From Bacteroidota bacterium (GTDB taxonomy: Bacteria > Bacteroidota > Bacteroidia > 2-12-FULL-35-15), in the NCBI GenBank assembly GCA_040387415.1, contig JAZKDU010000015.1, positions 56,166 to 120,165 on the forward strand: a DNA stretch of 64,000 nucleotides. Reading direction: 5' to 3'. The notes under the pieces are model-generated. The model saw only the letters and a list, made by a program, of their open reading frames with translations, had not been told where the DNA came from and did no database searches. Below, piece after piece: positions 1-64,000 of this stretch (positions are counted from its first letter, which is position 1; the number at the start of each line of letters is the position of its first letter). Position numbers and translations under genes: made by a program.

Positions 1-235
1 AATCGGGATTGTTATTCCAAAAGTATGCTCGTCCCATTAATACTTGTGCATCCTGATAATTGGGAGCAGTCGTCAGGATTTTTTTGCAAAGAGCTATTGA
101 TTTGGCGTATTGTGAAGCAAAGGCGAGTGATCTGGCTTCTTGAAATAGACTATCAACATTTTCCGTTTGTGAAAAAAATTTTGGAATAGTTAGTAAAACA
201 ATAGCAAAAGCTATAAGCCAATTTTTGTACTTCAT
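1..235 (-). CDS. Putative secreted TPR-like protein, N-terminal part only (gene runs off the window start)
   Basis: Minus-strand ATG at 233-235. Translation MKYKNWLIAFAIVLLTIPKFFSQ... looks like a signal peptide plus helical repeat. Co-directional with the downstream response regulators. Confidence 0.35.
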   Translation of the reverse strand, partial: MKYKNWLIAFAIVLLTIPKFFSQTENVDSLFQEARSLAFASQYAKSIALCKKILTTAPNYQDAQVLMGRAYFWNNNPD

Positions 236-239
236 TTTA

Positions 240-614
240 TCAGTCTTTTTTTTGCGACTTAGCCAATAATTTTTCTATTCGAGCTTTTAAAACGGAAGGA
301 CTGAACGGTTTAGTAACAAACTCGCTTGCGCCAATCTCAAACGCATCTAATTCGGCTTTTTCTATTCCAAAAGAAGTTAATACAATGATTGGTGTAGATG
401 ATTTTAATTCGTTTCTCACGAAGGAAATAACTTCCATGCCACCTAGAAACGGCATATTAAGGTCAGTTATTACCAAATCGAATGTGCTGATTTTTAATTG
501 TTCCTTCACCTCCATTCCATTACTAACTGCGGTTACAGAATATCCGTTATTTTTAAGATAAAATGTAAGCGAATTTCTTAATAAGTCATCGTCTTCGGCA
601 AATAATAGTTTCAT
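240..614 (-). CDS. Single-domain response regulator (CheY-like receiver)
   Basis: ORF translation has the canonical receiver motifs: EDDD acidic pocket, phospho-acceptor D in LVITDLNMP, conserved T in VLTS and K in KPF. Confidence 0.85.
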   Translation of the reverse strand: MKLLFAEDDDLLRNSLTFYLKNNGYSVTAVSNGMEVKEQLKISTFDLVITDLNMPFLGGMEVISFVRNELKSSTPIIVLTSFGIEKAELDAFEIGASEFVTKPFSPSVLKARIEKLLAKSQKKD

Positions 615-1036
615 TTTATGAGTTTTTTTATTTCAGCTTCTATTTTGTTAAATCCATCATCTCCTTTTGCAATATACGTGCAAATCCCTTCTTTTGCTAT
701 TGATAGAGCCAGTTCAATGCTTTGCTGCGAACTATGAAGAATAAATTCAATAGAGGGATATTCTTTTTTTAATCTTTTTAAAACATCGAATCCTTCTTCT
801 GCATCTTCATAACGATCATTCAAATAATGGTCCATAATGAGTAAATCTGGAATATCACCATTTTGAATTTTTATTTCTGCAACTTCAGCAACAGGCATAC
901 ATTCAACTTCAGCTTTTTCGCCAAATTTTGATTGTATCAAATGCTCTAATTGCCGTAAATAAATAGCATTATCTTCAACCAGAAAAATTAAAAATTTCTT
1001 TGTTTTAGAACTGTTTTTATTTCCGAATAAATTCAT
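611..1036 (-). CDS. Receiver-domain protein (single-domain response regulator)
   Basis: Receiver-like translation: LVEDN, phospho-acceptor D in LLIMDHYL, K in YIAK. The 4-bp ATGA overlap with the downstream RR suggests translational coupling. Confidence 0.75.
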   Translation of the reverse strand: MNLFGNKNSSKTKKFLIFLVEDNAIYLRQLEHLIQSKFGEKAEVECMPVAEVAEIKIQNGDIPDLLIMDHYLNDRYEDAEEGFDVLKRLKKEYPSIEFILHSSQQSIELALSIAKEGICTYIAKGDDGFNKIEAEIKKLIK

Positions 1037-1047
1037 GTTTTCCTGTT

Positions 1048-3702
1048 TTAATATTCATCTTCTAATATTTTCCGAAGAATCGGGTAGTTTTCGTTGAGCG
1101 TTTTCTTAATAAAAGTATACTTTTCCTTCGAAGATTCAACAATTTCCATTTCCTTATTTAGGGCGTTTTTTTCAATAAAACTAAGTTGTTTTTCTACTGA
1201 TGATAAGCCTACTATAGAGATTGAAGATTTTAATTTATGAGATGTAGATTTAATAAGCAGGCTGTCAGAATCATTAAAGGCGCATCCCAGAGTATCAATA
1301 TCTACTGGCACTTGCCTCAAAAACATTTCAATCATCTCCTTTTCGAATATTTTGTTACCATCTGAGAATTCTTTCAAAAATTTTAAATTTACAATTTTTG
1401 CATCACTATCAGTTTCTGTTTTTTCAACCACCTGAACAGGTGCTTTTCTGTCGATATTTTTTTGTGGCAAATAGGAAGAGATCTTAAAGTACAGATCTTC
1501 CTGGGTAAATGGTTTCCCTAAATAATCATTCATCCCAATCTCTAAACATTTATCCTTTTCGCCAACTAACGAATGTGCAGTCATTGCAATAATTGGGATC
1601 GTTAAATTGAGCTGTTCCCGAATTGCTATAGTTGTTTGGTAACCGTCCATTTCAGGCATTTGTAAATCCATTAAAACTAAATCAAATTTTTCTCTTTGTA
1701 ATTTCTCCAACCCCATTTTTCCATTGCCGGCAATTTCGAAATCAAATCCGAATTTGGTTAGAATCTTTTTTGCTAATTGCTGGTTAAGTGTATTATCCTC
1801 ACATAATAATATTTTCACTTTTCCAACATTTTCGTTATGAACGAATAGTTTTTCCTTTTTTTGTGAAGAATTTTTTTGTGCTTTTTGATAAACAAGTTCG
1901 AACGAAAATTCGGAACCCTCATTGAGCTTGCTTTTTAGCTTTATTTCTCCCCCTTGCAATTCCACTAAATTTTTTGCTATACTTAAACCCAATCCTGTAC
2001 CTCCAAATTTTCGAGTCGTTTCTGCATTGGCTTGTGAGAAGCGGTCAAAAACCAAACTTATTTTGTCTTCCGAAATACCTATTCCTGTATCCTTTACTGT
2101 AAAACGTATCTTACACGATTGTTTGTCTTCTTCTAACTTTTTTACAGAAACAGTTACACTACCATTTTCTGTAAATTTCATAGCGTTCCCAATCAAATTA
2201 ATTAATATTTGATTGAGACGAATACTGTCTCCAGTTACGAAGTCTGGTAATCCTGCATCCAGAAAGTGATTGTATTCGAGTTTTTTTTCTTTCGCTTTTC
2301 CATTCATCAAATTGTAAATATTTTTTAAAGCGTCCTTCAAATCGAATGGAACGTTTTCAAGGACAATACTCCCTGATTCAATTTTTGAAAAATCGAGTAT
2401 ATCGTTTATAATAGCCAGTAGGTTTATGCCGGCTAATTGAACTGAATTTAAATTTTCACTTTGTTCTTTATCAAGCTTGCTATCTGCTAGAAGTTCAGTA
2501 AATCCTATAATCGCGTTCATTGGTGTGCGTATTTCATGGCTCATATTTGCCAAAAAACGACTTTTTGCGTGTACCGCTTGTTCTGCTTTTTCTTTCGCTT
2601 TTATAATTTCTTCTTTGGCTTTTTTACTTTCCGATATGTCTTTTGCAAGCCCTAAATAACCTATTATATTGTGATCATGGTCTTTTAAGACTGTGATTGA
2701 CAATTCAACAGGTAATTCCGAACCATCTTTTCGAATATACGTCCATTCGGAAATGTCACTAAGTCCACGTTGTGATTTCATAAAAAACACGTCCATACCA
2801 GGCTCAATTTTTAAATTGAACTCATTACTTAATGTTTCTGCACGAGCCACTACTTCTTCAGGTTTGTGAATGATAGCTGGAGTATGTATTCCGATCATCT
2901 CGTTAGCAGCATAACCAAGCATTTTTTCAGCACCTTTATTAAAAACGGTTATTACTCCTTCAGGATAAGAAACTGCTATGATGGAATAGTCGGTACCATT
3001 TAAAATTACATTTTGAAATTCAGAAAGTTTTTCAATTTCTTCCTGCTGAATTTTTAATTGTTTTTCAGAAGCAACCCTTCTATCATAATCAACAACGAAA
3101 AAATACAACGTAATTAATAAAATTAAAATAGTTAAACTAATACTGCCAATAATAATTCGCGTAGTAGTAAGAAAGTGTTCATTTGCCTTATCAAGTCTTT
3201 CAGACAGGAGTAAGTCTTCGTTTTTTATAAATCGGCTAACCATTCTTTTTATCTCACGCATCCGGTTTTCGCCATAACCCTCAGAGATGCTTTGTTTAGC
3301 AGATTCAAATCCTCTATTTTTATATAATGCAATATTTTGCGTGGAGAATTGAATTTTTTGTGTGATAAGAAAATGGATGGAATCTAATAAGGCAAGCTGC
3401 TTGTTATTGTCTCGTATTAATGTTTTAGCATCTTTGTAATCCCTTTCCAAGTTTACCAGATTGATTTCATAAAACTCTAAAAAGCTTTCTTTTCCTGTAA
3501 TTACATAGCCCCTCTGTTCCGATTCTATATCTTGAATACCGGTTAATATTCTCTGAACCTCGGTTATTACATCTTGAGTGTGATGCACTAAATCTGATGC
3601 TCCCTTGTATTTGGTAGCACTTTGATAGGCGTAAAGACCAATTAAAGTAAGTGTAATTATACTTATGCCGAATGCACCTATAATATTTGTTCTTCCGTTC
3701 AT
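1048..3702 (-). CDS. Hybrid sensor histidine kinase (CHASE3 - TM - PAS - HisKA - HATPase_c - REC - Hpt)
   Basis: 884 aa. CHASE3-like N-terminus with a TM segment. H-box FLANMSHEIRTPMNAI, G-boxes DTGIGI and GGTGLGLSI. Receiver LMDLQMPEMDG. C-terminal Hpt-like HKLKSS. Confidence 0.9.
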   Translation of the reverse strand: MNGRTNIIGAFGISIITLTLIGLYAYQSATKYKGASDLVHHTQDVITEVQRILTGIQDIESEQRGYVITGKESFLEFYEINLVNLERDYKDAKTLIRDNNKQLALLDSIHFLITQKIQFSTQNIALYKNRGFESAKQSISEGYGENRMREIKRMVSRFIKNEDLLLSERLDKANEHFLTTTRIIIGSISLTILILLITLYFFVVDYDRRVASEKQLKIQQEEIEKLSEFQNVILNGTDYSIIAVSYPEGVITVFNKGAEKMLGYAANEMIGIHTPAIIHKPEEVVARAETLSNEFNLKIEPGMDVFFMKSQRGLSDISEWTYIRKDGSELPVELSITVLKDHDHNIIGYLGLAKDISESKKAKEEIIKAKEKAEQAVHAKSRFLANMSHEIRTPMNAIIGFTELLADSKLDKEQSENLNSVQLAGINLLAIINDILDFSKIESGSIVLENVPFDLKDALKNIYNLMNGKAKEKKLEYNHFLDAGLPDFVTGDSIRLNQILINLIGNAMKFTENGSVTVSVKKLEEDKQSCKIRFTVKDTGIGISEDKISLVFDRFSQANAETTRKFGGTGLGLSIAKNLVELQGGEIKLKSKLNEGSEFSFELVYQKAQKNSSQKKEKLFVHNENVGKVKILLCEDNTLNQQLAKKILTKFGFDFEIAGNGKMGLEKLQREKFDLVLMDLQMPEMDGYQTTIAIREQLNLTIPIIAMTAHSLVGEKDKCLEIGMNDYLGKPFTQEDLYFKISSYLPQKNIDRKAPVQVVEKTETDSDAKIVNLKFLKEFSDGNKIFEKEMIEMFLRQVPVDIDTLGCAFNDSDSLLIKSTSHKLKSSISIVGLSSVEKQLSFIEKNALNKEMEIVESSKEKYTFIKKTLNENYPILRKILEDEY

Positions 3703-3767
3703 AAACTTTAAATAAGCTTGTTGAATTTTGTTTTTGAATTTTTTAAATTTTTATAATCTTATATTTG

Positions 3768-6524
3768 TCAACTTTTATACTTTAGGTAATTTGTTGTGAT
3801 TTTGGAATAAAGTTCTTCCTGAGTAAAGGGTTTGCCCACATAATCATTCATTCCAATTTCAAAACATTTCTCTTTTTCTCCAACAAGTGAATGGGCCGTC
3901 ATTGCAATAATTGGTATTTTGAGTTTCAACTCTTCCCTAATTATGATAGTTGTTTGGTATCCATCCATCTCTGGCATTTGAAGGTCCATTAAAATTAAAT
4001 CGAAATTACTTTCCTTTAGTTTTTCTAATCCAATTTTACCATTTGCAGCAATAACAAAGTCAATCCCAAATTTTATGAATACTTTTTTTGCAAGATTTTG
4101 ATTGAGTGCATTATCCTCACATAGTAAGACTTTTATGTCTTTCAATTTTGCATCGGGAACAAAGCTGGTTTTCGAAAAGTGAATTGCATCCGTATCTGCT
4201 TTTTTGTATCGTATTTCAAAAGAAAATTCTGAGCCTTTATTTAATTCACTTTTCAACTGAATTTCACCTCCCTGCAGTTCTACCAAATTTTTTGCAATGC
4301 TTAAGCCTAAACCGGTTCCACCAAATTTCCTGGTGGTTTCTGCATTAACTTGTGCAAATCTGTCAAAAATAGTGTGCTCCATTTCTTTCGGTATGCCAAT
4401 GCCCGTATCTTTAACAGTAAATCGTATTGAATAGTTTAATTCATCCTCTTCCGTCTTTTTTACAGAAATTGTAACGCCTCCCTCTTCAGTAAATTTAATA
4501 GCATTACCAATTAAATTTATTAGTATTTGATTTAGCCTCACACTATCACCCACAACGTACTCGGGAAGCGAACCATCAAGAAAAAAATCATATTCTAAAT
4601 TTTTTTCCTTTGCTTTTATATTTAGAAGATTATAAACATTTTTTAATGTTTCTTTTAAATTAAATTGGGTACTTTCAAGGGTTACATTCCCGGATTCAAT
4701 TTTTGAAAAATCCAAGATATCATTAATAATGGCTAACAGATTAATTCCGGCAAGTTTAACCGAATCCACGCATTCTTTTTGGTCCTCATCTAATTCACTT
4801 TGTTCCAAAAGGTCTGTAAAACCAATAATTGCATTCATTGGGGTTCTAATTTCATGGCTCATATTGGCCAGGAAACTATTTTTTGCTAATACCGCTTGTT
4901 CCGCTTTTTCCCTTGCATTTATAATTTCCTCTTCCATTTTTTTTCGCTCCTCAATATTATTCATAGAGGATACCAGAAAGGGGGCACCACCAATATCAAT
5001 AATTTCGATGGAGTTAAGTACCCAAAACTTTTCACCATTTTTTTTGGACATAACCCCTTCCATTGATCTTACATATCCTTGTTTGTTTAATACCGCAATT
5101 GTTTGTTCGCGATCTGCTTCTGAAATCATATTTAATTCGGTGGAAGTTTTTCCAATAACCTCTTGCCTTGTATAGCCAAAAATTTCAAGAAAACTTTCAT
5201 TTACATATTCTAATTGTTTTGTCGCCATATTTGAAATGGCCATTATAACAGGGTTTTTATCAAATATTTTGAAAAACCGATTGTTACTTTCTTTCAGCTC
5301 TTTTTCAAGAAGAATTCGCTCTGTCAGATCCACTGCAGTGCCCAGCACAAGCTTGCTTCCATCAGATTGAGTAAAAACTATACTATCGTACATCCAGGTT
5401 TTAATAGATCCATCTTTATGTTTAATTTTCATTAGTCCTTTGGATAACCCATCCTGTTCAAGCTCTTCTAAAAAAATTTGCACATATTCTTTGGCATGAG
5501 GAGGCACGATATCAAAAAAATTCTTTGTGCAGGCTTCTTCAACTGAATACCCTATTGATAAAGCGGAGGCGCGGTTAATGGAAAGTATATTTCCCTTTAA
5601 ATCATGTGTACACACAAGGCTCCGGGAATTTTCAAAAAAACCTCTGTATTTTGCTTCGCTTGATAAAAGTTTACTTTCCCAGTTTTTTCTTTCAGATATA
5701 TTTCGTCCAATGCTAAATATTTCTCCTGTATGTTCATCTGGATTTGCCACCCAGGCAATTGATAAGTACTCTCCGGATTTTGTTCTGAATCGGTTTTCAA
5801 AATCAACAGTTTTTATACCTTTCGAAAGTTTTTTTACTTCATCTATAGTACTTTGAACATCATCAGGGTGAATGAAATTAACAAAAGGATTTTCTTTCAA
5901 TTCTTCGGTGGACCATCCCAATGTAGAAGTAAATGCGGGGTTTATTTTCTTAAAATAGCCATCTGAACTGGCTATACATATCATGTCTAAAGAAAGATCA
6001 AATAGTTTTTCTAGTTTATCTTTTTCTATGTTTTTTTTTCTCGTTACAATTTGCGAAACAGCCTCATTTGCTAAAAGGGTTAAAGCTTCCCTTTGTTCTG
6101 GATTTAACACTTTTGCTTTTCTATCAATAACGCAAAGTGTACCGAGTGCAAAACCATTCTTATCAATTAATGGGTAACCCGCGTAGAATTTAATATTAGG
6201 CGTATCAGTTACGAGTGGATTGTTAAAAAAACGCTCATCTTTTGTAGCATCCGACACTTCCATTAGCGAATCGCCTACAATGGCATGCTGGCAAAATGAC
6301 AAGTCGCGCGGTGTTTCTGATACATCAAGTCCAATACTGGATTTAAACCATTGACGATTTTTATCAATTAAACTAATTAAAGCAATTGGAACACCACATA
6401 TTATAGAGGCCAGTTTTGTAAGACGATCGAATGCATCCTCTGGTAAAGTATCAAGAATATTGTATTCCGATAGCGTTTTTAAACGTTCGTCTTCGTTTTT
6501 TGGTAAAGGGGCATTTGTTTTCAT
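3768..6524 (-). CDS. Hybrid sensor histidine kinase (GAF - PAS x~3 - HisKA - HATPase_c - REC), cytoplasmic
   Basis: 918 aa with a GAF-like N-terminus and several PAS blocks. HisKA/HATPase/REC core is about 75% identical to the downstream kinase, so the two are paralogs. Confidence 0.9.
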   Translation of the reverse strand: MKTNAPLPKNEDERLKTLSEYNILDTLPEDAFDRLTKLASIICGVPIALISLIDKNRQWFKSSIGLDVSETPRDLSFCQHAIVGDSLMEVSDATKDERFFNNPLVTDTPNIKFYAGYPLIDKNGFALGTLCVIDRKAKVLNPEQREALTLLANEAVSQIVTRKKNIEKDKLEKLFDLSLDMICIASSDGYFKKINPAFTSTLGWSTEELKENPFVNFIHPDDVQSTIDEVKKLSKGIKTVDFENRFRTKSGEYLSIAWVANPDEHTGEIFSIGRNISERKNWESKLLSSEAKYRGFFENSRSLVCTHDLKGNILSINRASALSIGYSVEEACTKNFFDIVPPHAKEYVQIFLEELEQDGLSKGLMKIKHKDGSIKTWMYDSIVFTQSDGSKLVLGTAVDLTERILLEKELKESNNRFFKIFDKNPVIMAISNMATKQLEYVNESFLEIFGYTRQEVIGKTSTELNMISEADREQTIAVLNKQGYVRSMEGVMSKKNGEKFWVLNSIEIIDIGGAPFLVSSMNNIEERKKMEEEIINAREKAEQAVLAKNSFLANMSHEIRTPMNAIIGFTDLLEQSELDEDQKECVDSVKLAGINLLAIINDILDFSKIESGNVTLESTQFNLKETLKNVYNLLNIKAKEKNLEYDFFLDGSLPEYVVGDSVRLNQILINLIGNAIKFTEEGGVTISVKKTEEDELNYSIRFTVKDTGIGIPKEMEHTIFDRFAQVNAETTRKFGGTGLGLSIAKNLVELQGGEIQLKSELNKGSEFSFEIRYKKADTDAIHFSKTSFVPDAKLKDIKVLLCEDNALNQNLAKKVFIKFGIDFVIAANGKIGLEKLKESNFDLILMDLQMPEMDGYQTTIIIREELKLKIPIIAMTAHSLVGEKEKCFEIGMNDYVGKPFTQEELYSKITTNYLKYKS

Positions 6525-6527
6525 TTT

Positions 6528-6581
6528 TTATGGTCCTAATGGCAGTGCAATAAGAAAACATATGGTTGCTGTTTTTTTCAT
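6528..6581 (-). other. Possible 17-aa upstream ORF (MKKTATICFLIALPLGP) ending 3 nt before the kinase ATG
   Basis: Read directly on the minus strand: ATG at 6579-6581, TAA at 6528-6530, then aaa and the kinase ATG at 6522-6524. Hydrophobic peptide. Confidence 0.2.
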
Positions 6582-6761
6582 TTAACGCAATATAGCTTTC
6601 TAAAATACCGCTTTTTTTTATAGATAAACTGGGTATTTCGATACTCTATTTTAAATCTCAGATAACAGGTACTTAAAACCGGTCACAATTTGCAAATAAG
6701 CAGATGGTGAGCTATTGATGTCTATGAAAAAAACATTCCATTTTAAGGAAATAGTCTATTT

Positions 6762-7451
6762 TTAAAGAAGGTTAAGCTTTTGAAAAAATGTACTTTTGTA
6801 TTTTCGGCTTAGTGGCAGCGACTTCCCTTCTATTATAATTATTTCATCTTCAATCTCAACTATTTTGTCCAATCGGATAATATAAGAATTGTGAATCCTT
6901 GTAAAGTCATAAATTTGCAATTTATTTTCAATTGCTTTCATTGTTGATAGAATAGTGAATTTTTCTTTTGTAGTATAAATATTTACATAGTCTGCCATAG
7001 CTTCTATGTATAGTATATCTTTAGCACTTATTCTGATCAGACGAGAATTTTTTTTTATATACAAATCATCCGTGTTTCGTTGGCTTATCGAAATGCTTTC
7101 TTTTATTTCTTTGGCTTTTTGGGCAGCTTTTAAGAACCGGTTAAAATCAACAGGTTTGAGAATAAAATCGGTAACATTATAATCGTATGTTTCAGCGGCA
7201 TACTCTTTATTCCCGGTAATAAAAATTACCTGCGGTGTTTTGTAATTTTTAACAAAGTCAAGGCCGCTCATTCCGGGCATTTCAATGTCAAGGAAAGCAA
7301 CATCAATATTTTTATGTTTTTCCAATAAATTAACGGCCTCCGTTCCAGAGGTTGCAGTGCCCACGAGGGTTAGAAAATCTATTCGTTCGATACAATTTTC
7401 GACCAGCTTTAAAGCCAATTCATCATCATCGACAATAATACAATTCAGCAT
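6762..7451 (-). CDS. LytTR-family response regulator (REC + LytTR DNA-binding domain)
   Basis: Receiver motifs IIVDDDE and AFLDIEMPGMSG. C-terminal LytTR-like domain (ISAKDILYIEA...IHNSYIIRL). Confidence 0.9.
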   Translation of the reverse strand: MLNCIIVDDDELALKLVENCIERIDFLTLVGTATSGTEAVNLLEKHKNIDVAFLDIEMPGMSGLDFVKNYKTPQVIFITGNKEYAAETYDYNVTDFILKPVDFNRFLKAAQKAKEIKESISISQRNTDDLYIKKNSRLIRISAKDILYIEAMADYVNIYTTKEKFTILSTMKAIENKLQIYDFTRIHNSYIIRLDKIVEIEDEIIIIEGKSLPLSRKYKSTFFQKLNLL

Positions 7452-7564
7452 AAATAATGTTATATAATCATTTATACTAAATTAGTAAATTAATGAATGT
7501 GAAAACAAGGAATGGGGTGGAAATTGGGAATAATTAACAAATATAAATATCCCTGTTTTAGGGA

Positions 7565-8611
7565 TTAAATAATGGTTATTACTTTACCTTCCATAGACTT
7601 CATTACACCAATTGGTTGAATAAAATCACTATATCCTTCGCTTACCAATAGTTGTTCAAATTCAACTTTTGAAGTGGGATTAACGGTTATCAATAAACCG
7701 CCATTTGTTTGAGGATCGCATAGGGTAAATAATGAATCTCCGGTTATTCCCTCTACCTTTGGATCATAGCTGCTCCAATTGCGGAAGCTATTATCAGGTA
7801 TGCACATTTGAGCTGTATAGAAATTTAAATCCTCCAGCATGGGGATTTTTGAATAGTTAATTTCTGCTGAAAGGCTAGCGCCTTCTGCCATTTCAATCAG
7901 ATGGCCTAACAAACCAAAGCCGGTAACATCAGTCATAGCAGTAACCCCTTTTATCAAGGCAGCTTTTTCACCCAGCATATTTAATTTCACCATTTGTTTT
8001 ACGGCCACACCTATATGGTCATTTTTTAAAACACCTTTCTTTTCGGCTGTTGTAAGTATACCAACACCAATTTTTTTTGTGATATAAATTAAATCGCCCG
8101 CTTTTGCTGTATTGTTTTGCTTTAAATTTTTTAAGTCAATCAAACCACTAACTGCTAAGCCAAAGATGGGCTCTGGGCTGTCAATACTATGCCCTCCCGC
8201 CAACGGAATACCCGCTTCGGCACAGATACTTCGGGCACCATCAATTACCTGCTGTGCTATTTCAACAGAAAGCTTATTAATTGGCCAGCCCAATATAGCA
8301 ACAGCCATCAAGGGTTTTCCTCCCATCGCATATACATCGCTTATTGCATTTGCAGAAGCAATTTTTCCAAAATCAAATGCATCATCCACAATGGGCATAA
8401 AAAAATCGGTTGTGCTGATAAGCCCTTGTCCATTACCAATATCGTAAACAGCCGCATCATCTTTACTGCTGTTGCCTACAATCAATTTATCATTTTTGGG
8501 GGCAATAAAATTTGATTTTAGTATTTCATCCAATACGGCTGGGGCAATTTTGCACCCACATCCTGCACCATGACTGTATTGTGTTAATTTAATATCTTTA
8601 TTGGTTGTCAT
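7565..8611 (-). CDS. selD: Selenide, water dikinase SelD (Cys form, not Sec)
   Basis: N-terminus LTQYSHGAGCGCKIAP is the SelD signature; DNA encodes tgt/tgc, not TGA. AIR-synthase-like fold. Confidence 0.9.
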   Translation of the reverse strand: MTTNKDIKLTQYSHGAGCGCKIAPAVLDEILKSNFIAPKNDKLIVGNSSKDDAAVYDIGNGQGLISTTDFFMPIVDDAFDFGKIASANAISDVYAMGGKPLMAVAILGWPINKLSVEIAQQVIDGARSICAEAGIPLAGGHSIDSPEPIFGLAVSGLIDLKNLKQNNTAKAGDLIYITKKIGVGILTTAEKKGVLKNDHIGVAVKQMVKLNMLGEKAALIKGVTAMTDVTGFGLLGHLIEMAEGASLSAEINYSKIPMLEDLNFYTAQMCIPDNSFRNWSSYDPKVEGITGDSLFTLCDPQTNGGLLITVNPTSKVEFEQLLVSEGYSDFIQPIGVMKSMEGKVITII

Positions 8612-8622
8612 ATTTTTTTAAT

Positions 8623-9654
8623 TCAAAGTCCGGATTGTTTACTGTTTTCAATTATTTCCTTTGCAATTAAATCAGCATTTAAAGTTTCAAAACAGTAATT
8701 GGTTATCGTTTCGGGCAGTCGCTTGTTTTTCCCGTAATCATATGTTTTATCGTAATACGTCAGGCAAATATTAAAGGCCGCTCTGATATCCCCATTGTCA
8801 ATGGCTGTCGCTGCAATTTGGGCATTTAGGCCTCCTAATTTTCTGGTGATTCTGGTGATGGCATCCTTTAGATCGTCAGGATTAAATTTGCCGTACTCGC
8901 TGGTAAGGAAGTCCAGGCGCTCTTCAAACGGAATGTCAAGAAAAAACAGAGGACTGCTTTTCATCTTTTCAAAAAACAATTTTGGTATCACTTTAGTACC
9001 AATCATACTGCTTTCATTCTCCACCCATATAGTTCTTGCAGGATCTGTTTTGTATAGGCCTGTGAAAAGTTGGTTCTCAAACATTTCCTGAGAGGGCTGC
9101 GGTTTTTCGCCCAATGCCCCAAAGGATGATCCTTTGTGGTGTGCGAGCTTTTCAAGGTCAATTACCTGCTCACCCGATTCACTTATTTTTTTTAAGATCA
9201 GCGTTTTGCCCGATCCTGTTTTTCCTCCTAAAACCAATATTTTCCGGTCCGTGGCAAAACTTTCCAATGCAATTCTTCGGAATGATTTGTAACCGCCACG
9301 AAGAAGATAAACTTTGCATCCATACAGCTCAAGCAGCCACGCTACAGTACCACTGCGCATACCTCCCCTCCAGCAATGAACAAGAAATGTATTACCACTG
9401 CTTATTTTTTTTGCTTCTTCAGCAAAAGTTTTCATTTTGGGTCCGAAAATTTCAAGCCCCTTGTTTACAGCACTCTCTCTGCTTACTTGTTTATAAGCTG
9501 TTCCAACTATTGCGCGTTCTTCATTTGAAAATAATGGTAACGAAAGTGCATCTGGTATATGGCCATATTCAAATTCACCCGGGCTCCGAACATCCAGTAT
9601 TGGAAACTGTTCCGAGAGCTTTAAAAATTCTTTTATATTAACTGCTGTTGGCAA
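8623..9654 (-). CDS. selU: tRNA 2-selenouridine synthase (SelU/MnmH/YbbB): rhodanese + P-loop
   Basis: Rhodanese domain (LDVRSPGEFEYGHIPDALSLP ... HCWRGGMRS) followed by Walker A GGKTGSGKT. Immediately adjacent to selD. Confidence 0.85.
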   Translation of the reverse strand: MPTAVNIKEFLKLSEQFPILDVRSPGEFEYGHIPDALSLPLFSNEERAIVGTAYKQVSRESAVNKGLEIFGPKMKTFAEEAKKISSGNTFLVHCWRGGMRSGTVAWLLELYGCKVYLLRGGYKSFRRIALESFATDRKILVLGGKTGSGKTLILKKISESGEQVIDLEKLAHHKGSSFGALGEKPQPSQEMFENQLFTGLYKTDPARTIWVENESSMIGTKVIPKLFFEKMKSSPLFFLDIPFEERLDFLTSEYGKFNPDDLKDAITRITRKLGGLNAQIAATAIDNGDIRAAFNICLTYYDKTYDYGKNKRLPETITNYCFETLNADLIAKEIIENSKQSGL

Positions 9655-9672
9655 AGAGTGAAGATATTATTA

Positions 9673-10839
9673 TTAGTTCGCTTCAACGGTTATCATTGCT
9701 GCAATTTCAATTGCGCGTTGTTTTATTGCATTCACATTACTCCCCACTTTATCGTAAGTTAATGCTACCGCCATTCTTCGATAGGGCCTAGTTACAGGCT
9801 TTCCAAAAATACGAATATCACTCAATTTATTACTCATGGCTTTTTCAATTCCTGGGTAGGTGGGGTGTGTGCCTTCTTTATCAGCAAGAATAACAGCGCT
9901 TGCACCAGCACGTTCCAATGTGATTTCAGCAATAGGCAGTCCTAACACCGCGCGTGCATGTAATTCAAATTCAGAAAAATTTTGTGTGCCAGCAAGTGTT
10001 ACCATCCCCGTATCGTGCGGTCGTGGAGACAGTTCAGAAAAATAAACACCATCATCTGCAAGAAAAAATTCAACGCCCCAAATACCAGCACCTGTCAATG
10101 CTTCAGTAACTTTCTCCGCCATTTGTTGGGCTTCTTTCAAATGTTCTGAATTTATTTCCGCAGGCTGCCAGCTTTCCTGGTAATCTCCACGTTCCTGACG
10201 ATGGCCTATTGGCGGACAAAAGAGGGTTTCACCGTTTTTTTGCGTAACAGTTAGTAAAGTTATTTCAGAATTAAATTTCACAAATGCTTCTGCAATTACC
10301 TCGGTATAATCGCCACGTTTGCCTGCCTGAGCGTATTCCCAAGCTTTCTGAATGTCCGCATCTGATTTGATTACACTTTGTCCCTTACCGGAAGAACTCA
10401 TTAAAGGCTTTACAACACAAGGAATTCCTACGGTTTTAACTGCAGCAATTAACTCATTCAAACTATTCGCGTATTCATATTTAGCCGTTTTTAATCCTAA
10501 TTCTTTTGCTGCTAAATCGCGGATTGCTTTACGGTTCATGGTAAAGTTTGCTGCTCTTGCACTTGGCACTACCTGTATATTTTGTTTTTCATAATCATAA
10601 AACCGTTCGGTTCGAATGGCTTCTATTTCAGGAACAATTATATCAGGTTGGTGTTTGGCAACAATTCTATCCAGCTCATTTCCATCCAACATGTTGATGA
10701 CTTCACGTGAATCGGCTACTTGTTGCGCTGGTGCATCATTGTAGGAATCAACAGCTACAACATAGTGTCCTAAACGCTTTACAGCGATTACAAATTCTTT
10801 TCCCAGTTCGCCTGAACCCAAAAGCATTATTTTCTTCAT
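9673..10839 (-). CDS. purT: Formate-dependent phosphoribosylglycinamide formyltransferase PurT (ATP-grasp)
   Basis: N-terminus [15 protein letters not shown] with ATP-grasp core; typical PurT length (388 aa). Confidence 0.9.
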
Positions 10840-10981
10840 AAGATCATTTTTAAAGGCTTCTCCTGGCTTTCAGCAGTGCAGAGAAGTTAATGTATAGGTA
10901 AAGGTAATTAAAATGGAGATATTTTTTTACTTTTGTTTGTATCAAGTCCTAATGTCTAATCTCTTTTAAATCTAAATAAAT

Positions 10982-12169
10982 ATGTACGGAAATTTTAAGA
11001 ATCATCTTCAGTCAGAATTAAAGAATATAGAAGAATCAGGTCTTTTTAAACGTGAGCGGGTAATTGCAACAGAGCAGGGTGCTGTGGTAAAAGTAAATGG
11101 CAAAGAAGTAATAATCTTTTGTTCTAACAATTACCTTGGTTTGTCATCCCATACAAAAGTAATTGAAGCTGCCCATAAAACGCTTGATACCAGAGGTTAC
11201 GGAATGAGCAGCGTTCGTTTTATCTGTGGTACACAGGATATACACAAAGAGTTGGAAGAAAAGATCGCAAAATTTTTAGGGCAGGAAGATACCATTTTAT
11301 ATGCCGCTTGCTTTGACGCGAATGGCGGGGTATTCGAATCGTTGTTTGGTGAAGAAGATGCAATTATTTCAGACGAATTAAATCACGCTTCAATAATTGA
11401 TGGTGTACGTTTGTCAAAAGCGCAGCGCTATCGTTATAAAAACTGTGATATGAATGATCTGGAAGAGCAGCTAAAAAAGGCTCAGGGTCAGCGTTACAGG
11501 ATTATCGTTACAGATGGAGTATTTTCAATGGATGGTTTTGTAGCACCATTAGATAAGATATGTGATTTAGCAGATAAGTACAATGCATTAGTAATGGTGG
11601 ACGAAAGCCATGCCACAGGCTTCATTGGTAAAACCGGCCGTGGAACGGTGGAGTTGAAAAATGTAATGCACCGCGTGGATATTATTACGGGTACATTAGG
11701 CAAAGCTTTAGGTGGGGCTATGGGTGGTTTTACCACCGGTAAAAAAGAAATTATAGAATTATTGCGTCAGCGTTCCCGCCCATATTTATTCAGCAATTCA
11801 TTAGCACCGCATATTGTAGGAGCTTCTATTGCAGTGCTGGATATGTTAAGCGAAGCCACAACACTTCGCGACAAACTGGAATCCAACATCAATTATTTTA
11901 AACAAGGAATTAAAAAAGCAGGTCTGGAAATTAAAGATGGTGATTCTGCTATTGTTCCGGTGATGTTGTACGATGCGAAATTGTCTCAGGATTTTGCAAA
12001 TAAATTATTGGATGAAGGAATATATGTAACCGGTTTCTTTTTCCCTGTTGTTCCGAAAGGTCAGGCGCGAATCCGTGTTCAGTTATCAGCAGCTCATGAA
12101 AAGGCACATATTGATAAAGCATTGGCAGCATTCGAAAAGGTTGGGAAAGAGTTGGGAGTGATAAAGTAA
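10982..12169 (+). CDS. kbl: Glycine C-acetyltransferase / 2-amino-3-ketobutyrate CoA ligase (PLP-dependent)
   Basis: Class-II aminotransferase fold, PLP lysine region TLGKALGG, 395 aa. Divergent from purT. Confidence 0.85.
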
Positions 12170-12263
12170 TGAAGTTTTCCAGAGGGTGAAATGGATTTTG
12201 GAATTTGATTAGCAATCAATTTTAATTTCCTTTCACTCTCTTTTGTAACTTTAAATAATTGTA

Positions 12264-13220
12264 TTATTCTTCCATACCAATGTGAATCAAAGCATCACCT
12301 TGGTTAACCACCGGTTGGTTATTCATTCCAATAATGTATCCATCAGTAGGGGCAACTAAATTTTCCTGATGTTCTCCATAGGGATCGCAAATCATTCCAA
12401 TAATCTCTCCTTTTATAATGTGTGCCCCGTTTGTTTTAGACGTATGAAATAAACCAGATGCCCGGGCCCTCACCCAAGTGGATTTGTCTAGTAAAACGGT
12501 TGGGTTTTTAGGGATATCAAGGTTGTTCATTTTAAGATGTTTCATTAACCGTAAACAGCCATTCATACCCTCATTGATTGATAAGTAATCAAAACGAGAG
12601 GATTCACCACCTTCAAAAACTAAAATTGATTTCCCCTTTTTTGCAGCTTCTTTGCGCAACGTGTTATCGCGGAAAGGGGCATTGATAATAAGTGTTGGAG
12701 AGAATTTTTTGCCAAGATCTAAATTTACTTTGTTGCTGAATACACAGCGTAATTGAGGGTAATTATTAATTTTCGACCCTCCCGTATGAAAGTCAATACC
12801 AAAGTCGATTTGAGGAATTACCTCATTCATTAAATCGTATGCAATACGGCTTCCAAGCGATCCGTTTTTGTTTCCGGGAAAACATCTGTTAAGATCCCTG
12901 CCATCAGGCAATTCCCGCGATCCGGATAAAAATGAAATAATATTAATAACAGGAATGGCAATGATACTGCCGCAAAGCGGCTCTCGCACATCCTTACGGG
13001 TAATAAGCCTGCGTACAATTTCAATTCCATTTATTTCATCGCCATGCATGCCTGCCAATATCAATAATACAGGGCCAGGATTAATTGAACGAAAAACATA
13101 AACAGGGATTTCAATCACTGTTTTTGTTGGTAATTGATATAAGTTAAGGTTCAGTGTTGCTGATGCCCCCGGCTTGATATCGGTTCCATTAATACGTATG
13201 GTTTTATTTTGGTAAGTCAT
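12264..13220 (-). CDS. Succinylglutamate desuccinylase/aspartoacylase-family zinc deacylase
   Basis: AstE/AspA-family metal-site motifs (GMHGDEINGIE ... DFHTGG). Co-operonic with rimK and DUF785. Confidence 0.75.
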   Translation of the reverse strand: MTYQNKTIRINGTDIKPGASATLNLNLYQLPTKTVIEIPVYVFRSINPGPVLLILAGMHGDEINGIEIVRRLITRKDVREPLCGSIIAIPVINIISFLSGSRELPDGRDLNRCFPGNKNGSLGSRIAYDLMNEVIPQIDFGIDFHTGGSKINNYPQLRCVFSNKVNLDLGKKFSPTLIINAPFRDNTLRKEAAKKGKSILVFEGGESSRFDYLSINEGMNGCLRLMKHLKMNNLDIPKNPTVLLDKSTWVRARASGLFHTSKTNGAHIIKGEIIGMICDPYGEHQENLVAPTDGYIIGMNNQPVVNQGDALIHIGMEE

Positions 13221-13374
13221 TTTTTTTAATTAGAGAAGTGGAAATTTAGAGATTTGAAGAATTAAGAAGTGTTAAAACAAAGAATTAAAAATTGTATCAA
13301 TGAGTAATGTAATAACTCTATTATTTCAAGTTTTTTTAATCTCAAATTCACTAAATTTTCAAATCACCAGTTTT

Positions 13375-14262
13375 TTATGCTCCGTGATTAAATTCGTTAC
13401 GCTCAATGTATTCAATAATCTTAGCCGCGATATCAACACCTGTTGCCCCTTCAATGCCCTCCAGACCCGGTGAAGAATTCACTTCCATTACCAATGGTCC
13501 GCGTGATGATTGCAGCATATCTACTCCTGCTATTGCAAGGCCCAATTTTTTTGCAGAAGTAATCGCGGTTTCACGCTCCTCTTTTGAAAGTTCAATCACC
13601 TGGGCACTTCCACCACGATGCAGGTTGCTTCTGAATTCACCTGGTAAACCCTGACGTTTCATAGCTCCTACTACTTTTCCATCTACTATAAATGCTCTGA
13701 TATCAGCTCCGCCAGCTTCTTTTATAAATTCCTGAACTAAAATGTTTGCTTTTAAAGCCAAAAAAGATTCAATAACCGATTTAGCAGATTTATGTGTTTC
13801 CGCCAAAATTACTCCAATACCTTGCGTGCCCTCTAAAAGCTTTATTACTACTGGTGCACCACCAACCTGCTCCAATACATTTTCAATGTTTTTTGGTATA
13901 GAAGCAAAAGCCGTTTTCGGCATACCAATTCCTGCTTTGGCTAGTAACTGTAAGCTGCGCAGTTTATCACGGGAACGTACCAAAGCCTGTGACTCAACAC
14001 TTGAAAATACTTTCATCTGCTCAAACTGGCGAACAACGGCAGCCCCATAAAATGTAACGGAAGTACCAATACGCGGAATGATAGCATCAACGCCTTTTAC
14101 CTCTTTTCCGCCATAAAATATATGAGGGTTGCCTTTTTCAATAACCAAAACGCATTTTAAATGATCAAGCACAATTACCTCATGCCCGCGTTGTTCTGCA
14201 GCCTCTACTAACCGTCTGGTAGAGTATAGTTTTTGGTTACGTGATAAAATAGCGATTTTCAT
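13375..14262 (-). CDS. rimK: RimK-family alpha-L-glutamate ligase (ATP-grasp)
   Basis: MKIAILSRN...GSVESQAL... ATP-grasp fold, 295 aa, typical RimK. Confidence 0.85.
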
Positions 14263-14326
14263 TTTTTTATTTTTTAATAAAGTGTCTTAATTTTTGAAAT
14301 AGTTTCTTACCAGCTAATAGATTTAC

Positions 14327-14758
14327 TTATTTACCATTGCGGTTTAAGCAATTCAGTTCAGATACATCAACAATAAAGCGGTTTTTTAACAGTTTTCTGC
14401 CAATTAAAACCGGATAACGCATCTTTCCACGGTCGCTGAGCGAAATTATTGCTTTTATGCGCTTACGGCCAAGCCGTACAGAGGTTTTAATAATATACCG
14501 TTTCTCTATTTCTCCGAATGAATTTTTAATTTCTTTTTGATAATAGGTTGTAAAACGGTGTTCTACAGAAGTGTATTCAGGATGTGATGGAGCTAACAGT
14601 TTAAAATACAAAACGCCATCTTGCTCTCTTATATCACAGCAGTGTAAAGCGCTGGTATACGCACCCGTATCAACTTTCGCGGTAATATCAAATAATCCCA
14701 ATTCAGGAAAATCAATTTGTTCTCTGCGTCCGATTATTAATTTTTCTTTCTGCATCAT
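14327..14758 (-). CDS. RimK-associated retropepsin-like protease (DUF785, annotated 'ATP-dependent zinc protease')
   Basis: 143 aa with an aspartic-protease DTGA motif (KVDTGAYTS). Directly upstream of rimK on the same strand. Confidence 0.7.
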   Translation of the reverse strand: MMQKEKLIIGRREQIDFPELGLFDITAKVDTGAYTSALHCCDIREQDGVLYFKLLAPSHPEYTSVEHRFTTYYQKEIKNSFGEIEKRYIIKTSVRLGRKRIKAIISLSDRGKMRYPVLIGRKLLKNRFIVDVSELNCLNRNGK

Positions 14759-14961
14759 TTTAAATCACTGCAAGATAAAAATTTTTGTTAAAAGGGAAGA
14801 TGAAATCTCTGCCATTCCATTGTTTTTATAGTTCGGTAAACTTTATGCCCGGCTTTATAATTAAAATAGATTATTTTTTGGATGTTATAGAATAATGCAG
14901 GACTGAGAATGGTTGCTCCTGCGTGAATTTGTTAGAATAAAAATAATATTTATATAATTTG

Positions 14962-14991
14962 TTTGCGAAGTAAAAAATAGTAGTACATTTG
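14962..14991 (+). promoter_or_regulatory. Bacteroidetes sigma-A-type promoter (TTTG -33, 18-nt spacer, TAcaTTTG -7) upstream of tRNA-Pro
   Basis: TTTG at 14962-14965 and TACATTTG at 14984-14991. Spacing fits TTG-N17-23-TAnnTTTG. Confidence 0.35.
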
Positions 14992-15023
14992 CAACCGCTT
15001 AATAAGTTTTTAAGCAAAGTATT

Positions 15024-15097
15024 CGGGGCGTAGCGTAGTCCGGTATCGCGCCTGGTTTGGGACCAGGAGGTCGTCAGTTCAAATCTGGCCGCCCCGA
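15024..15097 (+). tRNA. tRNA-Pro (anticodon TGG)
   Basis: Cloverleaf read by hand: acceptor CGGGGCG/CGCCCCG, anticodon stem cctgg/ccagg with loop ttTGGga, T-loop GTTCAAATC. Confidence 0.85.
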
Positions 15098-15176
15098 CTT
15101 AAAAAATTGACTAATTAGTTAATTCGGTAATTTGTTGAAAAAACAAATTTTCAAATTGGTTGATTAGTTTTTTTTT

Positions 15177-15250
15177 GACTCCATAGCTCAGCTGGATAGA
15201 GCACAGGTTTTCTAAACCTGCGGCCATTGGTTCGAATCCAATTGGGGTCA
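15177..15250 (+). tRNA. tRNA-Arg (anticodon TCT)
   Basis: Acceptor GACTCCA/TGGGGTC, D-arm agctcagctggatagagc, anticodon loop ttTCTaa, T-arm GGTTCGAATCC. Confidence 0.85.
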
Positions 15251-15253
15251 CAC

Positions 15254-15294
15254 TAAAAAAAAGACCATTGCTATAATTAGCAATGGTCTTTTTA
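15254..15294 (+). terminator. Rho-independent terminator after tRNA-Arg
   Basis: Perfect hairpin aagaccattgcta / tagcaatggtctt followed by a T-run. Confidence 0.6.
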
Positions 15295-15435
15295 GTTTAA
15301 TTATTCCAGAGTCCCTCTTTTCGATTGGCAACTATTTATGCTTAATGAGTCCTATCCTACCTTTCCGCTCGATTTCAATTAATATTTGAGCTGACGATTG
15401 AGATAGACGTAAGCGAGATTTCAAATAATATTCAA

Positions 15436-15466
15436 CAAAAAAGCCGATACATTTCTGTATCGGCTT
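15436..15466 (-). terminator. Rho-independent terminator downstream of tRNA-Met (minus strand)
   Basis: Hairpin aagccgatacagaaatgtatcggctt followed by a T-run on the minus strand. Confidence 0.5.
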
Positions 15467-15470
15467 GTAG

Positions 15471-15543
<73 letters not shown>

Positions 15544-15797
15544 ATATAGGTTGGTATTTAAATGTTCTTAATAAAGAAGAACAATACGTTCATTTTTGCG
15601 GATACAAAGATACAGTTTGTTTTCAGTACTCCTAACAAATCTTATTAACAATCTTAAACTGTAAATGATTCTACTATTTTTTAACGCTACTAACTCGGAT
15701 ACACCTGTTATTTTCATTGCTATTCTTTAAAAATAGGACTACAACTTTATATTTCGTTTCTTTGCACCCGCAAAAAATGTTATTAACAAAAATTCCA

Positions 15798-16679
15798 ATG
15801 ACACATAAGGCTGGTTTTGTAAATATTATAGGAAGCCCTAATGTAGGTAAATCCACACTAATGAATGTTTTGGTAGGCGAGCGCCTGTCCATTATCACCT
15901 CTAAAGCACAAACCACCCGTCACCGGATTATGGGAATTGTGAATGGAGAGGATTTTCAGATCGTATATTCTGATACTCCAGGAGTGTTAAAACCAAATTA
16001 CAAGCTTCAGGAATCCATGATGGACTTTGTTCACACGGCCATTACCGATGCGGATATCATGCTGTTTATGACTGATATTTATGAAGATATTAAAATTGAC
16101 GAAAAGATACTTGCCAAAATAAAAAACGTTACCATACCTGTGTTGCTGCTGATTAACAAAATTGACCTGGCAGCTCAGGACAAATTGGAAGAACAGGTAC
16201 AGCGCTGGAAAACAGAGGTTCCTAATGCAGAAGTAATACCTGTGTCGGCATTGGAAAAATTCAATGTTAACTATGTGTTCGACCGTATTCTGGCACTTTT
16301 GCCTGAAGGACCCGGATTTTATGCGAAAGATGAATTAACGGACAAACCGGAGAAATTTTTCATTTCTGAGATCATCCGCGAAAAAATATTGATGAACTAC
16401 AAAAAAGAGATTCCTTATTCGGTTGAAGTTGTTGTAGAATCATTCAAAGAAGAAGAAAAAATAGTAAAAATACGTGCGGAGATCATGGTGATCCGCGATT
16501 CGCAAAAAGGAATTATCATAGGACATAAAGGTGCCGCTTTAAAAAGAGTGGGTACTCAGGCCCGTAAGGACATGGAAATTTTCCTGCAAAAACAGGTATT
16601 TCTGGAACTTTTCGTAAAAGTAAACAAAGACTGGCGGGACGATCAAAACCAGCTAAAGCGCTTTGGTTATAGCAGTTAG
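15798..16679 (+). CDS. era: GTPase Era
   Basis: G1 GSPNVGKST, G2/G3 DTPG, G4 NKID, C-terminal KH domain. In-frame ATGs also at 15777 and 15717; 15798 fits the Era N-terminus best. Confidence 0.9.
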   Translation: MTHKAGFVNIIGSPNVGKSTLMNVLVGERLSIITSKAQTTRHRIMGIVNGEDFQIVYSDTPGVLKPNYKLQESMMDFVHTAITDADIMLFMTDIYEDIKIDEKILAKIKNVTIPVLLLINKIDLAAQDKLEEQVQRWKTEVPNAEVIPVSALEKFNVNYVFDRILALLPEGPGFYAKDELTDKPEKFFISEIIREKILMNYKKEIPYSVEVVVESFKEEEKIVKIRAEIMVIRDSQKGIIIGHKGAALKRVGTQARKDMEIFLQKQVFLELFVKVNKDWRDDQNQLKRFGYSS

Positions 16680-16808
16680 TGAAATAAAGAAGTAGAGAGC
16701 TGGAGAATTTAGCGTGAAAGGGAGAAATTAGCAATTGGTACAAATCACCAAATCTACAAATCACCACTTCTCTAATTATTAACAATCAATAAATCTCCAA
16801 TTAAAAAA

Positions 16809-18113
16809 ATGGCAAATATAGTAGCGATAGTAGGACGTCCGAATGTAGGGAAATCAACAATTTTCAACCGTTTGACCGAAAGCAGAAAAGCAATAGTTGA
16901 TTCGGAATCGGGTGTAACACGCGACAGGCATTACGGAAAATCGGAATGGAACGGATTGGGATTTACTGTAATTGATACCGGAGGCTATGTAAAAGGATCG
17001 GAAGATGTTTTTGAGGGAGAAATTCGTAAACAGGTAAAACTTGCCATTGAAGAAGCAAATGTTATTTTGTTTGTACTGGATGTTTCCGAAGGTATCACAG
17101 AAGATGATAAAGTAGTGGCTGATATGCTCAGACGCGGTAAAAAGAAGGTTTTTTTGGTTTCCAATAAGGTAGATAATTTTGTGCGCCAGGGCATGTCGGG
17201 TGAATTTTATGCATTGGGCCTGGGCGAACCATTTAACATTTCTGCCATCAGCGGAAGCGGAACCGGTGAGCTGTTGGATGAAGTGGTGAAAGTGCTGGAT
17301 GCCGACTTTAAAGAAGAGGAATTAAACATCCCCAAATTTGCCATTGTAGGACGCCCGAATGTTGGTAAATCATCCTTTATAAATGCTTTGCTAGGTAAGG
17401 AACGTAATATAGTTACTCCACTTGCCGGCACAACGCGCGACTCTATTAATACGCGTTATACCGCATTTGGTCATGATTTTTTGCTGATTGATACTGCCGG
17501 AATCCGTAAAAAATCGAAAGTAGAGGAAGATCTTGAATTTTATTCGGTAATGCGCTCTATCCGTGCTATTGAGGACTGCGATGTAGCGCTGTTGCTGATT
17601 GATGCACAATTAGGTTTAGAGGCTCAGGACATTAATATTTTCCGTTTAGCGGAAACCAACCGAAAAGGGATTGTTATTGTGGTAAATAAGTGGGATTTGG
17701 TTGAAAAAAGCACCAATTCCACCAAAGAGTACGAAGAAAAGATCCGCGAAAAGCTGGCACCCTTCCGCGATGTGCCTATTATCTTCACCTCTGCCCTTAC
17801 CAAGCAAAGGGTATTAAAAGCCATCGAAGTTGCTGAAAAAGTGAGCGATAATCGCGTTAAAACGATTAAAACCCGTGAGCTTAACGATGTAATGCTACCG
17901 ATAGTTGAAAATCATCCTCCGGCAGCCATCAAAGGCAAGCACGTAAAAATCAAATTTATTAATCAATTGCCTACCCACGCACCTACTTTTGCCTTTTATT
18001 GCAATCTGCCTCAATATGTTACGGAAGCATATATCCGTTTTATTGAAAACAGACTGCGGGAGCAATTTGACTTTTCGGGGGTACCTATTCAAATTTTCAT
18101 GAGAAAAAAATAG
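16809..18113 (+). CDS. der: Ribosome-biogenesis GTPase Der (EngA), tandem GTPase domains + KH-like
   Basis: Two G-domains ([12 protein letters not shown] and [12 protein letters not shown]) with NKVD/NKWD motifs. 434 aa. Confidence 0.9.
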
Positions 18114-18284
18114 GATAAAGATTAATATAATGACTTACAACCAATTAAGTAAAAAACACAATTCCACTAAATTTCAGTACATTTTTTAACACCGGAATCT
18201 GATAAGTAGCCTAACTAATTGAAAATCAGATAAAAATATATTTTGCAGCTAATTTAAAAATGTTGTAAAAAAAAGTAGGAATTG

Positions 18285-18314
18285 TTTGGTGAATTAAACT
18301 TATGTATATATTTG
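18285..18314 (+). promoter_or_regulatory. Candidate Bacteroidetes promoter (TTTG ... 18 nt ... TATATTTG) for the SiaB/SiaC-like pair
   Basis: TTTG at 18285-18288 and TATATTTG at 18307-18314, about 50 nt upstream of the ATG at 18365. Confidence 0.3.
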
Positions 18315-18364
18315 CGTAATTAATTATTTAGAATAATAAAGGATATTAATTTAATTAGCATTTT

Positions 18365-18910
18365 ATGGTGTTAGATATTTACGGTTTCTACGATAAAATG
18401 GAGCAAAATAATATTATGCTCTCTTTTAAAGGCGATATTACATCAGATCTGCTAACCTCTATTCTTCAAATAATGGAAGCGAAGCTGGACAACTGGCAGG
18501 AAGAACCGAAGGTTAAGAAAAAAGTTTACAATGTGCTGGTTGAATGTTTACAGAATTTATATCACCACATGGACGAAATGGCGCCAAATCAGGATGATAG
18601 AGTTCGTTCAGCCATTTTCATGATAGGTAAAATTGATGGGGTTTATAATATCATTACCGGTAATTACATTAAAAACGAAAACATTCCGAATTTAAAAAAA
18701 TTATTGGACAGCATTAACTTACTAAGCAAGGAAGAATTAAAAGAATACTATAAAGAAATTTTAAATAATGGTGAAATGTCATTAAAAGGCGGAGGAGGCC
18801 TTGGTATGATTGACATCGCACGTAAAACAGGTGGTAAACTTAATTATGATTTTACCCATGTTGATGAAAAATACTCGTTTTTTAGTTTAAATATTAATAT
18901 TTCTCAATAA
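18365..18910 (+). CDS. SiaB-like (DUF6272-type) GHKL-fold serine/threonine kinase of a partner-switch module
   Basis: 181 aa. C-terminal glycine-rich GHKL G2-like box GGGGLGMIDIARKTG, as in anti-sigma-factor-type kinases. Sits directly upstream of a DUF1987/SiaC-like gene, the SiaB/SiaC arrangement. Confidence 0.5.
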   Translation: MVLDIYGFYDKMEQNNIMLSFKGDITSDLLTSILQIMEAKLDNWQEEPKVKKKVYNVLVECLQNLYHHMDEMAPNQDDRVRSAIFMIGKIDGVYNIITGNYIKNENIPNLKKLLDSINLLSKEELKEYYKEILNNGEMSLKGGGGLGMIDIARKTGGKLNYDFTHVDEKYSFFSLNINISQ

Positions 18911-18921
18911 ATAATAAGCAT

Positions 18922-19302
18922 ATGGAAGCAATTTCAATTGAAGGAACACCAAAAACACCAACAGTTAATTTCGATACCGCAAAAGGTTTTTTAGAAATTA
19001 AAGGCCGTTCGATACCTGAAAACTCTATTGAGTTCTACAAACCAATAGTAGATTTGTTAGAAAAATATGCTGGTAAACCACAAGCAGATACAAATGTAAA
19101 TATTCAGTTAGAGTATTTTAACACCAGCTCTTCAAAGTGTATATTGGATGTTTTCAAAAAATTGGAAGGCATCAATAAAGGCGGCAGCAAAGTGGTTATT
19201 AACTGGTATTACGAAGAAGATGATGAGGATATGTTAGAAGCTGGTGAAGATTACCAGGCAATTATCAATGTGCCCTTTAAAATGGTTCAGGTAGTTGATT
19301 AA
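18922..19302 (+). CDS. SiaC-like DUF1987 protein (phospho-substrate of SiaB-type kinases)
   Basis: 126 aa. Pattern GTPKTPTVNFD...GFLEIKGRSIPENSIEFYKPIVDLL matches my recollection of the DUF1987 family; 11 bp after the upstream gene. Confidence 0.55.
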   Translation: MEAISIEGTPKTPTVNFDTAKGFLEIKGRSIPENSIEFYKPIVDLLEKYAGKPQADTNVNIQLEYFNTSSSKCILDVFKKLEGINKGGSKVVINWYYEEDDEDMLEAGEDYQAIINVPFKMVQVVD

Positions 19303-19323
19303 TTTTAAATAACTATATATAGG

Positions 19324-19353
19324 AAAGCCCCGCAAAAATGCGGGGCTTTTTTG
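19324..19353 (+). terminator. Rho-independent terminator after the SiaC-like gene
   Basis: aaagccccgc-aaaaat-gcggggcttttttg. Confidence 0.7.
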
Positions 19354-19539
19354 TTTACTTCCAACCCTTTTAACTTAGCTGGGGAATTAGTATATCTTTG
19401 TAAAAGCGATACAAACCTTCGCATAGCCCCCTTATTTTGGGTGGATATAAATTAGCAGTAATTTTATGTGATACCTTACATTCACAATATTATATTAACC
19501 TTGACCCTTTTAAGTTTTTAAACAAAAGACAATAATAAT

Positions 19540-20178
19540 ATGGGACTATTTGACAAATTATTTGGTAAAAAAGAAACACTAAAACATACAGAAAATAATT
19601 CTGTGAATTTTGACACAACTCAACTTGTTAAGACTGCAGAAATCTTAGACGATGATTTGTATTGGAAAATTATCGACAAATCTCTAAAAAACACTTCAAA
19701 CCAAGACAATCAAGAACAGGTTCTAATACAAGAAATTGCAAACTTGACACCTACTCAAATGATTGGTTTTCGTTTGCGAACAGACAAACTTCTATATGAC
19801 ACCTATAACTCGGACATGTGGTGTGCAGGATACATAATGAATGGTGGATGTTCTGACGATGGATTTGAATATTTTCGAAACTGGGTTATTTCAAGAGGGA
19901 AAGAAATATACTATAAAGCAAAAGAAAACCCAGACAACTTAATAGACGAAGTTGATAGTGATTTAGAAATGTATGACTTTGAAAACTTTTGGTATGTTGC
20001 TCTTGAAGCTTTCAAGGAAAAGACAGGAAAAAATTTATACGACTATATTGACGATGAAAATTTCAAAACAAAAGAAGGACAATACCCACAATTTGAGTTT
20101 ACATGGCGAGAAGAAAATCCAGAAAGTATGAAAAAAATTTGCCCAAGATTATATGATAAATTATGGGGCAGAAAGTAA
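19540..20178 (+). CDS. DUF4240-like hypothetical protein; compositionally atypical (about 29% GC)
   Basis: 212 aa. The W/Y-rich motif ...WCAGYIMNGGCSDDGFEYFRNWVISRGKEIY... resembles DUF4240. Hand GC count of the first 120 nt is 35/120, versus about 40% in neighbouring genes. Confidence 0.5.
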   Translation: MGLFDKLFGKKETLKHTENNSVNFDTTQLVKTAEILDDDLYWKIIDKSLKNTSNQDNQEQVLIQEIANLTPTQMIGFRLRTDKLLYDTYNSDMWCAGYIMNGGCSDDGFEYFRNWVISRGKEIYYKAKENPDNLIDEVDSDLEMYDFENFWYVALEAFKEKTGKNLYDYIDDENFKTKEGQYPQFEFTWREENPESMKKICPRLYDKLWGRK

Positions 20179-20398
20179 AAAATACCGCTAACAGACGTTT
20201 GGCAAAAAAGCATGTTCAATATTTAAATGAAGCTTTATGCTTCGTATTAAGTTAAGTGCTGGCAGCCAGTTTAGTGTTTCAAATCACCAAATTCGGGGAA
20301 CTACAAACCGTCAGTGCCAATGCAATTTAGATAGACACATTATTAAATTGAAAAATTTAAAGTGCGGAGTTAGCACTATAATCACTGACGACAACACA

Positions 20399-23300
20399 AT
20401 GAAATATTTTTTACTATTTTTATCCATTGCTATTTTTTCAACGACAAACGCACAAGCCCCCGGCTGGCAATGGGCAAAACGTGCTGGAGGAGTTGGCGAT
20501 GATGTTGGACAAAGTATTTCAACCGATGCAAGCGGAAATGTTTTTGTAACGGGTAGCTTTACTAGTACCGTTACTACTTTTGGCTCTACCACTTTAACCC
20601 ATTCCATTTTCACTGTTTACAATGATGATCTTTTTGTTGTGAAATACGATGCTTCCGGAAACGTGCTCTGGGTAAAATCAGCAGGAGGAACAGGTAATGA
20701 TGTTGGACAAAGCATTTTCACCGATGCAAACGGCAATGTATTAGTAACAGGTTACTTTACTAGCTCTTCCATTACCTTCGGAACAACTACTTTAACTAAT
20801 ACGAACGGTCAGTCTCTTTTTGTTGTAAAATACGATGCTGCAGGAAATGTTCTTTGGGCGAAATCAGCAGGACGTATCTCTAGTTATGGCACAGGTATTA
20901 CAGCTGACGCAAGCGGAAATGTTTTGGTGACTGGTGGCTTTTATAGTTCATCTATAATTTTTGGGACGACTGCTTTAACCAATACTGGTTCAAATACCAG
21001 TGATGTTTTTGTGGTGAAATACGATACTTCGGGTAATGTGCTCTGGGCGAAATCGGCAGGAGGAACAGGCGATGATTTAGGACGAAGTATTTCTACCGAT
21101 ACAAGTGGAAATATATTAGTAACGGGTGATTTTTACAACGTTTCTATCACTTTCGGAACCACTACTTTAATTAATACAGTGCATGTTTATCCTTCTTATA
21201 ATGATATTTTTGTCGTAAAATATGATACTTCGGGCAGTGTACTTTGGGCGAAATCTGGAGGAGGAACTTCCCAAGATTATGGATTAAGCATTTCAACTGA
21301 TGTAAGCGGAAATATTTTGGTAACAGGTAAGAGTGTAAGTTCTTCTATCACTTTCGGGTCAACCACTTTAAATAGTGCAAGTGTTTATGTTGTGAAATAC
21401 GATGGTAACGGTAATTTGCTTTGGGTGAAATCTGCAGGTGGAACTGATGGGGGCATGGGCATTTCCACCGATGCAAATGGAAATGTATTTATTGTTGGTA
21501 ACTTTGCCAGTCCTTCCATCACTTTTGGAGCAACAATTTTAACCAAAACAGGTATAAGCAGCGCCCAAGATATTTATGTAGTAAAATACGATCCTTCAGG
21601 TAATGTACTTTGGGCTAAATCAGCAGGAGGAGATTCGACCGAAAAAGGCAATGGGATTTCCACCGATGACAACGGAAACATAGTGATAACAGGTAGCTTT
21701 GGAAGTGCTTCCATTATATTTGGAACAGACACCTTAACCGGTAATTATCCAAATAGGTTTATATATGTCGCTAAGATTTGTCAAATAGCAACGCCCTTAA
21801 TATCCACAAGCAGTTCAGTTACTTTTTGCCAGGGAAATTCTATAACTCTTACTGCAAGTTCGGCTGCTAGTTATCTATGGAGTAATAATTCAACCACTCA
21901 AAGTATCACAGTTTCAAGTTCTGGAAATTATTCCTTAACGATAAATTCTGGAAGCAATTGTTCTGCATCATCAGTCGCTAAAAATGTTACAGTAAACCCT
22001 TTGCCGACTGTAACTATAACTCCAAGCGGATCTACGACTTTCTGCCAGGGAGATTCAGTAACGCTTACGGCAAGTTCAGCCAATACTTACTCCTGGAGTA
22101 ACAATACAATTACACAAAGTGCAACTGTTTTAAGTTCGGGGAATTATACCATAACAGTAACTGATGGAAACAATTGTTCTGCAACATCCTCCGCGACTAT
22201 AGTTACCGTTAATCCTTTGCCAAATGCTATAATTACAGCTAACGGAATAATTCCTTTTTGTGAGGGCGATTCTGTAAGACTTACGGCAAGTTCCGCAAAT
22301 TCGTATTTATGGAGCAATGGTGCAACAACCCAAAGCATCATTGTTCCTAATCCTGGAAATTATTTTGTAGCAGTAACTAATTCCTGCGGTATTGATACAT
22401 CGTCTGCAACAAATGTAACTATTAATCCTTTACCCAACGCCACTATAACTGCAAGTGGAGCAATTACTTTCTGTGAGGGAGATTCAGTAACACTCACTGC
22501 AACAAGTGGTATGACTAGTTATCATTGGTCAAATAATGAAACAACGCAAAATATTAAAGTTTTATCTTCTGGAAATTATTCGGTAAAAGTTATAAATGAA
22601 AATGGTTGTTCTAAAACTTCGGCTGCAACAACCATAACAGTAAATCCTTTACCAATAGCAACAATTACTGCAAGTGGAGCAATTACATTTTGTCAAGGAG
22701 ATTCAGTAAGACTCACTGCAACAAGTGGTATGAACAGTTACCATTGGTCAAATAATGAAACAACGCAAAGTATTACGGTTTTATCTTCCGAAAATGATTC
22801 GGTAAAAGTTACCAATGGAAATAGTTGTTCTAAAACTTCGGCTGCAATGGCCATAACAGTTAATCCTTTGCCAGCAGCAACAATTGCTGCAAGTGGAGCC
22901 ATTACATTTTGTCAAGGAGATTCAGTAACACTGACTGCAACAAGTGGTATGAGCAGTTACCATTGGTCAAATAATGAAACAACGCAAAGTATTATAGTTT
23001 TATATTCCAGAAATGATACAGTGACAGTTACCAATGGAAATGGATGTTCTGAAACTTCGGCTGCAATAACAGTGACAGTTAATCCATTACCTGTTACACC
23101 TACTGTTATATCAAGCGGTGCAGTTTTAACATCAAGCATTGTATTAGGTAATCAATGGTATTTGAATGGAAATATTATTACAGGCGCAACGAATCAAACC
23201 TACACAACAACACAAAGCGGAACCTACACAGCGATTGTTACTGTTAATGGTTGCTCTTCCGGGCCATCTTCACAAATAATAATTACGGTAGGTATTAGTG

Positions 23301-23551
23301 AAATAAATAACAATGATAATTCTTTTGCAATTTACCCCAACCCAACTAATGGCATCTTTGTTATTGAACACCCTAACACAAAAGCAACTATAGAAATATA
23401 TAGCGTAGTAGGAGAAAAGGTTTTCAAATCAATAACAACAACTTCGAAATCTGAAATTGATTTAAGCAGTGGACCTAAAGGAATATATTTTATTCGTTTG
23501 ACACAGGACGACAATATTATAAAAATGGACAAACTTGTAATCACCAACTGA
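20399..23551 (+). CDS. Large T9SS-secreted surface protein: signal peptide, ~8 SBBP beta-propeller repeats, ~9 tandem Ig-like domains, C-terminal T9SS (Por) sorting domain
   Basis: MKYFLLFLSIAIFSTTNAQA signal at 20399 (the ORF-track start at 20237 is an in-frame upstream extension). Repeats GNVLVTG.F.S.SITFGTTTL. Repeated ~73-aa units PLPxATITASGAITFCQGDSVTLTA. C-terminal YPNPTNGIF...GIYFIRL CTD. Confidence 0.85.
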   Translation: MKYFLLFLSIAIFSTTNAQAPGWQWAKRAGGVGDDVGQSISTDASGNVFVTGSFTSTVTTFGSTTLTHSIFTVYNDDLFVVKYDASGNVLWVKSAGGTGNDVGQSIFTDANGNVLVTGYFTSSSITFGTTTLTNTNGQSLFVVKYDAAGNVLWAKSAGRISSYGTGITADASGNVLVTGGFYSSSIIFGTTALTNTGSNTSDVFVVKYDTSGNVLWAKSAGGTGDDLGRSISTDTSGNILVTGDFYNVSITFGTTTLINTVHVYPSYNDIFVVKYDTSGSVLWAKSGGGTSQDYGLSISTDVSGNILVTGKSVSSSITFGSTTLNSASVYVVKYDGNGNLLWVKSAGGTDGGMGISTDANGNVFIVGNFASPSITFGATILTKTGISSAQDIYVVKYDPSGNVLWAKSAGGDSTEKGNGISTDDNGNIVITGSFGSASIIFGTDTLTGNYPNRFIYVAKICQIATPLISTSSSVTFCQGNSITLTASSAASYLWSNNSTTQSITVSSSGNYSLTINSGSNCSASSVAKNVTVNPLPTVTITPSGSTTFCQGDSVTLTASSANTYSWSNNTITQSATVLSSGNYTITVTDGNNCSATSSATIVTVNPLPNAIITANGIIPFCEGDSVRLTASSANSYLWSNGATTQSIIVPNPGNYFVAVTNSCGIDTSSATNVTINPLPNATITASGAITFCEGDSVTLTATSGMTSYHWSNNETTQNIKVLSSGNYSVKVINENGCSKTSAATTITVNPLPIATITASGAITFCQGDSVRLTATSGMNSYHWSNNETTQSITVLSSENDSVKVTNGNSCSKTSAAMAITVNPLPAATIAASGAITFCQGDSVTLTATSGMSSYHWSNNETTQSIIVLYSRNDTVTVTNGNGCSETSAAITVTVNPLPVTPTVISSGAVLTSSIVLGNQWYLNGNIITGATNQTYTTTQSGTYTAIVTVNGCSSGPSSQIIITVGISEINNNDNSFAIYPNPTNGIFVIEHPNTKATIEIYSVVGEKVFKSITTTSKSEIDLSSGPKGIYFIRLTQDDNIIKMDKLVITN
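22205..23085 (+). repeat. Intragenic tandem array of ~219-bp (73-codon) near-identical repeats (at least 4-5 units)
   Basis: Unit starts aatccttt(g/a)cc... at 22211, 22424, 22643, 22862 and 23081. Period is 219 bp; the three central units are roughly 90% identical at DNA level. Confidence 0.8.
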
Positions 23552-23991
23552 CAGACTGTGCTTACAAGTATTACGAACTGCAGTTATTAAGAATATAAAG
23601 GCACCCCAGTAAAATTAGGCAAACCAACCATGGAAGACTGGGCAATGGGGGGACCAATATAAGCCAGCGTGGCCGAAACGATACACCAATTGGCATTTGG
23701 CTATTCGGATTTATTGGACTATTTGTGCTTGGGAACAGACTTTATCTTTTTTCGAGGAAATAGCCCAATTGCTAGCAGACGTTTGGTGAAAAAGCGGGTT
23801 CAGCCCTTTAAATGAATCCTTGTGCTTGATATCAAGTCCAATACTAGCCGGCAGTTTACTTTTAAAAACCGAAAATATACCTGCTTGCAAAACGTAATGA
23901 ATTCCGAAAAATTCAAGCATCGATAAATAAATTGAACAAGCAGATGGGGTTATTAAATACAAATTGGAACAAAATTTTATAGTTAAAACAG

Positions 23992-25884
23992 ATGAGAAAT
24001 AATAACGTATTAAATAATGGTATTCCAATTTCCGTTTCATTAAATCCAACATTGGAAATGGAAAACTTTGAACCCAAAAAACCTTATAATAAAAAGCGGG
24101 TATTTACTATTTCTGCATTTGCTATTTTAATTGCTATTTGCGTAAGTTTTATTGCCAAATTATTGGTTTATCTGATCGACTTAATAACAAACATTTCGTT
24201 TCATGGTACCTTTTCCATTGAGCATTCCAGCCCAGCCAACAATACGTATGGTGTATTTGTAATTGCTATCCCGGTAATAGGGGGACTTATTGTGGGATTA
24301 ATGGCCTTATACGGTTCAAAGGCCATCCGGGGGCACGGTATACCTGAAGCGATGGAACAAATATTAACAAATCAAAGTAAAATTAAACCGGCCATCACTT
24401 ATTTAAAACCCCTTTCTGCGGCTATATCTATTGGCACTGGCGGGCCTTTTGGAGCCGAAGGCCCTATTATTGCAACGGGCGGAGCATTGGGTTCTACTTT
24501 AGGGCAACTGCTTAAAATAACACATAACGAACGTAAAATATTATTAACCGCTGGGGCTACAGCTGGTATGTCTGCCATTTTCGGAAGTCCGATTGCAGCC
24601 ATTTTCCTGGCCATAGAGTTACTCCTATTTGAATTCTCTCCCCGTTCCATTATTCCTGTGGCATTGGCTTGTATAACGGGTGCTGCCGGCCACCATTTAA
24701 TGTTTGAGGAAGGGGCCGTTTTCCCAATAGCCGATATGATAAAAACCGCATCTAATTCAGCGCTTGGATTTTACTCTATCATGGGAATTGTAATTGGTTT
24801 ATTATCGGTGCTGGTTACAAAAGCTGTTTATTTAATTGAAGATGGTTTTGAAAAACTACCCATCCATTGGGCCTGGTGGCCGGCCATAGGAGGTGCAGCG
24901 GTTGGTGTGGTCGGCTATTTTGCTCCCCGTACTTTAGGCGTAGGATATAGTAATATTACGGATATTTTATCCGGCACTATGCCATTAGAAATCTTATTAT
25001 CGCTATGCTTATTGAAATTTGTTTCCTGGGCTGTTTCACTAGGCAGCGGAACATCGGGCGGAACACTTGCACCATTGCTTACTATTGGTGGAGCTACGGG
25101 AGCATTAATGGGCGGTTTAATTATTTATTGGTTTCCAGCATCCGGAGTAACCATTCCGCTGGCGGCATTGGTAGGCATGTCTGCAATGTTTGCAGGCGCT
25201 TCAAGAGCCTTTCTAACCTCCATTGTATTTGCATTGGAAACAACAGGGCAGTCAAATGCATTACTACCTTTATTAGCTACATGCACAACAGCCTATTTTG
25301 TATCCTACTTTATTATGGAAAACACCATTATGACTGAAAAAATTGCCCGCAGGGGCGTTAAAACCCCTCATTCCTATGAACCCGATGTGCTGGAAAAATT
25401 AACAGTTGAACAAATTCTTACCGACAACGGAATAATAATAAACGAAGACAATACGATAAAAGAAGTGCGCGAATGGCTTAGTCAGGAACAAAATAGTAAA
25501 ACAAATCATTTTATAATTTCGAGCACGGAGGGTGAATACAGAGCAATATTAAGTACATCAAGCCTGTTTAGCAACCGTCATTCGCAGGAAAATTTAATTG
25601 GAACTTTAATAACACAAAACAGCATCCATATCGGGCAACGTGACACCTTACGTACTGCAGTTGAAACGATGGCAAAAGAAAATGTTGATGTTTTGGCTGT
25701 TGTTTCGAAAGAAAACACCAGTGTTATTGGTATTTTATCTTACCAGGATATTATTGCCACGTATAAGCATGGTATTGACGAACATGATAAGAAAAAACCT
25801 CCTATTTCATTAAAACGAAATGGGCTAAAACTATTATTACAAGGGCAGAAAATTGTATCGGTCCTTAAAAGAAAAGAAAAATAG
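23992..25884 (+). CDS. ClC-family chloride channel/transporter with C-terminal CBS pair
   Basis: GSGIPE, GKEGP-like (GAEGP) and GxFxP motifs, many TM helices, then two CBS-like blocks. Start could also be the ATG at 24058. Confidence 0.85.
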   Translation: MRNNNVLNNGIPISVSLNPTLEMENFEPKKPYNKKRVFTISAFAILIAICVSFIAKLLVYLIDLITNISFHGTFSIEHSSPANNTYGVFVIAIPVIGGLIVGLMALYGSKAIRGHGIPEAMEQILTNQSKIKPAITYLKPLSAAISIGTGGPFGAEGPIIATGGALGSTLGQLLKITHNERKILLTAGATAGMSAIFGSPIAAIFLAIELLLFEFSPRSIIPVALACITGAAGHHLMFEEGAVFPIADMIKTASNSALGFYSIMGIVIGLLSVLVTKAVYLIEDGFEKLPIHWAWWPAIGGAAVGVVGYFAPRTLGVGYSNITDILSGTMPLEILLSLCLLKFVSWAVSLGSGTSGGTLAPLLTIGGATGALMGGLIIYWFPASGVTIPLAALVGMSAMFAGASRAFLTSIVFALETTGQSNALLPLLATCTTAYFVSYFIMENTIMTEKIARRGVKTPHSYEPDVLEKLTVEQILTDNGIIINEDNTIKEVREWLSQEQNSKTNHFIISSTEGEYRAILSTSSLFSNRHSQENLIGTLITQNSIHIGQRDTLRTAVETMAKENVDVLAVVSKENTSVIGILSYQDIIATYKHGIDEHDKKKPPISLKRNGLKLLLQGQKIVSVLKRKEK

Positions 25885-25956
25885 TACCTGTTAATAGCAC
25901 ACAACAGCCATTCATTCAATCGCTTATTAGTACCTTTGCAGTAGATTTATAATCAA

Positions 25957-26412
25957 ATGATTTCCAAAAAAACCAAATACGCTATAAAGGCGCTTGTTCA
26001 CCTGGCCAAGAATTATGGAAAAGGCCCGATACTTATCGGCACCTTGTCTGAGAAGGAAAAGATCCCTAAAAAGTTTCTGGAAGCCATTTTACTGGATTTA
26101 AGGAAACAAGGAATACTGGAAAGTAAAATGGGTGCCGGTGGTGGTTATTACCTTGTAAAAAGACCGGATGAAGTGCTCCTGAGCCATATAATCAGATCTA
26201 CGGGCGGCCCAATTGCATTAATACCTTGCGTAAGTCTTAATTTTTATGAACGTTGTGATGATTGCGTGGATGAAACCATCTGCGGCATACGTGATGTGAT
26301 GACTGATGTAAGGCAGGCTACCCTCCAAATTTTATCAGCAACTACCCTGGAAGACATTTTGAACCGCGAACACAGATTACACCGATCTGTAAATCAGATG
26401 ATTAATAATTAA
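25957..26412 (+). CDS. Rrf2-family transcriptional regulator (probable Fe-S cluster binding)
   Basis: N-terminal wHTH MISKKTKYAIKALVHLA. Cys cluster C-x8-C-x2-C-x5-C (PCVSLNFYERCDDCVDETIC). Confidence 0.85.
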   Translation: MISKKTKYAIKALVHLAKNYGKGPILIGTLSEKEKIPKKFLEAILLDLRKQGILESKMGAGGGYYLVKRPDEVLLSHIIRSTGGPIALIPCVSLNFYERCDDCVDETICGIRDVMTDVRQATLQILSATTLEDILNREHRLHRSVNQMINN

Positions 26413-26750
26413 TTTTATTTTTTTTCATTAAAGTCTACCATTTTAGTAGAATATGTATTATATTTGTACCCGAAACAAATAAAACACCGTTTATTTTACT
26501 AAAATGAATCGTTTTAAAAACACTTATCACCCTGCTTTTTTAATACATCCCGCACATTGTTGCATGTGCCTTTGGGCATATTAACTCTTTTGAAGTCATT
26601 TGTTTATTAAACAGATCTTCAGCAAAACAAAAAATCAGCTTACCAATTCAAAAACAATAACGATCCCGATCAAATTAACAAACAGATAAACTGGAACATT
26701 TTTTGATCACAAACAAAATAAAAATTTAACCCCAAAAAAACATATAAAAC

Positions 26751-27350
26751 ATGAGCACTTCATTAAACGACAAATCAGAAGCAATTAAAAACAGCATTAA
26801 AGAAACTGCTGCAAAATCAAAAGAAACAATTCGTGAAATTATTGAATCGAATAGTAAATACATTGATTCTGCTTTAGATACAAACAAAAAAGTAGTTGAG
26901 TCGATCAAAACAAAATTGAACCAAAAAGAAATCAACGATTCATTAACTGAAACTCTTAAAGATACTTTTGGTAAATCGGTAGTATTGGCTGAAGATTCTA
27001 TTGACAGCATTATCAATGCTTACGTTAAACAAGTGGAGTGGAATGTTGAATTTAACACCAAACTAATTGATGCTGTTAAAGAAAATAATGGTCAAAACCC
27101 TGAAAAAGTGTTGAACCTGATTTCTGAAAGCTTCGAAACATCACGTCAGCTAACGATCAGCAACACTAAAAACATTCTTGAGTTTTACAACAAACACACG
27201 AACCTTGCTGTGAACTTCAACAAAAAATTTGGTGAAAACGTTGCATCACAAGTGGAAGTATTATCTACCATTCAAAGCAAAAGTTTTTCTAAATTCACAG
27301 GTTGGGCTTCTGACTGGTGGAAAGAAAATGAAGTAAAATATTCAAAATAA
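26751..27350 (+). CDS. Hypothetical alpha-helical K/E/S-rich protein (phasin-like)
   Basis: 199 aa, low complexity, no recognisable catalytic motifs. Own terminator downstream. Confidence 0.55.
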   Translation: MSTSLNDKSEAIKNSIKETAAKSKETIREIIESNSKYIDSALDTNKKVVESIKTKLNQKEINDSLTETLKDTFGKSVVLAEDSIDSIINAYVKQVEWNVEFNTKLIDAVKENNGQNPEKVLNLISESFETSRQLTISNTKNILEFYNKHTNLAVNFNKKFGENVASQVEVLSTIQSKSFSKFTGWASDWWKENEVKYSK

Positions 27351-27366
27351 TATTTCACATTACTTA

Positions 27367-27404
27367 GCCCGAAATGACCTTCAACAGGTCATTTCGGCTT
27401 TTTA
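27367..27404 (+). terminator. Rho-independent terminator
   Basis: cccgaaatgacc-ttcaaca-ggtcatttcggcttttt. Confidence 0.65.
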
Positions 27405-27498
27405 GTAAATTGTGTTTATTAACCTACCAAATACTATGAGTTTAAGCTTACTCAAATTAAAGAAAAGCATAATTAATTAAATTTAAAAACAACTATAT

Positions 27499-28134
27499 AT
27501 GTCATTAAGACTAGGCGATACGGCACCCGATTTCACAGCAGAAAGCACTGCAGGAAAAATTGAATTTTATAATTGGCTGGGCAACAGCTGGGGTGTTTTG
27601 TTTTCACATCCGGCAGATTACACTCCTGTGTGTACAACAGAATTAGGTACAGTATCCAAACTTCAGGATGAATTTACAAAACGTAATGTAAAAACAATCG
27701 CGTTAAGTGTAGACCCTCTAGAATCACATTGGGGATGGATAAAGGACATTAACGAAACACAAAACACCGTAGTTAATTTCCCAATTATTGCTGATCCTAT
27801 TTTTGAAGTAGCAAAGCTGTATGATATGATTCATCCGAATGCTTCGGATAAATTTACTGTACGCTCGGTATTTATCATCAGCCCCGATAAAAAAATAAAA
27901 CTGATCCTCACCTACCCTGCTTCAACAGGAAGAAATTTTGATGAGCTTTTACGCGTGATTGATTCATTGCAGCTTACAGCAAATTACAGCGTTGCAACAC
28001 CTGCTAACTGGAAAGATGGTGATGATGTGGTAATTGCCCCATCAATAAAGGATGAAGAAATTGCAGCTAAATTCCCTAAAGGATATGCGCGCATTAAGCC
28101 ATATTTAAGGGTTACACCACAACCTAATAAATAA
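27499..28134 (+). CDS. 1-Cys peroxiredoxin (Prx6-type)
   Basis: FSHPADYTPVCTTELG peroxidatic-Cys motif. 211 aa. Confidence 0.9.
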   Translation: MSLRLGDTAPDFTAESTAGKIEFYNWLGNSWGVLFSHPADYTPVCTTELGTVSKLQDEFTKRNVKTIALSVDPLESHWGWIKDINETQNTVVNFPIIADPIFEVAKLYDMIHPNASDKFTVRSVFIISPDKKIKLILTYPASTGRNFDELLRVIDSLQLTANYSVATPANWKDGDDVVIAPSIKDEEIAAKFPKGYARIKPYLRVTPQPNK

Positions 28135-28153
28135 CAGACTTTTTATTTTATTA

Positions 28154-28193
28154 AAAATCCCGGAAGATTAATTTCTATCCGGGATTTTTTTTT
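28154..28193 (+). terminator. Rho-independent terminator after the peroxiredoxin gene
   Basis: aaaaatcccgga-agattaatttcta-tccgggattttttttt. Confidence 0.7.
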
Positions 28194-28538
28194 GCCAAAC
28201 TTATTAAACTGAATTCAACTATTAATTTAATCGCGAATCCATTATCCATTGGCTTTAAGCTCTGTTCTCCCGAACCCGTTTTTACGGTAGAGGGAACTTA
28301 CTCATTATAGGCTATACGATTTTTATAAAGCAGGATCCCTCGCGAAAAGCTCGGGAGGACAAATGTGGTAATAGCACACTTTTCAGTTTAATGAACAAAT
28401 AGTAACAATGGAACTCCGGTTATTAGTAAAAACAAAAGGTCCTCCGTTTATTAATAAACCGTAAAGGGTGCACCTGCTGTGTATTAAACGGCAAGTACAC
28501 CCTTTCCATCAAAAATAAGTGCTTGGCTTTATGCGGTA

Positions 28539-29186
28539 TTATCCAATATGTGCCTTTTCAAAACGATACACTTTCGGTAATTCATTATTATTCCTAAAGT
28601 TTACATCCAGATCCTTAATAAACCCATTTTGTATACTATACACCCAACCGTGAACCTCCAATTTTTGTCCATTTCTCCAGGCATTCTGAACAATACTGGT
28701 TTTGCACAAATCATACACTTGCTCCATCACATTTAATTCCACAAATCTTCTTGCGCGTAATTTCTCATCTTCAATACTTTCTAATTCCTGATGATAGGTT
28801 TTATAAACATCTTTAATATGACGAAGCCAGTTATCAATCAAACCATATTGTTTGTTGCCCATAGCAGCCATAACACCGCCACATTCATAATGTCCGCATA
28901 CAATAATGTGTTTTACTTTAAGTACTTCTACTGCATATGAAAGAACGCTTAACATATTCATATCGCTGTGAACTACCATATTTGCAATGTTGCGGTGAAC
29001 AAATATATCTCCTGGCTGGGTTCCGGTAATCTGGTTAGCAGGCACACGGCTATCGGAACAGCCAATCCATAAATACTCCGGTGTTTGGCCCTCGGCTAAT
29101 CTTTTAAAATATTCGGGGTCCAGTTCCAATTGTTCTTTTACCCATGCTTTATTATTTTCTAATAATACCTTATATGATTTTTCCAT
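28539..29186 (-). CDS. Beta-class carbonic anhydrase
   Basis: CSDSRVP ... HxxCGG (HYECGGV) zinc-ligand motifs. 215 aa. Confidence 0.9.
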   Translation of the reverse strand: MEKSYKVLLENNKAWVKEQLELDPEYFKRLAEGQTPEYLWIGCSDSRVPANQITGTQPGDIFVHRNIANMVVHSDMNMLSVLSYAVEVLKVKHIIVCGHYECGGVMAAMGNKQYGLIDNWLRHIKDVYKTYHQELESIEDEKLRARRFVELNVMEQVYDLCKTSIVQNAWRNGQKLEVHGWVYSIQNGFIKDLDVNFRNNNELPKVYRFEKAHIG

Positions 29187-29200
29187 TTTTTTTTAGTTTT

Positions 29201-30781
29201 TTAATGGCCTGATACCCCTTTAAATGCAGGAATCTCTTTCAGTTCCATGTTTATATTTTTTAATATTGCGGTGTTATTTTTAAAATCATGTATGATCTCA
29301 ATAACATCCATATCTATATTCCTTGATTTACTTCCATCTATTAATACGTTTGAACCTTCTGGTAATTGTTCAAGTGTGAGCACAATGCTTCCCTTATTAA
29401 GAAAGGATACATCCTCAGCCAACCGGATAACTATTTTATCCTTTCCTTCTTTTTCTTCTTCAATATGGAAGAAATAAGCAAGCTTATAGCTGTTACGCAG
29501 AATAATAAATGCCGAAACAATCATTCCTGCAGCAATACCTTTTAACAGATCCGAAAACTGAATAGCAACAACCGTAACAATAAAAGGTAAAAACTGCTCC
29601 CAGCCTAATTTATACATGGTGGTGAATAATGAAACTTTTGCAAGTTTATATCCTACAAGCAATAATACAGCTGCAAGACAAGCCAAAGGAATTTTGTTTA
29701 GCACCGATGCCAGGCCAACTACACTCACCAATAAAAGCAAGCCATGAAAAATAGACGCGAGCTTTGTTTTACCCCCAGAGTTAACATTGGCTGAACTACG
29801 CACAATTACTGCAGTTAATGGTAATCCGCCAATTAAACCGGACACCATGTTTCCTAAACCCTGTGCTTTTAATTCCCGATTGGTTGGAGTGCTTCTTTTA
29901 AAAGGATCCAGCTTATCAGCTGCTTCAATACTAAGAAGTGATTCCAAACTGGCAATAACAGCAATAGTTAAAGCAACTACATATACGTGATAGTTACCAA
30001 ATGCAGTAAAATCAGGTAATGTGAATTGATTGATAAAACCCGTTGCTGAATCAGCCACAGGTAAACGTACCAGCTTCTCCCCTGTTAATAAAAATTCAGG
30101 GATATACGCTCTATACATTTCATTCATCAAAACGCCCAATATTACTACTATCAAAGCACCCGGAACAAACTTGAAGAAGGCATATTTCTTCAATACCGGG
30201 CGGTCCCAGAGAATTAAAACCAGCAGCGAAATAACACTTACAATAATGGCACCGGGATGCAGAAAGTTAACAGAATTAAAAATTTCCGAAATGGTGTTTT
30301 GTCCATCCACCTGAAAAAAGTCAAAATCTCCTTCGTTGTCTTTATCATACCCTAATGCGTGCGGTATTTGCTTCAGAATTAAAATAATACCAATTGCAGC
30401 AAGCATCCCTTTAATTACGCTGGAAGGGAAATAATAGGCAATAATCCCTGCTTTTAAATACCCTAGTGCAATTTGAATTAATCCTGCTAAAACTACTGCC
30501 AGCAAAAATGTTTCGTAACTGCCTAACTGTGTAATAGCGTTTAGTACAATAACCGTTAAACCTGCTGCAGGCCCGCTAACGCTCAGTGCAGATCCGCTTG
30601 TAAAAGCAACTACAGTACCGCCAACAATTCCGGCTATAATTCCGGAAAACAAGGGTGCTCCGGAAGCCAATGCAATCCCAAGACATAAAGGTAATGCAAC
30701 TAAAAAAACTACTAGTCCGGCAGGCAAATCATTTTTAATATAAGCGAAGCTTAATTCTTTGGTTGGTTTGTTTAAAAGCAT
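29201..30781 (-). CDS. SulP-family anion transporter with C-terminal STAS domain (bicarbonate/sulfate permease type)
   Basis: 526 aa, polytopic membrane protein with STAS-like C-terminus. Stop is 15 bp upstream of the carbonic anhydrase start. Confidence 0.9.
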   Translation of the reverse strand: MLLNKPTKELSFAYIKNDLPAGLVVFLVALPLCLGIALASGAPLFSGIIAGIVGGTVVAFTSGSALSVSGPAAGLTVIVLNAITQLGSYETFLLAVVLAGLIQIALGYLKAGIIAYYFPSSVIKGMLAAIGIILILKQIPHALGYDKDNEGDFDFFQVDGQNTISEIFNSVNFLHPGAIIVSVISLLVLILWDRPVLKKYAFFKFVPGALIVVILGVLMNEMYRAYIPEFLLTGEKLVRLPVADSATGFINQFTLPDFTAFGNYHVYVVALTIAVIASLESLLSIEAADKLDPFKRSTPTNRELKAQGLGNMVSGLIGGLPLTAVIVRSSANVNSGGKTKLASIFHGLLLLVSVVGLASVLNKIPLACLAAVLLLVGYKLAKVSLFTTMYKLGWEQFLPFIVTVVAIQFSDLLKGIAAGMIVSAFIILRNSYKLAYFFHIEEEKEGKDKIVIRLAEDVSFLNKGSIVLTLEQLPEGSNVLIDGSKSRNIDMDVIEIIHDFKNNTAILKNINMELKEIPAFKGVSGH

Positions 30782-30891
30782 AGTAATATCAGAAAATAAT
30801 TAATGAAAATAAACTTCCGGGTAAGCGGACGTTAATACGATAATGAATGTTTTTTTAGTGGATTACTACAAAGCGTAGCCTTGCAGTTAAA

Positions 30892-31293
30892 TTAAATTAC
30901 AGTGTACTCTGGGGGCGAATATACTGTTTGACTATAATCTGATGTGGAAAAAATAAAATCACCCGATCGGATATAATTTAAGTGGTTGAAGGAGGCTAAC
31001 CTGCAGTGATCAAGATTAAATAAATTTTCTGAGAACTCTTTTTTTTCCTTTTCATCCGATTTTTCTGATTCAGAATCTTCCTCACCTTCAAAGTCTGATA
31101 AGTCTGTAACAATTCCATTAGTTATTTTTTTTGTGAAATAACTAATGGTTTCATTGCTGAAGACAAATAAGAATAAAATAAGCAAGCAATATGTTACAAC
31201 TTTTTTCAAAATCAGTTTGTTCGGTTTTTGCAAAGGTGCAAAAAAAAAGTGCCATTTTTTAGAAAAAATCAACAGTTTAGCATTTTTTAACAA
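30892..31293 (-). CDS. Hypothetical small protein with hydrophobic segment and acidic tract, upstream of SulP
   Basis: ORF only; acidic DLSDFEGEEDSESEKSDEKEKKE stretch. May be non-coding. Confidence 0.3.
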   Translation of the reverse strand: MLKNAKLLIFSKKWHFFFAPLQKPNKLILKKVVTYCLLILFLFVFSNETISYFTKKITNGIVTDLSDFEGEEDSESEKSDEKEKKEFSENLFNLDHCRLASFNHLNYIRSGDFIFSTSDYSQTVYSPPEYTVI

Positions 31294-31421
31294 ATAGTGA
31301 AGGTGTTAAAACCTGGGTAAAAACAGCTCTAAAAAGCACAGAATAAATTTCCTAAAGTAAACGTAATATTACCTTAATGTAAAAGTCTCATTACTAATAT
31401 ACTTTAGCCGTTCATTCAACA

Positions 31422-32111
31422 ATGTTAATGAACAACCCGGCTTTTAAAATATTAATTATTGATACGGATACCGAACTAGTTTCGTCTATGGGTGCAGCTT
31501 TGCAGATGGAGGGCCTTTGTGTAATTACATCTTCAAAATCACGCGAAGCTATTCAGCTTGCAATTGCGCAGCAACCTCATCTTATTTTAGTTGAGCTGCT
31601 AATGCCGGAACTGGATGGCATAGACATCTGTATAGAGCTAAGGCACCAACCTGATTTGTTACACACCCTCATTGTATTTTATACCGAACGCAATGAGGAT
31701 TATTCTCAAATAGCTGCTTTTAATGCCGGAGCTGATGACTACATTATTAAACCGGTTAAAATGAGAGTACTGAAAAGCAGGTTAAAGGCAATGTTGAAAC
31801 GCCACCCTATAAATCAGGATAAAGTCATTAAAAATGATGGTATTGGCCTAGTCATTGACCGCGAGCGATACCTGGTTTTTAAGGATGGGGAAGAAATTGT
31901 GTTGCCGAGAAAAGAATTTGAATTGCTTGCTTTACTTTCAGCTTCGCCAAGGAAAGTTTTTACCCGAAAGGAAATCTCACAGTTAATCTGGGGATACGAA
32001 TTTGTGGCGAAAAACAGAACCATTGATGTTCATATTCTTAAAATCCGTGAAAAACTGGGTGATAAATACGTAAAGACAATAAAAGGCGTTGGATATTGCC
32101 TGGAAGGTTAA
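31422..32111 (+). CDS. OmpR/PhoB-family response regulator with Glu in place of the phospho-acceptor Asp (atypical, orphan)
   Basis: REC + winged-helix domains. Acceptor motif reads LILVELLMPELDG, with a gag codon at 31593-31595 where LILLDxxMP is canonical. The N-terminal acidic pocket is also altered (IDTDTE). Conserved T (FYT) and K (IIKP) are present. Confidence 0.85.
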   Translation: MLMNNPAFKILIIDTDTELVSSMGAALQMEGLCVITSSKSREAIQLAIAQQPHLILVELLMPELDGIDICIELRHQPDLLHTLIVFYTERNEDYSQIAAFNAGADDYIIKPVKMRVLKSRLKAMLKRHPINQDKVIKNDGIGLVIDRERYLVFKDGEEIVLPRKEFELLALLSASPRKVFTRKEISQLIWGYEFVAKNRTIDVHILKIREKLGDKYVKTIKGVGYCLEG

Positions 32112-32161
32112 ACCTTTATAATTCTGAATTTATTATAAAGCTGTTTTTAATTTTATTGATT

Positions 32162-32279
32162 TTTCTTGTTACTGTTTCAAACTTCTTTGACTAAACTCGG
32201 ACTGGCAGCGCGCGGTCATATTGAGCTTGTAGAAATATTGAGGCTGAATTTTGTAGAATTTTTTTTTAAAATTTAAACC
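32162..32279 (-). repeat. Copy A of a duplicated ~118-bp intergenic element carrying a 16-codon ORF (MTARCQSEFSQRSLKQ, minus strand)
   Basis: About 80% identical to 34332-34451 by direct alignment. Conserved ATG and stop at the same positions in both copies. Confidence 0.7.
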
Positions 32280-32283
32280 GATT

Positions 32284-32754
32284 CTATAAATTATCGTAAT
32301 TTTTTTCGCTGGTAATTTTTCCGTTTTCATCCCACATGGTCCAGTTTCCTTTTTTTTCGCCCATTGCATAAATCATTTCGTAACGTTTAGTTCCATTGTT
32401 ATCCCAAACCAGCCAGGTTCCATTTTTTTTACCGAAAATATAAAACGCTTCTGCAATTTTTTTCCCTGCTTCATCCCAGCGAAGCCATTGTCCGTTTTTT
32501 TCATTATCAGTAAAAGTGCCAGTTTCCATTACATTTCCATTCTCATAGTAATAAGTGATCATTCCATTCACTTTACCATTTGCAACAGCAAATACTGATT
32601 TTTTACTTCCCGCTTTAAAATAAGAAGTATAATAACCTGAATACAAGCCCCCGTTATCAGTGTAATAAATACCTTCTTTTAAAATTATATTTTGAGCGTT
32701 TACCCCGCAAGCCAATGTGAGACTTACAATAAGTAATAAAATTATTTTTTTCAT
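32284..32754 (-). CDS. MORN-variant repeat lipoprotein ('YwqK-family antitoxin'-type repeats)
   Basis: Signal peptide plus lipobox-like LACG. Repeats of YYENG..E.G.F.DG.K.G.W. Confidence 0.75.
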   Translation of the reverse strand: MKKIILLLIVSLTLACGVNAQNIILKEGIYYTDNGGLYSGYYTSYFKAGSKKSVFAVANGKVNGMITYYYENGNVMETGTFTDNEKNGQWLRWDEAGKKIAEAFYIFGKKNGTWLVWDNNGTKRYEMIYAMGEKKGNWTMWDENGKITSEKNYDNL

Positions 32755-32833
32755 AGCTTCAGTGTTTTACAATGATGATTGTATTACGCAAAGAAATAAA
32801 AAAAGGTTTTAATACAGAAGTTAAACGCCCATA

Positions 32834-32877
32834 AAAACACCTGAATGTTAAGTTAATGTAAAGTCAACAGGTGTTTT
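32834..32877 (-). terminator. Terminator hairpin downstream of the small CarbopepD gene
   Basis: aacacctg-(24-nt loop)-caggtgtt, with a T-run on the minus strand. Confidence 0.45.
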
Positions 32878-32958
32878 AACTGAATTGACTCCATAAAATA
32901 AAAAAAGCCTCCAGCAATTCAATGCAGCAAGGCTTTGGAGCGATGTATTATTTTGTAT

Positions 32959-33282
32959 TTAGTTCGACTCTAATTCAACTAGTATTTCACCAAAATTATG
33001 AGAGTCGATATTAACTTTAACGTCATTATAAGAAACTGAAGTAATCAAGGCTTCGGTTTTTCCCGTTTGGATGCTTGCCATAAAGTTTCCATTTAAGTCG
33101 GAATAAATAATTTTGTCATTAATGCTGATCTTAGCTCCAGCTATTTCTTCCCCGCTTATTTTATCGATCACTTTCCCTGTAATCAGTCTTTTATTCTCCT
33201 TCTCCTTGTTATTACCATTGCTGCCTGCAATAGCGACACTGCCTATGAAAATTAAAAAAAAAGTGGTAATATATATTCTCAT
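32959..33282 (-). CDS. Small secreted carboxypeptidase-regulatory-like (CarbopepD_reg) domain protein
   Basis: Signal peptide and GKVIDKISGEEIAGAKISIND...SDLNGNF, a CarbopepD_reg-like beta-sandwich. 107 aa. Confidence 0.6.
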   Translation of the reverse strand: MRIYITTFFLIFIGSVAIAGSNGNNKEKENKRLITGKVIDKISGEEIAGAKISINDKIIYSDLNGNFMASIQTGKTEALITSVSYNDVKVNIDSHNFGEILVELESN

Positions 33283-33368
33283 TTATGGTGGATTTATACT
33301 TCAAAAGTATCATGTAAATCCATTGGGGAAGTTATTCGAAATTTAACAGTATATGAAGATTACATTAA

Positions 33369-33770
33369 CTATGTTAAATTAATATTATTAGCTGCGGTGA
33401 GAATGTTTCGTCTCTGAAATAAAAAAACAAACTCATTATCGCTATAGGTTTTATTCTGTAGCAGGCTTTTTACAACAAGGTGTTCGGAAGTTTGCAGGTT
33501 TAAATAGTCTTCCAATTTAATCAAACCTGGAAGTACAGCTTTTTTAAAATATTTCATTTTAATTTGCTCACCAAACAATTCCTGTTCATTTTCAGGATCG
33601 GATGTAGTCACCACAATCAGATCAGGCGCAGTATCTTTTGCCTTTGACAAGGCCTCCTGCAAACTGGAAGATTTTAATATCTGAAAACCATTTCTGGTCA
33701 GATTTACCGCAACATGTTCGATTTCATCAATTTGGTCGAACACTAACAAAATACGATTCATACTTTTCAT
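33369..33770 (-). CDS. Degenerate (pseudo-)receiver domain protein
   Basis: Receiver-like fold, but the acceptor position reads PDLIVVTTSDPE (Thr where Asp is expected). Confidence 0.55.
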   Translation of the reverse strand: MKSMNRILLVFDQIDEIEHVAVNLTRNGFQILKSSSLQEALSKAKDTAPDLIVVTTSDPENEQELFGEQIKMKYFKKAVLPGLIKLEDYLNLQTSEHLVVKSLLQNKTYSDNEFVFLFQRRNILTAANNINLT

Positions 33771-33786
33771 TTCAAGAATATAAAAA

Positions 33787-34176
33787 TTAAACTACTTTAT
33801 CCATGTCAATAATTACATGACTTATTATTTCAAAAAGATTTTCAAACTTAATTGGCTTGGATATAAATTGATCGGCACCGGATAAAAATGCGTACAACAC
33901 CTTATAATCATCATTAACAGCGGTAAGGAAAAGAAAAGGTATGGCATTTAACCTGGGAATTTTCCTGATAGTTTTACACATTTCAATTCCATCCATTTCG
34001 GGCATAAGAACATCCGAAATAATTATTTGCGGATACTCAATCTGCGCTTGTTTAATTCCTTCTAATCCATTATTTGCTGTTATTACAATGAAGCCTTTTT
34101 TTCGAAAATTGTATGAAAGAAATTCAAGAATGTCCGGCTCATCGTCAACAATCAAAATTTTTATTGGTGTTTTCAT
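33787..34176 (-). CDS. Single-domain response regulator (canonical receiver)
   Basis: LIVDDEPD, IISDVLMPEMDG, LTA, KP motifs all present. Confidence 0.85.
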   Translation of the reverse strand: MKTPIKILIVDDEPDILEFLSYNFRKKGFIVITANNGLEGIKQAQIEYPQIIISDVLMPEMDGIEMCKTIRKIPRLNAIPFLFLTAVNDDYKVLYAFLSGADQFISKPIKFENLFEIISHVIIDMDKVV

Positions 34177-34268
34177 AATTTATCAATAGAAAAGTATATA
34201 CCAAAAACCCTGTATATAGTCTGTGATTGTTAAGAAATAGTTAACTTAAGGTTATGTTTATAAAATAA

Positions 34269-34300
34269 AACACCCGCTCCTAATAGACACGGGTGCTTTA
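34269..34300 (-). terminator. Terminator hairpin (mainly minus-strand) downstream of copy B of the small-ORF element
   Basis: cacccg-ctcctaatagaca-cgggtg, followed by a T-run on the minus strand. Confidence 0.4.
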
Positions 34301-34331
34301 TTACATTAAGAAACTGTTTAAATATTGCTAT

Positions 34332-34451
34332 TTTTTTGTTATCGCTTCCCACTTCTTCGACTAAGCTCAGACTCACAGCGTGCGGTCATATGAGCGTGTT
34401 GAAATATGTGGGCTGAATTTATACCTGTAGAATTTTTTTATAAATTTAAAC
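34332..34451 (-). repeat. Copy B of the duplicated ~118-bp element with 16-codon ORF (MTARCESELSRRSGKR)
   Basis: Aligned by eye to 32162-32279. Both copies lie immediately 3' of minus-strand genes. Confidence 0.7.
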
Positions 34452-34471
34452 AGACTGTCATTTAAAAATGT

Positions 34472-36124
34472 TTATTTAGCTACTACAAATTTTACTGTCT
34501 TGCTAAAATTGTCTGAACTAATAGTAGTAAAATAAATACCAGATGTTAAAGCACTGGTATTAACTTTAACTGAATTCATGCCTGTATTCATTTCTCCTGC
34601 AAATACATTTACAAGAGCCTTTCCAGTAATATCATAAATGATTATCATAACTTTTTCTGCAGTTTTTAAACTAACATTCATTGTAGCATCATTGGTTACC
34701 GGATTTGGATATAAACCAATTGTTGCGTTATCATTTCCCTTTTCGTTTATACCCGAAGTTACACTCCCCCCAAGTTTAGGATGACTAAATGAAGCGCCCG
34801 AAGCGGCTAATGATGTAGATTGCAGACGATAATCAGGTGTGGACGATAAAGAAGAAGGAAAACCATTCACCCATGCAATTTCCGCTGTCGTTTTTGTTGA
34901 ATCGTTTACATCAGCTGAAAAAATTGTGTTGTACACAGCAAGAGTAATATTTGCATCTAAAATGATTGCCTGATCAATATCAGAAGCGATTAAATTATTT
35001 GCAAACACTGCTGAATCATTCATAGTAAAATTATCAACTGTGCCGGCATCTTTTAAATATACTCCTTTTTGCCAGGAAGCAGCAACAGAATTAAATATGG
35101 AGATGGAAGAATTTCTGCGGATATAAAAAGCTCTTTCAAATTTTTCTCCGGCAGGTAATGTTATAGTACCATTGCGTAATGGCCCCACATTGGTAATGTT
35201 TGAAAAAACCGCTTGTGTTCTTGGCAAATTAGCTGTTCCTGTTGCATCGTTATCCGATTCAAAACCATTTGAATCACCTGCAGCATCTGATAAATCAGGA
35301 TCTCTTACGATTAAACCAAACTGTACACGGCCTCTGTAGCCGAAATCTGTATCAAAATCATCATCTGTTCCGCGGAAAGCTATTAAATATTTAGCATCAA
35401 CTGTTCCTCCAAACCACTCGAAACTGTCGTCTCCGGAAAATGATATTTGTATATGGTCTACTTTTGTTTTTGAACCTACCGATCCGAACGTTAAACCGTT
35501 AATTTCCTTATTCGGTTGAAACGCAATTCCAGGAAATTCAATGCGTACATAGGAAAACACTCCTGAACTGTCCTGATCATTAGACCCTCCATATTCACTA
35601 TTTGTGGAAACAACGATACCTTCAATATTCGCAACACCACCCGGTTGATTGTGTGTGGCACTCCCTAGTATTACAACGCCTCCCCAATCACCTTCAGCTC
35701 TTGAACCAACAGCTTCGCTGGAAGTAAACACAATCGGGTTACTGGAAGTTCCTTGTGCTATTATTTTAGCACCTTTTGAAATAAGCAATGTACCTTGTGT
35801 AGCCTTATCTCCACGGATAACAACACCTGGTTGAATGGTCAGCACTGCGTTATTTTTTACATAAATTTTATTTTCTAACAATACAATTGTGCCTGTTGTC
35901 CAGGTTGTATTTGCTGTAATATCAGCATTAACTGTGGTTGTGGGAGCTCCATAAGCTGCATTTTCAGGATCAAAGTTTGACCAGCCACTCGTCCAGTCCG
36001 ATGCTGTAGTATTATCAGTTACTGGAAACGCTCCTTTATAAGAAGTTGTTGTCCAGAAAGTTGTTTGTGCGTTTAGTGAACCGCCTATCAAGCTTGCCAA
36101 TGCCAGTTTGTAAATTTTCTTCAT
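34472..36124 (-). CDS. T9SS C-terminal-sorting-domain secreted protein with parallel beta-helix-like body
   Basis: Signal peptide, Gly/Ser/Thr-rich repeats typical of a beta-helix. C-terminal LYPNPV...GIYFTTI Por CTD. Confidence 0.8.
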   Translation of the reverse strand: MKKIYKLALASLIGGSLNAQTTFWTTTSYKGAFPVTDNTTASDWTSGWSNFDPENAAYGAPTTTVNADITANTTWTTGTIVLLENKIYVKNNAVLTIQPGVVIRGDKATQGTLLISKGAKIIAQGTSSNPIVFTSSEAVGSRAEGDWGGVVILGSATHNQPGGVANIEGIVVSTNSEYGGSNDQDSSGVFSYVRIEFPGIAFQPNKEINGLTFGSVGSKTKVDHIQISFSGDDSFEWFGGTVDAKYLIAFRGTDDDFDTDFGYRGRVQFGLIVRDPDLSDAAGDSNGFESDNDATGTANLPRTQAVFSNITNVGPLRNGTITLPAGEKFERAFYIRRNSSISIFNSVAASWQKGVYLKDAGTVDNFTMNDSAVFANNLIASDIDQAIILDANITLAVYNTIFSADVNDSTKTTAEIAWVNGFPSSLSSTPDYRLQSTSLAASGASFSHPKLGGSVTSGINEKGNDNATIGLYPNPVTNDATMNVSLKTAEKVMIIIYDITGKALVNVFAGEMNTGMNSVKVNTSALTSGIYFTTISSDNFSKTVKFVVAK

Positions 36125-36287
36125 TTGTTCTCGATTTATTTAGTTTTATTTTTTGACAAAACTACAATCGTTGTGTTGTGGTATAATTAAGCGCAGGTTG
36201 TATGTTTCTTACTTAATCTTTAATTTAATGTTAAGTGGAAAGAAGAAAAAATCTGATGGGCTGGGATTCTGAGAGTCAAAAGGTTCT

Positions 36288-39161
36288 TTAAAATTTATAA
36301 GACACGCCAAGAGATACCGTTTGTCCGAAATTAGTATTCGTCATTGTATTATCCTTCTGTTCATCGTATTGTCCATCTTTATCAATATCCTGATAAAAAA
36401 TCAAATTTTGCGCCAGTGCATCTCTTACATTCAACTTTATTTCGAAACGTTCCTTAATTTTTTTCACTATTTGTAAGTCAATTACATTACGTTGTTTTTC
36501 CCAATAATCCGGCTCACTTAAACTTCCTACAATGTAAATTCGCTTTCCGACCAAATTATATGAAACGCTGAAACTAAATCCATTGCTGGGATGTATATAT
36601 TGAATCCCCGCATTTACAATTACAGGAGACTGTCCCTGCAACGGGCGCTCATCAGCAGTAGCACCATTAACTCCGCTTACATCCACCTTTGATTTGATGT
36701 ATGAAAAATTAGTATACAAGGTCGTAGCCGATAAAAATGCGCTTGAATCATTTTTGAAAATTGAACTTAATTTAAAGCGATATTCAAGTTCAATACCTAC
36801 GTTTGTTGCCTTGGGTACATTTACATAATATAATTCCCTTAAAACATCCGGGCGATTAACCTGTTCAATCGCATTCGTAAATTTTTTATAGAATCCAGAA
36901 ACTGAAATTAATTGTCCGGCACCCGGATAATATTCAAATCGTAAATCATAATTATCAATTAAAGCACGCTGTAATTCCGGATTTCCGGACACAGCAAAAT
37001 CAGTAACAAAATCAAAAAATATAAATGGTGCCAACTCCCTGAATTCGGGACGTGACACAGTACGGTAATAGCTGGCTCTCAGATTAATTTTTTCAGTTAA
37101 AGAATATACGAGGTTAACTGAAGGCAAAAGGTCATTAACAGTAGTGTCGGAATCAACAGGAGTATTGCTTCCGTCTTTAATTGTATGTAACTGTTGATTA
37201 TAGGACTCTATACGCACACCATAAATAGCACGTAATCGTTCAAAAAATTTGGAATCTAACATCAGAAAACCAGCATTTAAAAATGATGATGCAGTATAAC
37301 TATCACTTGTTTTAGTGGCCTCATCGAGTTTAAAACCGCCATTATATGGACCTGGCTGATCAAGCAGTCCCATATTGCTGCTCGCAAAAATTTCTTCTTC
37401 GGGCAATAGTAACAATTGACTGTCAAATTTTATTGCACTGCCTTTTCTGTATTTTGAAAACCCTAAGTTACGTGCAGAAAAACTTCTTTTTCTGTATTGA
37501 TGAAATCCGCCAATTTTGAGATCTGTTTTTGTAGCTTTTATTTGCAGGGGACGATTTGCTTCGTATTTAAAACTATAAATATCTTCATTCGTTTCTGAGA
37601 AGAACATATTGCCGGCAGCATTAGGAATTGTACCTTCATTTTGAACAATGGCGGCATATTCGGTACTTGGATCATTTTCTTCACTTGCTGTCTTCTGATA
37701 TACAACCCTCCTCATATTGGGCACACTTCGTTTTATGTCGCTAATTCCACCAGTCCATTTAATCTTTATTTTAGATGCCGGTAATAAATGATCTCCGCTT
37801 AACTGCCCTGTGTAAAGGATATTCTGAGTAAACCAACGAAGGGAAGATTTTTCCCATTGCTTTTCCGGCTGATCAAATTCACGGGCTCCATTACGAATAG
37901 TTACTTTATCATCACTATTCACACTCAATAAATTTTTAAAATTTATCTGATTGTTATCATTCAATTTGTAGGCCAGATTCCACATAGCACTTGCCAGCAC
38001 AGCCTGAGTGTACTGCTGATCATTGAGCTCCATGCGTTTTACAACACCAGTGGATTGCTCTTCGTACTCCCGTCTTATTGTTTCATTGTAATTATAATTG
38101 TTCTGATAAGTAACAGCGAAGATGCTCCCCGCTTCACGTTTAAAAATTTTTCCAACATTTGCAATACTGTATTGTAGGTTAAGAGCGGGCAGGGCTGTTA
38201 CTGTTTTAATTGCCCATGAAGGAGTTGTCTGTTTTGCTAATTCTCCTTTTTGTTCAACTGTTAAATGGGAAAACTCAAGTGTAGTGGGCATGGTAGATGG
38301 CAGAGCTCTTGTACCATCGTCAACCCCAAGCCAATCATACTTTCCGCCCTCATAGGTTTTAAATTCTTTGAATGTGGTGATGGCATTATAGGAGCTTGCA
38401 ATTGAAACTATTTGTTCATTTTTTTCAGGTATACTCTTCGTATTGATTTGAATAATGCCACCCGCAAACTCACCCGGCATATCAGGGGTTGCCGTTTTTG
38501 TGATTACTAAATTATCAAGCATATTGGCAGGAAAAATATCGAACGCGAATGCTTTCCGGTCAGACTCAGAGCTAGGCAAAGGTGCACCGTTAATATATGC
38601 CGCATTGTACCTGTCATTCAAGCCTCTTATAATTGCAAATTTATTATCCTGAATGCTTGCCCCACTGATACGTTTAAGCACATCACTTGTATTGCGATCA
38701 GGAGTTCTTTTTATTGATTCGGAAGAAATACCATCAGAAACGGATGCATTATTTTTTTGCATCACCAGCATAGCATTGGTTGTTTCTTTATTCATTGTTG
38801 CAGTTATTTCAACAACCCCCAGATCAGTTGAAGCTGTTGACAATGTTAGCGAAACAATAGCCGGCTCACCTGACTTTACAATTACGTCCGTTAGCAGTTT
38901 GGTATTATAAGATATCAATTTGCAAACAAGTGTGTATTTTCCTGGTGCAACATTATTAATTGTAAAAGCACCATCCAGATCCGTATTTCCTCCAATAAGC
39001 GTACCTTCAATTAATACAACTGCCCCAGGCAGTGTTTCACCCGTTTTTTCATCTATCACTTTTCCTTTTACCGAATTCTGAGCGAACATGATATTTACTA
39101 ATATCACAAGTACCCCTATACTAAACAACTTAAATTTCATTTTCATTTTATTTACCTGCAA
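36288..39161 (-). CDS. TonB-dependent outer-membrane receptor with N-terminal CarbopepD_reg domain
   Basis: Signal peptide. VKGKVIDEKTGETLPGAVV (CarbopepD_reg). Plug and 22-strand barrel with C-terminal aromatic residue (…YKF). The true start may be the MKMKFKLF methionine. Confidence 0.9.
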   Translation of the reverse strand: MQVNKMKMKFKLFSIGVLVILVNIMFAQNSVKGKVIDEKTGETLPGAVVLIEGTLIGGNTDLDGAFTINNVAPGKYTLVCKLISYNTKLLTDVIVKSGEPAIVSLTLSTASTDLGVVEITATMNKETTNAMLVMQKNNASVSDGISSESIKRTPDRNTSDVLKRISGASIQDNKFAIIRGLNDRYNAAYINGAPLPSSESDRKAFAFDIFPANMLDNLVITKTATPDMPGEFAGGIIQINTKSIPEKNEQIVSIASSYNAITTFKEFKTYEGGKYDWLGVDDGTRALPSTMPTTLEFSHLTVEQKGELAKQTTPSWAIKTVTALPALNLQYSIANVGKIFKREAGSIFAVTYQNNYNYNETIRREYEEQSTGVVKRMELNDQQYTQAVLASAMWNLAYKLNDNNQINFKNLLSVNSDDKVTIRNGAREFDQPEKQWEKSSLRWFTQNILYTGQLSGDHLLPASKIKIKWTGGISDIKRSVPNMRRVVYQKTASEENDPSTEYAAIVQNEGTIPNAAGNMFFSETNEDIYSFKYEANRPLQIKATKTDLKIGGFHQYRKRSFSARNLGFSKYRKGSAIKFDSQLLLLPEEEIFASSNMGLLDQPGPYNGGFKLDEATKTSDSYTASSFLNAGFLMLDSKFFERLRAIYGVRIESYNQQLHTIKDGSNTPVDSDTTVNDLLPSVNLVYSLTEKINLRASYYRTVSRPEFRELAPFIFFDFVTDFAVSGNPELQRALIDNYDLRFEYYPGAGQLISVSGFYKKFTNAIEQVNRPDVLRELYYVNVPKATNVGIELEYRFKLSSIFKNDSSAFLSATTLYTNFSYIKSKVDVSGVNGATADERPLQGQSPVIVNAGIQYIHPSNGFSFSVSYNLVGKRIYIVGSLSEPDYWEKQRNVIDLQIVKKIKERFEIKLNVRDALAQNLIFYQDIDKDGQYDEQKDNTMTNTNFGQTVSLGVSYKF

Positions 39162-39551
39162 AGTAATTGCTGAAAGGTAAATACAGCGTTAATGAAAAAT
39201 TAAGCTAACGTTAAGTAATTTACCGTTGTACTTTAATTTATCAATGTTAATTTAATGTAAATTTTATAACTAAACCAGTCGATCCAATATTGATTTTCTT
39301 CCCCTTTTTTTGCAATTTAATCTACAACACAAAAAGTGTTTTCATTAATCCAGAGAAATGCAATCTTGACTAAATGCCTATTTGCCCATCTATTATTGAT
39401 TAAACAAGATAATCCAGCTCATACAGTTGCTCTAAAGCGTTCCTCAATTGTTAAGTTCACACAATATTAACATTGGCATAACATTCGTAATTACGACTGG
39501 AAATACTTTTGCATAACCAATTAACCTTTTTTTAACCTTAAAGTAACCAAA

Positions 39552-40814
39552 ATGAACTTAAAAGGAAATGTTTTATTAACATGTGTATCTTACCTGATGC
39601 TATTTACAACAGGTATTGCACAAGAAATTAAAAATGGCAACGAGAAACCAGCAGCCAAGGACTCTTTGTTGGCGGAAACAGCTATAGCAACGACTAAAAT
39701 TCCAGTCAAAAATTGGTATGAACAAATATCAATCAGAGGATATGCCCAGGTAAGATATAACAGGTTACTTGAAACGAATGAACTGTTAAAATGTGAGCAA
39801 TGTGACAAATCATGGGGAAATGGGGGCTTTTTTATCAGGCGTATGCGAATAATATTTTTTGGTAATGTGCACGAGAGGGTATATATATACATTCAGCCTG
39901 ATTTTGCTTCATCCCCTTCCACCGGATCGAATCATTTTGGACAATTACGTGATGCCTATTTTGATTTATCATTGGATAAAAAGAAAGAATTTCGTTTCCG
40001 TATAGGCCAAAGTAAAATTCCATTTGGGTTTGAAAACATGCAATCCAGTCAAAACCGTTTGCCATTAGATAGGAATGACGCTTTAAACAGCGCAGTTTCA
40101 AATGAACGGGATTTAGGGGTGTTCTTTTACTGGGCACCTGAAAAAACAAGAAAGCTTTTTAGTTCACTGGTAAATGATGGACTAAAAGGAAGCGGAGATT
40201 ACGGGGTTTTAGGAATTGGTGCATTTAATGGGCAAACTGCCAACAAAACTGATGCTAATAAAGATCCTCATGTAGTAGCTAGATTATCTTATCCCCTTGA
40301 AATTAAAGGACAAATAATTGAAGCCGGTATTCAGGGATATACTGGCCAATATGTGGTAGAAAGCAGATCTACGGGTGTAAAAGGGCCCAACAAAGATTTT
40401 ACATTTATGGACGAAAGAATGGCAGCAAGCTTTGTATTATACCCGAAACCCTTTGGTATCCAGGCAGAATACAATGTCGGCCGTGGTCCGGAATTTAATT
40501 CCGAAACCGACTCAATAGAAACTCAAAATTTAAAAGGAGGATATATAACAGCCTCCTATTTTATTAAATTAAAAAAACAAATTATTATCCCATTTGTTAG
40601 GGTGCAGTATTATGATGGTGCGAAAAAGCATGAATTGGATGCACGCAGTTATACTGTAAATGAATATGAATATGGCATTGAGTGGCAGCCGATCAAAAAT
40701 TTTGAATTTGTTGCAATGTATACTATGTCAGAGCGAAGATTCGAAGATTATAAACTACAGGATAATAAACAAAAAGGTAGTTTATTGCGATTACAAGCCC
40801 AGTTTAATTTTTAA
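39552..40814 (+). CDS. Porin, phosphate-selective porin O/P-like
   Basis: Signal peptide and a beta-barrel pattern ending in F. Located next to a DUF47 + PiT pair. Confidence 0.65.
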   Translation: MNLKGNVLLTCVSYLMLFTTGIAQEIKNGNEKPAAKDSLLAETAIATTKIPVKNWYEQISIRGYAQVRYNRLLETNELLKCEQCDKSWGNGGFFIRRMRIIFFGNVHERVYIYIQPDFASSPSTGSNHFGQLRDAYFDLSLDKKKEFRFRIGQSKIPFGFENMQSSQNRLPLDRNDALNSAVSNERDLGVFFYWAPEKTRKLFSSLVNDGLKGSGDYGVLGIGAFNGQTANKTDANKDPHVVARLSYPLEIKGQIIEAGIQGYTGQYVVESRSTGVKGPNKDFTFMDERMAASFVLYPKPFGIQAEYNVGRGPEFNSETDSIETQNLKGGYITASYFIKLKKQIIIPFVRVQYYDGAKKHELDARSYTVNEYEYGIEWQPIKNFEFVAMYTMSERRFEDYKLQDNKQKGSLLRLQAQFNF

Positions 40815-40983
40815 TCTATCAAAGCCAGTTTATACCTAAAATAATGTCAAAAAGAAATAAAAAAACAAAACTTAACAATTAATTAACATTAAAACAACGA
40901 AAGGGTAACTCGCTTTTATTACTAAATGGTTTAAACCAAGCTACTTTTGAGCAAAAATTAAAAACACTTCAAAAAATTAAAAA

Positions 40984-41628
40984 ATGGCTTTCAACATCTT
41001 CAAATTTTTCCAACCAAAAGATAAAATATTCTTCGTGCTTTTTGAAAAAGCAACTGCCAATTTAATTGACATATCAAAAGCACTGGTAGAAATGCTGAAT
41101 ACTCCTGCAGGTCCGAGAAGAAAGGAATTAATACGTGAGATTGAACGTCTTGAGCATGTTGGAGACAATATTACTCATGAAACTTTTCATCAGTTAAGTG
41201 CAAATTTTATTACCCCTTTTGACAGGGAAGATATTCATTCCTTAATTTCTGCAATTGATGATATTGCAGATTATATACACGGTTCTTCCAAGCGAATTGA
41301 GCTTTATAAAGTAGAAAACGTTACTGTTCCTATGATTAAAATAGCCGAACTAATTGAAAAATGTTCGGACGAACTGCATAATGCGGTATGTGAGCTAAAG
41401 AACATGAAAAATATTAATAAAATTAAAGAAGCCTGCGTTCGTATTAACAGTATTGAGAACCATGCAGATGATATTTTTGATATGGCAATTGCGAAACTGT
41501 TTGAAGAAGAAAAAAATGCGGTGGAAATTATAAAAATGAAAGAAGTGCTTCAAGCCCTGGAAACAGCTACTGATATGTGCGAAGACGCTGCAAATGTGCT
41601 TGAATCCATTTTAGTTAAAAACGCATAA
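40984..41628 (+). CDS. DUF47 (PhoU-like, TIGR00153/YkaA-type) PiT-associated protein
   Basis: 214-aa helical protein directly upstream of a PiT-family transporter, which is the conserved pairing. Confidence 0.8.
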   Translation: MAFNIFKFFQPKDKIFFVLFEKATANLIDISKALVEMLNTPAGPRRKELIREIERLEHVGDNITHETFHQLSANFITPFDREDIHSLISAIDDIADYIHGSSKRIELYKVENVTVPMIKIAELIEKCSDELHNAVCELKNMKNINKIKEACVRINSIENHADDIFDMAIAKLFEEEKNAVEIIKMKEVLQALETATDMCEDAANVLESILVKNA

Positions 41629-41633
41629 AACGA

Positions 41634-41712
41634 ATTGGAGAATTGAAAAATTAGAGAGCGTTGGAGAATTAAATATATTGCCCAATTTCTCCTTTCAGAA
41701 TTTCTCTAATTC
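41634..41712 (+). promoter_or_regulatory. Long imperfect inverted repeat (potential RNA hairpin) in the DUF47-PiT intergenic spacer
   Basis: Left arm aaattagagagcgttggagaatt (41648-41670) pairs with right arm aatttctcctttcagaatttctctaatt (41684-41711) across a 13-nt spacer. Confidence 0.35.
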
Positions 41713-41739
41713 ACTAAATCCCAAACTAGCAGATAAAAA

Positions 41740-42798
41740 ATGACTATATTAATCATCATTATTATACTTGCAATTATATTTGATCTTATCAATGGTTTTC
41801 ATGATGCGGCAAATTCAATTGCAACAATTGTTTCTACAAAAGTACTAAGCCCTTTGCAGGCCGTTATCTGGGCTGCATTTTTTAATGTGATTGCCTTCTG
41901 GATCTTCGACTTAAAAGTTGCTGATACTGTTGCTAAAATTGTACATACGGATGCCATTAATTTCGCGGTAGTATGTGCAGGATTAATCGCTGCAATTGCA
42001 TGGAATTTATTAACATGGTGGTTTGGTATTCCTTCCAGCTCTTCACACACATTGCTTGGCGGCTTTTCTGGTGCCGCAGTTGCCCATGCGGGTTTCGGTG
42101 TTGTTAATCAGGAAAAAATACTAATTACCTTTTCATTTATTTTCCTTGCTCCTATTCTTGGGATGATCATATCGTCTATTATTACCATGATCATTGTAAA
42201 TATCAGTAAAAAAGCACATCCTGCAAAAGCAACGCGCTGGTTTAAACGGTTGCAGCTGGTTTCATCAGGTTTGTTCAGTATAGGCCACGGAGGTAACGAT
42301 GCACAAAAAGTAATGGGTATCATGGCCGCGGCTTTAATGGTATATATGGCACAACTAAAAGCACAAGGATTACCTATACCTGAATGGGCAACCATTGAGC
42401 AAACGATGGGGAAAAACGGTAAACTGTCTATAAGCCACATTCCCGACTGGATACCTATTGCATGTTATACTGCAATAGGATGCGGCACCATGATGGGCGG
42501 CTGGAAAATTATAAAAACAATGGGTACCAAAATCACTAAAGTGACTCCACTAGAAGGAGTAAGTGCTGAAACAGCGGGAGCATTGACGTTATTTATGACA
42601 GAAAAAATGGGTATCCCTGTGAGCACCACGCATACTATAACAGGCTCTATCATTGGTGTTGGAATCACCAAACGTATATCAGCCGTAAAATGGGGTGTAA
42701 CCATTAATTTACTTTGGGCATGGGTATTAACCATTCCTATCAGCGGCTTACTTGGGGCCATTCTTTTTTGGTTGCTTACTTTCTTTGGCGTTAAATAA
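41740..42798 (+). CDS. Inorganic phosphate transporter, PiT family
   Basis: Duplicated PHO4 motif GxNDxxN (GFHDAANS and GHGGNDAQK). 352 aa. Confidence 0.9.
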   Translation: MTILIIIIILAIIFDLINGFHDAANSIATIVSTKVLSPLQAVIWAAFFNVIAFWIFDLKVADTVAKIVHTDAINFAVVCAGLIAAIAWNLLTWWFGIPSSSSHTLLGGFSGAAVAHAGFGVVNQEKILITFSFIFLAPILGMIISSIITMIIVNISKKAHPAKATRWFKRLQLVSSGLFSIGHGGNDAQKVMGIMAAALMVYMAQLKAQGLPIPEWATIEQTMGKNGKLSISHIPDWIPIACYTAIGCGTMMGGWKIIKTMGTKITKVTPLEGVSAETAGALTLFMTEKMGIPVSTTHTITGSIIGVGITKRISAVKWGVTINLLWAWVLTIPISGLLGAILFWLLTFFGVK

Positions 42799-43033
42799 AC
42801 GAAGGTTTATATAGCTATTAACAGGCATTTCGCCTGAATTACATAACTATTTTACACATTGAGATTTCCTTATTCTCCTTTCCTTTAAGAAGTACAAATC
42901 AAACTTTTGAAGGCTTCCCTCTGATGAAAATTTTCAGTATTTAGCTGAATGTTTTTTGTATTTTTGCTATAGACGGATAACAGAATCATCTTCACAACAA
43001 CATTTAAACAACCACATTTCCCCTAAACAGCAT

Positions 43034-44776
43034 ATGAAAATCAAAAAAGCACTTTTTCTTTTCTTTTTTATCATTTCCACAAGCAGCGCTTTTGCACAAC
43101 TGGTAACCGAATACTGGGATGACGCTCAAACTAAAAAGAAAAGCGAACAAAACATGAAAGACGGCATGCAACATGGCAAGTTCATTGCATGGTATGAAAA
43201 CGGAGAAATTGCCAAGGAAGGAAATTACCAGGAAGGAAAAGAAAGTGGAAAATTTGTTTTTTATTATCCCGGCAAAAAAATTAAATCTGAATTAAATTAC
43301 AAAAAAGGTGAAAAACACGGTGCATGGAACTACTGGTATATCAACGGAAATAAAGCTCAAACAACTTTTTTTAAAGATGATCAGCCTGACAGCACCTGGA
43401 CGGGATGGTATGAAAACGGCACCTTAAAAAACACCGAAAATTATAAACTGGGTAAAAAAGAAGGTTCTTGGACGTATTATTATCCAAACGCTCAAAAAGA
43501 AAGTGAAGGAAACTTCAAAAACAATTTAGCAGAAGGTAATTATACGGACTGGTACACCAATGGGAACAAGCAAAAGGAAGGTGTGTACACAAGCGGGAAA
43601 GAAACGGGCTTATGGAAAGAGTGGTACATGACCGGCAGTCCTAAACAGGAATTAATTTACGAAAACGCTGATATAAAACTGATGAACCTGTGGGCGGAAA
43701 CCACATCTGAACAAATTATAAAAAACGGGAACGGGAAGCTTACAATCGCATACGATAATGGGAAGAAAAAAGCCGAAGGCACCTACAAAAACGGGCTGAT
43801 GGACGGTGAATGGATGTATTATCTGCCTACGGGCGAAAAGGACTACTCCGTTAATTTTCAGTGGGGCAAAAAGAATGGCAGCTGCACTAACTGGTATAAA
43901 AACGGAACGGTAAAAAGTCTGGGCTCTTATAGCAACGATAAAAAGAATGGTTATTGGAAATGGTTTACTGAAGCCGGAAAGCTGGAAATGGAAGGCTTGT
44001 TGATTATGGACCTTCGTGCCGGGAAGTGGGTCAACTGGTTTCCTACAGGAATAAAAGAATCAGAAGGATATTACAGTACTGATATGCAGGATAGTCTGTG
44101 GACATACTGGTATCAGGATGGATCGAAATGGAAAGCCGGAAACTTCAAGACGAATAAAAAGGAGGGATTGTGGACAGTATGGTTCGAAAATGGCCAAAAG
44201 CTCCAGGAAGGCAACTACAGCGTAGGAAAAGAAGATGGTAATTGGAAATCGTGGTATGCTGACGGTAAAGCCAAAGACGAAGGGAATTTTAAAGCGGGTA
44301 AATTGGATGGCAGCTGGAAAGGCTGGCTACCTAACAGCAAGCCTAACTACGAAGGGTTTTATAAAAACGACTTAAAAAATGGCGCATGGAAATATTACTA
44401 TGATTCCGGAAAAATTAAGGAGGAAGGGAGTTATAAAGATGGCAGAAAAAATGGACACTGGGTATTCTGGACACCGCAGGGAGCAAAGGATAGTGAAGGG
44501 AATTATAAAAATGAAAAACCTGATGGAGTATGGAGTTATTATTACCCTACAGGGTTAAAATCAATGGAACAAACGTTTAAAGAAGGTAAACTAAGCGGGC
44601 GCTGCAGTTCATGGTATGAAAATGCGAAATTAAAAAGTGAGACCTCTTACGATCTTGTAAAAGATAAAAAAAGTAAACGTGTGGAAAGCAAACCTGATGG
44701 CAAATGGAAGTATTACGATATGAATGGCAAAATACTAATGGAAACCACCTATAAAACTGGCGTTAAGGTTAATTAA
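43034..44776 (+). CDS. Large secreted MORN-variant/YwqK-type repeat protein (about 20-24 repeats)
   Basis: Signal peptide MKIKKALFLFFFIISTSSAFAQ at 43034 (the ORF-track start at 42956 is an upstream extension). Repeating G.W..WY.NG....G.Y..GK..G units throughout. Confidence 0.8.
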   Translation: MKIKKALFLFFFIISTSSAFAQLVTEYWDDAQTKKKSEQNMKDGMQHGKFIAWYENGEIAKEGNYQEGKESGKFVFYYPGKKIKSELNYKKGEKHGAWNYWYINGNKAQTTFFKDDQPDSTWTGWYENGTLKNTENYKLGKKEGSWTYYYPNAQKESEGNFKNNLAEGNYTDWYTNGNKQKEGVYTSGKETGLWKEWYMTGSPKQELIYENADIKLMNLWAETTSEQIIKNGNGKLTIAYDNGKKKAEGTYKNGLMDGEWMYYLPTGEKDYSVNFQWGKKNGSCTNWYKNGTVKSLGSYSNDKKNGYWKWFTEAGKLEMEGLLIMDLRAGKWVNWFPTGIKESEGYYSTDMQDSLWTYWYQDGSKWKAGNFKTNKKEGLWTVWFENGQKLQEGNYSVGKEDGNWKSWYADGKAKDEGNFKAGKLDGSWKGWLPNSKPNYEGFYKNDLKNGAWKYYYDSGKIKEEGSYKDGRKNGHWVFWTPQGAKDSEGNYKNEKPDGVWSYYYPTGLKSMEQTFKEGKLSGRCSSWYENAKLKSETSYDLVKDKKSKRVESKPDGKWKYYDMNGKILMETTYKTGVKVN

Positions 44777-44784
44777 TATCTTAA

Positions 44785-45336
44785 TTACAAATTTTTATCA
44801 GGATATATCCAGACAGAAATTTTTCCAGGTGCCTTATCAATAGTGAAATCTGCGCTTTCATCGCCCAGATTGATCAATACGTTTCCATACTTTTCTGATG
44901 GAACTGACCATATATTAAAACCCATTTTAGTTTCACTTGAACCGTAGTATTCATCAAAATAGCTTTTGAATTTATTAAACACTTCCTCTGTGTTCGCGGC
45001 ATTGGTAACAAACACATTTGACTGAATTTCGACTAGTCCCATTTCATCAAAAGTATACGTGATATTAAAGGAACCCATCGTATCAATAGGGAATTCATAA
45101 TATACATATCCACTATCCACTTCCAGAGCCTTACCCGCCTCTTTTTCCTGAATCATTTTAAAACCGTCACCCAGGCTGAATCCACGGAAAACACCTGAAT
45201 CATTGTGCATTACTGCAGAAACAACAGAACCGTATTTTTCCAGCTTTTTAGATGACTTCGAACAGGAGAATAATACAACTACAAAAAGTACAGATACTGC
45301 AATTATTTTTTGAGGCAATTTGTTAAAAGAAGGCAT
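44785..45336 (-). CDS. Hypothetical lipoprotein
   Basis: Signal peptide plus lipobox (LFSCS). No recognisable domains. Confidence 0.55.
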   Translation of the reverse strand: MPSFNKLPQKIIAVSVLFVVVLFSCSKSSKKLEKYGSVVSAVMHNDSGVFRGFSLGDGFKMIQEKEAGKALEVDSGYVYYEFPIDTMGSFNITYTFDEMGLVEIQSNVFVTNAANTEEVFNKFKSYFDEYYGSSETKMGFNIWSVPSEKYGNVLINLGDESADFTIDKAPGKISVWIYPDKNL

Positions 45337-45379
45337 GGATTTTATTTATAAGGCAAAGCAAAGGTACTAAGAAACTATC

Positions 45380-46078
45380 CTATGTATAGATAATATTTTT
45401 TTCATTGATTAAAGGTTCCGTTTTAAATCTCAATAACAACTGAGCAACCGTTATCACATCTTTTTGACAATACACTGCTATTCGCTCCAGATCGTTGTCT
45501 TCCCAAAAAACCCTTGCTACATCACTTCCGTCTATATCATCCTTTGGCGTTGGTATATTAAAAATACCGGCCAGCAGATTAAGTGACGTATAATTTTTAT
45601 AATCACCGAATTTCCATAACTCCATGGTATCCAAATGATTTATTTCCCAGGGCTTTTTCCCTGAAATATTCAATATTTTAGGCAGTTTAAGGCCATTCAC
45701 TAATAATCGCCTGCAGATAAACGGAAAGTCAAATTCCTTACCGTTATGCGCACACAATAGATGATCTTTACCGCTATAATGTTCACTTAAAAGGATTGAA
45801 AAATTAGATAACAACTGCTTTTCATCCGTACCGTAAAATGATCTTATCCGAAAAGTTTCGTTATTGAAAAAGCCAACGGAAATGCAGACTATTTTAGCAA
45901 ACTCGGCATAGATACCAGCCTTTTTATAAAGCCCCTCAGGTGTTTCTGTTTGATGATATCTAAATTTAGTATCCCATAATTTACGATAATTTTCATCCAG
46001 ATCAGTATATTTATACACAAGAGGAACTGTTTCAACGTCCAGAAATAACACTTTGGATATTTTTATCTGCTCAAGCAT
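45380..46078 (-). CDS. DEDD-type 3'-5' exonuclease (RNase H-like fold; PolB-exonuclease-related family)
   Basis: Exo I FLDVETVP, Exo II-like CAHNGKEFDFPF, Exo III-like YCQKDV. Start taken at MLEQIK; an upstream in-frame ATG exists at 46138. Confidence 0.7.
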   Translation of the reverse strand: MLEQIKISKVLFLDVETVPLVYKYTDLDENYRKLWDTKFRYHQTETPEGLYKKAGIYAEFAKIVCISVGFFNNETFRIRSFYGTDEKQLLSNFSILLSEHYSGKDHLLCAHNGKEFDFPFICRRLLVNGLKLPKILNISGKKPWEINHLDTMELWKFGDYKNYTSLNLLAGIFNIPTPKDDIDGSDVARVFWEDNDLERIAVYCQKDVITVAQLLLRFKTEPLINEKNIIYT

Positions 46079-46239
46079 AGGTTTGATTAGTTTGGTTAAA
46101 CATTGGCCCCGTTTACTTAACACCAAAATCAACAGCAACCTTTAAAATCAACCCTTTTGGTGGTTTATATCCCCTTTAATTTAAAGAATCGGACAATTAC
46201 TTATTTATAGTAAAGAAAAACAAGCATTCACTACCGCAC

Positions 46240-46644
46240 TCATTTTATCATTACTCCCTTTTTATTGATGAACGGAATAAGAATTAAATTTTCTTCAGTA
46301 ATAGTTTCCGGTAAAAAAATGTACTTCTTGTCATACATTACATTATTCAAAAAGAAGCTCAACCAATACTCATTATTCAGGCCAAATACCGTTTCTACAA
46401 TGGGTTCAATCTTTTTAAAACTATTTGCATCCACTACATCTAAAAAATGTCTTAAAACGGATGTTTTCACCTCCTCATTATTATAAATGCCATACCCTTT
46501 AGAGGTTACCAATACACCTTCAATATTTTCCTTTTTAAAATTTAACAAATAAACATTCCATTCTATTTCCTGCAGTTCATTATATTCCTTAACCACAGCA
46601 ACAGCAATATTTTCAACAACAGGTGGATTTATATCTTTCTTCAT
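46240..46644 (-). CDS. Hypothetical protein (134 aa)
   Basis: ORF only; no recognisable motifs. Confidence 0.45.
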   Translation of the reverse strand: MKKDINPPVVENIAVAVVKEYNELQEIEWNVYLLNFKKENIEGVLVTSKGYGIYNNEEVKTSVLRHFLDVVDANSFKKIEPIVETVFGLNNEYWLSFFLNNVMYDKKYIFLPETITEENLILIPFINKKGVMIK

Positions 46645-46716
46645 ATTATTTTATAATAACTGATTCAGCTAAAATTTAATACAATATTTTTTAAACTGCT
46701 TAACAATTTTACAGAT

Positions 46717-47922
46717 TTACTTTTTTTGAGAAACCAGCAAATTATCTGCAGCGGATTCATTTCCGTACATTTCCAATGCAGCGTCAATATAATAAAACAC
46801 ATCCCTAGGATGCTCCTCGCCAGCCACTTTTGGCTCTCTCTTATTCCCCAAACGAACCACAATCATATGCTGATCAGGAATACAAACAACGTATTGTCCT
46901 AATATTCCACGCGCATAAAAAATGCTATGTCCTTTATAATTTGGAATAACCCACCAGGAATAGCCGTATTTATCATTCTTTTTACCATCGTCCATCAAAT
47001 CGGCTGGTTTTACTGAATTTAAAACATAGTCGACTGACACCAACTGGTTACCGTTCCATTTCCCGCTATCTAAAAACAATTGCCCCACACGTGCAAAATC
47101 GGTAGCATTGGAATTAAAGCAGCAAAACGCTTTTTCCATCCCGTCTTCATGATCAAGACTCCAGAACGCACTATTTTTAGCACCCAGCGGTTTCCATAGT
47201 TTTTCAGAAGCGTATTCACTTACTTTTTTTCCAGTTGCCTTTTGCAGAATAAACCCAAGCAGCTGCGTATTTCCGCTCAAATAATTAAAAACCTTCCCTG
47301 GCTCTTCTGATGCATCATATTTAAAAGTTAATTTCTCCAGGTCTTTGCCGTAATATGCTGCTCCCGGGTAAGCAAAAGGATTTTTATAATCTTCATCAAA
47401 ATTTATCCCTGAGGACATTGTAAGTAAATGTTTGATTGTGATTTTCGCCTTCTCCCCTTCTTTAAAATCGGGTAAAAAATCGCCAATTGATTGATCTACA
47501 CTTTTAATTTTACCTTCATCAATGGCTATTCCTGTTAATACACTTATTATTGTTTTCGCCATCGAAAACGAATTGGTATGTGAATCGGGGCCAAACCCAT
47601 CCCAGTATTGTTCATGCGCTAATGAATCATTTTTAATGACAGCAAAAGCCACTGTTTCTAAGCCTCCAAATTTTTTCTGAAACGTTTCGGAAATTGTTTT
47701 GGTATTGTAATTGTTTGCCAGATTCCATTTCTGATGGTTTCCGCTCTTCACTTCACGATTACTGAATATTTCATATTCAAATGCGTTCGGGCCCGAACGT
47801 CCTTTCAAATAAGTGTTTCCAATGGCTTTATACAAATAGGTTTTTCCGGAAACAATAATAATCAGGTTCAAAACCGCAAAAATGATTAAAAACCATTTAC
47901 CTGCCTTTTTTAGGGTTTTCAT
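46717..47922 (-). CDS. Serine hydrolase, beta-lactamase/transpeptidase-like family
   Basis: N-terminal TM/signal region. SxxK motif (SMAK) and YxN-like elements. Confidence 0.8.
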   Translation of the reverse strand: MKTLKKAGKWFLIIFAVLNLIIIVSGKTYLYKAIGNTYLKGRSGPNAFEYEIFSNREVKSGNHQKWNLANNYNTKTISETFQKKFGGLETVAFAVIKNDSLAHEQYWDGFGPDSHTNSFSMAKTIISVLTGIAIDEGKIKSVDQSIGDFLPDFKEGEKAKITIKHLLTMSSGINFDEDYKNPFAYPGAAYYGKDLEKLTFKYDASEEPGKVFNYLSGNTQLLGFILQKATGKKVSEYASEKLWKPLGAKNSAFWSLDHEDGMEKAFCCFNSNATDFARVGQLFLDSGKWNGNQLVSVDYVLNSVKPADLMDDGKKNDKYGYSWWVIPNYKGHSIFYARGILGQYVVCIPDQHMIVVRLGNKREPKVAGEEHPRDVFYYIDAALEMYGNESAADNLLVSQKK

Positions 47923-48119
47923 AATTTAATTTATTTGGTATGTAGTAATATTTACAAAATTAAACCAATTAAGTATCTGACCGCTAAAAAAGTAAAAAAA
48001 TGAAAAAAATTCTGCCTTCATGGCTGATTATGCCTGCAGTGAACAAAAAAAACATATTTCCAACCCGACCATTTCAATTAAATTTGTAATTTAAATGCAG
48101 AAATAATCAACAGGCATCT

Positions 48120-49274
48120 ATGAATTATCCGAATTTAATCAGCAGCAAATTGCCAAATATTGGAACAACAATATTTACAACAATGAGTAAGCTGGCAGCT
48201 GAGAATAATGCAATCAACCTTTCACAAGGGTTTCCTGACTTTAATTGCAACCCTGAATTGGTGGAGCTGGTTACTAAACACATGCAGGCAGGTAATAACC
48301 AGTATGCCCCAATGGCTGGTTTGATAAGCCTTAGGGAGAGTATCGCGGCAAAAACGGAAGAAATCTATTCTGCTAAATATGATCCGGAAACAGAAATAAC
48401 AATTACCGCAGGCGCTACACAGGCTATATTTACAGCCATTTCAGCCATTGTTCGTGAGGGAGATGAAGTAATTATTTTTGAACCTGCTTATGATTGTTAT
48501 CAACCGGCTATAGAATTGAATGGTGGCAAAACGGTCTATTTACAGCTAAAAGCTCCGGCTTATTCCATCGATTGGGAAGAGGTAAAAAAAGTAGTTAATT
48601 ACCGCACCAGAATGATCATTATTAATACGCCTCACAACCCAACCGGCAGTATAATGACAGCTGGTGATATGGCTAAACTGGAAAAGCTGGTTAAAGGCAC
48701 CGACATTGTGATTATAAGCGATGAGGTATATGAACATATTATTTTTGACGGATATGAGCACCAAAGTGTTGCCCGGTTTCCTAAGCTTGCAGAGAGAAGT
48801 TTTATTATTTCGTCTTTTGGAAAAACATTTCATACTACCGGATGGAAACTCGGATATTGTGTAGCACCCAAAAATTTAATGACGGAATTCAGAAAAGTGC
48901 ACCAGTTTATGGTGTTCTGCTGCAACACTCCCATTCAGCACGCATTGGCAGAATTTTTAAAAAATAAAAACAATTATACTGATCTAAGTAAATTTTATCA
49001 AAATAAGCGTGATTACTTTATCAAGTTAATTAAAGGCTCTAAATTCAAATTTGAACCTGCTACAGGCACCTATTTTCAGCTATTACGCTACAATACGATC
49101 AGTAAAGAAAAAGATGCCAACTTTGCAATAAAACTTACAAAAGAATTTGGTATTGCTTCTATTCCAATTTCTTCATTTTACCACAATGCAGTTGACAATA
49201 AAGTATTACGCTTCTGCTTTGCTAAAAAAGAAGAAACACTTGAAAAGGCTGCTGAAATATTAAATAAAATTTAA
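48120..49274 (+). CDS. PLP-dependent aminotransferase class I/II (methionine/glutamine aminotransferase YbdL-like)
   Basis: Aminotransferase I/II fold with the PLP-lysine region SFGKTF. 384 aa. Confidence 0.85.
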   Translation: MNYPNLISSKLPNIGTTIFTTMSKLAAENNAINLSQGFPDFNCNPELVELVTKHMQAGNNQYAPMAGLISLRESIAAKTEEIYSAKYDPETEITITAGATQAIFTAISAIVREGDEVIIFEPAYDCYQPAIELNGGKTVYLQLKAPAYSIDWEEVKKVVNYRTRMIIINTPHNPTGSIMTAGDMAKLEKLVKGTDIVIISDEVYEHIIFDGYEHQSVARFPKLAERSFIISSFGKTFHTTGWKLGYCVAPKNLMTEFRKVHQFMVFCCNTPIQHALAEFLKNKNNYTDLSKFYQNKRDYFIKLIKGSKFKFEPATGTYFQLLRYNTISKEKDANFAIKLTKEFGIASIPISSFYHNAVDNKVLRFCFAKKEETLEKAAEILNKI

Positions 49275-49363
49275 GTTTTAATTCTTCTGCCTGCTTCTAA
49301 TCTCGAATGCAGAAACAGAAAATGTAACATTTCTATTTTTTATAACTGAACTATCTATTTACA

Positions 49364-50191
49364 TTGTTATCAATGAATAATATAAAAGTAACAACCATAC
49401 AAACTCCGCTCCATTGGGAAAACAAAGAAAAAAACCTTCTGATGTTTTCCGAAAAAATTGATTCAATTGCGGAACCCACGGATTTGATTGTGCTCCCGGA
49501 AATGTTTACTACTGGCTTTAGTATGAAGCCGGAAAAGTTTGCTGAGCCTATGTCGGGCTCAACAGTTAAATGGATTACGGAGAAGGCTAAGGAGAAAAAT
49601 TGTGTTATTACTGGCAGCTTTATCTGCGAAGAAGAAGGTAAGTTTTATAACCGGCTTATTTGGGCTAATCCTGATGGCTCCTATAATACGTATGACAAAC
49701 GTCATTTATTCCGGATGGCACATGAGGATGCTCATTACAGTGCCGGACAAAATAAATTGATTGTAGAATTAAAGGGCTGGAAAATTTGTCCGCTGGTTTG
49801 TTATGATCTTCGATTCCCTGTATGGAGCCGCAACACACCAGCAGCGCAGTTATCAAAAAACACAAGTCCGGCTTATGAATATGATCTTTTGATATATGTT
49901 GCAAACTGGCCGGAAGTGCGCAGTTACCCGTGGCGAACATTATTACTTGCACGCGCTATCGAAAATCAGTGTTATGTTGTAGGATTAAACAGGATTGGTG
50001 ATGATGGTAATACTATTTATCATTCGGGCGATTCGGCAGTAATCAACGCTAAAGGAATTGTAATCAGCCATACAAAACCACATCAGGAATCCATAGAAAC
50101 AATTGAATTAAATTACGCTGAACTACAGGATTTCAGGAAAGCATTTCCTGCAATGCTGGATGCCGATTCATTTGAAATAGTAGGAGATTAG
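49364..50191 (+). CDS. Carbon-nitrogen hydrolase (omega-amidase, Nit2/YafV-like)
   Basis: E-K-C triad context with Cys in ICYDLRFP. 275 aa. Confidence 0.85.
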   Translation: MLSMNNIKVTTIQTPLHWENKEKNLLMFSEKIDSIAEPTDLIVLPEMFTTGFSMKPEKFAEPMSGSTVKWITEKAKEKNCVITGSFICEEEGKFYNRLIWANPDGSYNTYDKRHLFRMAHEDAHYSAGQNKLIVELKGWKICPLVCYDLRFPVWSRNTPAAQLSKNTSPAYEYDLLIYVANWPEVRSYPWRTLLLARAIENQCYVVGLNRIGDDGNTIYHSGDSAVINAKGIVISHTKPHQESIETIELNYAELQDFRKAFPAMLDADSFEIVGD

Positions 50192-50197
50192 TTTTTA

Positions 50198-51958
50198 CTA
50201 AGGATTTACTATTTTCCACTCCAATTCAAAGTCCCAATTGGCACGTGTATTAACAGGTTCAGCATTATAGATGGTTCTTTCCGGCTGTTGGTGCTCAAGC
50301 AGATTACCTGTATCCCATTTACCATTTTCATTCTCATCAACAATAACTTTTAATTTATACTTTCTGGGAATCAGATAGGAGTAGGTAAGTGTTTCTGATT
50401 TTTTAATATTAGCTGTCCGCACTACATTTTCTTTTTCATCCAATAACTGAATTATATAATTTCCTTTTTTAATTTCAGGAACATCAATTTTTAATTTTAC
50501 GCTGCCGTACTGTTTCTCTTCACGCGTTTTAAAGTCTATTTTTATTGTATCATTTGTTATGCCGTAAATATCTGTAAAAGTACCTGGCGGAATAAATAAA
50601 TGATAGCTGGTATTCTCTTTAAACTTAACAGGAGTGATTACAGCATTTTTACTTCCATTCAGCGTTTTCATATTCACTGCAATAGTATTTAGCGATTTAA
50701 GATCGTAAAACAGGCCTAAATGCTCCTTATAAAGAACAGTATCTTCCATAAGCCTTATCTCTTTATTTTTAATAGTATTAAATAACACTGGATCAATTGG
50801 ATTACTAAAAACAAGTGTAAAGCCGGCATTCAGGTCAAATGATTGATTACCTCCTGGACTGCTTAACAACTTAAACTGAAATGCGCTTCTTCGGTTTTTC
50901 ACCGCTTCTTCCTTTTTAACTACTTTAAAAGCCACAGTATCAATAATTTTAATTCCATCACTAAGCTGAAGAAGGAGTGAATCCTTCTCTATGTTTCTGA
51001 ACCAATAATTGAGCGTATCTCTATTTTTTGAATATTCAAAAAACAAGTCTTTCGTTTCGAATGTATGGTTCAGCGGCTGCACAATAATGGTATCAACAGG
51101 TTTGTTAAAAACAAACTGCGCTTTACCAAAAGAGCTATACCACTTTTTTAGAAACAGCTTTTTAGCAGGTTGCTGAAACATCTCGATTGAAATATTTTTT
51201 TTCTTTGAAACATCTACTAATGTATCATAAAAACCAACGCTTTCGGCCTCTCCTTCATATTTGTAGTTTGCATTTGCATCCTTTAAAGCAAGTAATTTAT
51301 ATTTCCCCTGACGAATATTATTAATTTGAAAAGTACCATCTTCTTTCGTTTTTCCGAAATAATCCGGTGCCCGCTTAAAAATTGAACTGTCATTAAAATC
51401 ACCGTAGAGCATCACCAAAATGCCCTTTTCTGCTTTATGATCAAAGCCGTTTTGAACTTTCCCCTGAAGAGTCAGAGAATCAATAAAGCTGCCAGTCGAA
51501 AAAATATATTTAAAATTATCAATTGGCGTGTTTTCATGAATATCCTGCACAGCGTTGCCAAAATTAATAGAGTAGGTTGTATTTGGTTTGAGCTGTTCGG
51601 CCTTATCAAAAACAACAGTGAGTGTTTTATTTTTCACATCTATATCAGGAATATATTCTAGAGGCGGGGAAATTATCAATTGGCTGTTTAAATCCTTCAA
51701 TTGAACATATTCGTTAAATACAAATACAATGGATTTTGATTTAAAATTAAGTGAAGCACTGTCAGGGGCATATTTAACAACTTTAGCAGGTGTTTTATCC
51801 ATCGCGCCTCCACCAGGCGCAACCACCTGGGCGCAAGAGCTTATCAGGGCGCAAACAAGCAAACAAGCGAATACACGAACGTTTACACTGATATGTTTAA
51901 ACGCTACATATTTTAGTTTTTTATCTATATTTTCAAACGAATTATACTTCAAGATCAA
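50198..51958 (-). CDS. Hypothetical lipoprotein with Ig-like (BIG-type) domain
   Basis: Lipobox LISSC. Ig-like segment ...TLTVVFDKAEQLKPNTTYSINF. Confidence 0.65.
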   Translation of the reverse strand: MILKYNSFENIDKKLKYVAFKHISVNVRVFACLLVCALISSCAQVVAPGGGAMDKTPAKVVKYAPDSASLNFKSKSIVFVFNEYVQLKDLNSQLIISPPLEYIPDIDVKNKTLTVVFDKAEQLKPNTTYSINFGNAVQDIHENTPIDNFKYIFSTGSFIDSLTLQGKVQNGFDHKAEKGILVMLYGDFNDSSIFKRAPDYFGKTKEDGTFQINNIRQGKYKLLALKDANANYKYEGEAESVGFYDTLVDVSKKKNISIEMFQQPAKKLFLKKWYSSFGKAQFVFNKPVDTIIVQPLNHTFETKDLFFEYSKNRDTLNYWFRNIEKDSLLLQLSDGIKIIDTVAFKVVKKEEAVKNRRSAFQFKLLSSPGGNQSFDLNAGFTLVFSNPIDPVLFNTIKNKEIRLMEDTVLYKEHLGLFYDLKSLNTIAVNMKTLNGSKNAVITPVKFKENTSYHLFIPPGTFTDIYGITNDTIKIDFKTREEKQYGSVKLKIDVPEIKKGNYIIQLLDEKENVVRTANIKKSETLTYSYLIPRKYKLKVIVDENENGKWDTGNLLEHQQPERTIYNAEPVNTRANWDFELEWKIVNP

Positions 51959-51979
51959 TGCGTGTTTTTTTAATTTTAA

Positions 51980-52522
51980 TTATTTGCTGAATACTTCCAT
52001 ATCGATGGATTCAAGGATGATTTGGATAATTTTTTCTAAATAACTCTGATCTGTTTCATCAAAATCAGCAAGGTTTACACTATCAACATCCAACACAAAC
52101 AAAACGTTACCATCTTTACAAAATGCAGGTAATACTATTTCCGATTTTGTTAGGGCACTGCAGGCAATGTGTCCCGGAAAATTTTCTACATCTTCAACAA
52201 TTATTGTTTTTTTCAATTCCCAGCATTTGCCGCAAACTCCTTTTCCAAAATCAATACGGGTGCAAGCCACCGGCCCTTGAAACAAACCAAGGACTAACTG
52301 TGTATCCTTAGTTCCTGTTTTTACAACCGCCTCAGGTCCTTTAGGTTTCACGAAATAAATCCCTATCCAAAAATAATCCATTGAATATTTAAGAGCAGCG
52401 AGAATATTTGAAAGATTAGCAATCGAATCCTTTTCCCCCTCCATTAATGCTTTAATTTGAGGGATAAGAGATTCGTACTTTTCTTTTTTTGTATGTCCTG
52501 AAACTACTAAGGAATCAACCAT
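51980..52522 (-). CDS. GAF-domain free methionine-(R)-sulfoxide reductase (fRMsr/YebR-like)
   Basis: LGLFQGPVACTRIDFGKGVCGKCW...GHIACSALTKSEIVLP, with conserved Cys residues. Start taken at MVDSL; ORF-track start is 52543. Confidence 0.75.
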   Translation of the reverse strand: MVDSLVVSGHTKKEKYESLIPQIKALMEGEKDSIANLSNILAALKYSMDYFWIGIYFVKPKGPEAVVKTGTKDTQLVLGLFQGPVACTRIDFGKGVCGKCWELKKTIIVEDVENFPGHIACSALTKSEIVLPAFCKDGNVLFVLDVDSVNLADFDETDQSYLEKIIQIILESIDMEVFSK

Positions 52523-52607
52523 TTTATTTTTATTCAAGTACAAAGATATAAAAGCCCGCTATATCTATTGAAGTAAAGCTTTTTAATTCAATAACTAAGC
52601 CATAATT

Positions 52608-53294
52608 TTAATGATTCGCAGCGTAAGCGATTGTGGCAACACTTACTTTTACTCCTGGTATCCGCAGCAACGTATGCGCACAGGCTTCCAACGTAGCCCC
52701 AGTTGTAATAACATCATCTACTAACAAAATATGTTTCCCTTCCAATAGATCGGGATTACGGACCTGAAAAAGCGATTCTACATTTTGCCAACGTAAAAAG
52801 CGAGATTTTTTTGTTTGAGTTTCAGACTCTAAAGCCCGATAAAGTGTTTTTAAATCCACTTTAATCTGCATACTTTCTGCTAAACCTTCAGCAAATGAAT
52901 CACTTTGGTTATAACCGCGTTTTTTTTGCCTTTTAGGATGTAGTGGTACAGGAACAATAACTTCTACCGTATTAAAATCATCACAATATTTAAGCTCTTG
53001 CCCATACAAACTGCCTACTGTACTTCCAATATGCTTTTGGCCCTTATACTTTAACTGGTGAATTAAATGCTGCACTTTACCGCCCTTATTGAAGCCATAA
53101 TAAGCTGCGGCTGAGAAAATGGGCACCCGGCCCCAAAATATTTTCGCAACAGGATTATTGCTGTCTAAATGAAAGTTAGTTCTTGGCAAATAATACGCGC
53201 AGTATGTACATATACTTTCCTCATTTTTATATAAACTCTTCCCGCACGAAACACAGACATGCGGGAATATTAAGGCAATAAAATCGGACAGCAT
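52608..53294 (-). CDS. ComF-family protein (phosphoribosyltransferase domain with N-terminal Cys4 zinc ribbon)
   Basis: CVSCG...CTYC zinc ribbon. PRTase motif ILLVDDVITTGAT. Confidence 0.8.
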   Translation of the reverse strand: MLSDFIALIFPHVCVSCGKSLYKNEESICTYCAYYLPRTNFHLDSNNPVAKIFWGRVPIFSAAAYYGFNKGGKVQHLIHQLKYKGQKHIGSTVGSLYGQELKYCDDFNTVEVIVPVPLHPKRQKKRGYNQSDSFAEGLAESMQIKVDLKTLYRALESETQTKKSRFLRWQNVESLFQVRNPDLLEGKHILLVDDVITTGATLEACAHTLLRIPGVKVSVATIAYAANH

Positions 53295-53365
53295 AACGTT
53301 TTAGCCTAAGCAGTTAAAATTTCATTACTTTTGCAAAACATAAAAATAATCAATCAGCGACAATT

Positions 53366-54283
53366 ATGGAAAATAATCAGGAAGAAAAAAAATCAAACAA
53401 GAAATTAATTTTAATACTATTGATTGTATCCTTATTGGGAAATGGTGTGTTAATAGGTCTTTGGCTTAACGAACGCGGGCAGGTGAGAACAGAAATAGTA
53501 ATGAAAGAGCAGGTAATACTTGATCGCGATAATGTAAAAGCTGACTTATTGGAATTGCAGGAAGAATATGCCACCCTTCAAACAAATGATCAGGGAATGC
53601 AGGTTGAATTGGAAGCTAAACGTGCTGAAATAGCTGAATTACTTGAACAGGCAGAAAAACACAAAGACGATGCGTATATAATTTCAAAATTGCGTAAGGA
53701 AACAGTTTCTCTTCGTAAAATAATGAAGCATTACATTAAAGAAATTGATTCATTAAATACTTTAAATAAAACTATTATTGCTGAAAAGGATAAAGTAAGC
53801 GCTGATTTAAATACCGAAAAAGGCATTTCCTCAAAGCTATCGAAAGACAAGGATGCTTTGCAAAGCACCGTAAATCTTGGCTCTATGCTAAAAGCTTCAA
53901 ACCCTTCAGCAAAAGGGGTGAAGTTCAAATCAGGTGGTAAAAAAGAAGTAGAAACAGAGCGTGCATCCAGAGTTGAAAAAATAAAAGTATCTTTTTTACT
54001 ATCTGAAAACAAAATTGCGAAGCGCGGTGAAAAACCTGTCTATGTGCGCATTGTTTCCCCTGATGGAAAAGAAATCTGCAAATCCCCTGACCAGGGAAAC
54101 ATGTTCAGTTTCAACGGTTCTAAAGGTTATTTCGCAGGAAGAGAAGAAGTGGATTACAAAAATGAAGAAATGCCGGTAGATATTTTCTGCGAAAGCCCAA
54201 GTGAATTTGTTCCTGGTAAATATCTTATCACTATTGGATGCGATAATGTTATTATCGGAGAAACCACGCTCACGCTGAAATAA
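53366..54283 (+). CDS. Hypothetical membrane-anchored coiled-coil protein
   Basis: N-terminal TM segment, long heptad-like stretch, C-terminal globular part. Confidence 0.55.
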   Translation: MENNQEEKKSNKKLILILLIVSLLGNGVLIGLWLNERGQVRTEIVMKEQVILDRDNVKADLLELQEEYATLQTNDQGMQVELEAKRAEIAELLEQAEKHKDDAYIISKLRKETVSLRKIMKHYIKEIDSLNTLNKTIIAEKDKVSADLNTEKGISSKLSKDKDALQSTVNLGSMLKASNPSAKGVKFKSGGKKEVETERASRVEKIKVSFLLSENKIAKRGEKPVYVRIVSPDGKEICKSPDQGNMFSFNGSKGYFAGREEVDYKNEEMPVDIFCESPSEFVPGKYLITIGCDNVIIGETTLTLK

Positions 54284-54302
54284 CTGCTTCTGTATGTTTA
54301 TA

Positions 54303-54336
54303 AAAAAAAGCCAACGAAATATCGTTGGCTTTTTTC
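54303..54336 (+). terminator. Rho-independent (bidirectional-looking) terminator
   Basis: aaaaaaaagccaacga-aata-tcgttggctttttt. Confidence 0.65.
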
Positions 54337-54480
54337 ATATACTAAACCGAGTGCTTTCACAGCAACAAGGGAAATGATAATAACTACATACAGTAAGCGA
54401 TCAAAGATTAACCACGGTTATTAAAACCGCTAATAAAATAGACTTTGACCAGTGTTCCAGAATTGTCAGAAATATTCGCA

Positions 54481-55737
54481 TTAATTGTTTTTATATAACC
54501 AGGTTTCAGGATCCAATTTTGTCTGACCTTTCCATATTTCAAAATGAAGAACAGTTTTAGAATCTTCATCATCCATTAAAACAGAACCAATGTTTTGTTT
54601 TGTTTTTACCTTATCACCTACTTTTACATAAACTTCCTTTAAATTAGAATAAATGGTTAAAAATTCGCCATGACGCACTAAAATAAACTGGCCGGAACCA
54701 GGCATATTTACAACCGCTTTTACTTCACCCATAAATACAGCTTGTGCCAGAGCCCCTGTGCTTGTAGTAATATCAATACCATTATTATTAATATCAATGT
54801 TAGGCATCAATGGATGAGGATGCACACCGAAATGCTCACTTACCAGACCTTTTACTACCGGCCATGGCAACTTACCCTTATTAGTTGTAAATGAATTAGA
54901 GAGCTGCTGTGATTCCGGGGTTAAAACAAGTTTCACCGGTTTTGGACGATTTTCTGTTTCCGCCTCCTTTTGCATTTTCTCAAGTTCTTTCTGTATAACA
55001 CGTTGAATAGCCTGCTGCAATTTTTCCGCATCCTTTTTCTTTTTATCGAGATCTTTTTTCAGTTTACTCTCCTGCTGCTGCAATTGCGAAAACACTTCTT
55101 CTTTCTCTGTTTTTTCAGAGGTCAGATTTTTTTTCTCTGTTTGCTCACTGCCAAGCAAAACACGCTGATCCGTTTTTTTAGCTTCCAGATCCAGAACTTT
55201 TTGATCGAGATTTTTTCTGGTATCTGTAATCATCTCTGCCTGCTTATGACGATAATCACTATACTGCTGAAGGTATTTTAGCCGCATAAAAGCCTGCTCA
55301 AAATCTCTTGCTGCAAAAACAAACATCAGGCGGTTATATGCATCTTGATTTTTATATGCATAATAAATCATTTTTGCATATTCGGCTTTTAACTTAGCCA
55401 GCTGGGATTGCAATCCTTTAATCGATGCGTTTTTTTCAGAAATTTGCTTATTCAGTATATTGATCTCACTATTAATTGTGTAAATCAACTCCTCCCTATT
55501 TTTTATTTTTTGATTTAATGCTACCAGATCACCTAAGGAACGCTTCTTATTTTTTTTAGTTTCAGCAAGCAGCTTATTGGTGTATTCTATTTCTTTTTGA
55601 AGCTGTTTTTTCTTATTCTCTAAATCTGACTTACTTTGTTTTTGGGCAAAAGAAAACTGGGCATTCAGTACTACTAAACACCAAAACATAATAAATAAAA
55701 AAGCTTTATTATTTTTCTTTAGAAACGATTTGCTCAT
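54481..55737 (-). CDS. M23/LytM-domain murein hydrolase activator (EnvC-like): signal peptide, long coiled coil, C-terminal M23 domain
   Basis: 418 aa. Coiled-coil K/E/Q-rich region. C-terminal LytM-type fold (GIDI...FILVRHGEFLTIYSNL...VLHFEIW). Confidence 0.85.
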   Translation of the reverse strand: MSKSFLKKNNKAFLFIMFWCLVVLNAQFSFAQKQSKSDLENKKKQLQKEIEYTNKLLAETKKNKKRSLGDLVALNQKIKNREELIYTINSEINILNKQISEKNASIKGLQSQLAKLKAEYAKMIYYAYKNQDAYNRLMFVFAARDFEQAFMRLKYLQQYSDYRHKQAEMITDTRKNLDQKVLDLEAKKTDQRVLLGSEQTEKKNLTSEKTEKEEVFSQLQQQESKLKKDLDKKKKDAEKLQQAIQRVIQKELEKMQKEAETENRPKPVKLVLTPESQQLSNSFTTNKGKLPWPVVKGLVSEHFGVHPHPLMPNIDINNNGIDITTSTGALAQAVFMGEVKAVVNMPGSGQFILVRHGEFLTIYSNLKEVYVKVGDKVKTKQNIGSVLMDDEDSKTVLHFEIWKGQTKLDPETWLYKNN

Positions 55738-56578
55738 AATTATCCGGAATTTTGAAAGGGAAACTCTGCTCTTCGTCTAAGCGTGGTTTATTATAGTTAA
55801 TCTCAATATTAACGGTTTTTTGAGCCTTGATGCTGTAGTTCATTTTTAAAGGAAAAAATTGGGAGGAATCCACTTCAGCGAATTCAAAAAAGCGGGCATC
55901 AAAACTTCGTTCAGGATTAAATTCGTAAAATAATATTCGTGCAATTTTAAAAGTCCCTGGAACCATATAAATACTTTGTGCGGATTCCTTTAGCTCTTTA
56001 CCTTTCACCATTACTTTTCGAAGTTTATATTTCCGGATGGTCCCCAGCGTATACTGACAATTATCTACACCAGGTTTTAATTTATCATCTTCATTATAAA
56101 AAGCCACGCTATTTCCAACCAATAAAGACTGGAGCACTTCATAATCTAACTGCGTATTCAACCATTTACTTAAATAAGTAAAATCCCCTTTAAAATAGGT
56201 GCTGTTAATGCGGTTGAAAAACTTTACAGAATCTTTAGTAATGTATACTCTTGCACCTTCTATTCCCAATTTTGAAATAGACATCCAGATAATACTATCT
56301 TTTTTTATTCGCAATGAAACGGAGAATGAATTAAAGGTACTGTCAATCATTGTTTCCACGCTAAGCTTCGCATTCAGCTTCTCAAAACGAAACTCGTTTG
56401 ACTTCAGATATCCTGTTAATACTTTAGCATTTTTATAATCTAAAATACATTTATTGTTTGTTTGTGTGGCTTTCTGCAGGTTTTTGCAGGAACTCAATGC
56501 AACTACAAGTACAAAAGAAAATAATAACACCCGCTGAAGTGGAAGCAAAACAAAAAGCCCCGAAAATCGATTATTCAT
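55709..56578 (-). CDS. DUF4292-like outer-membrane lipoprotein (LolA-like fold family)
   Basis: Lipobox LSSC, 289 aa. Lies in the conserved Bacteroidetes position between a TPR protein and the M23 peptidase. Confidence 0.6.
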   Translation of the reverse strand: MNNRFSGLFVLLPLQRVLLFSFVLVVALSSCKNLQKATQTNNKCILDYKNAKVLTGYLKSNEFRFEKLNAKLSVETMIDSTFNSFSVSLRIKKDSIIWMSISKLGIEGARVYITKDSVKFFNRINSTYFKGDFTYLSKWLNTQLDYEVLQSLLVGNSVAFYNEDDKLKPGVDNCQYTLGTIRKYKLRKVMVKGKELKESAQSIYMVPGTFKIARILFYEFNPERSFDARFFEFAEVDSSQFFPLKMNYSIKAQKTVNIEINYNKPRLDEEQSFPFKIPDNYEQIVSKEK

Positions 56579-58400
56579 ATAGCTTTTTGTCAGTAATTTT
56601 TTTATTAATCAAATCAGATGTATCGCCTGTTTTTTGTGCATCAACCCAATACTTTAATGCATTATCAGTTTCTCCAAGTTTAAACAATACATCTCCATAG
56701 TGTTCAAGCAAAGTACCATTTGCCTTGCCGCCATTTTCAATTGCCTTGCCAATCCAGACTTTAGCATCGTCATACTTTTTCATCTGGTATAAAATCCAAC
56801 CATAGGTATCCTGGTAAGAACTATTGTTGGGCTCCAGCTCATTACTTTTTTTTGACATTGCCTCTGCCTTTTCCAGGTCAACATTGCGTAAGGAAAGATA
56901 ATAGGAATAATTATTCAAAACATATACATTATTCGGATCAAGCTCTAATGCCTTGTTGTAAGCGGAGTCTGAAGCAGAATATTTTCTAAGCTGATTCTGC
57001 GCATCTCCTATATTGGCATAAAACTGAGCCAACACAGTTTCACTATCATAAACATATTCCAATCCGGCATTCAGGGATTTAACAGCCTCTTTATAATTTT
57101 TCAGTTTAATATTTGATGCGCCATTAAAAAAATAAGGAAGTGCCTGGCTAGGGAAAAGCTCCATTGCCTCTTTACTCTCTTTCTCCATGGCAGCAAAATC
57201 ATTTAATTCAGAGTCGATAATCAGCAACTGGTTCCAAAGAGCATATTTTTCTTTATCAAGTGCAATTGCTTTTCTATATTGCGCTCTGGCCTCCTCAATT
57301 TTTCTGTCACGATATAAAAAATCGCCATACATTGAAAAAGCCTTTGCATCATCGGGATGAACTTCCACCAGTATTCGACACAATTCATTGGCATCAGCAA
57401 GCAATTCGGTGTATGTTTCGGTAATAGAATAATAGGATAACAATATTTTTATTTTGGTATCAATATTCATCTCCTTACTTTTAAAAGCAATCTTTATTTC
57501 TTCGAATGCCTTTTTATCTTCCTTTTGCTTGCGGTAATAATCCGCCATCGACAAATGAACGTAAGGGTTTTCAGGATCTATCTTTAACAAATCATTATAA
57601 GCAGATAAGGCCTTTTCATTTTCTCCTCTTTCCTGATACAATTCACCTAATATTCCATAATATTTCGATTCTTTGGGGAAAACTTTGATCAGTTTATTAA
57701 TTTCCGCCAATGCTTTATCAAAGTTGTTTGTGGCTTTATATATTTTATACTTCTGAAGAGAGGCGTCTTCAGAGACACCAATAAGACTTTCTATCTTATC
57801 ATAAACCTTTGTTGCTTCACTGGTTTTGTTTGCATATAAATAAGCATTTGCAAGCTCATAATAAAAATCAACCCGTTCAGGATACCTTTTTAATAGTTTC
57901 TGATATACATCCACCACTTCGGTAGCCTGTTTATTCTCCTTTAAACAATCAATGTACAACAATTGGTACCAAATGTTTTCTGGATCAATAGATGCCGCTT
58001 TTTTACTGTAAAACAAAGCTTGCTTTTTATTGTTTTTAAAAGCGTAAACACTTGCCAACTCATACATTGCAGCACTGCTATTTGGATCTATGCGCAGGGA
58101 TTGCATAAGCAGGTTTTCTGCTAAATCATAATTACCTAATATCTTCTCCTTATTTGCATCAAAAAAAAGACGTTCAAAATCAATCCTCTGCCTGCCAGTA
58201 AGTTTATCACCATTTGATGATTGTGAGCCCTGCTTTACAGCGTTTTGCTTTGAACTTGATTTTGTTGAGTTTTTAGACGTTTTACAGGAAGTAAAAGAAA
58301 ACAAAACTGCCAAAAACAAAATAGAGCATCTCCACTTAATACTTTCCGCAACGGAAAGAGAAAGTGTGAAACTGCTAACTTTAATTTTTATTTTTTTCAT
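56571..58400 (-). CDS. Tetratricopeptide-repeat lipoprotein
   Basis: Signal/lipobox (FTSC) then more than 10 TPR-like 34-aa units (A..Y..A...A). Confidence 0.8.
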   Translation of the reverse strand: MKKIKIKVSSFTLSLSVAESIKWRCSILFLAVLFSFTSCKTSKNSTKSSSKQNAVKQGSQSSNGDKLTGRQRIDFERLFFDANKEKILGNYDLAENLLMQSLRIDPNSSAAMYELASVYAFKNNKKQALFYSKKAASIDPENIWYQLLYIDCLKENKQATEVVDVYQKLLKRYPERVDFYYELANAYLYANKTSEATKVYDKIESLIGVSEDASLQKYKIYKATNNFDKALAEINKLIKVFPKESKYYGILGELYQERGENEKALSAYNDLLKIDPENPYVHLSMADYYRKQKEDKKAFEEIKIAFKSKEMNIDTKIKILLSYYSITETYTELLADANELCRILVEVHPDDAKAFSMYGDFLYRDRKIEEARAQYRKAIALDKEKYALWNQLLIIDSELNDFAAMEKESKEAMELFPSQALPYFFNGASNIKLKNYKEAVKSLNAGLEYVYDSETVLAQFYANIGDAQNQLRKYSASDSAYNKALELDPNNVYVLNNYSYYLSLRNVDLEKAEAMSKKSNELEPNNSSYQDTYGWILYQMKKYDDAKVWIGKAIENGGKANGTLLEHYGDVLFKLGETDNALKYWVDAQKTGDTSDLINKKITDKKLYE

Positions 58401-58455
58401 TCTTTTATTTACAATTCCTTGCAGCTTTGCTAAAAAGGCATTTAGGGAAACTGCC

Positions 58456-59454
58456 CTATCTCAGTACGGTGTAGTCTCCAACACTTGCATCAGTGGACTT
58501 CCCTGTATATTCAGAAAAGTTGCCAATCATAGAATTGCTTAATTCTGCATTTTTAATTTTACTGTTTGTTTGAATAATGCAATTAGTCACAACTGAACTC
58601 TCTACTATTGTATTTGCCCCAATAGAAGCATGAGGCCCAACAGTTGAATTAATCAACTGTACATTTTCACCAATAAAACAGGGTTCAATAACAGTAGAAC
58701 CATTATTGCTGAATTTGGATTTGCGAACCTCGCCTTTATTAAACTCTAAAATACGCTGATTCGTATAAACTGTCGCATCCTTATTCCCGCAATCAAGCCA
58801 TTCAGTTACCTTACCTGGTGTAAATTTCGTGCCTTTTGCTTTCATATTTTCAAGAGCGTTGGTAAGCTGATACTCCCCTTTTTCCATGATTTTATTATCA
58901 AGCAGAAATTGCAATTCTCTTTTCAAATAATCACCATCCTTAAAATAATAAATCCCAATGATTGCAAGGTCCGAAACAAAATGCTGTGGTTTTTCTACAA
59001 AGTCTGTTATCACATTATTTGCATCTAACTTTACAACACCAAAAGGTTTAGGATCATCCACTTTTTGCACCCAAATAATTCCTTCCTGGGAAGAATCCAT
59101 TTTAAAATCTGCTTTAAAAAGCGTATCAGCAAAAGCAATCAATACTTTCCCTGTTAAACACTCTTTTGCGCACATAATAGCGTGAGCTGTCCCCAAAGGT
59201 TCATCCTGGTGAAAAATCCGGCCTTTTGCACCTAGGCTTTCTGCAATTGCAACAAGATTATTCTCTGCTTCTTTTCCAAAACGCCCAATAACAAAGGCAA
59301 TTTCATCAACGGGTTCATCACATACTTTAATTATATCTTCAACAATACGCTGAACCATTGGCTTACCTGCAATAGGAATCAAAGGTTTTGGGGTTGTAAG
59401 TGTGTGTGGGCGCATCCGTTTGCCCATTCCAGCCATTGGAATAATTATTTTCAT
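58456..59454 (-). CDS. Sugar-phosphate nucleotidyltransferase with C-terminal left-handed beta-helix (hexapeptide) domain
   Basis: N-terminal IPMAGMGKRMRP...GTAHA NTP-transferase motifs. C-terminal hexapeptide repeats. Confidence 0.8.
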   Translation of the reverse strand: MKIIIPMAGMGKRMRPHTLTTPKPLIPIAGKPMVQRIVEDIIKVCDEPVDEIAFVIGRFGKEAENNLVAIAESLGAKGRIFHQDEPLGTAHAIMCAKECLTGKVLIAFADTLFKADFKMDSSQEGIIWVQKVDDPKPFGVVKLDANNVITDFVEKPQHFVSDLAIIGIYYFKDGDYLKRELQFLLDNKIMEKGEYQLTNALENMKAKGTKFTPGKVTEWLDCGNKDATVYTNQRILEFNKGEVRKSKFSNNGSTVIEPCFIGENVQLINSTVGPHASIGANTIVESSVVTNCIIQTNSKIKNAELSNSMIGNFSEYTGKSTDASVGDYTVLR

Positions 59455-59542
59455 ATGTTTTTTTTTGTGTCATCCCTCATCAAAGAGAGAAACAATGTTT
59501 GTATTTTTTTCCTAAGCGCTTATGAGCTCTTAAAGTTCCTAT

Positions 59543-59977
59543 TTATTTTGCACCTGTATGACCAAATCCGCCTGCCCCGCGGTCGGTATCCATTAATTGT
59601 TCTACTTCAACCCACTCCGCCTGTTCATGCTTGGCAATAACCATTTGCGCTACACGCTCTCCATCATTTATTGTGAAATCGTGATGAGAAAGGTTAACCA
59701 GTATTATTTTAATTTCTCCTCTGTAATCTGCATCAATTGTACCCGGTGAATTTAGTACTGTTAAACCGTTCTTAAAAGCCAAGCCGCTTCTTGGACGGAT
59801 CTGCGCTTCATATCCAACGGGAATTTCCAAAAATAAACCTGTTGGAATCAAAACGCGTTCCAGTGATTTTAAAACCACCGGCTGATCAATATTAGCACGT
59901 AAGTCCATTCCTGCAGCAGCAAAAGTGGCATAACCGGGCAACTCATGTTTTGATTTATTAATAATTTTTATTTTCAT
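59543..59977 (-). CDS. dut: dUTP diphosphatase
   Basis: All five Dut motifs recognisable ([39 protein letters not shown]). Confidence 0.9.
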
Positions 59978-60009
59978 TATAATATTTTCTAAAATGTTAC
60001 TAGCAGCCT

Positions 60010-61482
60010 CTATGCCAACTGTTTCAAATTATTTTTTTCAAGTTTAAAAACAATAACAATAAAGCCGATTAATAGTAAATTATTCAAAATCAGGTTAATT
60101 GAACTTTCGTCCGTTTTTATCAATAAACTGATAAAGTACAAAGTTACGGATAAACCAAGGTAACCCAAAATGCGTTTTAAATCATAATTAACAGGGTAAT
60201 GTTTATTACCCCAGAAATAAGAAACCACCATCATGGAAGCATAACAAATAAACGTTGCCCAGGCCGATCCCAAAAAGCCAAATTTCGGCAAGAGTATAAA
60301 ATTCAACGAAATAGTAATAATAGCTCCCATAATAGTTAAAACTGCTCCATAAGTTGTTTGCCCCGTAAGTTTATACCAAATTGACTGATTAATGAATATC
60401 CCCAAAAATAAATTGGCGAGCAAAAGAATAGGAACAACATTCATACCAATCCTGTATTGTTCACCTACAAAGTATTGTATCCATTGAATATTCATCATTG
60501 TTCCAAGAAAAATTACGGAACAGATAATTACAAAATATTTCATAATATCCGCATTCATTTTTTTTGAATCCTTTTCTTTAGCATGGCTGAAAAAGAATGG
60601 TTCTGCGGCAAAGCGAAAGGCCTGGATAAAAATGGTCATCAAAATTGCAATTTTATAACATGCACCATAAATCCCGTTTTGGCTTTTTGCGATCTCTTCT
60701 GGCAGAAGATAAGGTATCAATACTCTGTCAAGCGTTTCGTTGGTCATTCCGGCTAAACCGGCTATTAACAATGGCAAAGCATAGCCCATCATGCGTTTCC
60801 ATAAAGGGGTATTGATTTTCCATTTTATAGAAACGAATTCAGGGCTAAGAAGAAATAGGGTAACCGCGCTCGCAATAAGATTTGAAATAAATATATAGCC
60901 AATGCCAATTTCGGGATTATAAATTATGTTTACAAACGGCTTAAATACAGACTGTTCCGCATCATACACTCCTTTACAAAACCATAAAAAAAACAAATTT
61001 AAACCAATATTGATAGCTATATTAAGCGATCTGACAACCGCAAACCGTTTTGCTTTGTTCTGTTCCCTTAATTTTGCAAACGGAATAGCACAAAAGGCAT
61101 CAAAGCCTAATATCAATGCAAACCAGATGATATATTCAGGATGACCGGAAAACTTCAACATTTCCGATATCGGTCTGGCAAAAAAGCATGTAATTAAAAC
61201 GAATGCAGCCGAAGAAATAACAAGCGAAGTTAATGCTGTGGAGTAAACCTTATCCTTTTCTATTTCTGTTTGTGAAAACCGGAATAAAGCCGTTTCCATT
61301 CCATATGTTAATAAAACCAATAAAAAAGTAACGTAAGCATAAGCTGATGTAACGTCCCCGAATTCGGATGGAGTAAACAGGTAAGTATAAAGAGGAGTAA
61401 GAAAATAGTTTAATAAACGGCCAACAATGGTTGGTAAACCATACATAGCTGTTTGAGAAACAAGTTTTTTTAGTGGGTTCAA
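60010..61482 (-). CDS. Oligosaccharide/polysaccharide flippase (Wzx/MOP-family)
   Basis: 490 aa with about 12-14 TM helices. Typical Bacteroidetes polysaccharide-biosynthesis protein next to dut. Confidence 0.8.
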
Positions 61483-61629
61483 GTTGATTAACTAATGTAC
61501 CGAGTTGTAAATATACCGATTAATTTAGAAGAATTGTTGCAGTTTTACAAGAGTTATTACTGCCAATACTCTATTTCCCCACTTTTTTTTAAGGCCCGGC
61601 CGTTTTCAAAACCCGACAGGCCAAAAAAA

Positions 61630-62409
61630 TTATCTACCTGCAAATTCGGCTTTTCTTTTTTCTATAAAAGCGCTTGTGCCTTCTTTAAAGTCCTGCGTGG
61701 AAAAACACTTACCAAATTCTTCTATTTCAGAGGCAAAGCCATTTGTACCATCTTCAAAATAAGCATTCACGCTATTGATCACACCGGTTATTGCTTTAGG
61801 TGCTTTGCTTTTGATTTTTTCAAGTAATTCAACAGCCTTATTTATCAGCTGATCCTGTGGAACTACATAATTTACCAAACCTAAGTTTAACGCCTGTTCT
61901 GCATTTATCAGATCGCCAGTCATATGCAATTCTGTTGCTTTGGTTTTACCAATGTATTGTATCAGGCGCTGTGTTCCGCCATAACCTGCAATTAAACCCA
62001 GATTTACTTCCGGCTGACCGAATTTTGCGTTTTCACTGGCAACACGTATGTGACAGGCCATTGACAATTCACAACCACCACCCAAAGCAAAACCGTTTAC
62101 AGCAGCAACTACTGGCTTAGAACATGTTTCTATTGATCTGAAAACATCTTGTCCTGCCTGAGCAAGCTGCATCCCCTCTTGCACCGAAAGTCCTACAAAC
62201 TCAGTAATATCAGCACCCGCTACAAATGATTTCTGTCCGGATCCTGTTATAATGATTGCCTTTACATTACTGTCCGCCTCTGCATTTTTAACTGCCAAGC
62301 CTATTTCGGAAACAGTTTTTTTATTTAATGCGTTTAATTTATCAGGACGATTAATGGTAATAGTCAAAATATTATTTTCTACTGCTATTAAAAGATTTTC
62401 AAAGGTCAT
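61630..62409 (-). CDS. Enoyl-CoA hydratase/isomerase (crotonase) family
   Basis: Crotonase-fold motifs AVNGFALGGGCELSMACH and oxyanion-hole region. 259 aa. Confidence 0.85.
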   Translation of the reverse strand: MTFENLLIAVENNILTITINRPDKLNALNKKTVSEIGLAVKNAEADSNVKAIIITGSGQKSFVAGADITEFVGLSVQEGMQLAQAGQDVFRSIETCSKPVVAAVNGFALGGGCELSMACHIRVASENAKFGQPEVNLGLIAGYGGTQRLIQYIGKTKATELHMTGDLINAEQALNLGLVNYVVPQDQLINKAVELLEKIKSKAPKAITGVINSVNAYFEDGTNGFASEIEEFGKCFSTQDFKEGTSAFIEKRKAEFAGR

Positions 62410-62498
62410 AATTAATGGGTTTTAATAAATAAGGAGACGAATTTACAAATTATTGCTTTTAGTTGTAAGGATTAGTTATTATTGAGTTAATAACTGTT

Positions 62499-64000
62499 TT
62501 AACTGATCGTTAAGCCCATTATCAGGATATCATCTACCTGCTCCAATATGGAAGAATCCTTATCGGATGCAAGCCAGCCTCTCCAGCCCTCAATGGCAGT
62601 AGCAAGCAATTCCTTTTGTGTTTTCATTGGCTTTTGATGGATTGAAATCAATAGCTCGTCCAGTTGTTTGTATTTGAATTTTTTCCCTTTCGGCCCCCCG
62701 AACTGATCGGCATAACCATCGGTGTATAAATAGAGCATATCACCTTTTTGAACATCAATTGTATGAAGTGTGAACGGAGCTGTTTTTTCGCCTTTACCCA
62801 CAGGCATTTTATCTACAGGCAGATAAATAACTGTATTATCCCTGACAATTACAGGAGCATTGTTTGCCGCACAATAGGTAAGCTTTCGTTTATCATCATT
62901 TTCAACAGATTCGATACAAAGCAAAATACCATCCATACCATCTTGTGCACCATCCTGTGAAACATTTTCTATTAAACGCTTTCGTACATGATTTAAGATT
63001 TCGCTGGGTTGCTGAATACCCTTTTCTGTAATCGCTTCGTTCAAAAAGGAAATATTTAATAAGCTCATAAATGCACCCGGCACCCCATGACCGGTAGAAT
63101 CACAAACAGCAAGGTAAAAACGGTCAGTGTTACCAACTTGTCCCTCGCTCCCTGCTATTGTTGTTGCCCAATAAAAATCCCCACTTACAATATCTTTCGG
63201 TTGAAACAAAACAAAGTATTCCTGTAAATTGTGCTGCAATACCTCATCATTCGCAAGTAAGGTGTATTGAATGCGCTTTGCATAGTTAATTGAATCAACT
63301 ATCTCTTTCTGCTTTTCCTCAATAAGTTCATTTTTTTTCTCTACCAGCTCTTTCTGCTCAACCACTTCGGTTGTCCGTTTTTTTACGGTCTGCTCCAGTA
63401 TTTCTTTTTCCTTTCTTAAAGAAGTTGTGCGCCATCTGAAAAACAAAGCAATGGCCGCTATTGCTGCAAGCAAGTATAACAAATACATCCACCAGGTGCG
63501 GTACCAGGGTGGCAACACCCTGAATGAATACAATATCGGTTCGCTCCATATTCCATCCGGACTTTGTGCTTTTAATTTAAAAGTGTAGGTCCCTTCACTT
63601 ATATTACCAAATGTTGCGGAAGCTTTATCAGTGATTGCTCCCCAACCACTATCGTAACCCTCTAAAAAATACTGATATCGGATAAGTTGAGGTTTATCTG
63701 TTTCAATGGCAGCAAAATCAAAAGTAATATTGTTATGTTGGAACGGGAGTAAAAGATTTACTGGTAATGGATAAGAACGGGCAATACTATCGAATTGCAA
63801 ATTATTATAATGTTCACGTAACCTTATACGCTGAGAAGGTGTTAAAAGATGACCAAAAGAAATAATTTCATCGTTGAGAACAGCAAGAGAATCTATTGAA
63901 TTGTGCGATTCAAAACTTTGAACACCTGCATTGAATTTTTCAGATTGCAGATTATACCAGGAAACGGGTTCCCCATGCAATTTCAGCCCTTGAATATTCA
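62499..64000 (-). CDS. PP2C/SpoIIE-family serine/threonine phosphatase with N-terminal Y_Y_Y-type sensor region and a TM helix; 5' end lies beyond the window
   Basis: PP2C motifs (SGDFYW, DSTGHG, DGYADQ). Y_Y_Y-like segment and TM (WWMYLLYLLAAIAAIALFF), coiled coil. The first in-window Met at 63980 is probably internal. Confidence 0.75.
   Translation of the reverse strand, partial: NIQGLKLHGEPVSWYNLQSEKFNAGVQSFESHNSIDSLAVLNDEIISFGHLLTPSQRIRLREHYNNLQFDSIARSYPLPVNLLLPFQHNNITFDFAAIETDKPQLIRYQYFLEGYDSGWGAITDKASATFGNISEGTYTFKLKAQSPDGIWSEPILYSFRVLPPWYRTWWMYLLYLLAAIAAIALFFRWRTTSLRKEKEILEQTVKKRTTEVVEQKELVEKKNELIEEKQKEIVDSINYAKRIQYTLLANDEVLQHNLQEYFVLFQPKDIVSGDFYWATTIAGSEGQVGNTDRFYLAVCDSTGHGVPGAFMSLLNISFLNEAITEKGIQQPSEILNHVRKRLIENVSQDGAQDGMDGILLCIESVENDDKRKLTYCAANNAPVIVRDNTVIYLPVDKMPVGKGEKTAPFTLHTIDVQKGDMLYLYTDGYADQFGGPKGKKFKYKQLDELLISIHQKPMKTQKELLATAIEGWRGWLASDKDSSILEQVDDILIMGLTIS

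Follow-up and report, generated by a model that had tools for sequence, protein, structure and literature searches.

The window, that is, the whole 64-kb stretch of DNA analyzed, carries two adjacent genes whose products are related to SiaB and SiaC. In Pseudomonas aeruginosa, these proteins belong to the SiaABCD system (PA0169-PA0172), which comprises the PP2C phosphatase SiaA, the kinase SiaB, the phosphoprotein SiaC, and the diguanylate cyclase SiaD. The features considered are as follows.

18285..18314, + strand: predicted Bacteroidetes-type promoter, read from the sequence as TTTG (-33 element), an 18-nt spacer, and TATATTTG (-7 element)
18365..18910, + strand: siaB-family gene (ORF1), 181 aa, predicted GHKL-fold Ser/Thr protein kinase, DUF6272
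18922..19302, + strand: siaC-family gene (ORF2), 126 aa, STAS-like regulatory phosphoprotein, DUF1987, predicted phospho-acceptor Thr68
19319..19354, + strand: intrinsic terminator, G+C-rich hairpin followed by a T run, from RNA folding
62499..64000, open at the window end, - strand: candidate trans-acting phosphatase (unproven) with Y_Y_Y, TM, coiled coil, and SpoIIE/PP2C

The ORF1 stop and the ORF2 ATG are separated by 11 nt; the positions, the lengths, and this gap are exactly those given in the initial annotation. The pair lies downstream of era (15717..16679) and der (16809..18113). As had been described, an AT-rich spacer follows der (251 bp, 21.5% GC). The pair has a GC content of 0.32-0.34, lower than that of der (0.415) and of the window (0.359). 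A DUF4240 gene (19540..20178, + strand) directly follows the siaBC terminator. This gene had been called compositionally foreign, a description that did not hold, since its GC content (0.32) does not set it apart from the pair.

The pair had also been credited with a promoter of its own, and one is present, with TTTG at 18285-18288 and TATATTTG at 18307-18314. This arrangement fits TTTG/TAnnTTTG, which we take to be the Bacteroidetes sigma-A consensus. A TTGTTTG...TATATATTTGCGTA block is near-invariant across eight syntenic relatives, and the remainder of the der-siaB spacer is unalignable; judged from these alignments, the promoter-like block is a phylogenetic footprint within a divergent spacer. 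In the sister loci described below, the near-invariant promoter block 5' of siaB is TTGTTTG...TATATATTTGC. The strong terminator reported for the pair was likewise recovered as a 16-bp hairpin with a T run (-24.6 kcal/mol, z -6.15; 0 of 200 shuffles as stable). A consensus terminator scan returned no site at 19319..19354 despite this strong fold, which looks like a limitation of the scan. siaB and siaC, framed by this promoter and this terminator, are thus predicted to form an autonomous transcription unit.

The assignment of the two proteins to the SiaB and SiaC families was borne out by HMM searches. ORF1 matched Pfam PF19788 (DUF6272) with an E value of 1.3e-42 and 145 bits (cut-off 26.6), and NCBIfam SiaB_fam_kinase (NF038262 subfamily) with 167.8 bits (cut-off 85). 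It scored below the equivalog cut-off for true SiaB (NF038264, kinase_SiaB; 89.3 vs 225 bits). A full-length match (1.4e-14) was obtained to P. aeruginosa SiaB in the SiaB-SiaC complex (PDB 6KKO, chain 6KKO_A). ORF1 has the GHKL (Bergerat) ATP-binding fold, with SiaB as the closest relative, in agreement with the fold proposed for it, and the glycine-rich box GGGGLGMIDIARKTG occupies residues 142-156. E60 (P. aeruginosa E61), N64 (the N-box Asn), and the lid K141-G147 align with 6KKO_A and are invariant in 35 homologs. In P. aeruginosa SiaB, E61 is the predicted catalytic residue (PMC7647112). A protein identical to ORF1 (P0121) is already named "SiaB family protein kinase" by NCBI. By sequence, ORF1 is a SiaB-family GHKL kinase, a member of the family and not a SiaB ortholog. 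By homology to P. aeruginosa SiaABCD, it would phosphorylate its SiaC partner in an ATP-dependent manner.

ORF2 matched the Pfam SiaC family (PF09345) with an E value of 2.5e-45 and 153.5 bits (gathering cut-off 24.5), and it too fell below the equivalog cut-off, in this case that for true SiaC (NCBIfam NF038265; 97 vs 150 bits). Its alignment to P. aeruginosa SiaC (PDB 6KKO_C/6K4F) is full-length and gap-free (E 1.2e-19), and its homologs are labeled DUF1987 or SiaC family. FNTSS of ORF2 aligns with LNTSS of the P. aeruginosa protein, which places T68 of the window protein on T68 of SiaC at the N-terminus of helix alpha2. The flanking N67 and S69 are conserved, and T or S occupies position 68 in 92 of 97 diverse SiaC-family representatives. 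In P. aeruginosa, SiaB phosphorylates SiaC at T68 and SiaA removes this phosphate (PMC7647112, PMC7278518); by homology, Thr68 is the putative phosphosite of ORF2. We classify ORF2, from its sequence, as a SiaC-family (DUF1987) phosphoprotein, a family member and not a SiaC ortholog. Because both proteins score below the equivalog cut-offs, function is transferred to the pair at the family level only. The pairing of kinase and substrate is supported by the existence of single-chain SiaB-SiaC fusions.

A Pfam scan of the window (ORFs of at least 110 aa, obvious shadow ORFs excluded) revealed no GGDEF domain. A GGDEF probe validated on the PDB diguanylate cyclases PleD, WspR, and SiaD likewise found nothing in the window. 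The only SpoIIE/PP2C gene in the scan was 62499..>64000 (- strand), and a search of the six-frame translation of the window with a PP2C-domain HMM again returned this gene alone. The pair therefore has neither a PP2C nor a GGDEF gene adjacent to it, and no PP2C within 43 kb in the window, as had been noted. The 62499..>64000 protein matches Pfam SpoIIE (3.7e-21) and Y_Y_Y (4e-13). The ORF lister gave a TTG start at 63980; since the frame is stop-free up to base 63998 and open to the window end, the N-terminus of the protein lies outside the window. The missing part is probably a beta-propeller.

A scan of species-representative genomes yielded 80 loci from uncultured Bacteroidia, in which SiaB is 71-92% and SiaC 76-98% identical to the window proteins. 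L043, L075, and L076 bear the label Sphingobacteriaceae or Arcticibacter. The 80 loci fall into two layouts. The first is found in a sister group of 13 loci (L001-L013), with SiaB 85-92% identical to that of the window. In the 12 sister loci that reach upstream of siaB, the pair comes after der, and most of them have the era-der-siaB-siaC order of the window; L010 starts at siaB. In the sister loci inspected, the downstream genes vary (alpha-2-macroglobulin-like, prfA, glpD, secA, dnaN, and Rrf2), and the DUF4240 gene, present only in the window, is absent from all 13 of these syntenic relatives. The region that follows siaC is therefore variable.

In most of the other loci, a lipoprotein gene (approximately 270-300 aa) lies directly 5' of siaB on the same strand. 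Its product carries conserved cysteines and a signal peptide containing a lipobox Cys, and it matches no Pfam family. Further 5' lies a gene for a sensor phosphatase of approximately 1070-1115 aa, composed of Reg_prop beta-propellers, Y_Y_Y, TM, a coiled coil, and SpoIIE. Of the 73 genome loci with enough upstream sequence, 58 have the lipoprotein gene immediately before siaB, and of 67 such loci, 44 have the long sensor PP2C gene before the lipoprotein gene. A second scan, anchored on the lipoprotein, yielded 58 metagenome loci. siaB directly follows the lipoprotein gene in all 47 that extend past it, and siaC is next wherever the contig continues; the remaining 11 stop at the lipoprotein gene or inside it. 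No phosphatase-lipoprotein locus lacking siaBC was found among these 58 lipoprotein-anchored loci, 47 of which extend past the lipoprotein gene. On the counts from the 80 and 58 loci, the usual Bacteroidia module consists of the sensor phosphatase, the lipoprotein, SiaB, and SiaC. Exceptions occur: lipoprotein-siaBC is found with no adjacent long phosphatase gene in eight genome loci and in L091, L100, and L103, and L049-L051 have no lipoprotein gene. The linkage of siaBC to the input genes has been broken several times.

The canonical loci carry the same promoter block between the lipoprotein gene and siaB, and in L014 and L033 a terminator-like hairpin precedes the block in this interval. 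siaBC therefore has its own promoter in both layouts, the block being kept in stripped and canonical loci alike. In contrast to this picture, the gap between the lipoprotein gene and siaB is just a few bases in the L061-L080 clade.

Two further genes were seen in canonical loci. A second SpoIIE phosphatase gene (approximately 470 aa, multi-TM) immediately precedes the long sensor phosphatase gene in L026 (4006..5430, + strand), with equivalents in L014-L047; since it adjoins the long sensor phosphatase gene, many canonical loci have two tandem PP2C genes. L028 carries a solitary SiaB-family paralog (4053..4631, - strand; 34% identical) that is convergent to siaBC, keeps the lid GGAGLG, and has no adjacent SiaC gene.

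The layout of the window is probably a stripped, derived version of the canonical module, judged from the spread of each layout and unrooted; whether the pair moved or the input genes moved or were lost is likewise read from layout frequency, not from a rooted tree. The description of the pair as an orphan is accordingly correct for the window and its lineage, and does not extend to related Bacteroidia, in which the lipoprotein and SpoIIE sensor phosphatase genes adjoin it. The pair looks orphaned because, in this lineage, it has parted from these two genes. As relatives carry a linked SpoIIE sensor phosphatase, a SiaA-like partner exists for the subfamily, and in the window genome it is probably encoded elsewhere.

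The one PP2C inside the window would be the simplest candidate for this partner, in which case the Y_Y_Y/SpoIIE protein at 62499..>64000 would be the cognate SiaA-like phosphatase and the system would be complete in the window. Its C-terminal architecture is that of the linked phosphatases in relatives, and the window holds no other PP2C. However, its C-terminal 500 residues are just 34-37% identical to the siaBC-linked phosphatases, which are 49-82% identical among themselves, and its catalytic domain is nearer to other SpoIIE paralogs (42-49%). We rejected it as an ortholog of the linked phosphatases on these identities; despite the shared architecture, it is a paralog. Furthermore, none of the 13 syntenic relatives has a PP2C homolog, be it this one or another, within 10 kb of the pair. 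The gene after it encodes an enoyl-CoA hydratase, not a lipoprotein, and no lipoprotein homolog was found in the window by tblastn or by an HMM built from 15 homologs. We therefore regard a cognate role for this protein as unlikely, and favor a phosphatase acting in trans from elsewhere in the genome.

The pair is evolving slowly. Relative to the sister loci, which share the stripped layout, dN/dS was 0.03-0.05 for siaB, 0.01-0.04 for siaC, and 0.02-0.04 for der, with synonymous sites at or near saturation. siaC is thus conserved even more than siaB, and the pair is under purifying selection comparable to that on der.

The output of the switch had been left open in the initial annotation, and neither the neighborhoods nor the SiaC fusions point to a target. 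Among 1.84 billion proteins, SiaC-family proteins form approximately 5,000 cluster representatives. Besides tandem SiaC, the fusions seen joined SiaB to SiaC, SiaB to three SiaC domains, or HEAT repeats to two of them (50%-cluster representatives P0247, P0263, P0274, P0262, and P0251). No SiaC domain fused to an output enzyme was found among the approximately 5,000 representatives. SLT and HTH_8 "fusions" of SiaC were set aside, as they look like gene-calling artifacts.

One possible output is a classical anti-sigma switch, in which the SiaB-family kinase would be the output arm, sequestering a sigma factor or regulator in the manner of RsbW and SpoIIAB, and unphosphorylated SiaC would serve only as the releasing antagonist. 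In one clade only, a downstream gene resembles an ECF-type sigma factor by eye and is a candidate. However, no sigma factor gene is conserved beside the pair across clades or located beside it in the window. The P. aeruginosa output runs via SiaC, with no binding of the effector by SiaB (PMC7278518). The stronger conservation of SiaC than of SiaB also fits a protein with several partners. An anti-sigma role for the kinase is, in our judgment, improbable.

The homology of the pair to SiaB and SiaC could alternatively reflect a dispersed SiaABCD system, in which unphosphorylated SiaC would activate a diguanylate cyclase whose gene lies in another part of the genome, of which just 64 kb was in view. 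Against this, the validated probe detected no GGDEF domain in 1.73 Mb, covering the window and the 138 related loci. The lack of SiaD noted earlier is hence shared by these relatives and no peculiarity of this locus. GGDEF proteins are rare in Bacteroidota. Fourteen residues of P. aeruginosa SiaC contact the SiaD stalk (PMC8457831). ORF2 keeps only those of the phospho-loop (Y65, N67, T68, and S69), and three of the others are charge-reversed (D29R, D79K, and R103D). With the failure of both proteins to reach the SiaB and SiaC equivalog cut-offs, a distant cyclase target is very unlikely. The possibility that the pair is a non-functional, decaying remnant, to which its lost linkage to the phosphatase and lipoprotein genes and its AT-rich setting beside a variable region might point, is effectively refuted by dN/dS values of 0.01-0.05, as low as those of der, at synonymous divergence at or near saturation, and by the intact ORFs, the conserved promoter, the strong terminator, and the retention of all key residues.

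We consider it likely that the pair operates as a Thr-phosphorylation partner switch with a phosphatase in trans and an output other than a diguanylate cyclase. In this model, which follows the reference system of P. aeruginosa (PMC7647112, PMC7278518, PMC8457831), the SiaB-family GHKL kinase would bind the STAS-like SiaC-family protein and phosphorylate it at Thr68. By the same homology, a PP2C/SpoIIE sensor phosphatase would antagonize the kinase, removing the phosphate from SiaC upon an envelope, periplasmic, or extracellular signal; in relatives, the beta-propellers may sense the cue together with the lipoprotein. The phosphorylation state of SiaC would then set its binding to a downstream target. 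The unphosphorylated form would engage this target, which would not be a SiaD-type diguanylate cyclase. In most related Bacteroidia, the unit stands directly behind its input genes, for the periplasmic beta-propeller/Y_Y_Y sensor fused to SpoIIE and for the lipoprotein. In the lineage of the window, the promoter-siaB-siaC cassette stands behind era-der instead, and since it does not adjoin the input genes there, the phosphatase would act in trans from another locus.

The pair belongs to known families, and the Bacteroidia system departs from SiaABCD in its sensor, its extra lipoprotein, and its lack of a cyclase. A SiaABCD operon encodes a PP2C with the pair, which the window does not, and a GGDEF target, which is found neither in the window nor in the 138 other loci; no GGDEF gene is near any of the 139 Bacteroidia loci, window included. 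The SiaD-contact residues are not conserved in the window SiaC. The linked phosphatase of relatives carries periplasmic Reg_prop beta-propellers and Y_Y_Y, whereas SiaA has a HAMP-type sensor, and the Bacteroidia loci add a conserved lipoprotein gene between the phosphatase gene and siaB. In the window, moreover, both input genes are unlinked and the scores are below the equivalog cut-offs.

Other partner-switching systems are more distant. Identity to the Bacillus RsbU/RsbV/RsbW-sigmaB and SpoIIE/SpoIIAA/SpoIIAB-sigmaF modules is just 5-10%, and no sigma factor is linked here. The substrate in the present pair belongs to the DUF1987 branch and not to canonical STAS, and the kinase has an extra N-terminal segment. 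The NCBIfam superfamily models for cyanobacterial slr1658/slr1659 gave weak matches (ORF1 to slr1658, E 2.4e-5; ORF2 to slr1659, E 1.2e-3). These matches indicate that slr1658/slr1659 may be a sister pair of the same two superfamilies, likewise not tied to a GGDEF gene; the scores are far below the cut-offs, the phylum is different, and the function of the slr pair is also poorly defined. In HptB-HsbR-HsbA-HsbD of P. aeruginosa and BgrSTUWV-BgrR of Sinorhizobium, the STAS-type phosphoprotein acts on an enzyme and not on a sigma factor, as cited in PMC7647112 and PMC8457831. Unlike the window pair, these systems use canonical STAS and RsbW-type proteins, and they again control diguanylate cyclases. 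No paper on members of the SiaB/SiaC families from outside Pseudomonas turned up in a literature search.

DUF1987/SiaC proteins are widespread, yet the only worked-out example activates a diguanylate cyclase. The Bacteroidia subfamily is large and very conserved, with no cyclase near any copy, another sensor, and a separable kinase/substrate cassette. Finding its target would reveal further outputs of SiaC-type switches in a phylum with little c-di-GMP signaling. More tentatively, and as a speculation that may well prove wrong, the Bacteroidia module could be a distinct non-c-di-GMP pathway in which SiaC controls a conserved core cellular target new to partner switching, and the separable siaBC cassette may be rewired to other SpoIIE phosphatases. 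SiaC evolves as slowly as the Der GTPase. For annotation, such "orphan" pairs are best read together with trans-encoded SpoIIE phosphatases, and not as broken SiaABCD operons.

Several other features of the window were recorded. A dense signaling cluster at 240..7451 (- strand) encodes a CHASE3-PAS-HisKA-HATPase-REC-Hpt hybrid kinase (1048..3702), a GAF-PAS-kinase-REC hybrid (3768..6524), a LytTR response regulator (6762..7451), and two stand-alone receiver proteins. A secreted protein of 1104 aa (20237..23551, + strand) has SBBP beta-propeller repeats, a T9SS C-terminal sorting domain, and about six tandem Ig-like modules of approximately 78 aa with the recurring ITASGAITFCQGDSVTLTATSG...WSNNETTQSI. 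A phosphate-uptake cluster at 39552..42798 (+ strand) encodes a phosphate-selective porin O/P, a PhoU-like DUF47 protein, and a PHO4-family transporter; in L006, the same phosphate-uptake genes lie upstream of era-der-siaBC.

Follow-up and report, generated by a model that had tools for sequence, protein, structure and literature searches.

A regulator gene in a 64,000-nucleotide stretch of Bacteroidota DNA (the window) encodes a PhoB paralogue whose receiver domain carries Glu in place of the phospho-acceptor Asp and Thr at the metal-ligand position DD2. Its relatives place it in a so far undescribed family of uncultured Bacteroidota; no described PhoB pseudo-receiver paralogue in Bacteroidota was found in the literature searched. 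We consider it on balance probable that the protein is phosphorylation-independent and that its expression level, possibly together with PhoB-derived partners, governs its output.

The regulator contains an N-terminal PF00072 domain and a C-terminal PF00486 domain, both scoring above the Pfam gathering scores (Table 1), and thus has the architecture of the OmpR/PhoB family, including the full winged-helix output domain noted in the initial annotation. Because its homologues are 227 aa long and begin with MxNxxFKIL, the real start is probably the ATG at 31428, giving a protein of 227 aa. The AlphaFold model (pLDDT 82.5) shows a (beta-alpha)5 domain and a winged helix, and its best structural matches are RpaA, PrrA, MtrA and KdpE. 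In the model, strand beta3 spans residues 54-58 with E58 at its C-terminal end, and D14/T15 directly follow beta1.

Table 1. Features of the window discussed in the text.
Feature	Position	Strand	Basis and remarks
OmpR/PhoB-type regulator, 229 aa	31422..32111	+	ORF and translation; reading frame intact
Receiver (REC) domain, residues 10-121	31449..31784	+	Pfam PF00072 (Response_reg), E 2e-19; AlphaFold (beta-alpha)5
Winged-helix DNA-binding domain, residues 156-227	31887..32102	+	Pfam PF00486 (Trans_reg_C), E 4e-22
Acidic-pocket loop D14-T15-D16, gat-acg-gat	31461..31469	+	DD1 retained; DD2 (metal ligand) is Thr; aligned with D-D-D of MtrA
Glu58 codon gag, phospho-acceptor position, end of beta3	31593..31595	+	Alignment to structures; AlphaFold
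Thr88 codon acc, T of the receiver quintet	31683..31685	+	Codon read; end of beta4 in AlphaFold
Lys110 codon aaa, followed by Pro111	31749..31751	+	Just after beta5 in AlphaFold
Conserved 37-bp promoter element, three 11-bp-phased repeats TAAAGTAAA / TAATATTAC / TAATGTAAA	31351..31387	+	Near-invariant in 13 loci
-7-like box TACTTTAG	31400..31407	+	Conserved alignment columns; after a constant, unconserved 15 nt following the last repeat
Pho-box-like repeats between TonB receptor and OprP	39188..39261	+	GTTAA-N17-GTTAA 39188-39214; TGTTAAT-N4-TGTAAA 39245-39261
Strict Pho-box-like matches	32846-32862; 40872-40888	+; -	Related to TGTWAM-N5-TGTWAM
Divergent operon: small conserved protein 30892-31293; SulP anion transporter 29201-30781; beta-carbonic anhydrase 28539-29186	28539..31293	-	Pfam
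MORN-repeat protein 32284-32754; CarboxypepD_reg-like protein 32959-33282	32284..33282	-	Pfam; synteny
Degenerate receiver-like protein, aspartate-less, ~130 aa, Thr/Asn at acceptor	33369..33770	-	AlphaFold, Foldseek, NCBIfam
Stand-alone canonical receiver, 129 aa, full DD-D-T-K	33787..34176	-	Pfam REC, E 3e-25
TonB-dependent receptor 36288-39161; beta-helix protein with T9SS secretion tail 34472-36124	34472..39161	-	Pfam (identical locus L001), NCBIfam, synteny
OprP-type porin 39552-40814; PhoU_div 40984-41628; PHO4/PitA-type phosphate transporter 41740-42798	39552..42798	+	Pfam

The initial annotation had read the acceptor as Glu and the N-terminal acidic pair as altered, and had proposed alignment with OmpR/PhoB structures as the check on the first point. 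A phmmer comparison against solved OmpR/PhoB regulator structures placed Glu, not Asp, at the acceptor position, with LILVE58LLMPELDG aligned on LVLLD56LMLPGMNG of MtrA; PrrA, RegX3 and RpaA place E58 alike. The same alignment to MtrA shows D14-T15 where the canonical pair is D-D. Thr88 and Lys110 are retained, as also claimed, and Tyr107 is the aromatic switch residue. Aspartate-less receivers are defined by the lack of the acceptor Asp, and pseudo-receivers by the lack of any one residue of the catalytic quintet (PMC4395418, PMC12632262). By these definitions the PF00072 match, Glu58 and Thr15 together class the regulator as an aspartate-less receiver and a pseudo-receiver, and its Asp-type relatives also count as pseudo-receivers through the loss of DD2.

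To place these residues in context, 124 core family members and 70 members of the sister canonical clade were sampled. Among the 124, the acceptor was Asp in 91 and Glu in 33, with no other residue, and DD2 was Thr (86), Ser (12), Ala (12), Pro (5), Asn (3), Ile (3), Glu (2) or Met (1), and never Asp (0/124). DD1 is replaced by Ala, Ser or Thr in some members, and the D16 position is D, N or E throughout. The quintet Thr position was Thr in 106 members and Ser in 18, and the Lys, Pro and Tyr at positions 110, 111 and 107 were invariant (124/124). Glu is therefore not the rule among the orthologues, whose conservation of it had been in question, nor are they uniformly Asp. A sequencing error or strain-specific mutation is ruled out by the recurrence of Glu in 33/124 relatives with both Glu codons, and by the agreement of two assemblies, in which the protein is 100% identical.

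On a neighbour-joining tree of the family, some 15 changes between Asp and Glu are seen at the acceptor, a count made approximate by the tree method and by the similarity bias of the sample. The closest relatives of the regulator (87% and 84% identical) carry Asp. Acceptor codons in the family are GAT, GAA and GAG, with Glu encoded by GAA in six other loci and by GAG in the window. The initial annotation had proposed that Glu acts as a partial phosphomimetic. Because 73% of the orthologues have Asp and the two residues interchange repeatedly, Glu looks instead like an equivalent carboxylate, and it is not the defining event of the family but one ordinary symptom of the pseudo-receiver state. 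Mutual information analysis of residues co-varying with Asp or Glu returned lineage-linked positions only and no convincing compensatory site. The idea that Glu-type members have lost the canonical phoBR is also ruled out, since the Glu-type locus L086 has phoBR 9 kb away.

The regulator family and the canonical Bacteroidota PhoB proteins form sister clades, making the regulator a PhoB paralogue. In the canonical clade, the D-D-D-T-K set is invariant (70/70), and a PhoR-like kinase gene lies directly downstream of phoB in 7/7 loci listed. The canonical locus of L003 has a gene set matching the Flavobacterium phoBR cluster. No kinase gene lies beside the atypical gene in any of the loci examined, the window included, where the nearest are two hybrid kinases at 1048-6524, ~25 kb away. 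The earlier description of the gene as an orphan thus holds within the window; it misses that the gene is a PhoB paralogue inside a phosphate-starvation cluster, and that canonical PhoB-PhoR is encoded 7-9 kb from it in relatives L003, L014, L019 and L086.

The regulator and canonical Bacteroidota PhoB have the recognition helix RTIDVHILKIREK in common, by comparison of clade consensus sequences. Among NCBIfam models, the best match was the Bacteroides-type PhoB NF053854 (161 bits, cutoff 270), and TIGR02154 (PhoB) gave 145 bits (cutoff 296). With both scores below cutoff and PhoR not adjacent, a true PhoB at the equivalog level is ruled out. Automatic annotation names the gene 'PhoP/PhoB', and anyone inferring metabolism or regulation from Bacteroidota metagenome-assembled genomes would be led astray by that label.

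Comparison of the two clades, which are similar in overall divergence (pairwise identity 74% atypical, 70% canonical), points to a shift in constraint. Entropy is higher in the atypical clade at helix alpha1 (2.12 bits versus 0.86) and in the DD loop (0.93 versus 0), and lower in alpha4 (0.04 versus 0.30) and in the DNA-binding domain (0.58 versus 0.84). Relative to canonical PhoB, the kinase-docking alpha1 and the active-site loops are relaxed, and the alpha4-beta5-alpha5 dimer face and the DNA-binding domain tighter. The complete loss of the DD2 Asp and the loss of constraint on alpha1, with the dimer face and the DNA-binding domain still constrained, lend indirect support to the earlier proposal that the regulator acts independently of phosphorylation, on firmer grounds than the initial annotation had.

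The regulator gene sits among phosphate-starvation genes. The TonB receptor and beta-helix protein correspond to TBDT and FII, the pair in the Flavobacterium phoBR cluster that is induced by Pi starvation (Lidbury et al. 2021, PMC8115612), and pstSCAB-phoU is found near the atypical gene in L086. The MORN-repeat and CarboxypepD_reg-like genes are conserved downstream neighbours of the regulator (L005-L010, L012, L086-L089). On the other side, the divergent operon keeps its arrangement with the regulator in L003, L005, L007, L010, L011 and L087, and of its genes L008, L012/L086 and L019 have the carbonic anhydrase alone. Lidbury et al. (PMC8115612) make no mention of SulP or carbonic anhydrase in the Flavobacterium Pho regulon.

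A 37-bp element precedes the regulator ATG at a fixed spacing of 72-80 nt, flanked by DNA that is not conserved across the 13 loci aligned. It occurs once in the window (1 match versus 0.00 expected) and is confined to the regulator's own promoter in every 10-20 kb locus scanned. No further copy with a PWM score of at least 12 was found in the window or in 85 loci, which gave weak partial matches only. The element is a putative binding site for the paralogue or for PhoB, both regulators of the PhoB type. The TACTTTAG box downstream, a putative -7 box, resembles the Bacteroidota -7 promoter element, TAnnTTTG.

Pho-box-like repeats also occur elsewhere in the cluster. TGTWAM-N5-TGTWAM has 3 matches in the window versus 0.43 expected, all intergenic within the phosphate cluster, and is ~19-fold enriched upstream of canonical phoB (67 loci). 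GTWAA-N17-GTWAA is likewise mildly enriched in the window (5 versus 1.7 expected). These patterns are no more than suggestive of Pho boxes. Neither the half-site TTAATGTAAA with one mismatch (29 versus 24.7 expected) nor phased TTAA-N4-A pairs (2 versus 2.3 expected) exceeded chance in the window. An Rfam scan of 30700-34600 gave no credible match, and the RNA folding signal of a two-copy 125-nt repeat was not significant.

We propose that after duplication of PhoB the lineage lost the DD2 Asp and the sequence constraint on the kinase-docking alpha1, and that with these losses the receiver would no longer be phosphorylatable by PhoR or by small phospho-donors. DD2 contacts the metal directly and is acidic in 100% of true receivers (PMC12632262), and among aspartate-less receivers the acceptor is most often replaced by Glu (PMC4395418, PMC12632262). 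The acceptor carboxylate, Asp or Glu, would now make a structural contact that keeps the domain competent for dimerization and DNA binding, a role played by the unphosphorylated Asp of GlnR and RamR and by the Glu-bearing site of ChxR. Thr88, Tyr107, Lys110 and the near-invariant alpha4-beta5-alpha5 face are kept together with it. Dimerization would then be constitutive, and the regulator may be constitutively active.

Because its recognition helix is that of PhoB, the paralogue should bind Pho-box-like 11-bp direct repeats. The three repeats in its own promoter sit at what would be the usual place of the -33 box, and PhoB~P, the paralogue itself or the two together may drive its transcription, the amount of protein setting the output. 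Candidate targets are the shared divergent promoter (small protein, SulP, carbonic anhydrase) and perhaps other Pho boxes in the cluster; in some relatives, the divergent-promoter targets would be carbonic anhydrase, OprP and pst.

Control of the regulator in trans, by partners that sense phosphorylation, is an alternative that we consider unlikely. The paralogue could form an alpha4-beta5-alpha5 heterodimer with phosphorylated PhoB, this face being very similar in sequence in the atypical and canonical clades, or it could be controlled by the stand-alone receiver encoded nearby, with the degenerate receiver-like protein as a third component. Partner control of an atypical regulator has a precedent in Rem, which MirA inhibits by binding to it (PMC12632262). 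The stand-alone receiver, with its full quintet, shares 59% identity with the canonical PhoB receiver of L003, has an identical PhoR-docking helix alpha1, DDEPDILEFLSYN, and is only 34% identical to the atypical regulator; the comparison marks it as a receiver-only PhoB derivative. The degenerate protein has no Pfam match and a weak NCBIfam match to the PhoB N-terminus. Its AlphaFold model (pLDDT 72.5) has a (beta-alpha)5-like topology, for which the top Foldseek matches are receiver domains, weakly scored (E ~1e-3), and its orthologues in L003 and L086 retain IKPVRPKLL.

The initial annotation had, reasonably, named these two proteins as candidate partners. In favor of this, both look PhoB-receiver-derived, and the pair is syntenic with the regulator in six to seven loci (the window, L003, L007, L012/L086, L088 and L089, partly L013). 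However, L004, L005, L087 and others lack the pair within 10 kb of the regulator. In addition, inspection of the alignments showed that alpha5 of the stand-alone receiver lacks the basic residues found at the equivalent positions of PhoB and the atypical regulator, residues that form the dimer salt bridges.

A more elaborate arrangement, decidedly speculative in our judgement, is that the PhoB receiver has radiated into a four-member module: PhoB, the receiver-only protein, the aspartate-less copy and the phosphorylation-blind DNA-binding copy. PhoR would phosphorylate the receiver-only protein, which, with or against the aspartate-less copy, would bind and gate the paralogue, with Asp/Glu acting as a structural latch. 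If true, input and output would reside on separate polypeptides, and the phosphate-starvation response would gain a second branch, tunable on its own, that includes the SulP/carbonic-anhydrase operon.

Residual canonical signalling, in which a distant kinase phosphorylates the Asp-type members through metal binding by D14/D16 and the Glu-type members are derived, locked-on phosphomimetics, strikes us as improbable. The Asp majority, the retained Thr, Lys and Tyr, and the canonical PhoR 7-9 kb away in some relatives would fit it, and some regulators are partly activated by Glu (PMC4395418). D16, being D, N or E in all members, might replace the metal ligand and permit some phosphorylation of Asp-type members. 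Against this, DD2 is never Asp in the family, unlike in true receivers, where it is always acidic (PMC12632262), and some members have Ala, Ser or Thr at DD1. The high variability of the kinase-specificity helix alpha1 is unexpected with a maintained cognate kinase, and the back-and-forth exchange of Asp and Glu between close relatives argues for functional equivalence.

It is highly improbable that a ligand, redox state or Ser/Thr phosphorylation (for example at a DD2 Thr/Ser), rather than expression level, switches the pseudo-receiver. Other pseudo-receivers are controlled by ligands (JadR1, RedZ) or by redox (RitR) (PMC12632262), DD2 is Thr or Ser in 98/124 members, and a PP2C/SpoIIE phosphatase gene lies in the cluster of L003, L086 and L089. 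However, DD2 is Ala, Pro, Asn, Ile, Glu or Met in 26 members, the PP2C gene is absent between the regulator and the receiver pair in the window, and a cursory look identified no conserved Cys or obvious pocket. A decaying duplicate or an assembly or sequencing artefact, as the loss of catalytic residues could be read, is scarcely credible given an ORF intact in >120 clusters at 67-87% identity, a dimer face and DNA-binding domain conserved more strongly than those of canonical PhoB, a conserved promoter element and identical sequence in two assemblies.

What turns pseudo-receiver regulators on and off is acknowledged to be an open question (PMC12632262). The family offers a natural experiment, being a recent and well-sampled paralogue of the well-understood PhoB with its canonical sister still present. 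It could reveal the role of a retained carboxylate once phosphorylation is gone, and could show how a phosphate-starvation circuit changes its wiring when it acquires a copy of its output regulator that is blind to phosphorylation.

The family falls into the known kind of Glu-type aspartate-less receivers represented by ChxR of Chlamydia trachomatis, and its general significance is moderate. Like the regulator, ChxR is of OmpR/PhoB architecture, naturally carries Glu at the acceptor position, has an altered acidic pocket and lacks a cognate kinase. For both, the proposed mode of action is binding of direct repeats as a dimer that needs no phosphorylation. ChxR remains active after substitution of Glu by Asp or Ala (PMC4395418), which parallels the natural Asp/Glu interchange in the regulator family. 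There is no specific sequence relationship: the 60 best PDB sequence matches of the regulator do not include ChxR. Part of the secondary structure of the pocket is missing in ChxR, as in only one other known aspartate-less receiver (PMC4395418), whereas the regulator is predicted to have a canonical fold and keeps Thr, Lys and Tyr. Unlike ChxR, the family is a recent PhoB paralogue that co-exists with PhoBR in some genomes.

For the Asp-type majority, the best functional analogy is GlnR of actinomycetes and RamR of Streptomyces, OmpR-type proteins in which the Asp serves dimerization and not phosphorylation (PMC12632262). These homodimeric DNA binders would share with the family an acceptor carboxylate under selection without phosphotransfer. 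They belong to other lineages and control other regulons (nitrogen and development), and the structural role of the carboxylate in the regulator family is our extrapolation. HP1043 (HsrA) of Helicobacter pylori is likewise an orphan OmpR-type regulator that has a degenerate receiver and acts without phosphorylation. It differs in being essential and global in its control, its receiver is highly degenerate and misses some of the pocket structure, and its lineage and context are unrelated.

CmrT of Clostridioides difficile is, like the regulator, an OmpR-type pseudo-receiver paralogue near a canonical system, and in one model proposed for it the canonical system does no more than determine how much of a constitutively active pseudo-receiver is expressed (PMC12632262). 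CmrT lies in one operon with its kinase and the partner regulator CmrR, whereas the window gene is transcribed from a promoter of its own, with the canonical system either 7-9 kb distant or out of view. Canonical Bacteroidota PhoB, encoded with PhoR in the Fjoh_0544/0543 cluster of Flavobacterium johnsoniae, is ~50% identical to the regulator, with the recognition helix RTIDVHI-K-REK in common, a very similar alpha4-beta5-alpha5 face and the same neighbourhood (TonB receptor, FII beta-helix protein, OprP, phosphate transporters). Unlike the regulator family, canonical PhoB has the invariant D-D-D-T-K set, a conserved alpha1 and, in each canonical locus listed, a kinase gene immediately after it.

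Alignment of the regulator, an OmpR/PhoB-type protein encoded by an open frame of 229 residues, with all PDB chains (phmmer) gave MtrA, PrrA, RegX3 and RpaA as the best matches (E 1e-31 to 3e-27). In every printed alignment, the query motif LILVE58LLMP lies opposite the acceptor motif (LVLLD56LMLP in MtrA), and D14-T15-D16 lies opposite the acidic loop (DDD in MtrA). An AlphaFold model (pLDDT 82.5), for which 20 sequences of the family were used, shows a (beta-alpha)5 and winged-helix topology, as expected, with beta3 ending at E58, beta4 ending at T88 and K110 following beta5, and its closest structural matches are full-length OmpR/PhoB regulators. The initial annotation, which had read a gag Glu codon at the acceptor position, an altered N-terminal acidic pair, retained Thr and Lys residues and a full winged-helix output domain, is borne out on each of these points, and the alignment with OmpR/PhoB structures that it proposed places Glu58, not Asp, at the acceptor. 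Because homologs have 227 residues and begin MxNxxFKIL, the true start is probably the ATG at 31428.

Features of the window around the regulator gene and in the phosphorelay cluster
Feature	Position	Strand	Details
Phosphorelay cluster	240-7451	-	
Single receivers	240-614, 611-1036	-	
Hybrid kinase	1048-3702	-	CHASE3-PAS, with REC and Hpt
Hybrid kinase	3768-6524	-	GAF-PAS
LytTR response regulator	6762-7451	-	
Beta-carbonic anhydrase	28539-29186	-	
SulP transporter	29201-30781	-	
Small conserved protein	30892-31293	-	TTG start uncertain
37-bp block	31351-31387	+	
TACTTTAG	31400-31407		
Regulator	31422-32111	+	
Receiver domain	residues 10-121		Pfam, E 2e-19
Trans_reg_C winged helix	residues 156-227		Pfam, E 4e-22
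D14-T15-D16	31461-31469	+	gat-acg-gat
Glu58	31593-31595	+	gag
Thr88	31683-31685	+	acc
Lys110	31749-31751	+	aaa
125-nt repeat	32161-32285, 34331-34460		
TGTWAM-N5-TGTWAM	32846, 39245, 40872		
GTTAA/TGTWAA runs	32846-32862, 34229-34256, 39188-39261, 40872-40888		
Aspartate-less receiver-like protein	33369-33770	-	133 aa
Stand-alone receiver	33787-34176	-	129 aa
Beta-helix protein	34472-36124	-	T9SS tail; FII counterpart
TonB receptor	36288-39161	-	
OprP, PhoU_div, PHO4/PitA phosphate transporter	39552-42798	+	divergent from TonB receptor

A search of 5.8 billion proteins listed 120 relatives at 67-100% identity, all of about 227 residues, and each one bearing an organism name comes from a Bacteroidota metagenome-assembled genome. 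Among these listed relatives, the acceptor column holds Asp in 89 and Glu in 32, and none has Asp at the second acidic position after beta1 (DD2, T15 in the query), which is occupied by T, S, A, P, I or N. The closest listed relatives (87% and 84% identity) carry Asp at the acceptor, and several at about 80% carry Glu. A GTDB scan with the family alignment, one genome per species, gave 80 loci, which together with the earlier relatives split into two clades: a canonical clade from Flavobacterium, Aquimarina, Winogradskyella, Alistipes, Mariniphaga, Capnocytophaga and others, and the query's core atypical clade from uncultured Bacteroidota and Bacteroidia, represented by metagenome-assembled genomes alone. 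Five deeper-branching sequences bridge the two, one (from the related locus L019) with an intact DD-D set and the others with DSD/E, DPD/D or DKD/E.

Residues at receiver positions, and mean column entropy (bits) per structural element, in the two clades
Position or element	Canonical (n = 70)	Core atypical (n = 124)
DD1	D 70	D 117, A 5, S 1, T 1
DD2	D 70	T 86, S 12, A 12, P 5, N 3, I 3, E 2, M 1
Acceptor	D 70	D 91, E 33
Conserved T	T 70	T 106, S 18
Switch Tyr	Y 70	Y 124
K-P	K-P 70	K-P 124
alpha1 entropy	0.86	2.12
DD loop entropy	0.00	0.93
beta3 entropy	0.35	0.69
beta3-alpha3 loop entropy	0.16	0.44
alpha3 entropy	0.78	0.32
alpha4 entropy	0.30	0.04
beta5 entropy	0.35	0.18
DNA-binding domain entropy	0.84	0.58

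The initial annotation had raised conservation of the Glu in orthologs, or uniform Asp, as the points to settle. Neither describes the family, in which Glu recurs in 33 of the 124 core atypical members and Asp occupies the position in 91. On a neighbor-joining tree rooted on the canonical clade, from a sample skewed to the closest relatives, parsimony gives about 15 Asp/Glu changes, all within the atypical clade. Three acceptor codons occur, GAT (9 loci), GAA (6) and GAG (2), both GAG records being the window's own locus (L001, L002). The restriction to Asp and Glu, their repeated interchange and the use of all three codons argue that any carboxylate suffices; judged from these sequences, the acceptor position tolerates a carboxylate only, Asp or Glu indifferently, and the lesion common to the whole atypical family is the loss of DD2.

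In the seven canonical loci with gene order listed, a kinase gene (340-350 aa, HisKA/HATPase) lies directly 3' of the regulator gene, with PnpS and PhoR as its best NCBIfam matches, and genes for a TonB-dependent receptor and a beta-helix protein often lie upstream, in divergent orientation. The canonical set of locus L003 extends to a PF04101 glycosyltransferase, with an OprP porin nearby, and its gene content is that of the Flavobacterium johnsoniae 'PhoBR operon' cluster (Fjoh_0541 glycosyltransferase, 0542 OprP, 0543 PhoR, 0544 PhoB, 0545 TBDT, 0546 FII lipoprotein; PMC8115612). Phosphate depletion induces the F. johnsoniae TBDT, FII, glycosyltransferase and PhoB, with no significant change in OprP and PhoR (Lidbury et al. 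2021, PMC8115612). Because of this synteny and gene content, the canonical clade is taken to be the PhoB of Bacteroidota, and the family of the query to be paralogous to it. Among NCBIfam models, Bacteroides-type PhoB matches the query best, at 161 bits versus a cutoff of 270; by this measure the query is PhoB-like without being a PhoB equivalog.

The most conserved feature across relatives is the divergence of the regulator gene from SulP/carbonic anhydrase, or from carbonic anhydrase alone. In the window, it is divergent from the small-protein, SulP and carbonic anhydrase genes, and MORN-repeat and CarboxypepD_reg-like protein genes, both on the minus strand, lie downstream. At L086, which encodes a Glu-type regulator, the divergent side is a co-directional run headed by carbonic anhydrase, followed by OprP, two PstS, PstC, PstA, PstB and PhoU, and the far side ends in a canonical PhoB-PhoR pair; Glu-type regulators therefore co-exist with canonical PhoBR. 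Both paralogs also occur together in L003, L014 and L019. No phoBR lies next to the TonB receptor in the window or in its own subclade (L088, L089). No kinase gene adjoins the atypical gene in any locus examined, which extends to its relatives what had been noted for the window, where the only kinases are the two hybrid kinases of the phosphorelay cluster.

Several further features accompany these loci. Beta-carbonic anhydrase, usually with SulP, is consistently the first divergent neighbor (window 28539-30781, minus strand; L003 1-9042; L086 1-9887), and in L003 it is accompanied by genes for inorganic-carbon pumps of the DabA/DabB type and by another carbonic anhydrase. The small protein (about 102-133 aa, one apparent hydrophobic segment, an acidic stretch) gave no Pfam or NCBIfam match; in many loci (L003, L005, L007, L010, L011 and L087), it is a conserved feature of the interval that separates SulP from the regulator. 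A phosphorelay cluster comparable to that of the window lies <7 kb from the regulator in the sister genome L088. A PP2C/SpoIIE-type phosphatase gene occurs in the same cluster in L003 (10883-11758), L086 (12031-12894) and L089 (13510-14364), whereas in the window the interval from the regulator to the receiver pair showed none. Two 84% identical copies of a repeat of about 125 nt lie immediately 3' of the minus-strand MORN and beta-helix genes; Rfam gave no match for this repeat, its folding signal did not exceed that of shuffled sequences, and it may be a 3' UTR element, a miniature mobile element or a duplication scar.

The two small receivers had been named as candidate partners, a pseudo-receiver and a CheY. 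The latter label does not hold: the stand-alone protein is a complete receiver with 59% identity to the canonical PhoB receiver domain of another genome, including an identical alpha1 (DDEPDILEFLSYN), and only 34% identity to the atypical regulator. It looks like a receiver-only PhoB copy, which could dock PhoR and compete for or relay its phosphoryl groups. The pseudo-receiver label is reasonable for the second protein, which has no Pfam match and only 12 relatives in the large protein database: its N-terminal half aligns with receivers, its model (pLDDT 72.5) is (beta-alpha)5-like, its weak Foldseek matches (E about 1e-3) are almost all receiver domains, more distant orthologs retain a PhoB-like IKPVRPKLL beta5-alpha5 motif, and the acceptor position is Thr or Asn. 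Control of the regulator in trans, by PhoB~P or by these two receivers, is a rival to phosphorylation independence. Synteny of the two receivers with the regulator is seen in the window and in L003, L007, L012/L086, L088 and L089, and to some extent in L013; other loci lack the pair within 10 kb. In L088 (9529-9930) and L089 (8025-8405), a very lysine-rich protein of 126-133 aa, absent from the window, is encoded between the two receivers.

Overall divergence is similar in the two clades (mean pairwise identity 70% canonical, 74% atypical), and the entropy of individual elements shifts in opposite directions. In receiver domains, kinase specificity is determined principally at the surface of helix alpha1, as known from kinase-regulator co-evolution and the HK853-RR468 complex. 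OmpR/PhoB regulators dimerize through the alpha4-beta5-alpha5 face (PMC12632262). The pattern is as expected if kinase docking and phosphotransfer were given up in the atypical family, and if selection on dimerization and DNA binding was retained, even tighter than before. These conservation data rule out a decaying pseudogene or artifact.

The regulator is most likely a phosphorylation-independent PhoB paralog. DD2 binds the catalytic metal directly and is acidic in 100% of true receivers (PMC12632262); an active site lacking it would be unable to hold the metal, Glu at the acceptor would leave the query member unable to form an acyl phosphate, and the unconstrained alpha1 argues that the family tracks no kinase. 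A fourth point in support is the strict Asp/Glu requirement, which together with the invariant Thr/Ser, Tyr, Lys-Pro and alpha4-beta5-alpha5 features suggests that the acceptor carboxylate makes a structural contact favoring the dimer-competent state. A carboxylate of this sort has precedents in GlnR and RamR (PMC12632262), and ChxR, whose acceptor is Glu, tolerates replacement of this residue by Asp or Ala with no effect (PMC4395418). The abundance of the regulator, instead of its phosphorylation, would then determine output, and would be set at the repeat-bearing promoter by PhoB~P, autoregulation or both. Residual phosphorylation of the Asp-type members is a second rival; DD2 is lost in these members as well. 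As a third rival, a ligand or Ser/Thr phosphorylation may exert control; in line with the latter, DD2 is Thr or Ser in 79% of members and a PP2C gene is present in three related loci.

Upstream of the regulator, a near-invariant 37-bp block (CCTAAAGTAAAgTTAATcTTAcCTTAATGTAAAAG) is present in 13 loci, 72-80 nt from the ATG and in otherwise unalignable flanking DNA. It consists of three 11-bp-phased repeats (TAAAGTAAA, TAATcTTAc and TAATGTAAA), and is followed, after a 15-nt spacer of constant length and unconserved sequence, by TACTTTAG, which we take to resemble the Bacteroidota -7 box. Such phased repeats are typical of OmpR/PhoB-type sites replacing the upstream promoter box. The element lies within the 128-bp divergent region shared with the small-protein/SulP/carbonic anhydrase operon, and is unique in the window and within each locus scanned. 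Since the recognition helix is identical between the two clades, either PhoB or the paralog could bind this putative site. A stricter pattern resembling a Pho box, TGTWAM-N5-TGTWAM, occurs three times in the window versus 0.43 expected, each time intergenic in the phosphate cluster; over the 300 bp that precede canonical phoB (67 loci), its enrichment is about 19-fold. A regulon beyond the shared divergent promoter is suggestive only, because looser half-site counts in the window were not above chance and strict matches precede phoB in only 7 loci. Intergenic GTTAA/TGTWAA runs with 11- or 22-bp spacing precede TonB receptor/OprP, PhoU_div-PHO4, the MORN gene and the stand-alone receiver, and phased TGTTA units fill the TonB receptor-phoB gap in canonical loci such as L033, L038 and L066; these runs are candidate Bacteroidota Pho boxes.

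The atypical family belongs to a known kind, the aspartate-less or pseudo-receiver regulators. In aspartate-less receivers, the acceptor Asp is most often replaced by Glu (26%), and only 29% carry an acidic residue at the second position of the acidic pair (PMC4395418); OmpR-type examples include ChxR, HP1043, GlnR, RitR and CmrT (PMC4395418; PMC12632262). The literature searched gave no description of this PhoB-paralog family. New here are its apparent origin as a PhoB paralog inside a phosphate-starvation cluster, the natural Asp/Glu toggling after DD2 loss, and its occurrence alongside two more PhoB-receiver derivatives. The abundance logic suggested for PhoB and its paralog is the same as that proposed for CmrR/CmrT (PMC12632262).

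Follow-up and report, generated by a model that had tools for sequence, protein, structure and literature searches.

Repetitive extragenic palindromes, known as REP, BIME and REPIN elements, have been described in Proteobacteria and other bacteria (Di Nocera et al. 2013, PMC3733652; Quentin et al. 2018, PMC6006769). Here, we analysed a stretch of 64,000 nucleotides of Bacteroidota DNA (the window) in which two copies of a short palindromic repeat, A and B, lie 2.17 kb apart in the same orientation. A and B are sister insertions, each a non-coding palindrome of 140 nt that ends in short terminal inverted repeats. In all probability they are non-coding relics of a family of hairpin repeats, and the 16-codon ORF that each of them carries is incidental. 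The features are listed below; all of them are on the minus strand.

32284-32754, minus strand: gene of an MORN_2 protein, upstream of copy A.
32141-32280, minus strand: copy A, the whole element, 140 nt, delimited by the nhmmer span and a reading of the boundaries.
32215-32238, minus strand: hairpin unit U of copy A, ATAT-TTCTACAAGCTCA-ATAT-GAC, which holds the ATG of the ORF.
32180-32204, minus strand: partner unit U' of copy A, badly decayed, CAGTC-CGAGTTTAGTCAAA-GAAGTT, as aligned to the consensus.
32219-32169, minus strand: micro-ORF A, 16 codons plus stop, MTARCQSEFSQRSLKQ, judged incidental.
34472-36124, minus strand: gene of a Por_Secre_tail (T9SS) protein, upstream of copy B.
34314-34453, minus strand: copy B, the whole element, 140 nt, delimited in the same way as copy A.
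34385-34407, minus strand: hairpin unit U of copy B, ATAT-TTCAACACGCTC-ATAT-GAC.
34352-34374, minus strand: partner unit U' of copy B, GAGTC-TGAGCTTaGTCGAA-GAAG.
34389-34339, minus strand: micro-ORF B, 16 codons plus stop, MTARCESELSRRSGKR, judged incidental.
34264-34302, minus strand: intrinsic terminator of the T9SS gene transcript, recognised by its fold and U-tract.

A preliminary description of this DNA had reported two copies of a ~118-bp element, about 80% identical and in the same orientation, each directly 3' of the gene of a secreted protein. Indeed, an nhmmer profile built from A and B matched the minus strand of the 64-kb window at 32153-32289 (E = 8e-41) and at 34321-34459 (E = 3e-43), with no third match below E = 3. 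A repeat search resolved the same pair into three collinear blocks with identities of 80%, 83% and 88%, and a 24-nt degenerate pattern had two matches in the window, with 0.00 expected. The mean column identity of the copies was 84% (MAFFT, 179 columns), close to the earlier figure, and the MORN_2 and Por_Secre_tail genes are where the secreted-protein genes had been placed. The repeat was therefore correctly recognised, but its homology is longer than 118 bp and covers 140 nt in both copies. Neither a further copy nor an intact unit was found in the rest of the window or in another 10 kb of the source contig, and two decayed copies are thus what is visible in ~74 kb of the source genome.

Copy A begins 3 nt past the TAG stop of the MORN gene, and its 13/14-nt terminal inverted repeat is imperfect (32268-32280, CGGTTTAAATTTT; 32141-32154, AAAATTAAAAACAG). 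Copy B starts 18 nt past the TAA stop of the T9SS gene, whose product is also annotated as Beta_helix_4 (Pfam), and has a perfect 10-bp terminal inverted repeat (34444-34453, CTGTTTAAAT; 34314-34323, ATTTAAACAG); inverted repeats of at least 10 bp arose in 18/2000 shuffles. No direct repeat that could be a target-site duplication flanks either copy (AGAAA and ACTGT at B, TAAAG and ATTCT at A). Copy B ends 11 nt before the terminator, which had been noticed before and proved to be real (-20.2 kcal/mol, z = -5.7, followed by the U-tract UUUUAUUUU). The terminator is separate from the repeat, and since copy B lies between a stop codon and this strong terminator, it is transcribed with the T9SS gene. 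The hairpins of the element itself do not qualify as intrinsic terminators, for they have no U-tract and are unstable. At the orthologous loci of four relatives, no element was found: it is absent after the T9SS orthologs of L002, L005 and L007 and after the MORN ortholog of L002, and in L002, L003 and L007 a terminator comes after the orthologous genes without an element ahead of it. The element is therefore an insertion. Downstream of the T9SS ortholog of L003 there is a weak, unproven similarity to the element (E = 0.24-0.29).

The core of A and B is one unit of a hairpin repeat, GTCA-NNN-TGAGCYTGTCGAA-N'N'N'-TGAC, in which a near-invariant 13-nt loop is conserved and a short stem of 3-7 bp varies and covaries. 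The three inner pairs of the stem, compared over 127 distinct units, include all four Watson-Crick types and are paired in ~90% of cases. The stem covariation score was 0.494 versus 0.160 in shuffles; none of 500 shuffles reached 0.494, and the score was at most 0.153 when the pairing partners were slid. The consensus unit folds with -10.5 kcal/mol (z = -3.2). The foot GTCA is present in 215-219 of 222 units, and proteobacterial copies have GCTCA or GTTCG as the foot. On the TGAGC strand, the loop can lengthen the stem by a U-A pair, tandem G.A/A.G and a G-C pair up to a CYUGU pentaloop. In the centre of A and B, the unit forms an inverted pair: U, about 10 nt, and U'.

A 21-base core pattern matched at least 120 metagenome loci, and a pattern of the upstream half, blind to the ORF, picked out three copies in another Bacteroidetes MAG, spread over 3 contigs. 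Only 3/128 copies are inside ORFs of at least 150 codons (background, 81%); 28 are located between convergent and 5 between divergent genes. The family thus favours gene 3' ends, and it forms inverted pairs and clusters, one of which has 12 units in 530 nt. Clusters were seen in L082 (flanked by housekeeping genes), L119 and L194. Single units have a modest sense-strand bias (28 to 12). The same loop occurs in Bacteroidota, Cyanobacteria, Alpha- and Betaproteobacteria, phages (temperate ones among them) and also bacterial plasmids, with strains of Hymenobacter and Novosphingobium being examples of genomes rich in units; in a plasmid collection, the single unit alone had matches and the composite consensus had none. 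In one phage, back-to-back unit pairs occupy nearly all gaps between co-directional genes. No Rfam family for the hairpin unit was found: in the window region, matches with E up to 10 were at chance level and mostly to the terminator, and at gathering thresholds 20 related loci had no match on the element, with a group II intron in L027 as the only match. Literature searches with 12- and 13-mers and with the spurious peptide strings returned nothing relevant, and keyword searches returned REP papers, which deal with different elements, and none on the hairpin family in the library searched.

A and B are both degenerate members of this family. Unit U of copy A has one loop substitution, 1 position off the family core TTCGACAAGCTCANNATGAC, whereas the loop of U in copy B has two substitutions and a 1-nt deletion. 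The loop of U' in copy B is intact except for one inserted A, and its stem is broken (GAAG for GACT). A model of the downstream arm, derived from 29 metagenome copies using only sequence outside the search pattern, matched copy B at 34385-34353 (E = 2e-4) and U' of copy A with E = 2.9 only. The hairpins of the window had z = -0.07 and -0.26 versus z = -4.0 for the family consensus, and their stability was no better than that of shuffled sequence. RNA folds of A and B in either orientation (z between -2.3 and +0.7) did not support a structured RNA. At the base of the two hairpins, a change that looked compensatory between A and B (CTCAA/TTTGA versus CCCAC/GTGGG) involves different pairing registers and was not counted. 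Besides their decay, A and B have private features in common, namely, a 1-nt deletion, a 1-nt insertion and an AT-rich arm of 50 nt. This 5' arm had no convincing match in any other locus examined.

How, then, does a non-coding element come to have a 16-codon ORF in both copies? The ATG of the micro-ORF consists of the last stem base and the invariant TGAC foot of the hairpin unit, and the 16 codons exist because A and B share the 1-nt deletion and the 1-nt insertion. ATG, frame and stop can all be traced to the anatomy of the repeat and these two indels. Since the indels were inherited together, the agreement of the two ORFs is one event, not two. We collected 130 related copies with a pattern blind to the sequence downstream of ATGAC, and in these the ORF was 1 to >90 codons long and U' was read in all three frames. 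A U-U' pair was present in 37 copies, namely, the two window copies and the 35 closest non-window relatives among the matches listed. Taken modulo 3, the offset from ATG to loop was distributed 19/10/8 in these 37, and the frame was not kept among the 35 relatives. The commonest offset, 21, places the TGA of the loop itself in frame and thus yields a 7-codon ORF. Within the 16 codons, copies from other genomes had frameshifts, early stops or read-through, and frameshifts and stops are what the preliminary description had itself named as speaking against a gene.

If the repeat had supplied an ATG and a frame and a basic peptide of 16 residues, e.g., a small toxin or regulatory peptide, had been recruited from it and kept by selection, A and B would be a lineage-specific micro-protein gene. 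Both ORFs are indeed intact and read as given earlier; they have start, length and stop in common, and the 11 nucleotide differences between them affect 9 codons, 4 synonymously and 5 not. When the same substitutions were placed at random, the ORF stayed intact in 22% of the trials, the amino-acid identity was at least that observed in 12.5%, and both applied in 4.4%; this joint value (P = 0.044) is nominally unusual but comes from a post hoc test on one A/B pair. Conservation of the 5' part that lies outside the ORF is apparently about equal to that of the ORF itself, 5/16 residues differ, a Leu-to-Gly exchange among them, and among the matches listed no related copy has kept the peptide. The motif TAnnTTTG is the -7 promoter motif of Bacteroidota, and it was not seen upstream on the ORF strand when the sequence was read by eye; a scan for sigma-70-type promoters, with a model not built for the signals of Bacteroidota, found 15 sites versus 12.9 in shuffles. 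The earlier view that the substitution pattern favours a translated micro-ORF is not supported, with the frame lost in relatives and the pairwise statistics weak. We consider a micro-protein gene highly improbable and the ORF most likely accidental.

A selected RNA in the 3' UTRs of the source genome, either a processed sRNA or a stem-loop that shields the upstream mRNA or serves as an RNase cleavage site, would agree with the transcription of copy B together with the T9SS gene, with the preference of the family for gene 3' ends, with the modest strand bias of single units and with the inverted pair in the consensus of RF02901, to which the matches are sub-threshold. We regard it as improbable, since the window hairpins are as unstable as shuffled sequence, both loops and the U' stems have disabling changes relative to the family consensus, and the orthologous genes of relatives do without the element. 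Moreover, if selection acted on the RNA of one strand, one would expect an excess of G-U over A-C among the stem mismatches, and no such excess was found in the family. Somewhat less improbable, though still unlikely, is a purely local duplication: replication slippage or gene conversion would have placed a second copy of one old insertion at a distance of 2.1 kb, and the 140 nt would never have formed a mobile unit. That only two copies are seen in ~74 kb, so close together and in one orientation, and that they share an AT-rich arm found in no other locus examined, speaks for such an event. In A and B alike, however, the duplication covers precisely the 140 nt bounded by the terminal inverted repeats, and nothing of the neighbouring genes was copied along; a discrete element thus fits better than a segmental event. 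In any case, a local duplication alters only the copying step and not the identity of the element.

For the family relics that we favour, the history may be as follows. An ancestral copy would have come into the lineage and given rise to one more copy in another intergenic site at a gene 3' end; both copies would later have decayed, with probably little or no activity left, and they would now be co-transcribed with the MORN and T9SS genes as part of their 3' UTRs. Among the candidates named earlier, a miniature mobile element comes closest to these results, and an sRNA may still arise as a by-product, as the element lies in a 3' UTR. Intact members would most likely spread as non-autonomous hairpin DNA, with an enzyme supplied in trans that would recognise the loop together with the GTCA foot, and resident units would serve as 3' stem-loops on mRNA. 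This mode of spreading is modelled by analogy on REP/REPIN elements and Y1 transposases, and we put it forward only tentatively. A loop shared across phyla and a phage dense in units fit a purely selfish, REP-like model poorly; loop conservation and unit density in the phage hint at a conserved function. It is conceivable, if somewhat doubtful, that the hairpin unit is an undescribed functional nucleic-acid element used across phyla, with its loop read by a conserved protein or RNA partner and the window copies as fossils. If a partner that reads the loop exists, it would belong to a widely shared RNA or DNA biology of bacteria that is without an Rfam family.

These results remove a false small-gene candidate from the window and explain why it looked convincing. 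Since the family supplies an ATG from stem base and foot that is readable in three frames, spurious micro-ORFs and "hypothetical proteins" are to be expected wherever it is present, and the repeat should be masked in annotation pipelines and in screens for small proteins. The hairpin family is of more interest than the 16-codon ORF, and it is odd among extragenic palindromes in combining a conserved loop with a stem that can vary freely.

Like REP/BIME elements, the members of the hairpin family are short, imperfect palindromes that are scattered through extragenic DNA with a concentration at gene 3' ends. In both kinds, units stand alone, in inverted pairs with the potential for a single long hairpin or in mosaic clusters that combine different stems, and a short invariant foot adjoins the stem. 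The foot, however, is GTCA in the hairpin family and GT[AG]G or CGTC in REPs, so that the defining tag of REPs is lacking, and no entry in the REP table of PMC6006769 contains GTCGAAG. The combination of a short variable stem and a long conserved loop is the opposite of most REPs, and REP families are usually species or genus specific, whereas the loop of the hairpin family crosses phyla. REPs go with a cognate RAYT gene (TnpA-REP, Y1 HUH) that they flank; no such gene was found near the copies, since none of the ORFs in 880 kb of loci matched a regular expression for its HUH and Y motifs, and the Pfam/PHROGs annotation of a few contigs had no transposase near them.

The window copies also resemble MITEs: they are 140 nt long, AT-rich, non-coding and intergenic, have terminal inverted repeats of 10-13 bp and are absent from orthologous sites. 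Unlike MITEs, they have no target-site duplication, and the loci examined contained no parent insertion sequence whose ends match; moreover, what is conserved is the hairpin pair in the centre and not the ends, the AT-rich arms being private to A and B. The closest Rfam entry is RF02901 (AaHKsRNA41, Aggregatibacter sRNA 41), whose consensus holds GCUGAGCUUGCCGAAGC ... UUCGGCAAGCUCAGC, the same inverted pair, so that in one gammaproteobacterium the repeat lies within an sRNA gene family as classed by Rfam. The matches to it scored 22-32 bits (best, 32.3 in an L082 cluster) versus a gathering score of 97, the window copies had no match at E up to 10, and the rest of the 187-nt model is unrelated to the hairpin family. 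In T7-type phages, hairpins located between genes are processed by RNase III. The unit pairs between the co-directional genes of the phage may be likened to such processing hairpins or to hairpins for 3' protection, but unlike the hairpins of T7-type phages, the same units are also present in bacterial chromosomes and plasmids.

The duplication reported in the preliminary description was borne out by alignment. The two copies share one orientation at a spacing of 2.17 kb, and each has the short ORF that had drawn attention to them.

32141-32280, minus strand: copy A of the element
34314-34453, minus strand: copy B of the element
32169-32219, minus strand: micro-ORF of copy A, 16 codons plus stop
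34339-34389, minus strand: micro-ORF of copy B, 16 codons plus stop

A repeat search aligned the copies in three collinear blocks of 80-88% identity, and a gapped alignment gave 84%. A profile of the pair matched copies A and B (E = 8e-41 and 3e-43) and no other place in the 64-kb window (next match, E = 3.6), and no further unit of the kind described below, intact or decayed, was found in the window or in the 10 kb beyond its start. Each copy is exactly 140 nt long and bounded by terminal inverted repeats, which are perfect over 10 bp in B (seen in 18 of 2000 shuffles) and imperfect in A; no target-site duplication was seen at either. As claimed, a MORN gene (MORN_2) lies upstream of A and the gene of a T9SS-sorted protein, with the additional annotation Beta_helix_4, upstream of B, and a strong intrinsic terminator comes after copy B (-20.2 kcal/mol, z = -5.7 on folding). 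The T9SS protein has 100% identity to an NCBI protein from a Bacteroidota MAG, and one Logan contig showed identity over 11.5 kb. Taken alone, the pair is an ordinary feature, namely, dead copies of a repeat in the 3' UTRs of two genes.

Since the question of the ORF was to stay unbiased, species-representative genomes were searched with a pattern taken solely from the part upstream of the micro-ORF. This retrieved one copy on each of three contigs from another Bacteroidetes MAG, plus about four chance matches. The three copies have a common core, CATATTTCGACARGCTCAATATGAC, and 3' of ATGAC they differ by a 2-nt indel, their ORFs being 9, 20, and 34 codons long. A second, 21-base pattern on this core, which ended at ATGAC so that the rest of the ORF was unseen by it, matched at least 120 metagenome loci. 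By their sequence, copies A and B belong to a very large repeat family.

In the fetched loci, the family unit reads GTCA-NNN-TGAGCYTGTCGAA-N'N'N'-T(GAC) and forms a hairpin whose loop is conserved. The 13-nt loop was nearly invariant, the GTCA foot was present in 215-219 of 222 units, and three positions on each side of the loop covaried. When the set was reduced to 127 distinct units, with no stem class represented by more than eight, the three inner pairs comprised all four Watson-Crick types and were paired in about 90%; the covariation score was 0.494, compared with 0.160 in shuffles (0 of 500 reached 0.494) and at most 0.153 with slid partners. An excess of G-T over A-C was not seen among the stem mismatches of the family. 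On the TGAGC strand only, the "loop" of the units could lengthen the stem by U-A, tandem G.A/A.G, and G-C, leaving a CYUGU pentaloop, within which the sole variable loop position (T or C) falls.

Copies A and B consist at their center of a unit U (ATAT-TTCGACAAGCTCA-ATAT-GAC), about 10 nt (consensus CAGCGCGCTG), and an inverted unit U' (GTCAGTC-TGAGCTTGTCGAA-GACTG), an arrangement common to them and 29 metagenome copies. A model built solely from the downstream arms of these 29 copies, sequence outside the search pattern, matched the arm of copy B with E = 2e-4 and that of copy A with only E = 2.9. Both window copies are degenerate: compared with the family, their U loops carry substitutions and a deletion, their U' loops an extra A, and their U' stem is broken, with GAAG instead of GACT. 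The family consensus folds with -32.2 kcal/mol (z = -4.0), but the hairpins of A and B are no more stable than shuffles (z = -0.07 and -0.26). Since they share characters private to the pair, namely, a 50-nt AT-rich 5' arm found at no other locus, the extra A, and a 1-nt deletion, A and B are sister copies.

The ORF had been read as more consistent with translation than with neutral drift. Each copy contains ATG plus 15 codons plus stop, encoding the peptides originally read, and the two differ by 11 nucleotides in 9 codons, four of them synonymous and five not, as claimed. The ATG is made up of the last stem base (A) and the TG of the invariant TGAC foot, and therefore related ORFs all start with Met-Thr. 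The frame is not kept in the family: in 130 distinct copies, the shortest ORF had 1 codon and the longest more than 90, and U' was crossed in all three frames (...ACRR..., ...SLSK..., ...ELVE...). The frameshifts and stops that, by the preliminary description, would refute its reading are present in relatives from other genomes. In 37 U-U' copies (35 relatives and the two window copies), the distance from the ATG to the U' loop was 21 nt in 18 copies, 22 nt in 7, and 20 nt in 3. A distance of 21 nt brings the TGA within the loop into frame, which yields a 7-codon ORF. Both window copies fall in the 20-nt group, and their 16-codon frame arose because they inherited together a 1-nt deletion and a 1-nt insertion, so that their agreement on the ORF counts as one event. 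For this pair, the statistics are weak: a test chosen post hoc gave a probability of 0.22 for an intact ORF and of 0.125 for an amino acid identity at least as high as observed (joint, 0.044). The micro-ORF interpretation is therefore not supported. The frame of micro-ORF A is also open upstream for 66 codons (32169-32369, minus strand) and overlaps, out of frame, the end of the MORN gene; this was taken as chance because copy B shows nothing comparable.

Comparison with the loci of T9SS-protein orthologs (70-79% identity) in four relatives (L002, L003, L005, and L007), across which the TonB-receptor and T9SS gene pair is kept, indicates that the A/B element is an insertion. In L002, L005, and L007, the terminator is present and no element lies between it and the ortholog; nor does one follow the MORN ortholog in L002. 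L003 has the same layout except for a weak and unproven similarity to the element (E = 0.24-0.29) beyond the terminator. Since the T9SS gene of the relatives leads to its terminator without the element, copy B sits between the stop codon and a pre-existing terminator. The similarity in L003 (11770-11845) is a different hairpin, CTTCGCTCGAA...TTCGAGCGGAG, and in a number of metagenome copies (e.g., loci L059 and L070) the U-U' pair lies between similar arms, CGCTCGAA / TTCGAGCG. Synteny of the gene pair for the TonB-dependent receptor and the T9SS beta-helix protein extends from window positions 28539-39161 to L001, L002, L005, and L007; the pair adjoins OmpR-type response regulators and genes related to phosphate (Porin_O_P, PhoU_div, PHO4, pstSCAB-phoU), neighbors which suggest a secreted protein linked to phosphate starvation.

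The family is dispersed and extragenic, is biased to gene 3' ends, and varies in presence between related genomes. Only 3 of 128 copies lie within ORFs of at least 150 codons, against a background of 81%, and the flanking genes are convergent in 28 cases versus divergent in 5. Some units stand alone, some form inverted pairs, in either order, and some make up mosaic clusters with both unit orientations and three stem classes.

L082 (fetched locus), 922-1447: mosaic cluster
L082, 4123-4365: mosaic cluster
L119 (fetched locus), 8373-8867: mosaic cluster

The largest cluster holds 12 units in 530 nt, with stems CAC/GTG, CCC/GGG, and TAT/ATA, and the clusters lie between housekeeping genes (methyltransferase, glutaminyl cyclase, saccharopine dehydrogenase). 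For single units in tandem gene contexts, TGAGC... was on the sense strand in 28 versus 12 cases, a weak hint of a strand preference. In locus L027, a repeat element is preceded by a group II intron (481-2343, minus strand; RF01999 and RF00029 of Rfam, both above the gathering score), the end of which is about 80 nt away; the intron may be a chance neighbor or may have inserted into the outer palindrome.

Units with the 13-nt loop and different, correctly paired stems were also found on plasmids of several genera, most of them outside Bacteroidota.

L137, 536-2019: Novosphingobium plasmid
L140: Comamonas plasmid
L138: Gloeothece (cyanobacterium) plasmid
L139: Hymenobacter plasmid
L136: Microvirga plasmid

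Beyond these five inspected records, Methylobacterium was among the BLAST matches. Four of the five have the unit in a gap between annotated genes; the Microvirga record is almost without annotation, and there the unit adjoins an A8 run in apparent coding sequence. The foot is GCTCA/GCTCG in the alphaproteobacterium, GTTCG in the betaproteobacterium, and GTCA in the cyanobacterium. A scan of viral contigs gave 73 loci with the unit. One phage, IMGVR_UViG_3300025154_000037 (L194, 1-11040; also L172, L188, L197, and L209), has 19 hairpin units in 11 kb and is temperate siphovirus-like in gene content (integrase, tail proteins, primase, N6/N4 methylase, T5orf172 domain). Its units fill nearly all gaps between codirectional genes, and many form back-to-back pairs in which the loops are separated by 27 nt and the two stems are unlike; at the unit at 2608, the start codon of the next gene (ORF start, 2605) lies within the 3' stem half. 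Neither the conservation of the loop across phyla nor so high a unit density in a phage with a compact genome fits a simple selfish-REP picture, and both suggest that some function or partner has been conserved.

By analogy with REP/REPIN, the family most likely works as follows. Intact units would spread as non-autonomous hairpin DNA by means of a trans-acting enzyme recognizing the GTCA foot together with the loop, copies already in place would be transcribed within 3' UTRs, where pairs could fold into long stem-loops, and the window copies would be relics with little or no activity. No such enzyme was found: 880 kb of loci contained no ORF with a Y1/HUH motif, and those neighbors of the copies that were annotated are housekeeping or ordinary phage genes.

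The repeat family behind A and B is an unusual one and seems not to have been catalogued. The unit has no family in Rfam 15, its only echo there being RF02901 (Aggregatibacter sRNA), whose consensus contains the inverted pair but whose matches are subthreshold (22-32 bits versus a gathering score of 97). A full-text literature search for the 12- and 13-mers of the unit returned nothing relevant, and the sequence is absent from a table of the REPs that adjoin genes for Y1 transposases, among them those of the "atypical" subclass 2.6 from Bacteroidetes (PMC6006769). The family would work like REP/BIME elements, and the mosaic clusters of L082 and L119 resemble BIMEs, but it lacks the defining tag, GT[AG]G or CGTC (PMC3733652), and the usual pattern of a conserved stem and a short loop (PMC3733652) is reversed. 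The window copies resemble MITEs in size and terminal inverted repeats but not in target-site duplication. Thus, what the preliminary description observed holds and its micro-ORF reading is not supported; among the candidates it listed (small toxin or regulatory peptide, sRNA, miniature mobile element), the miniature mobile element comes nearest.
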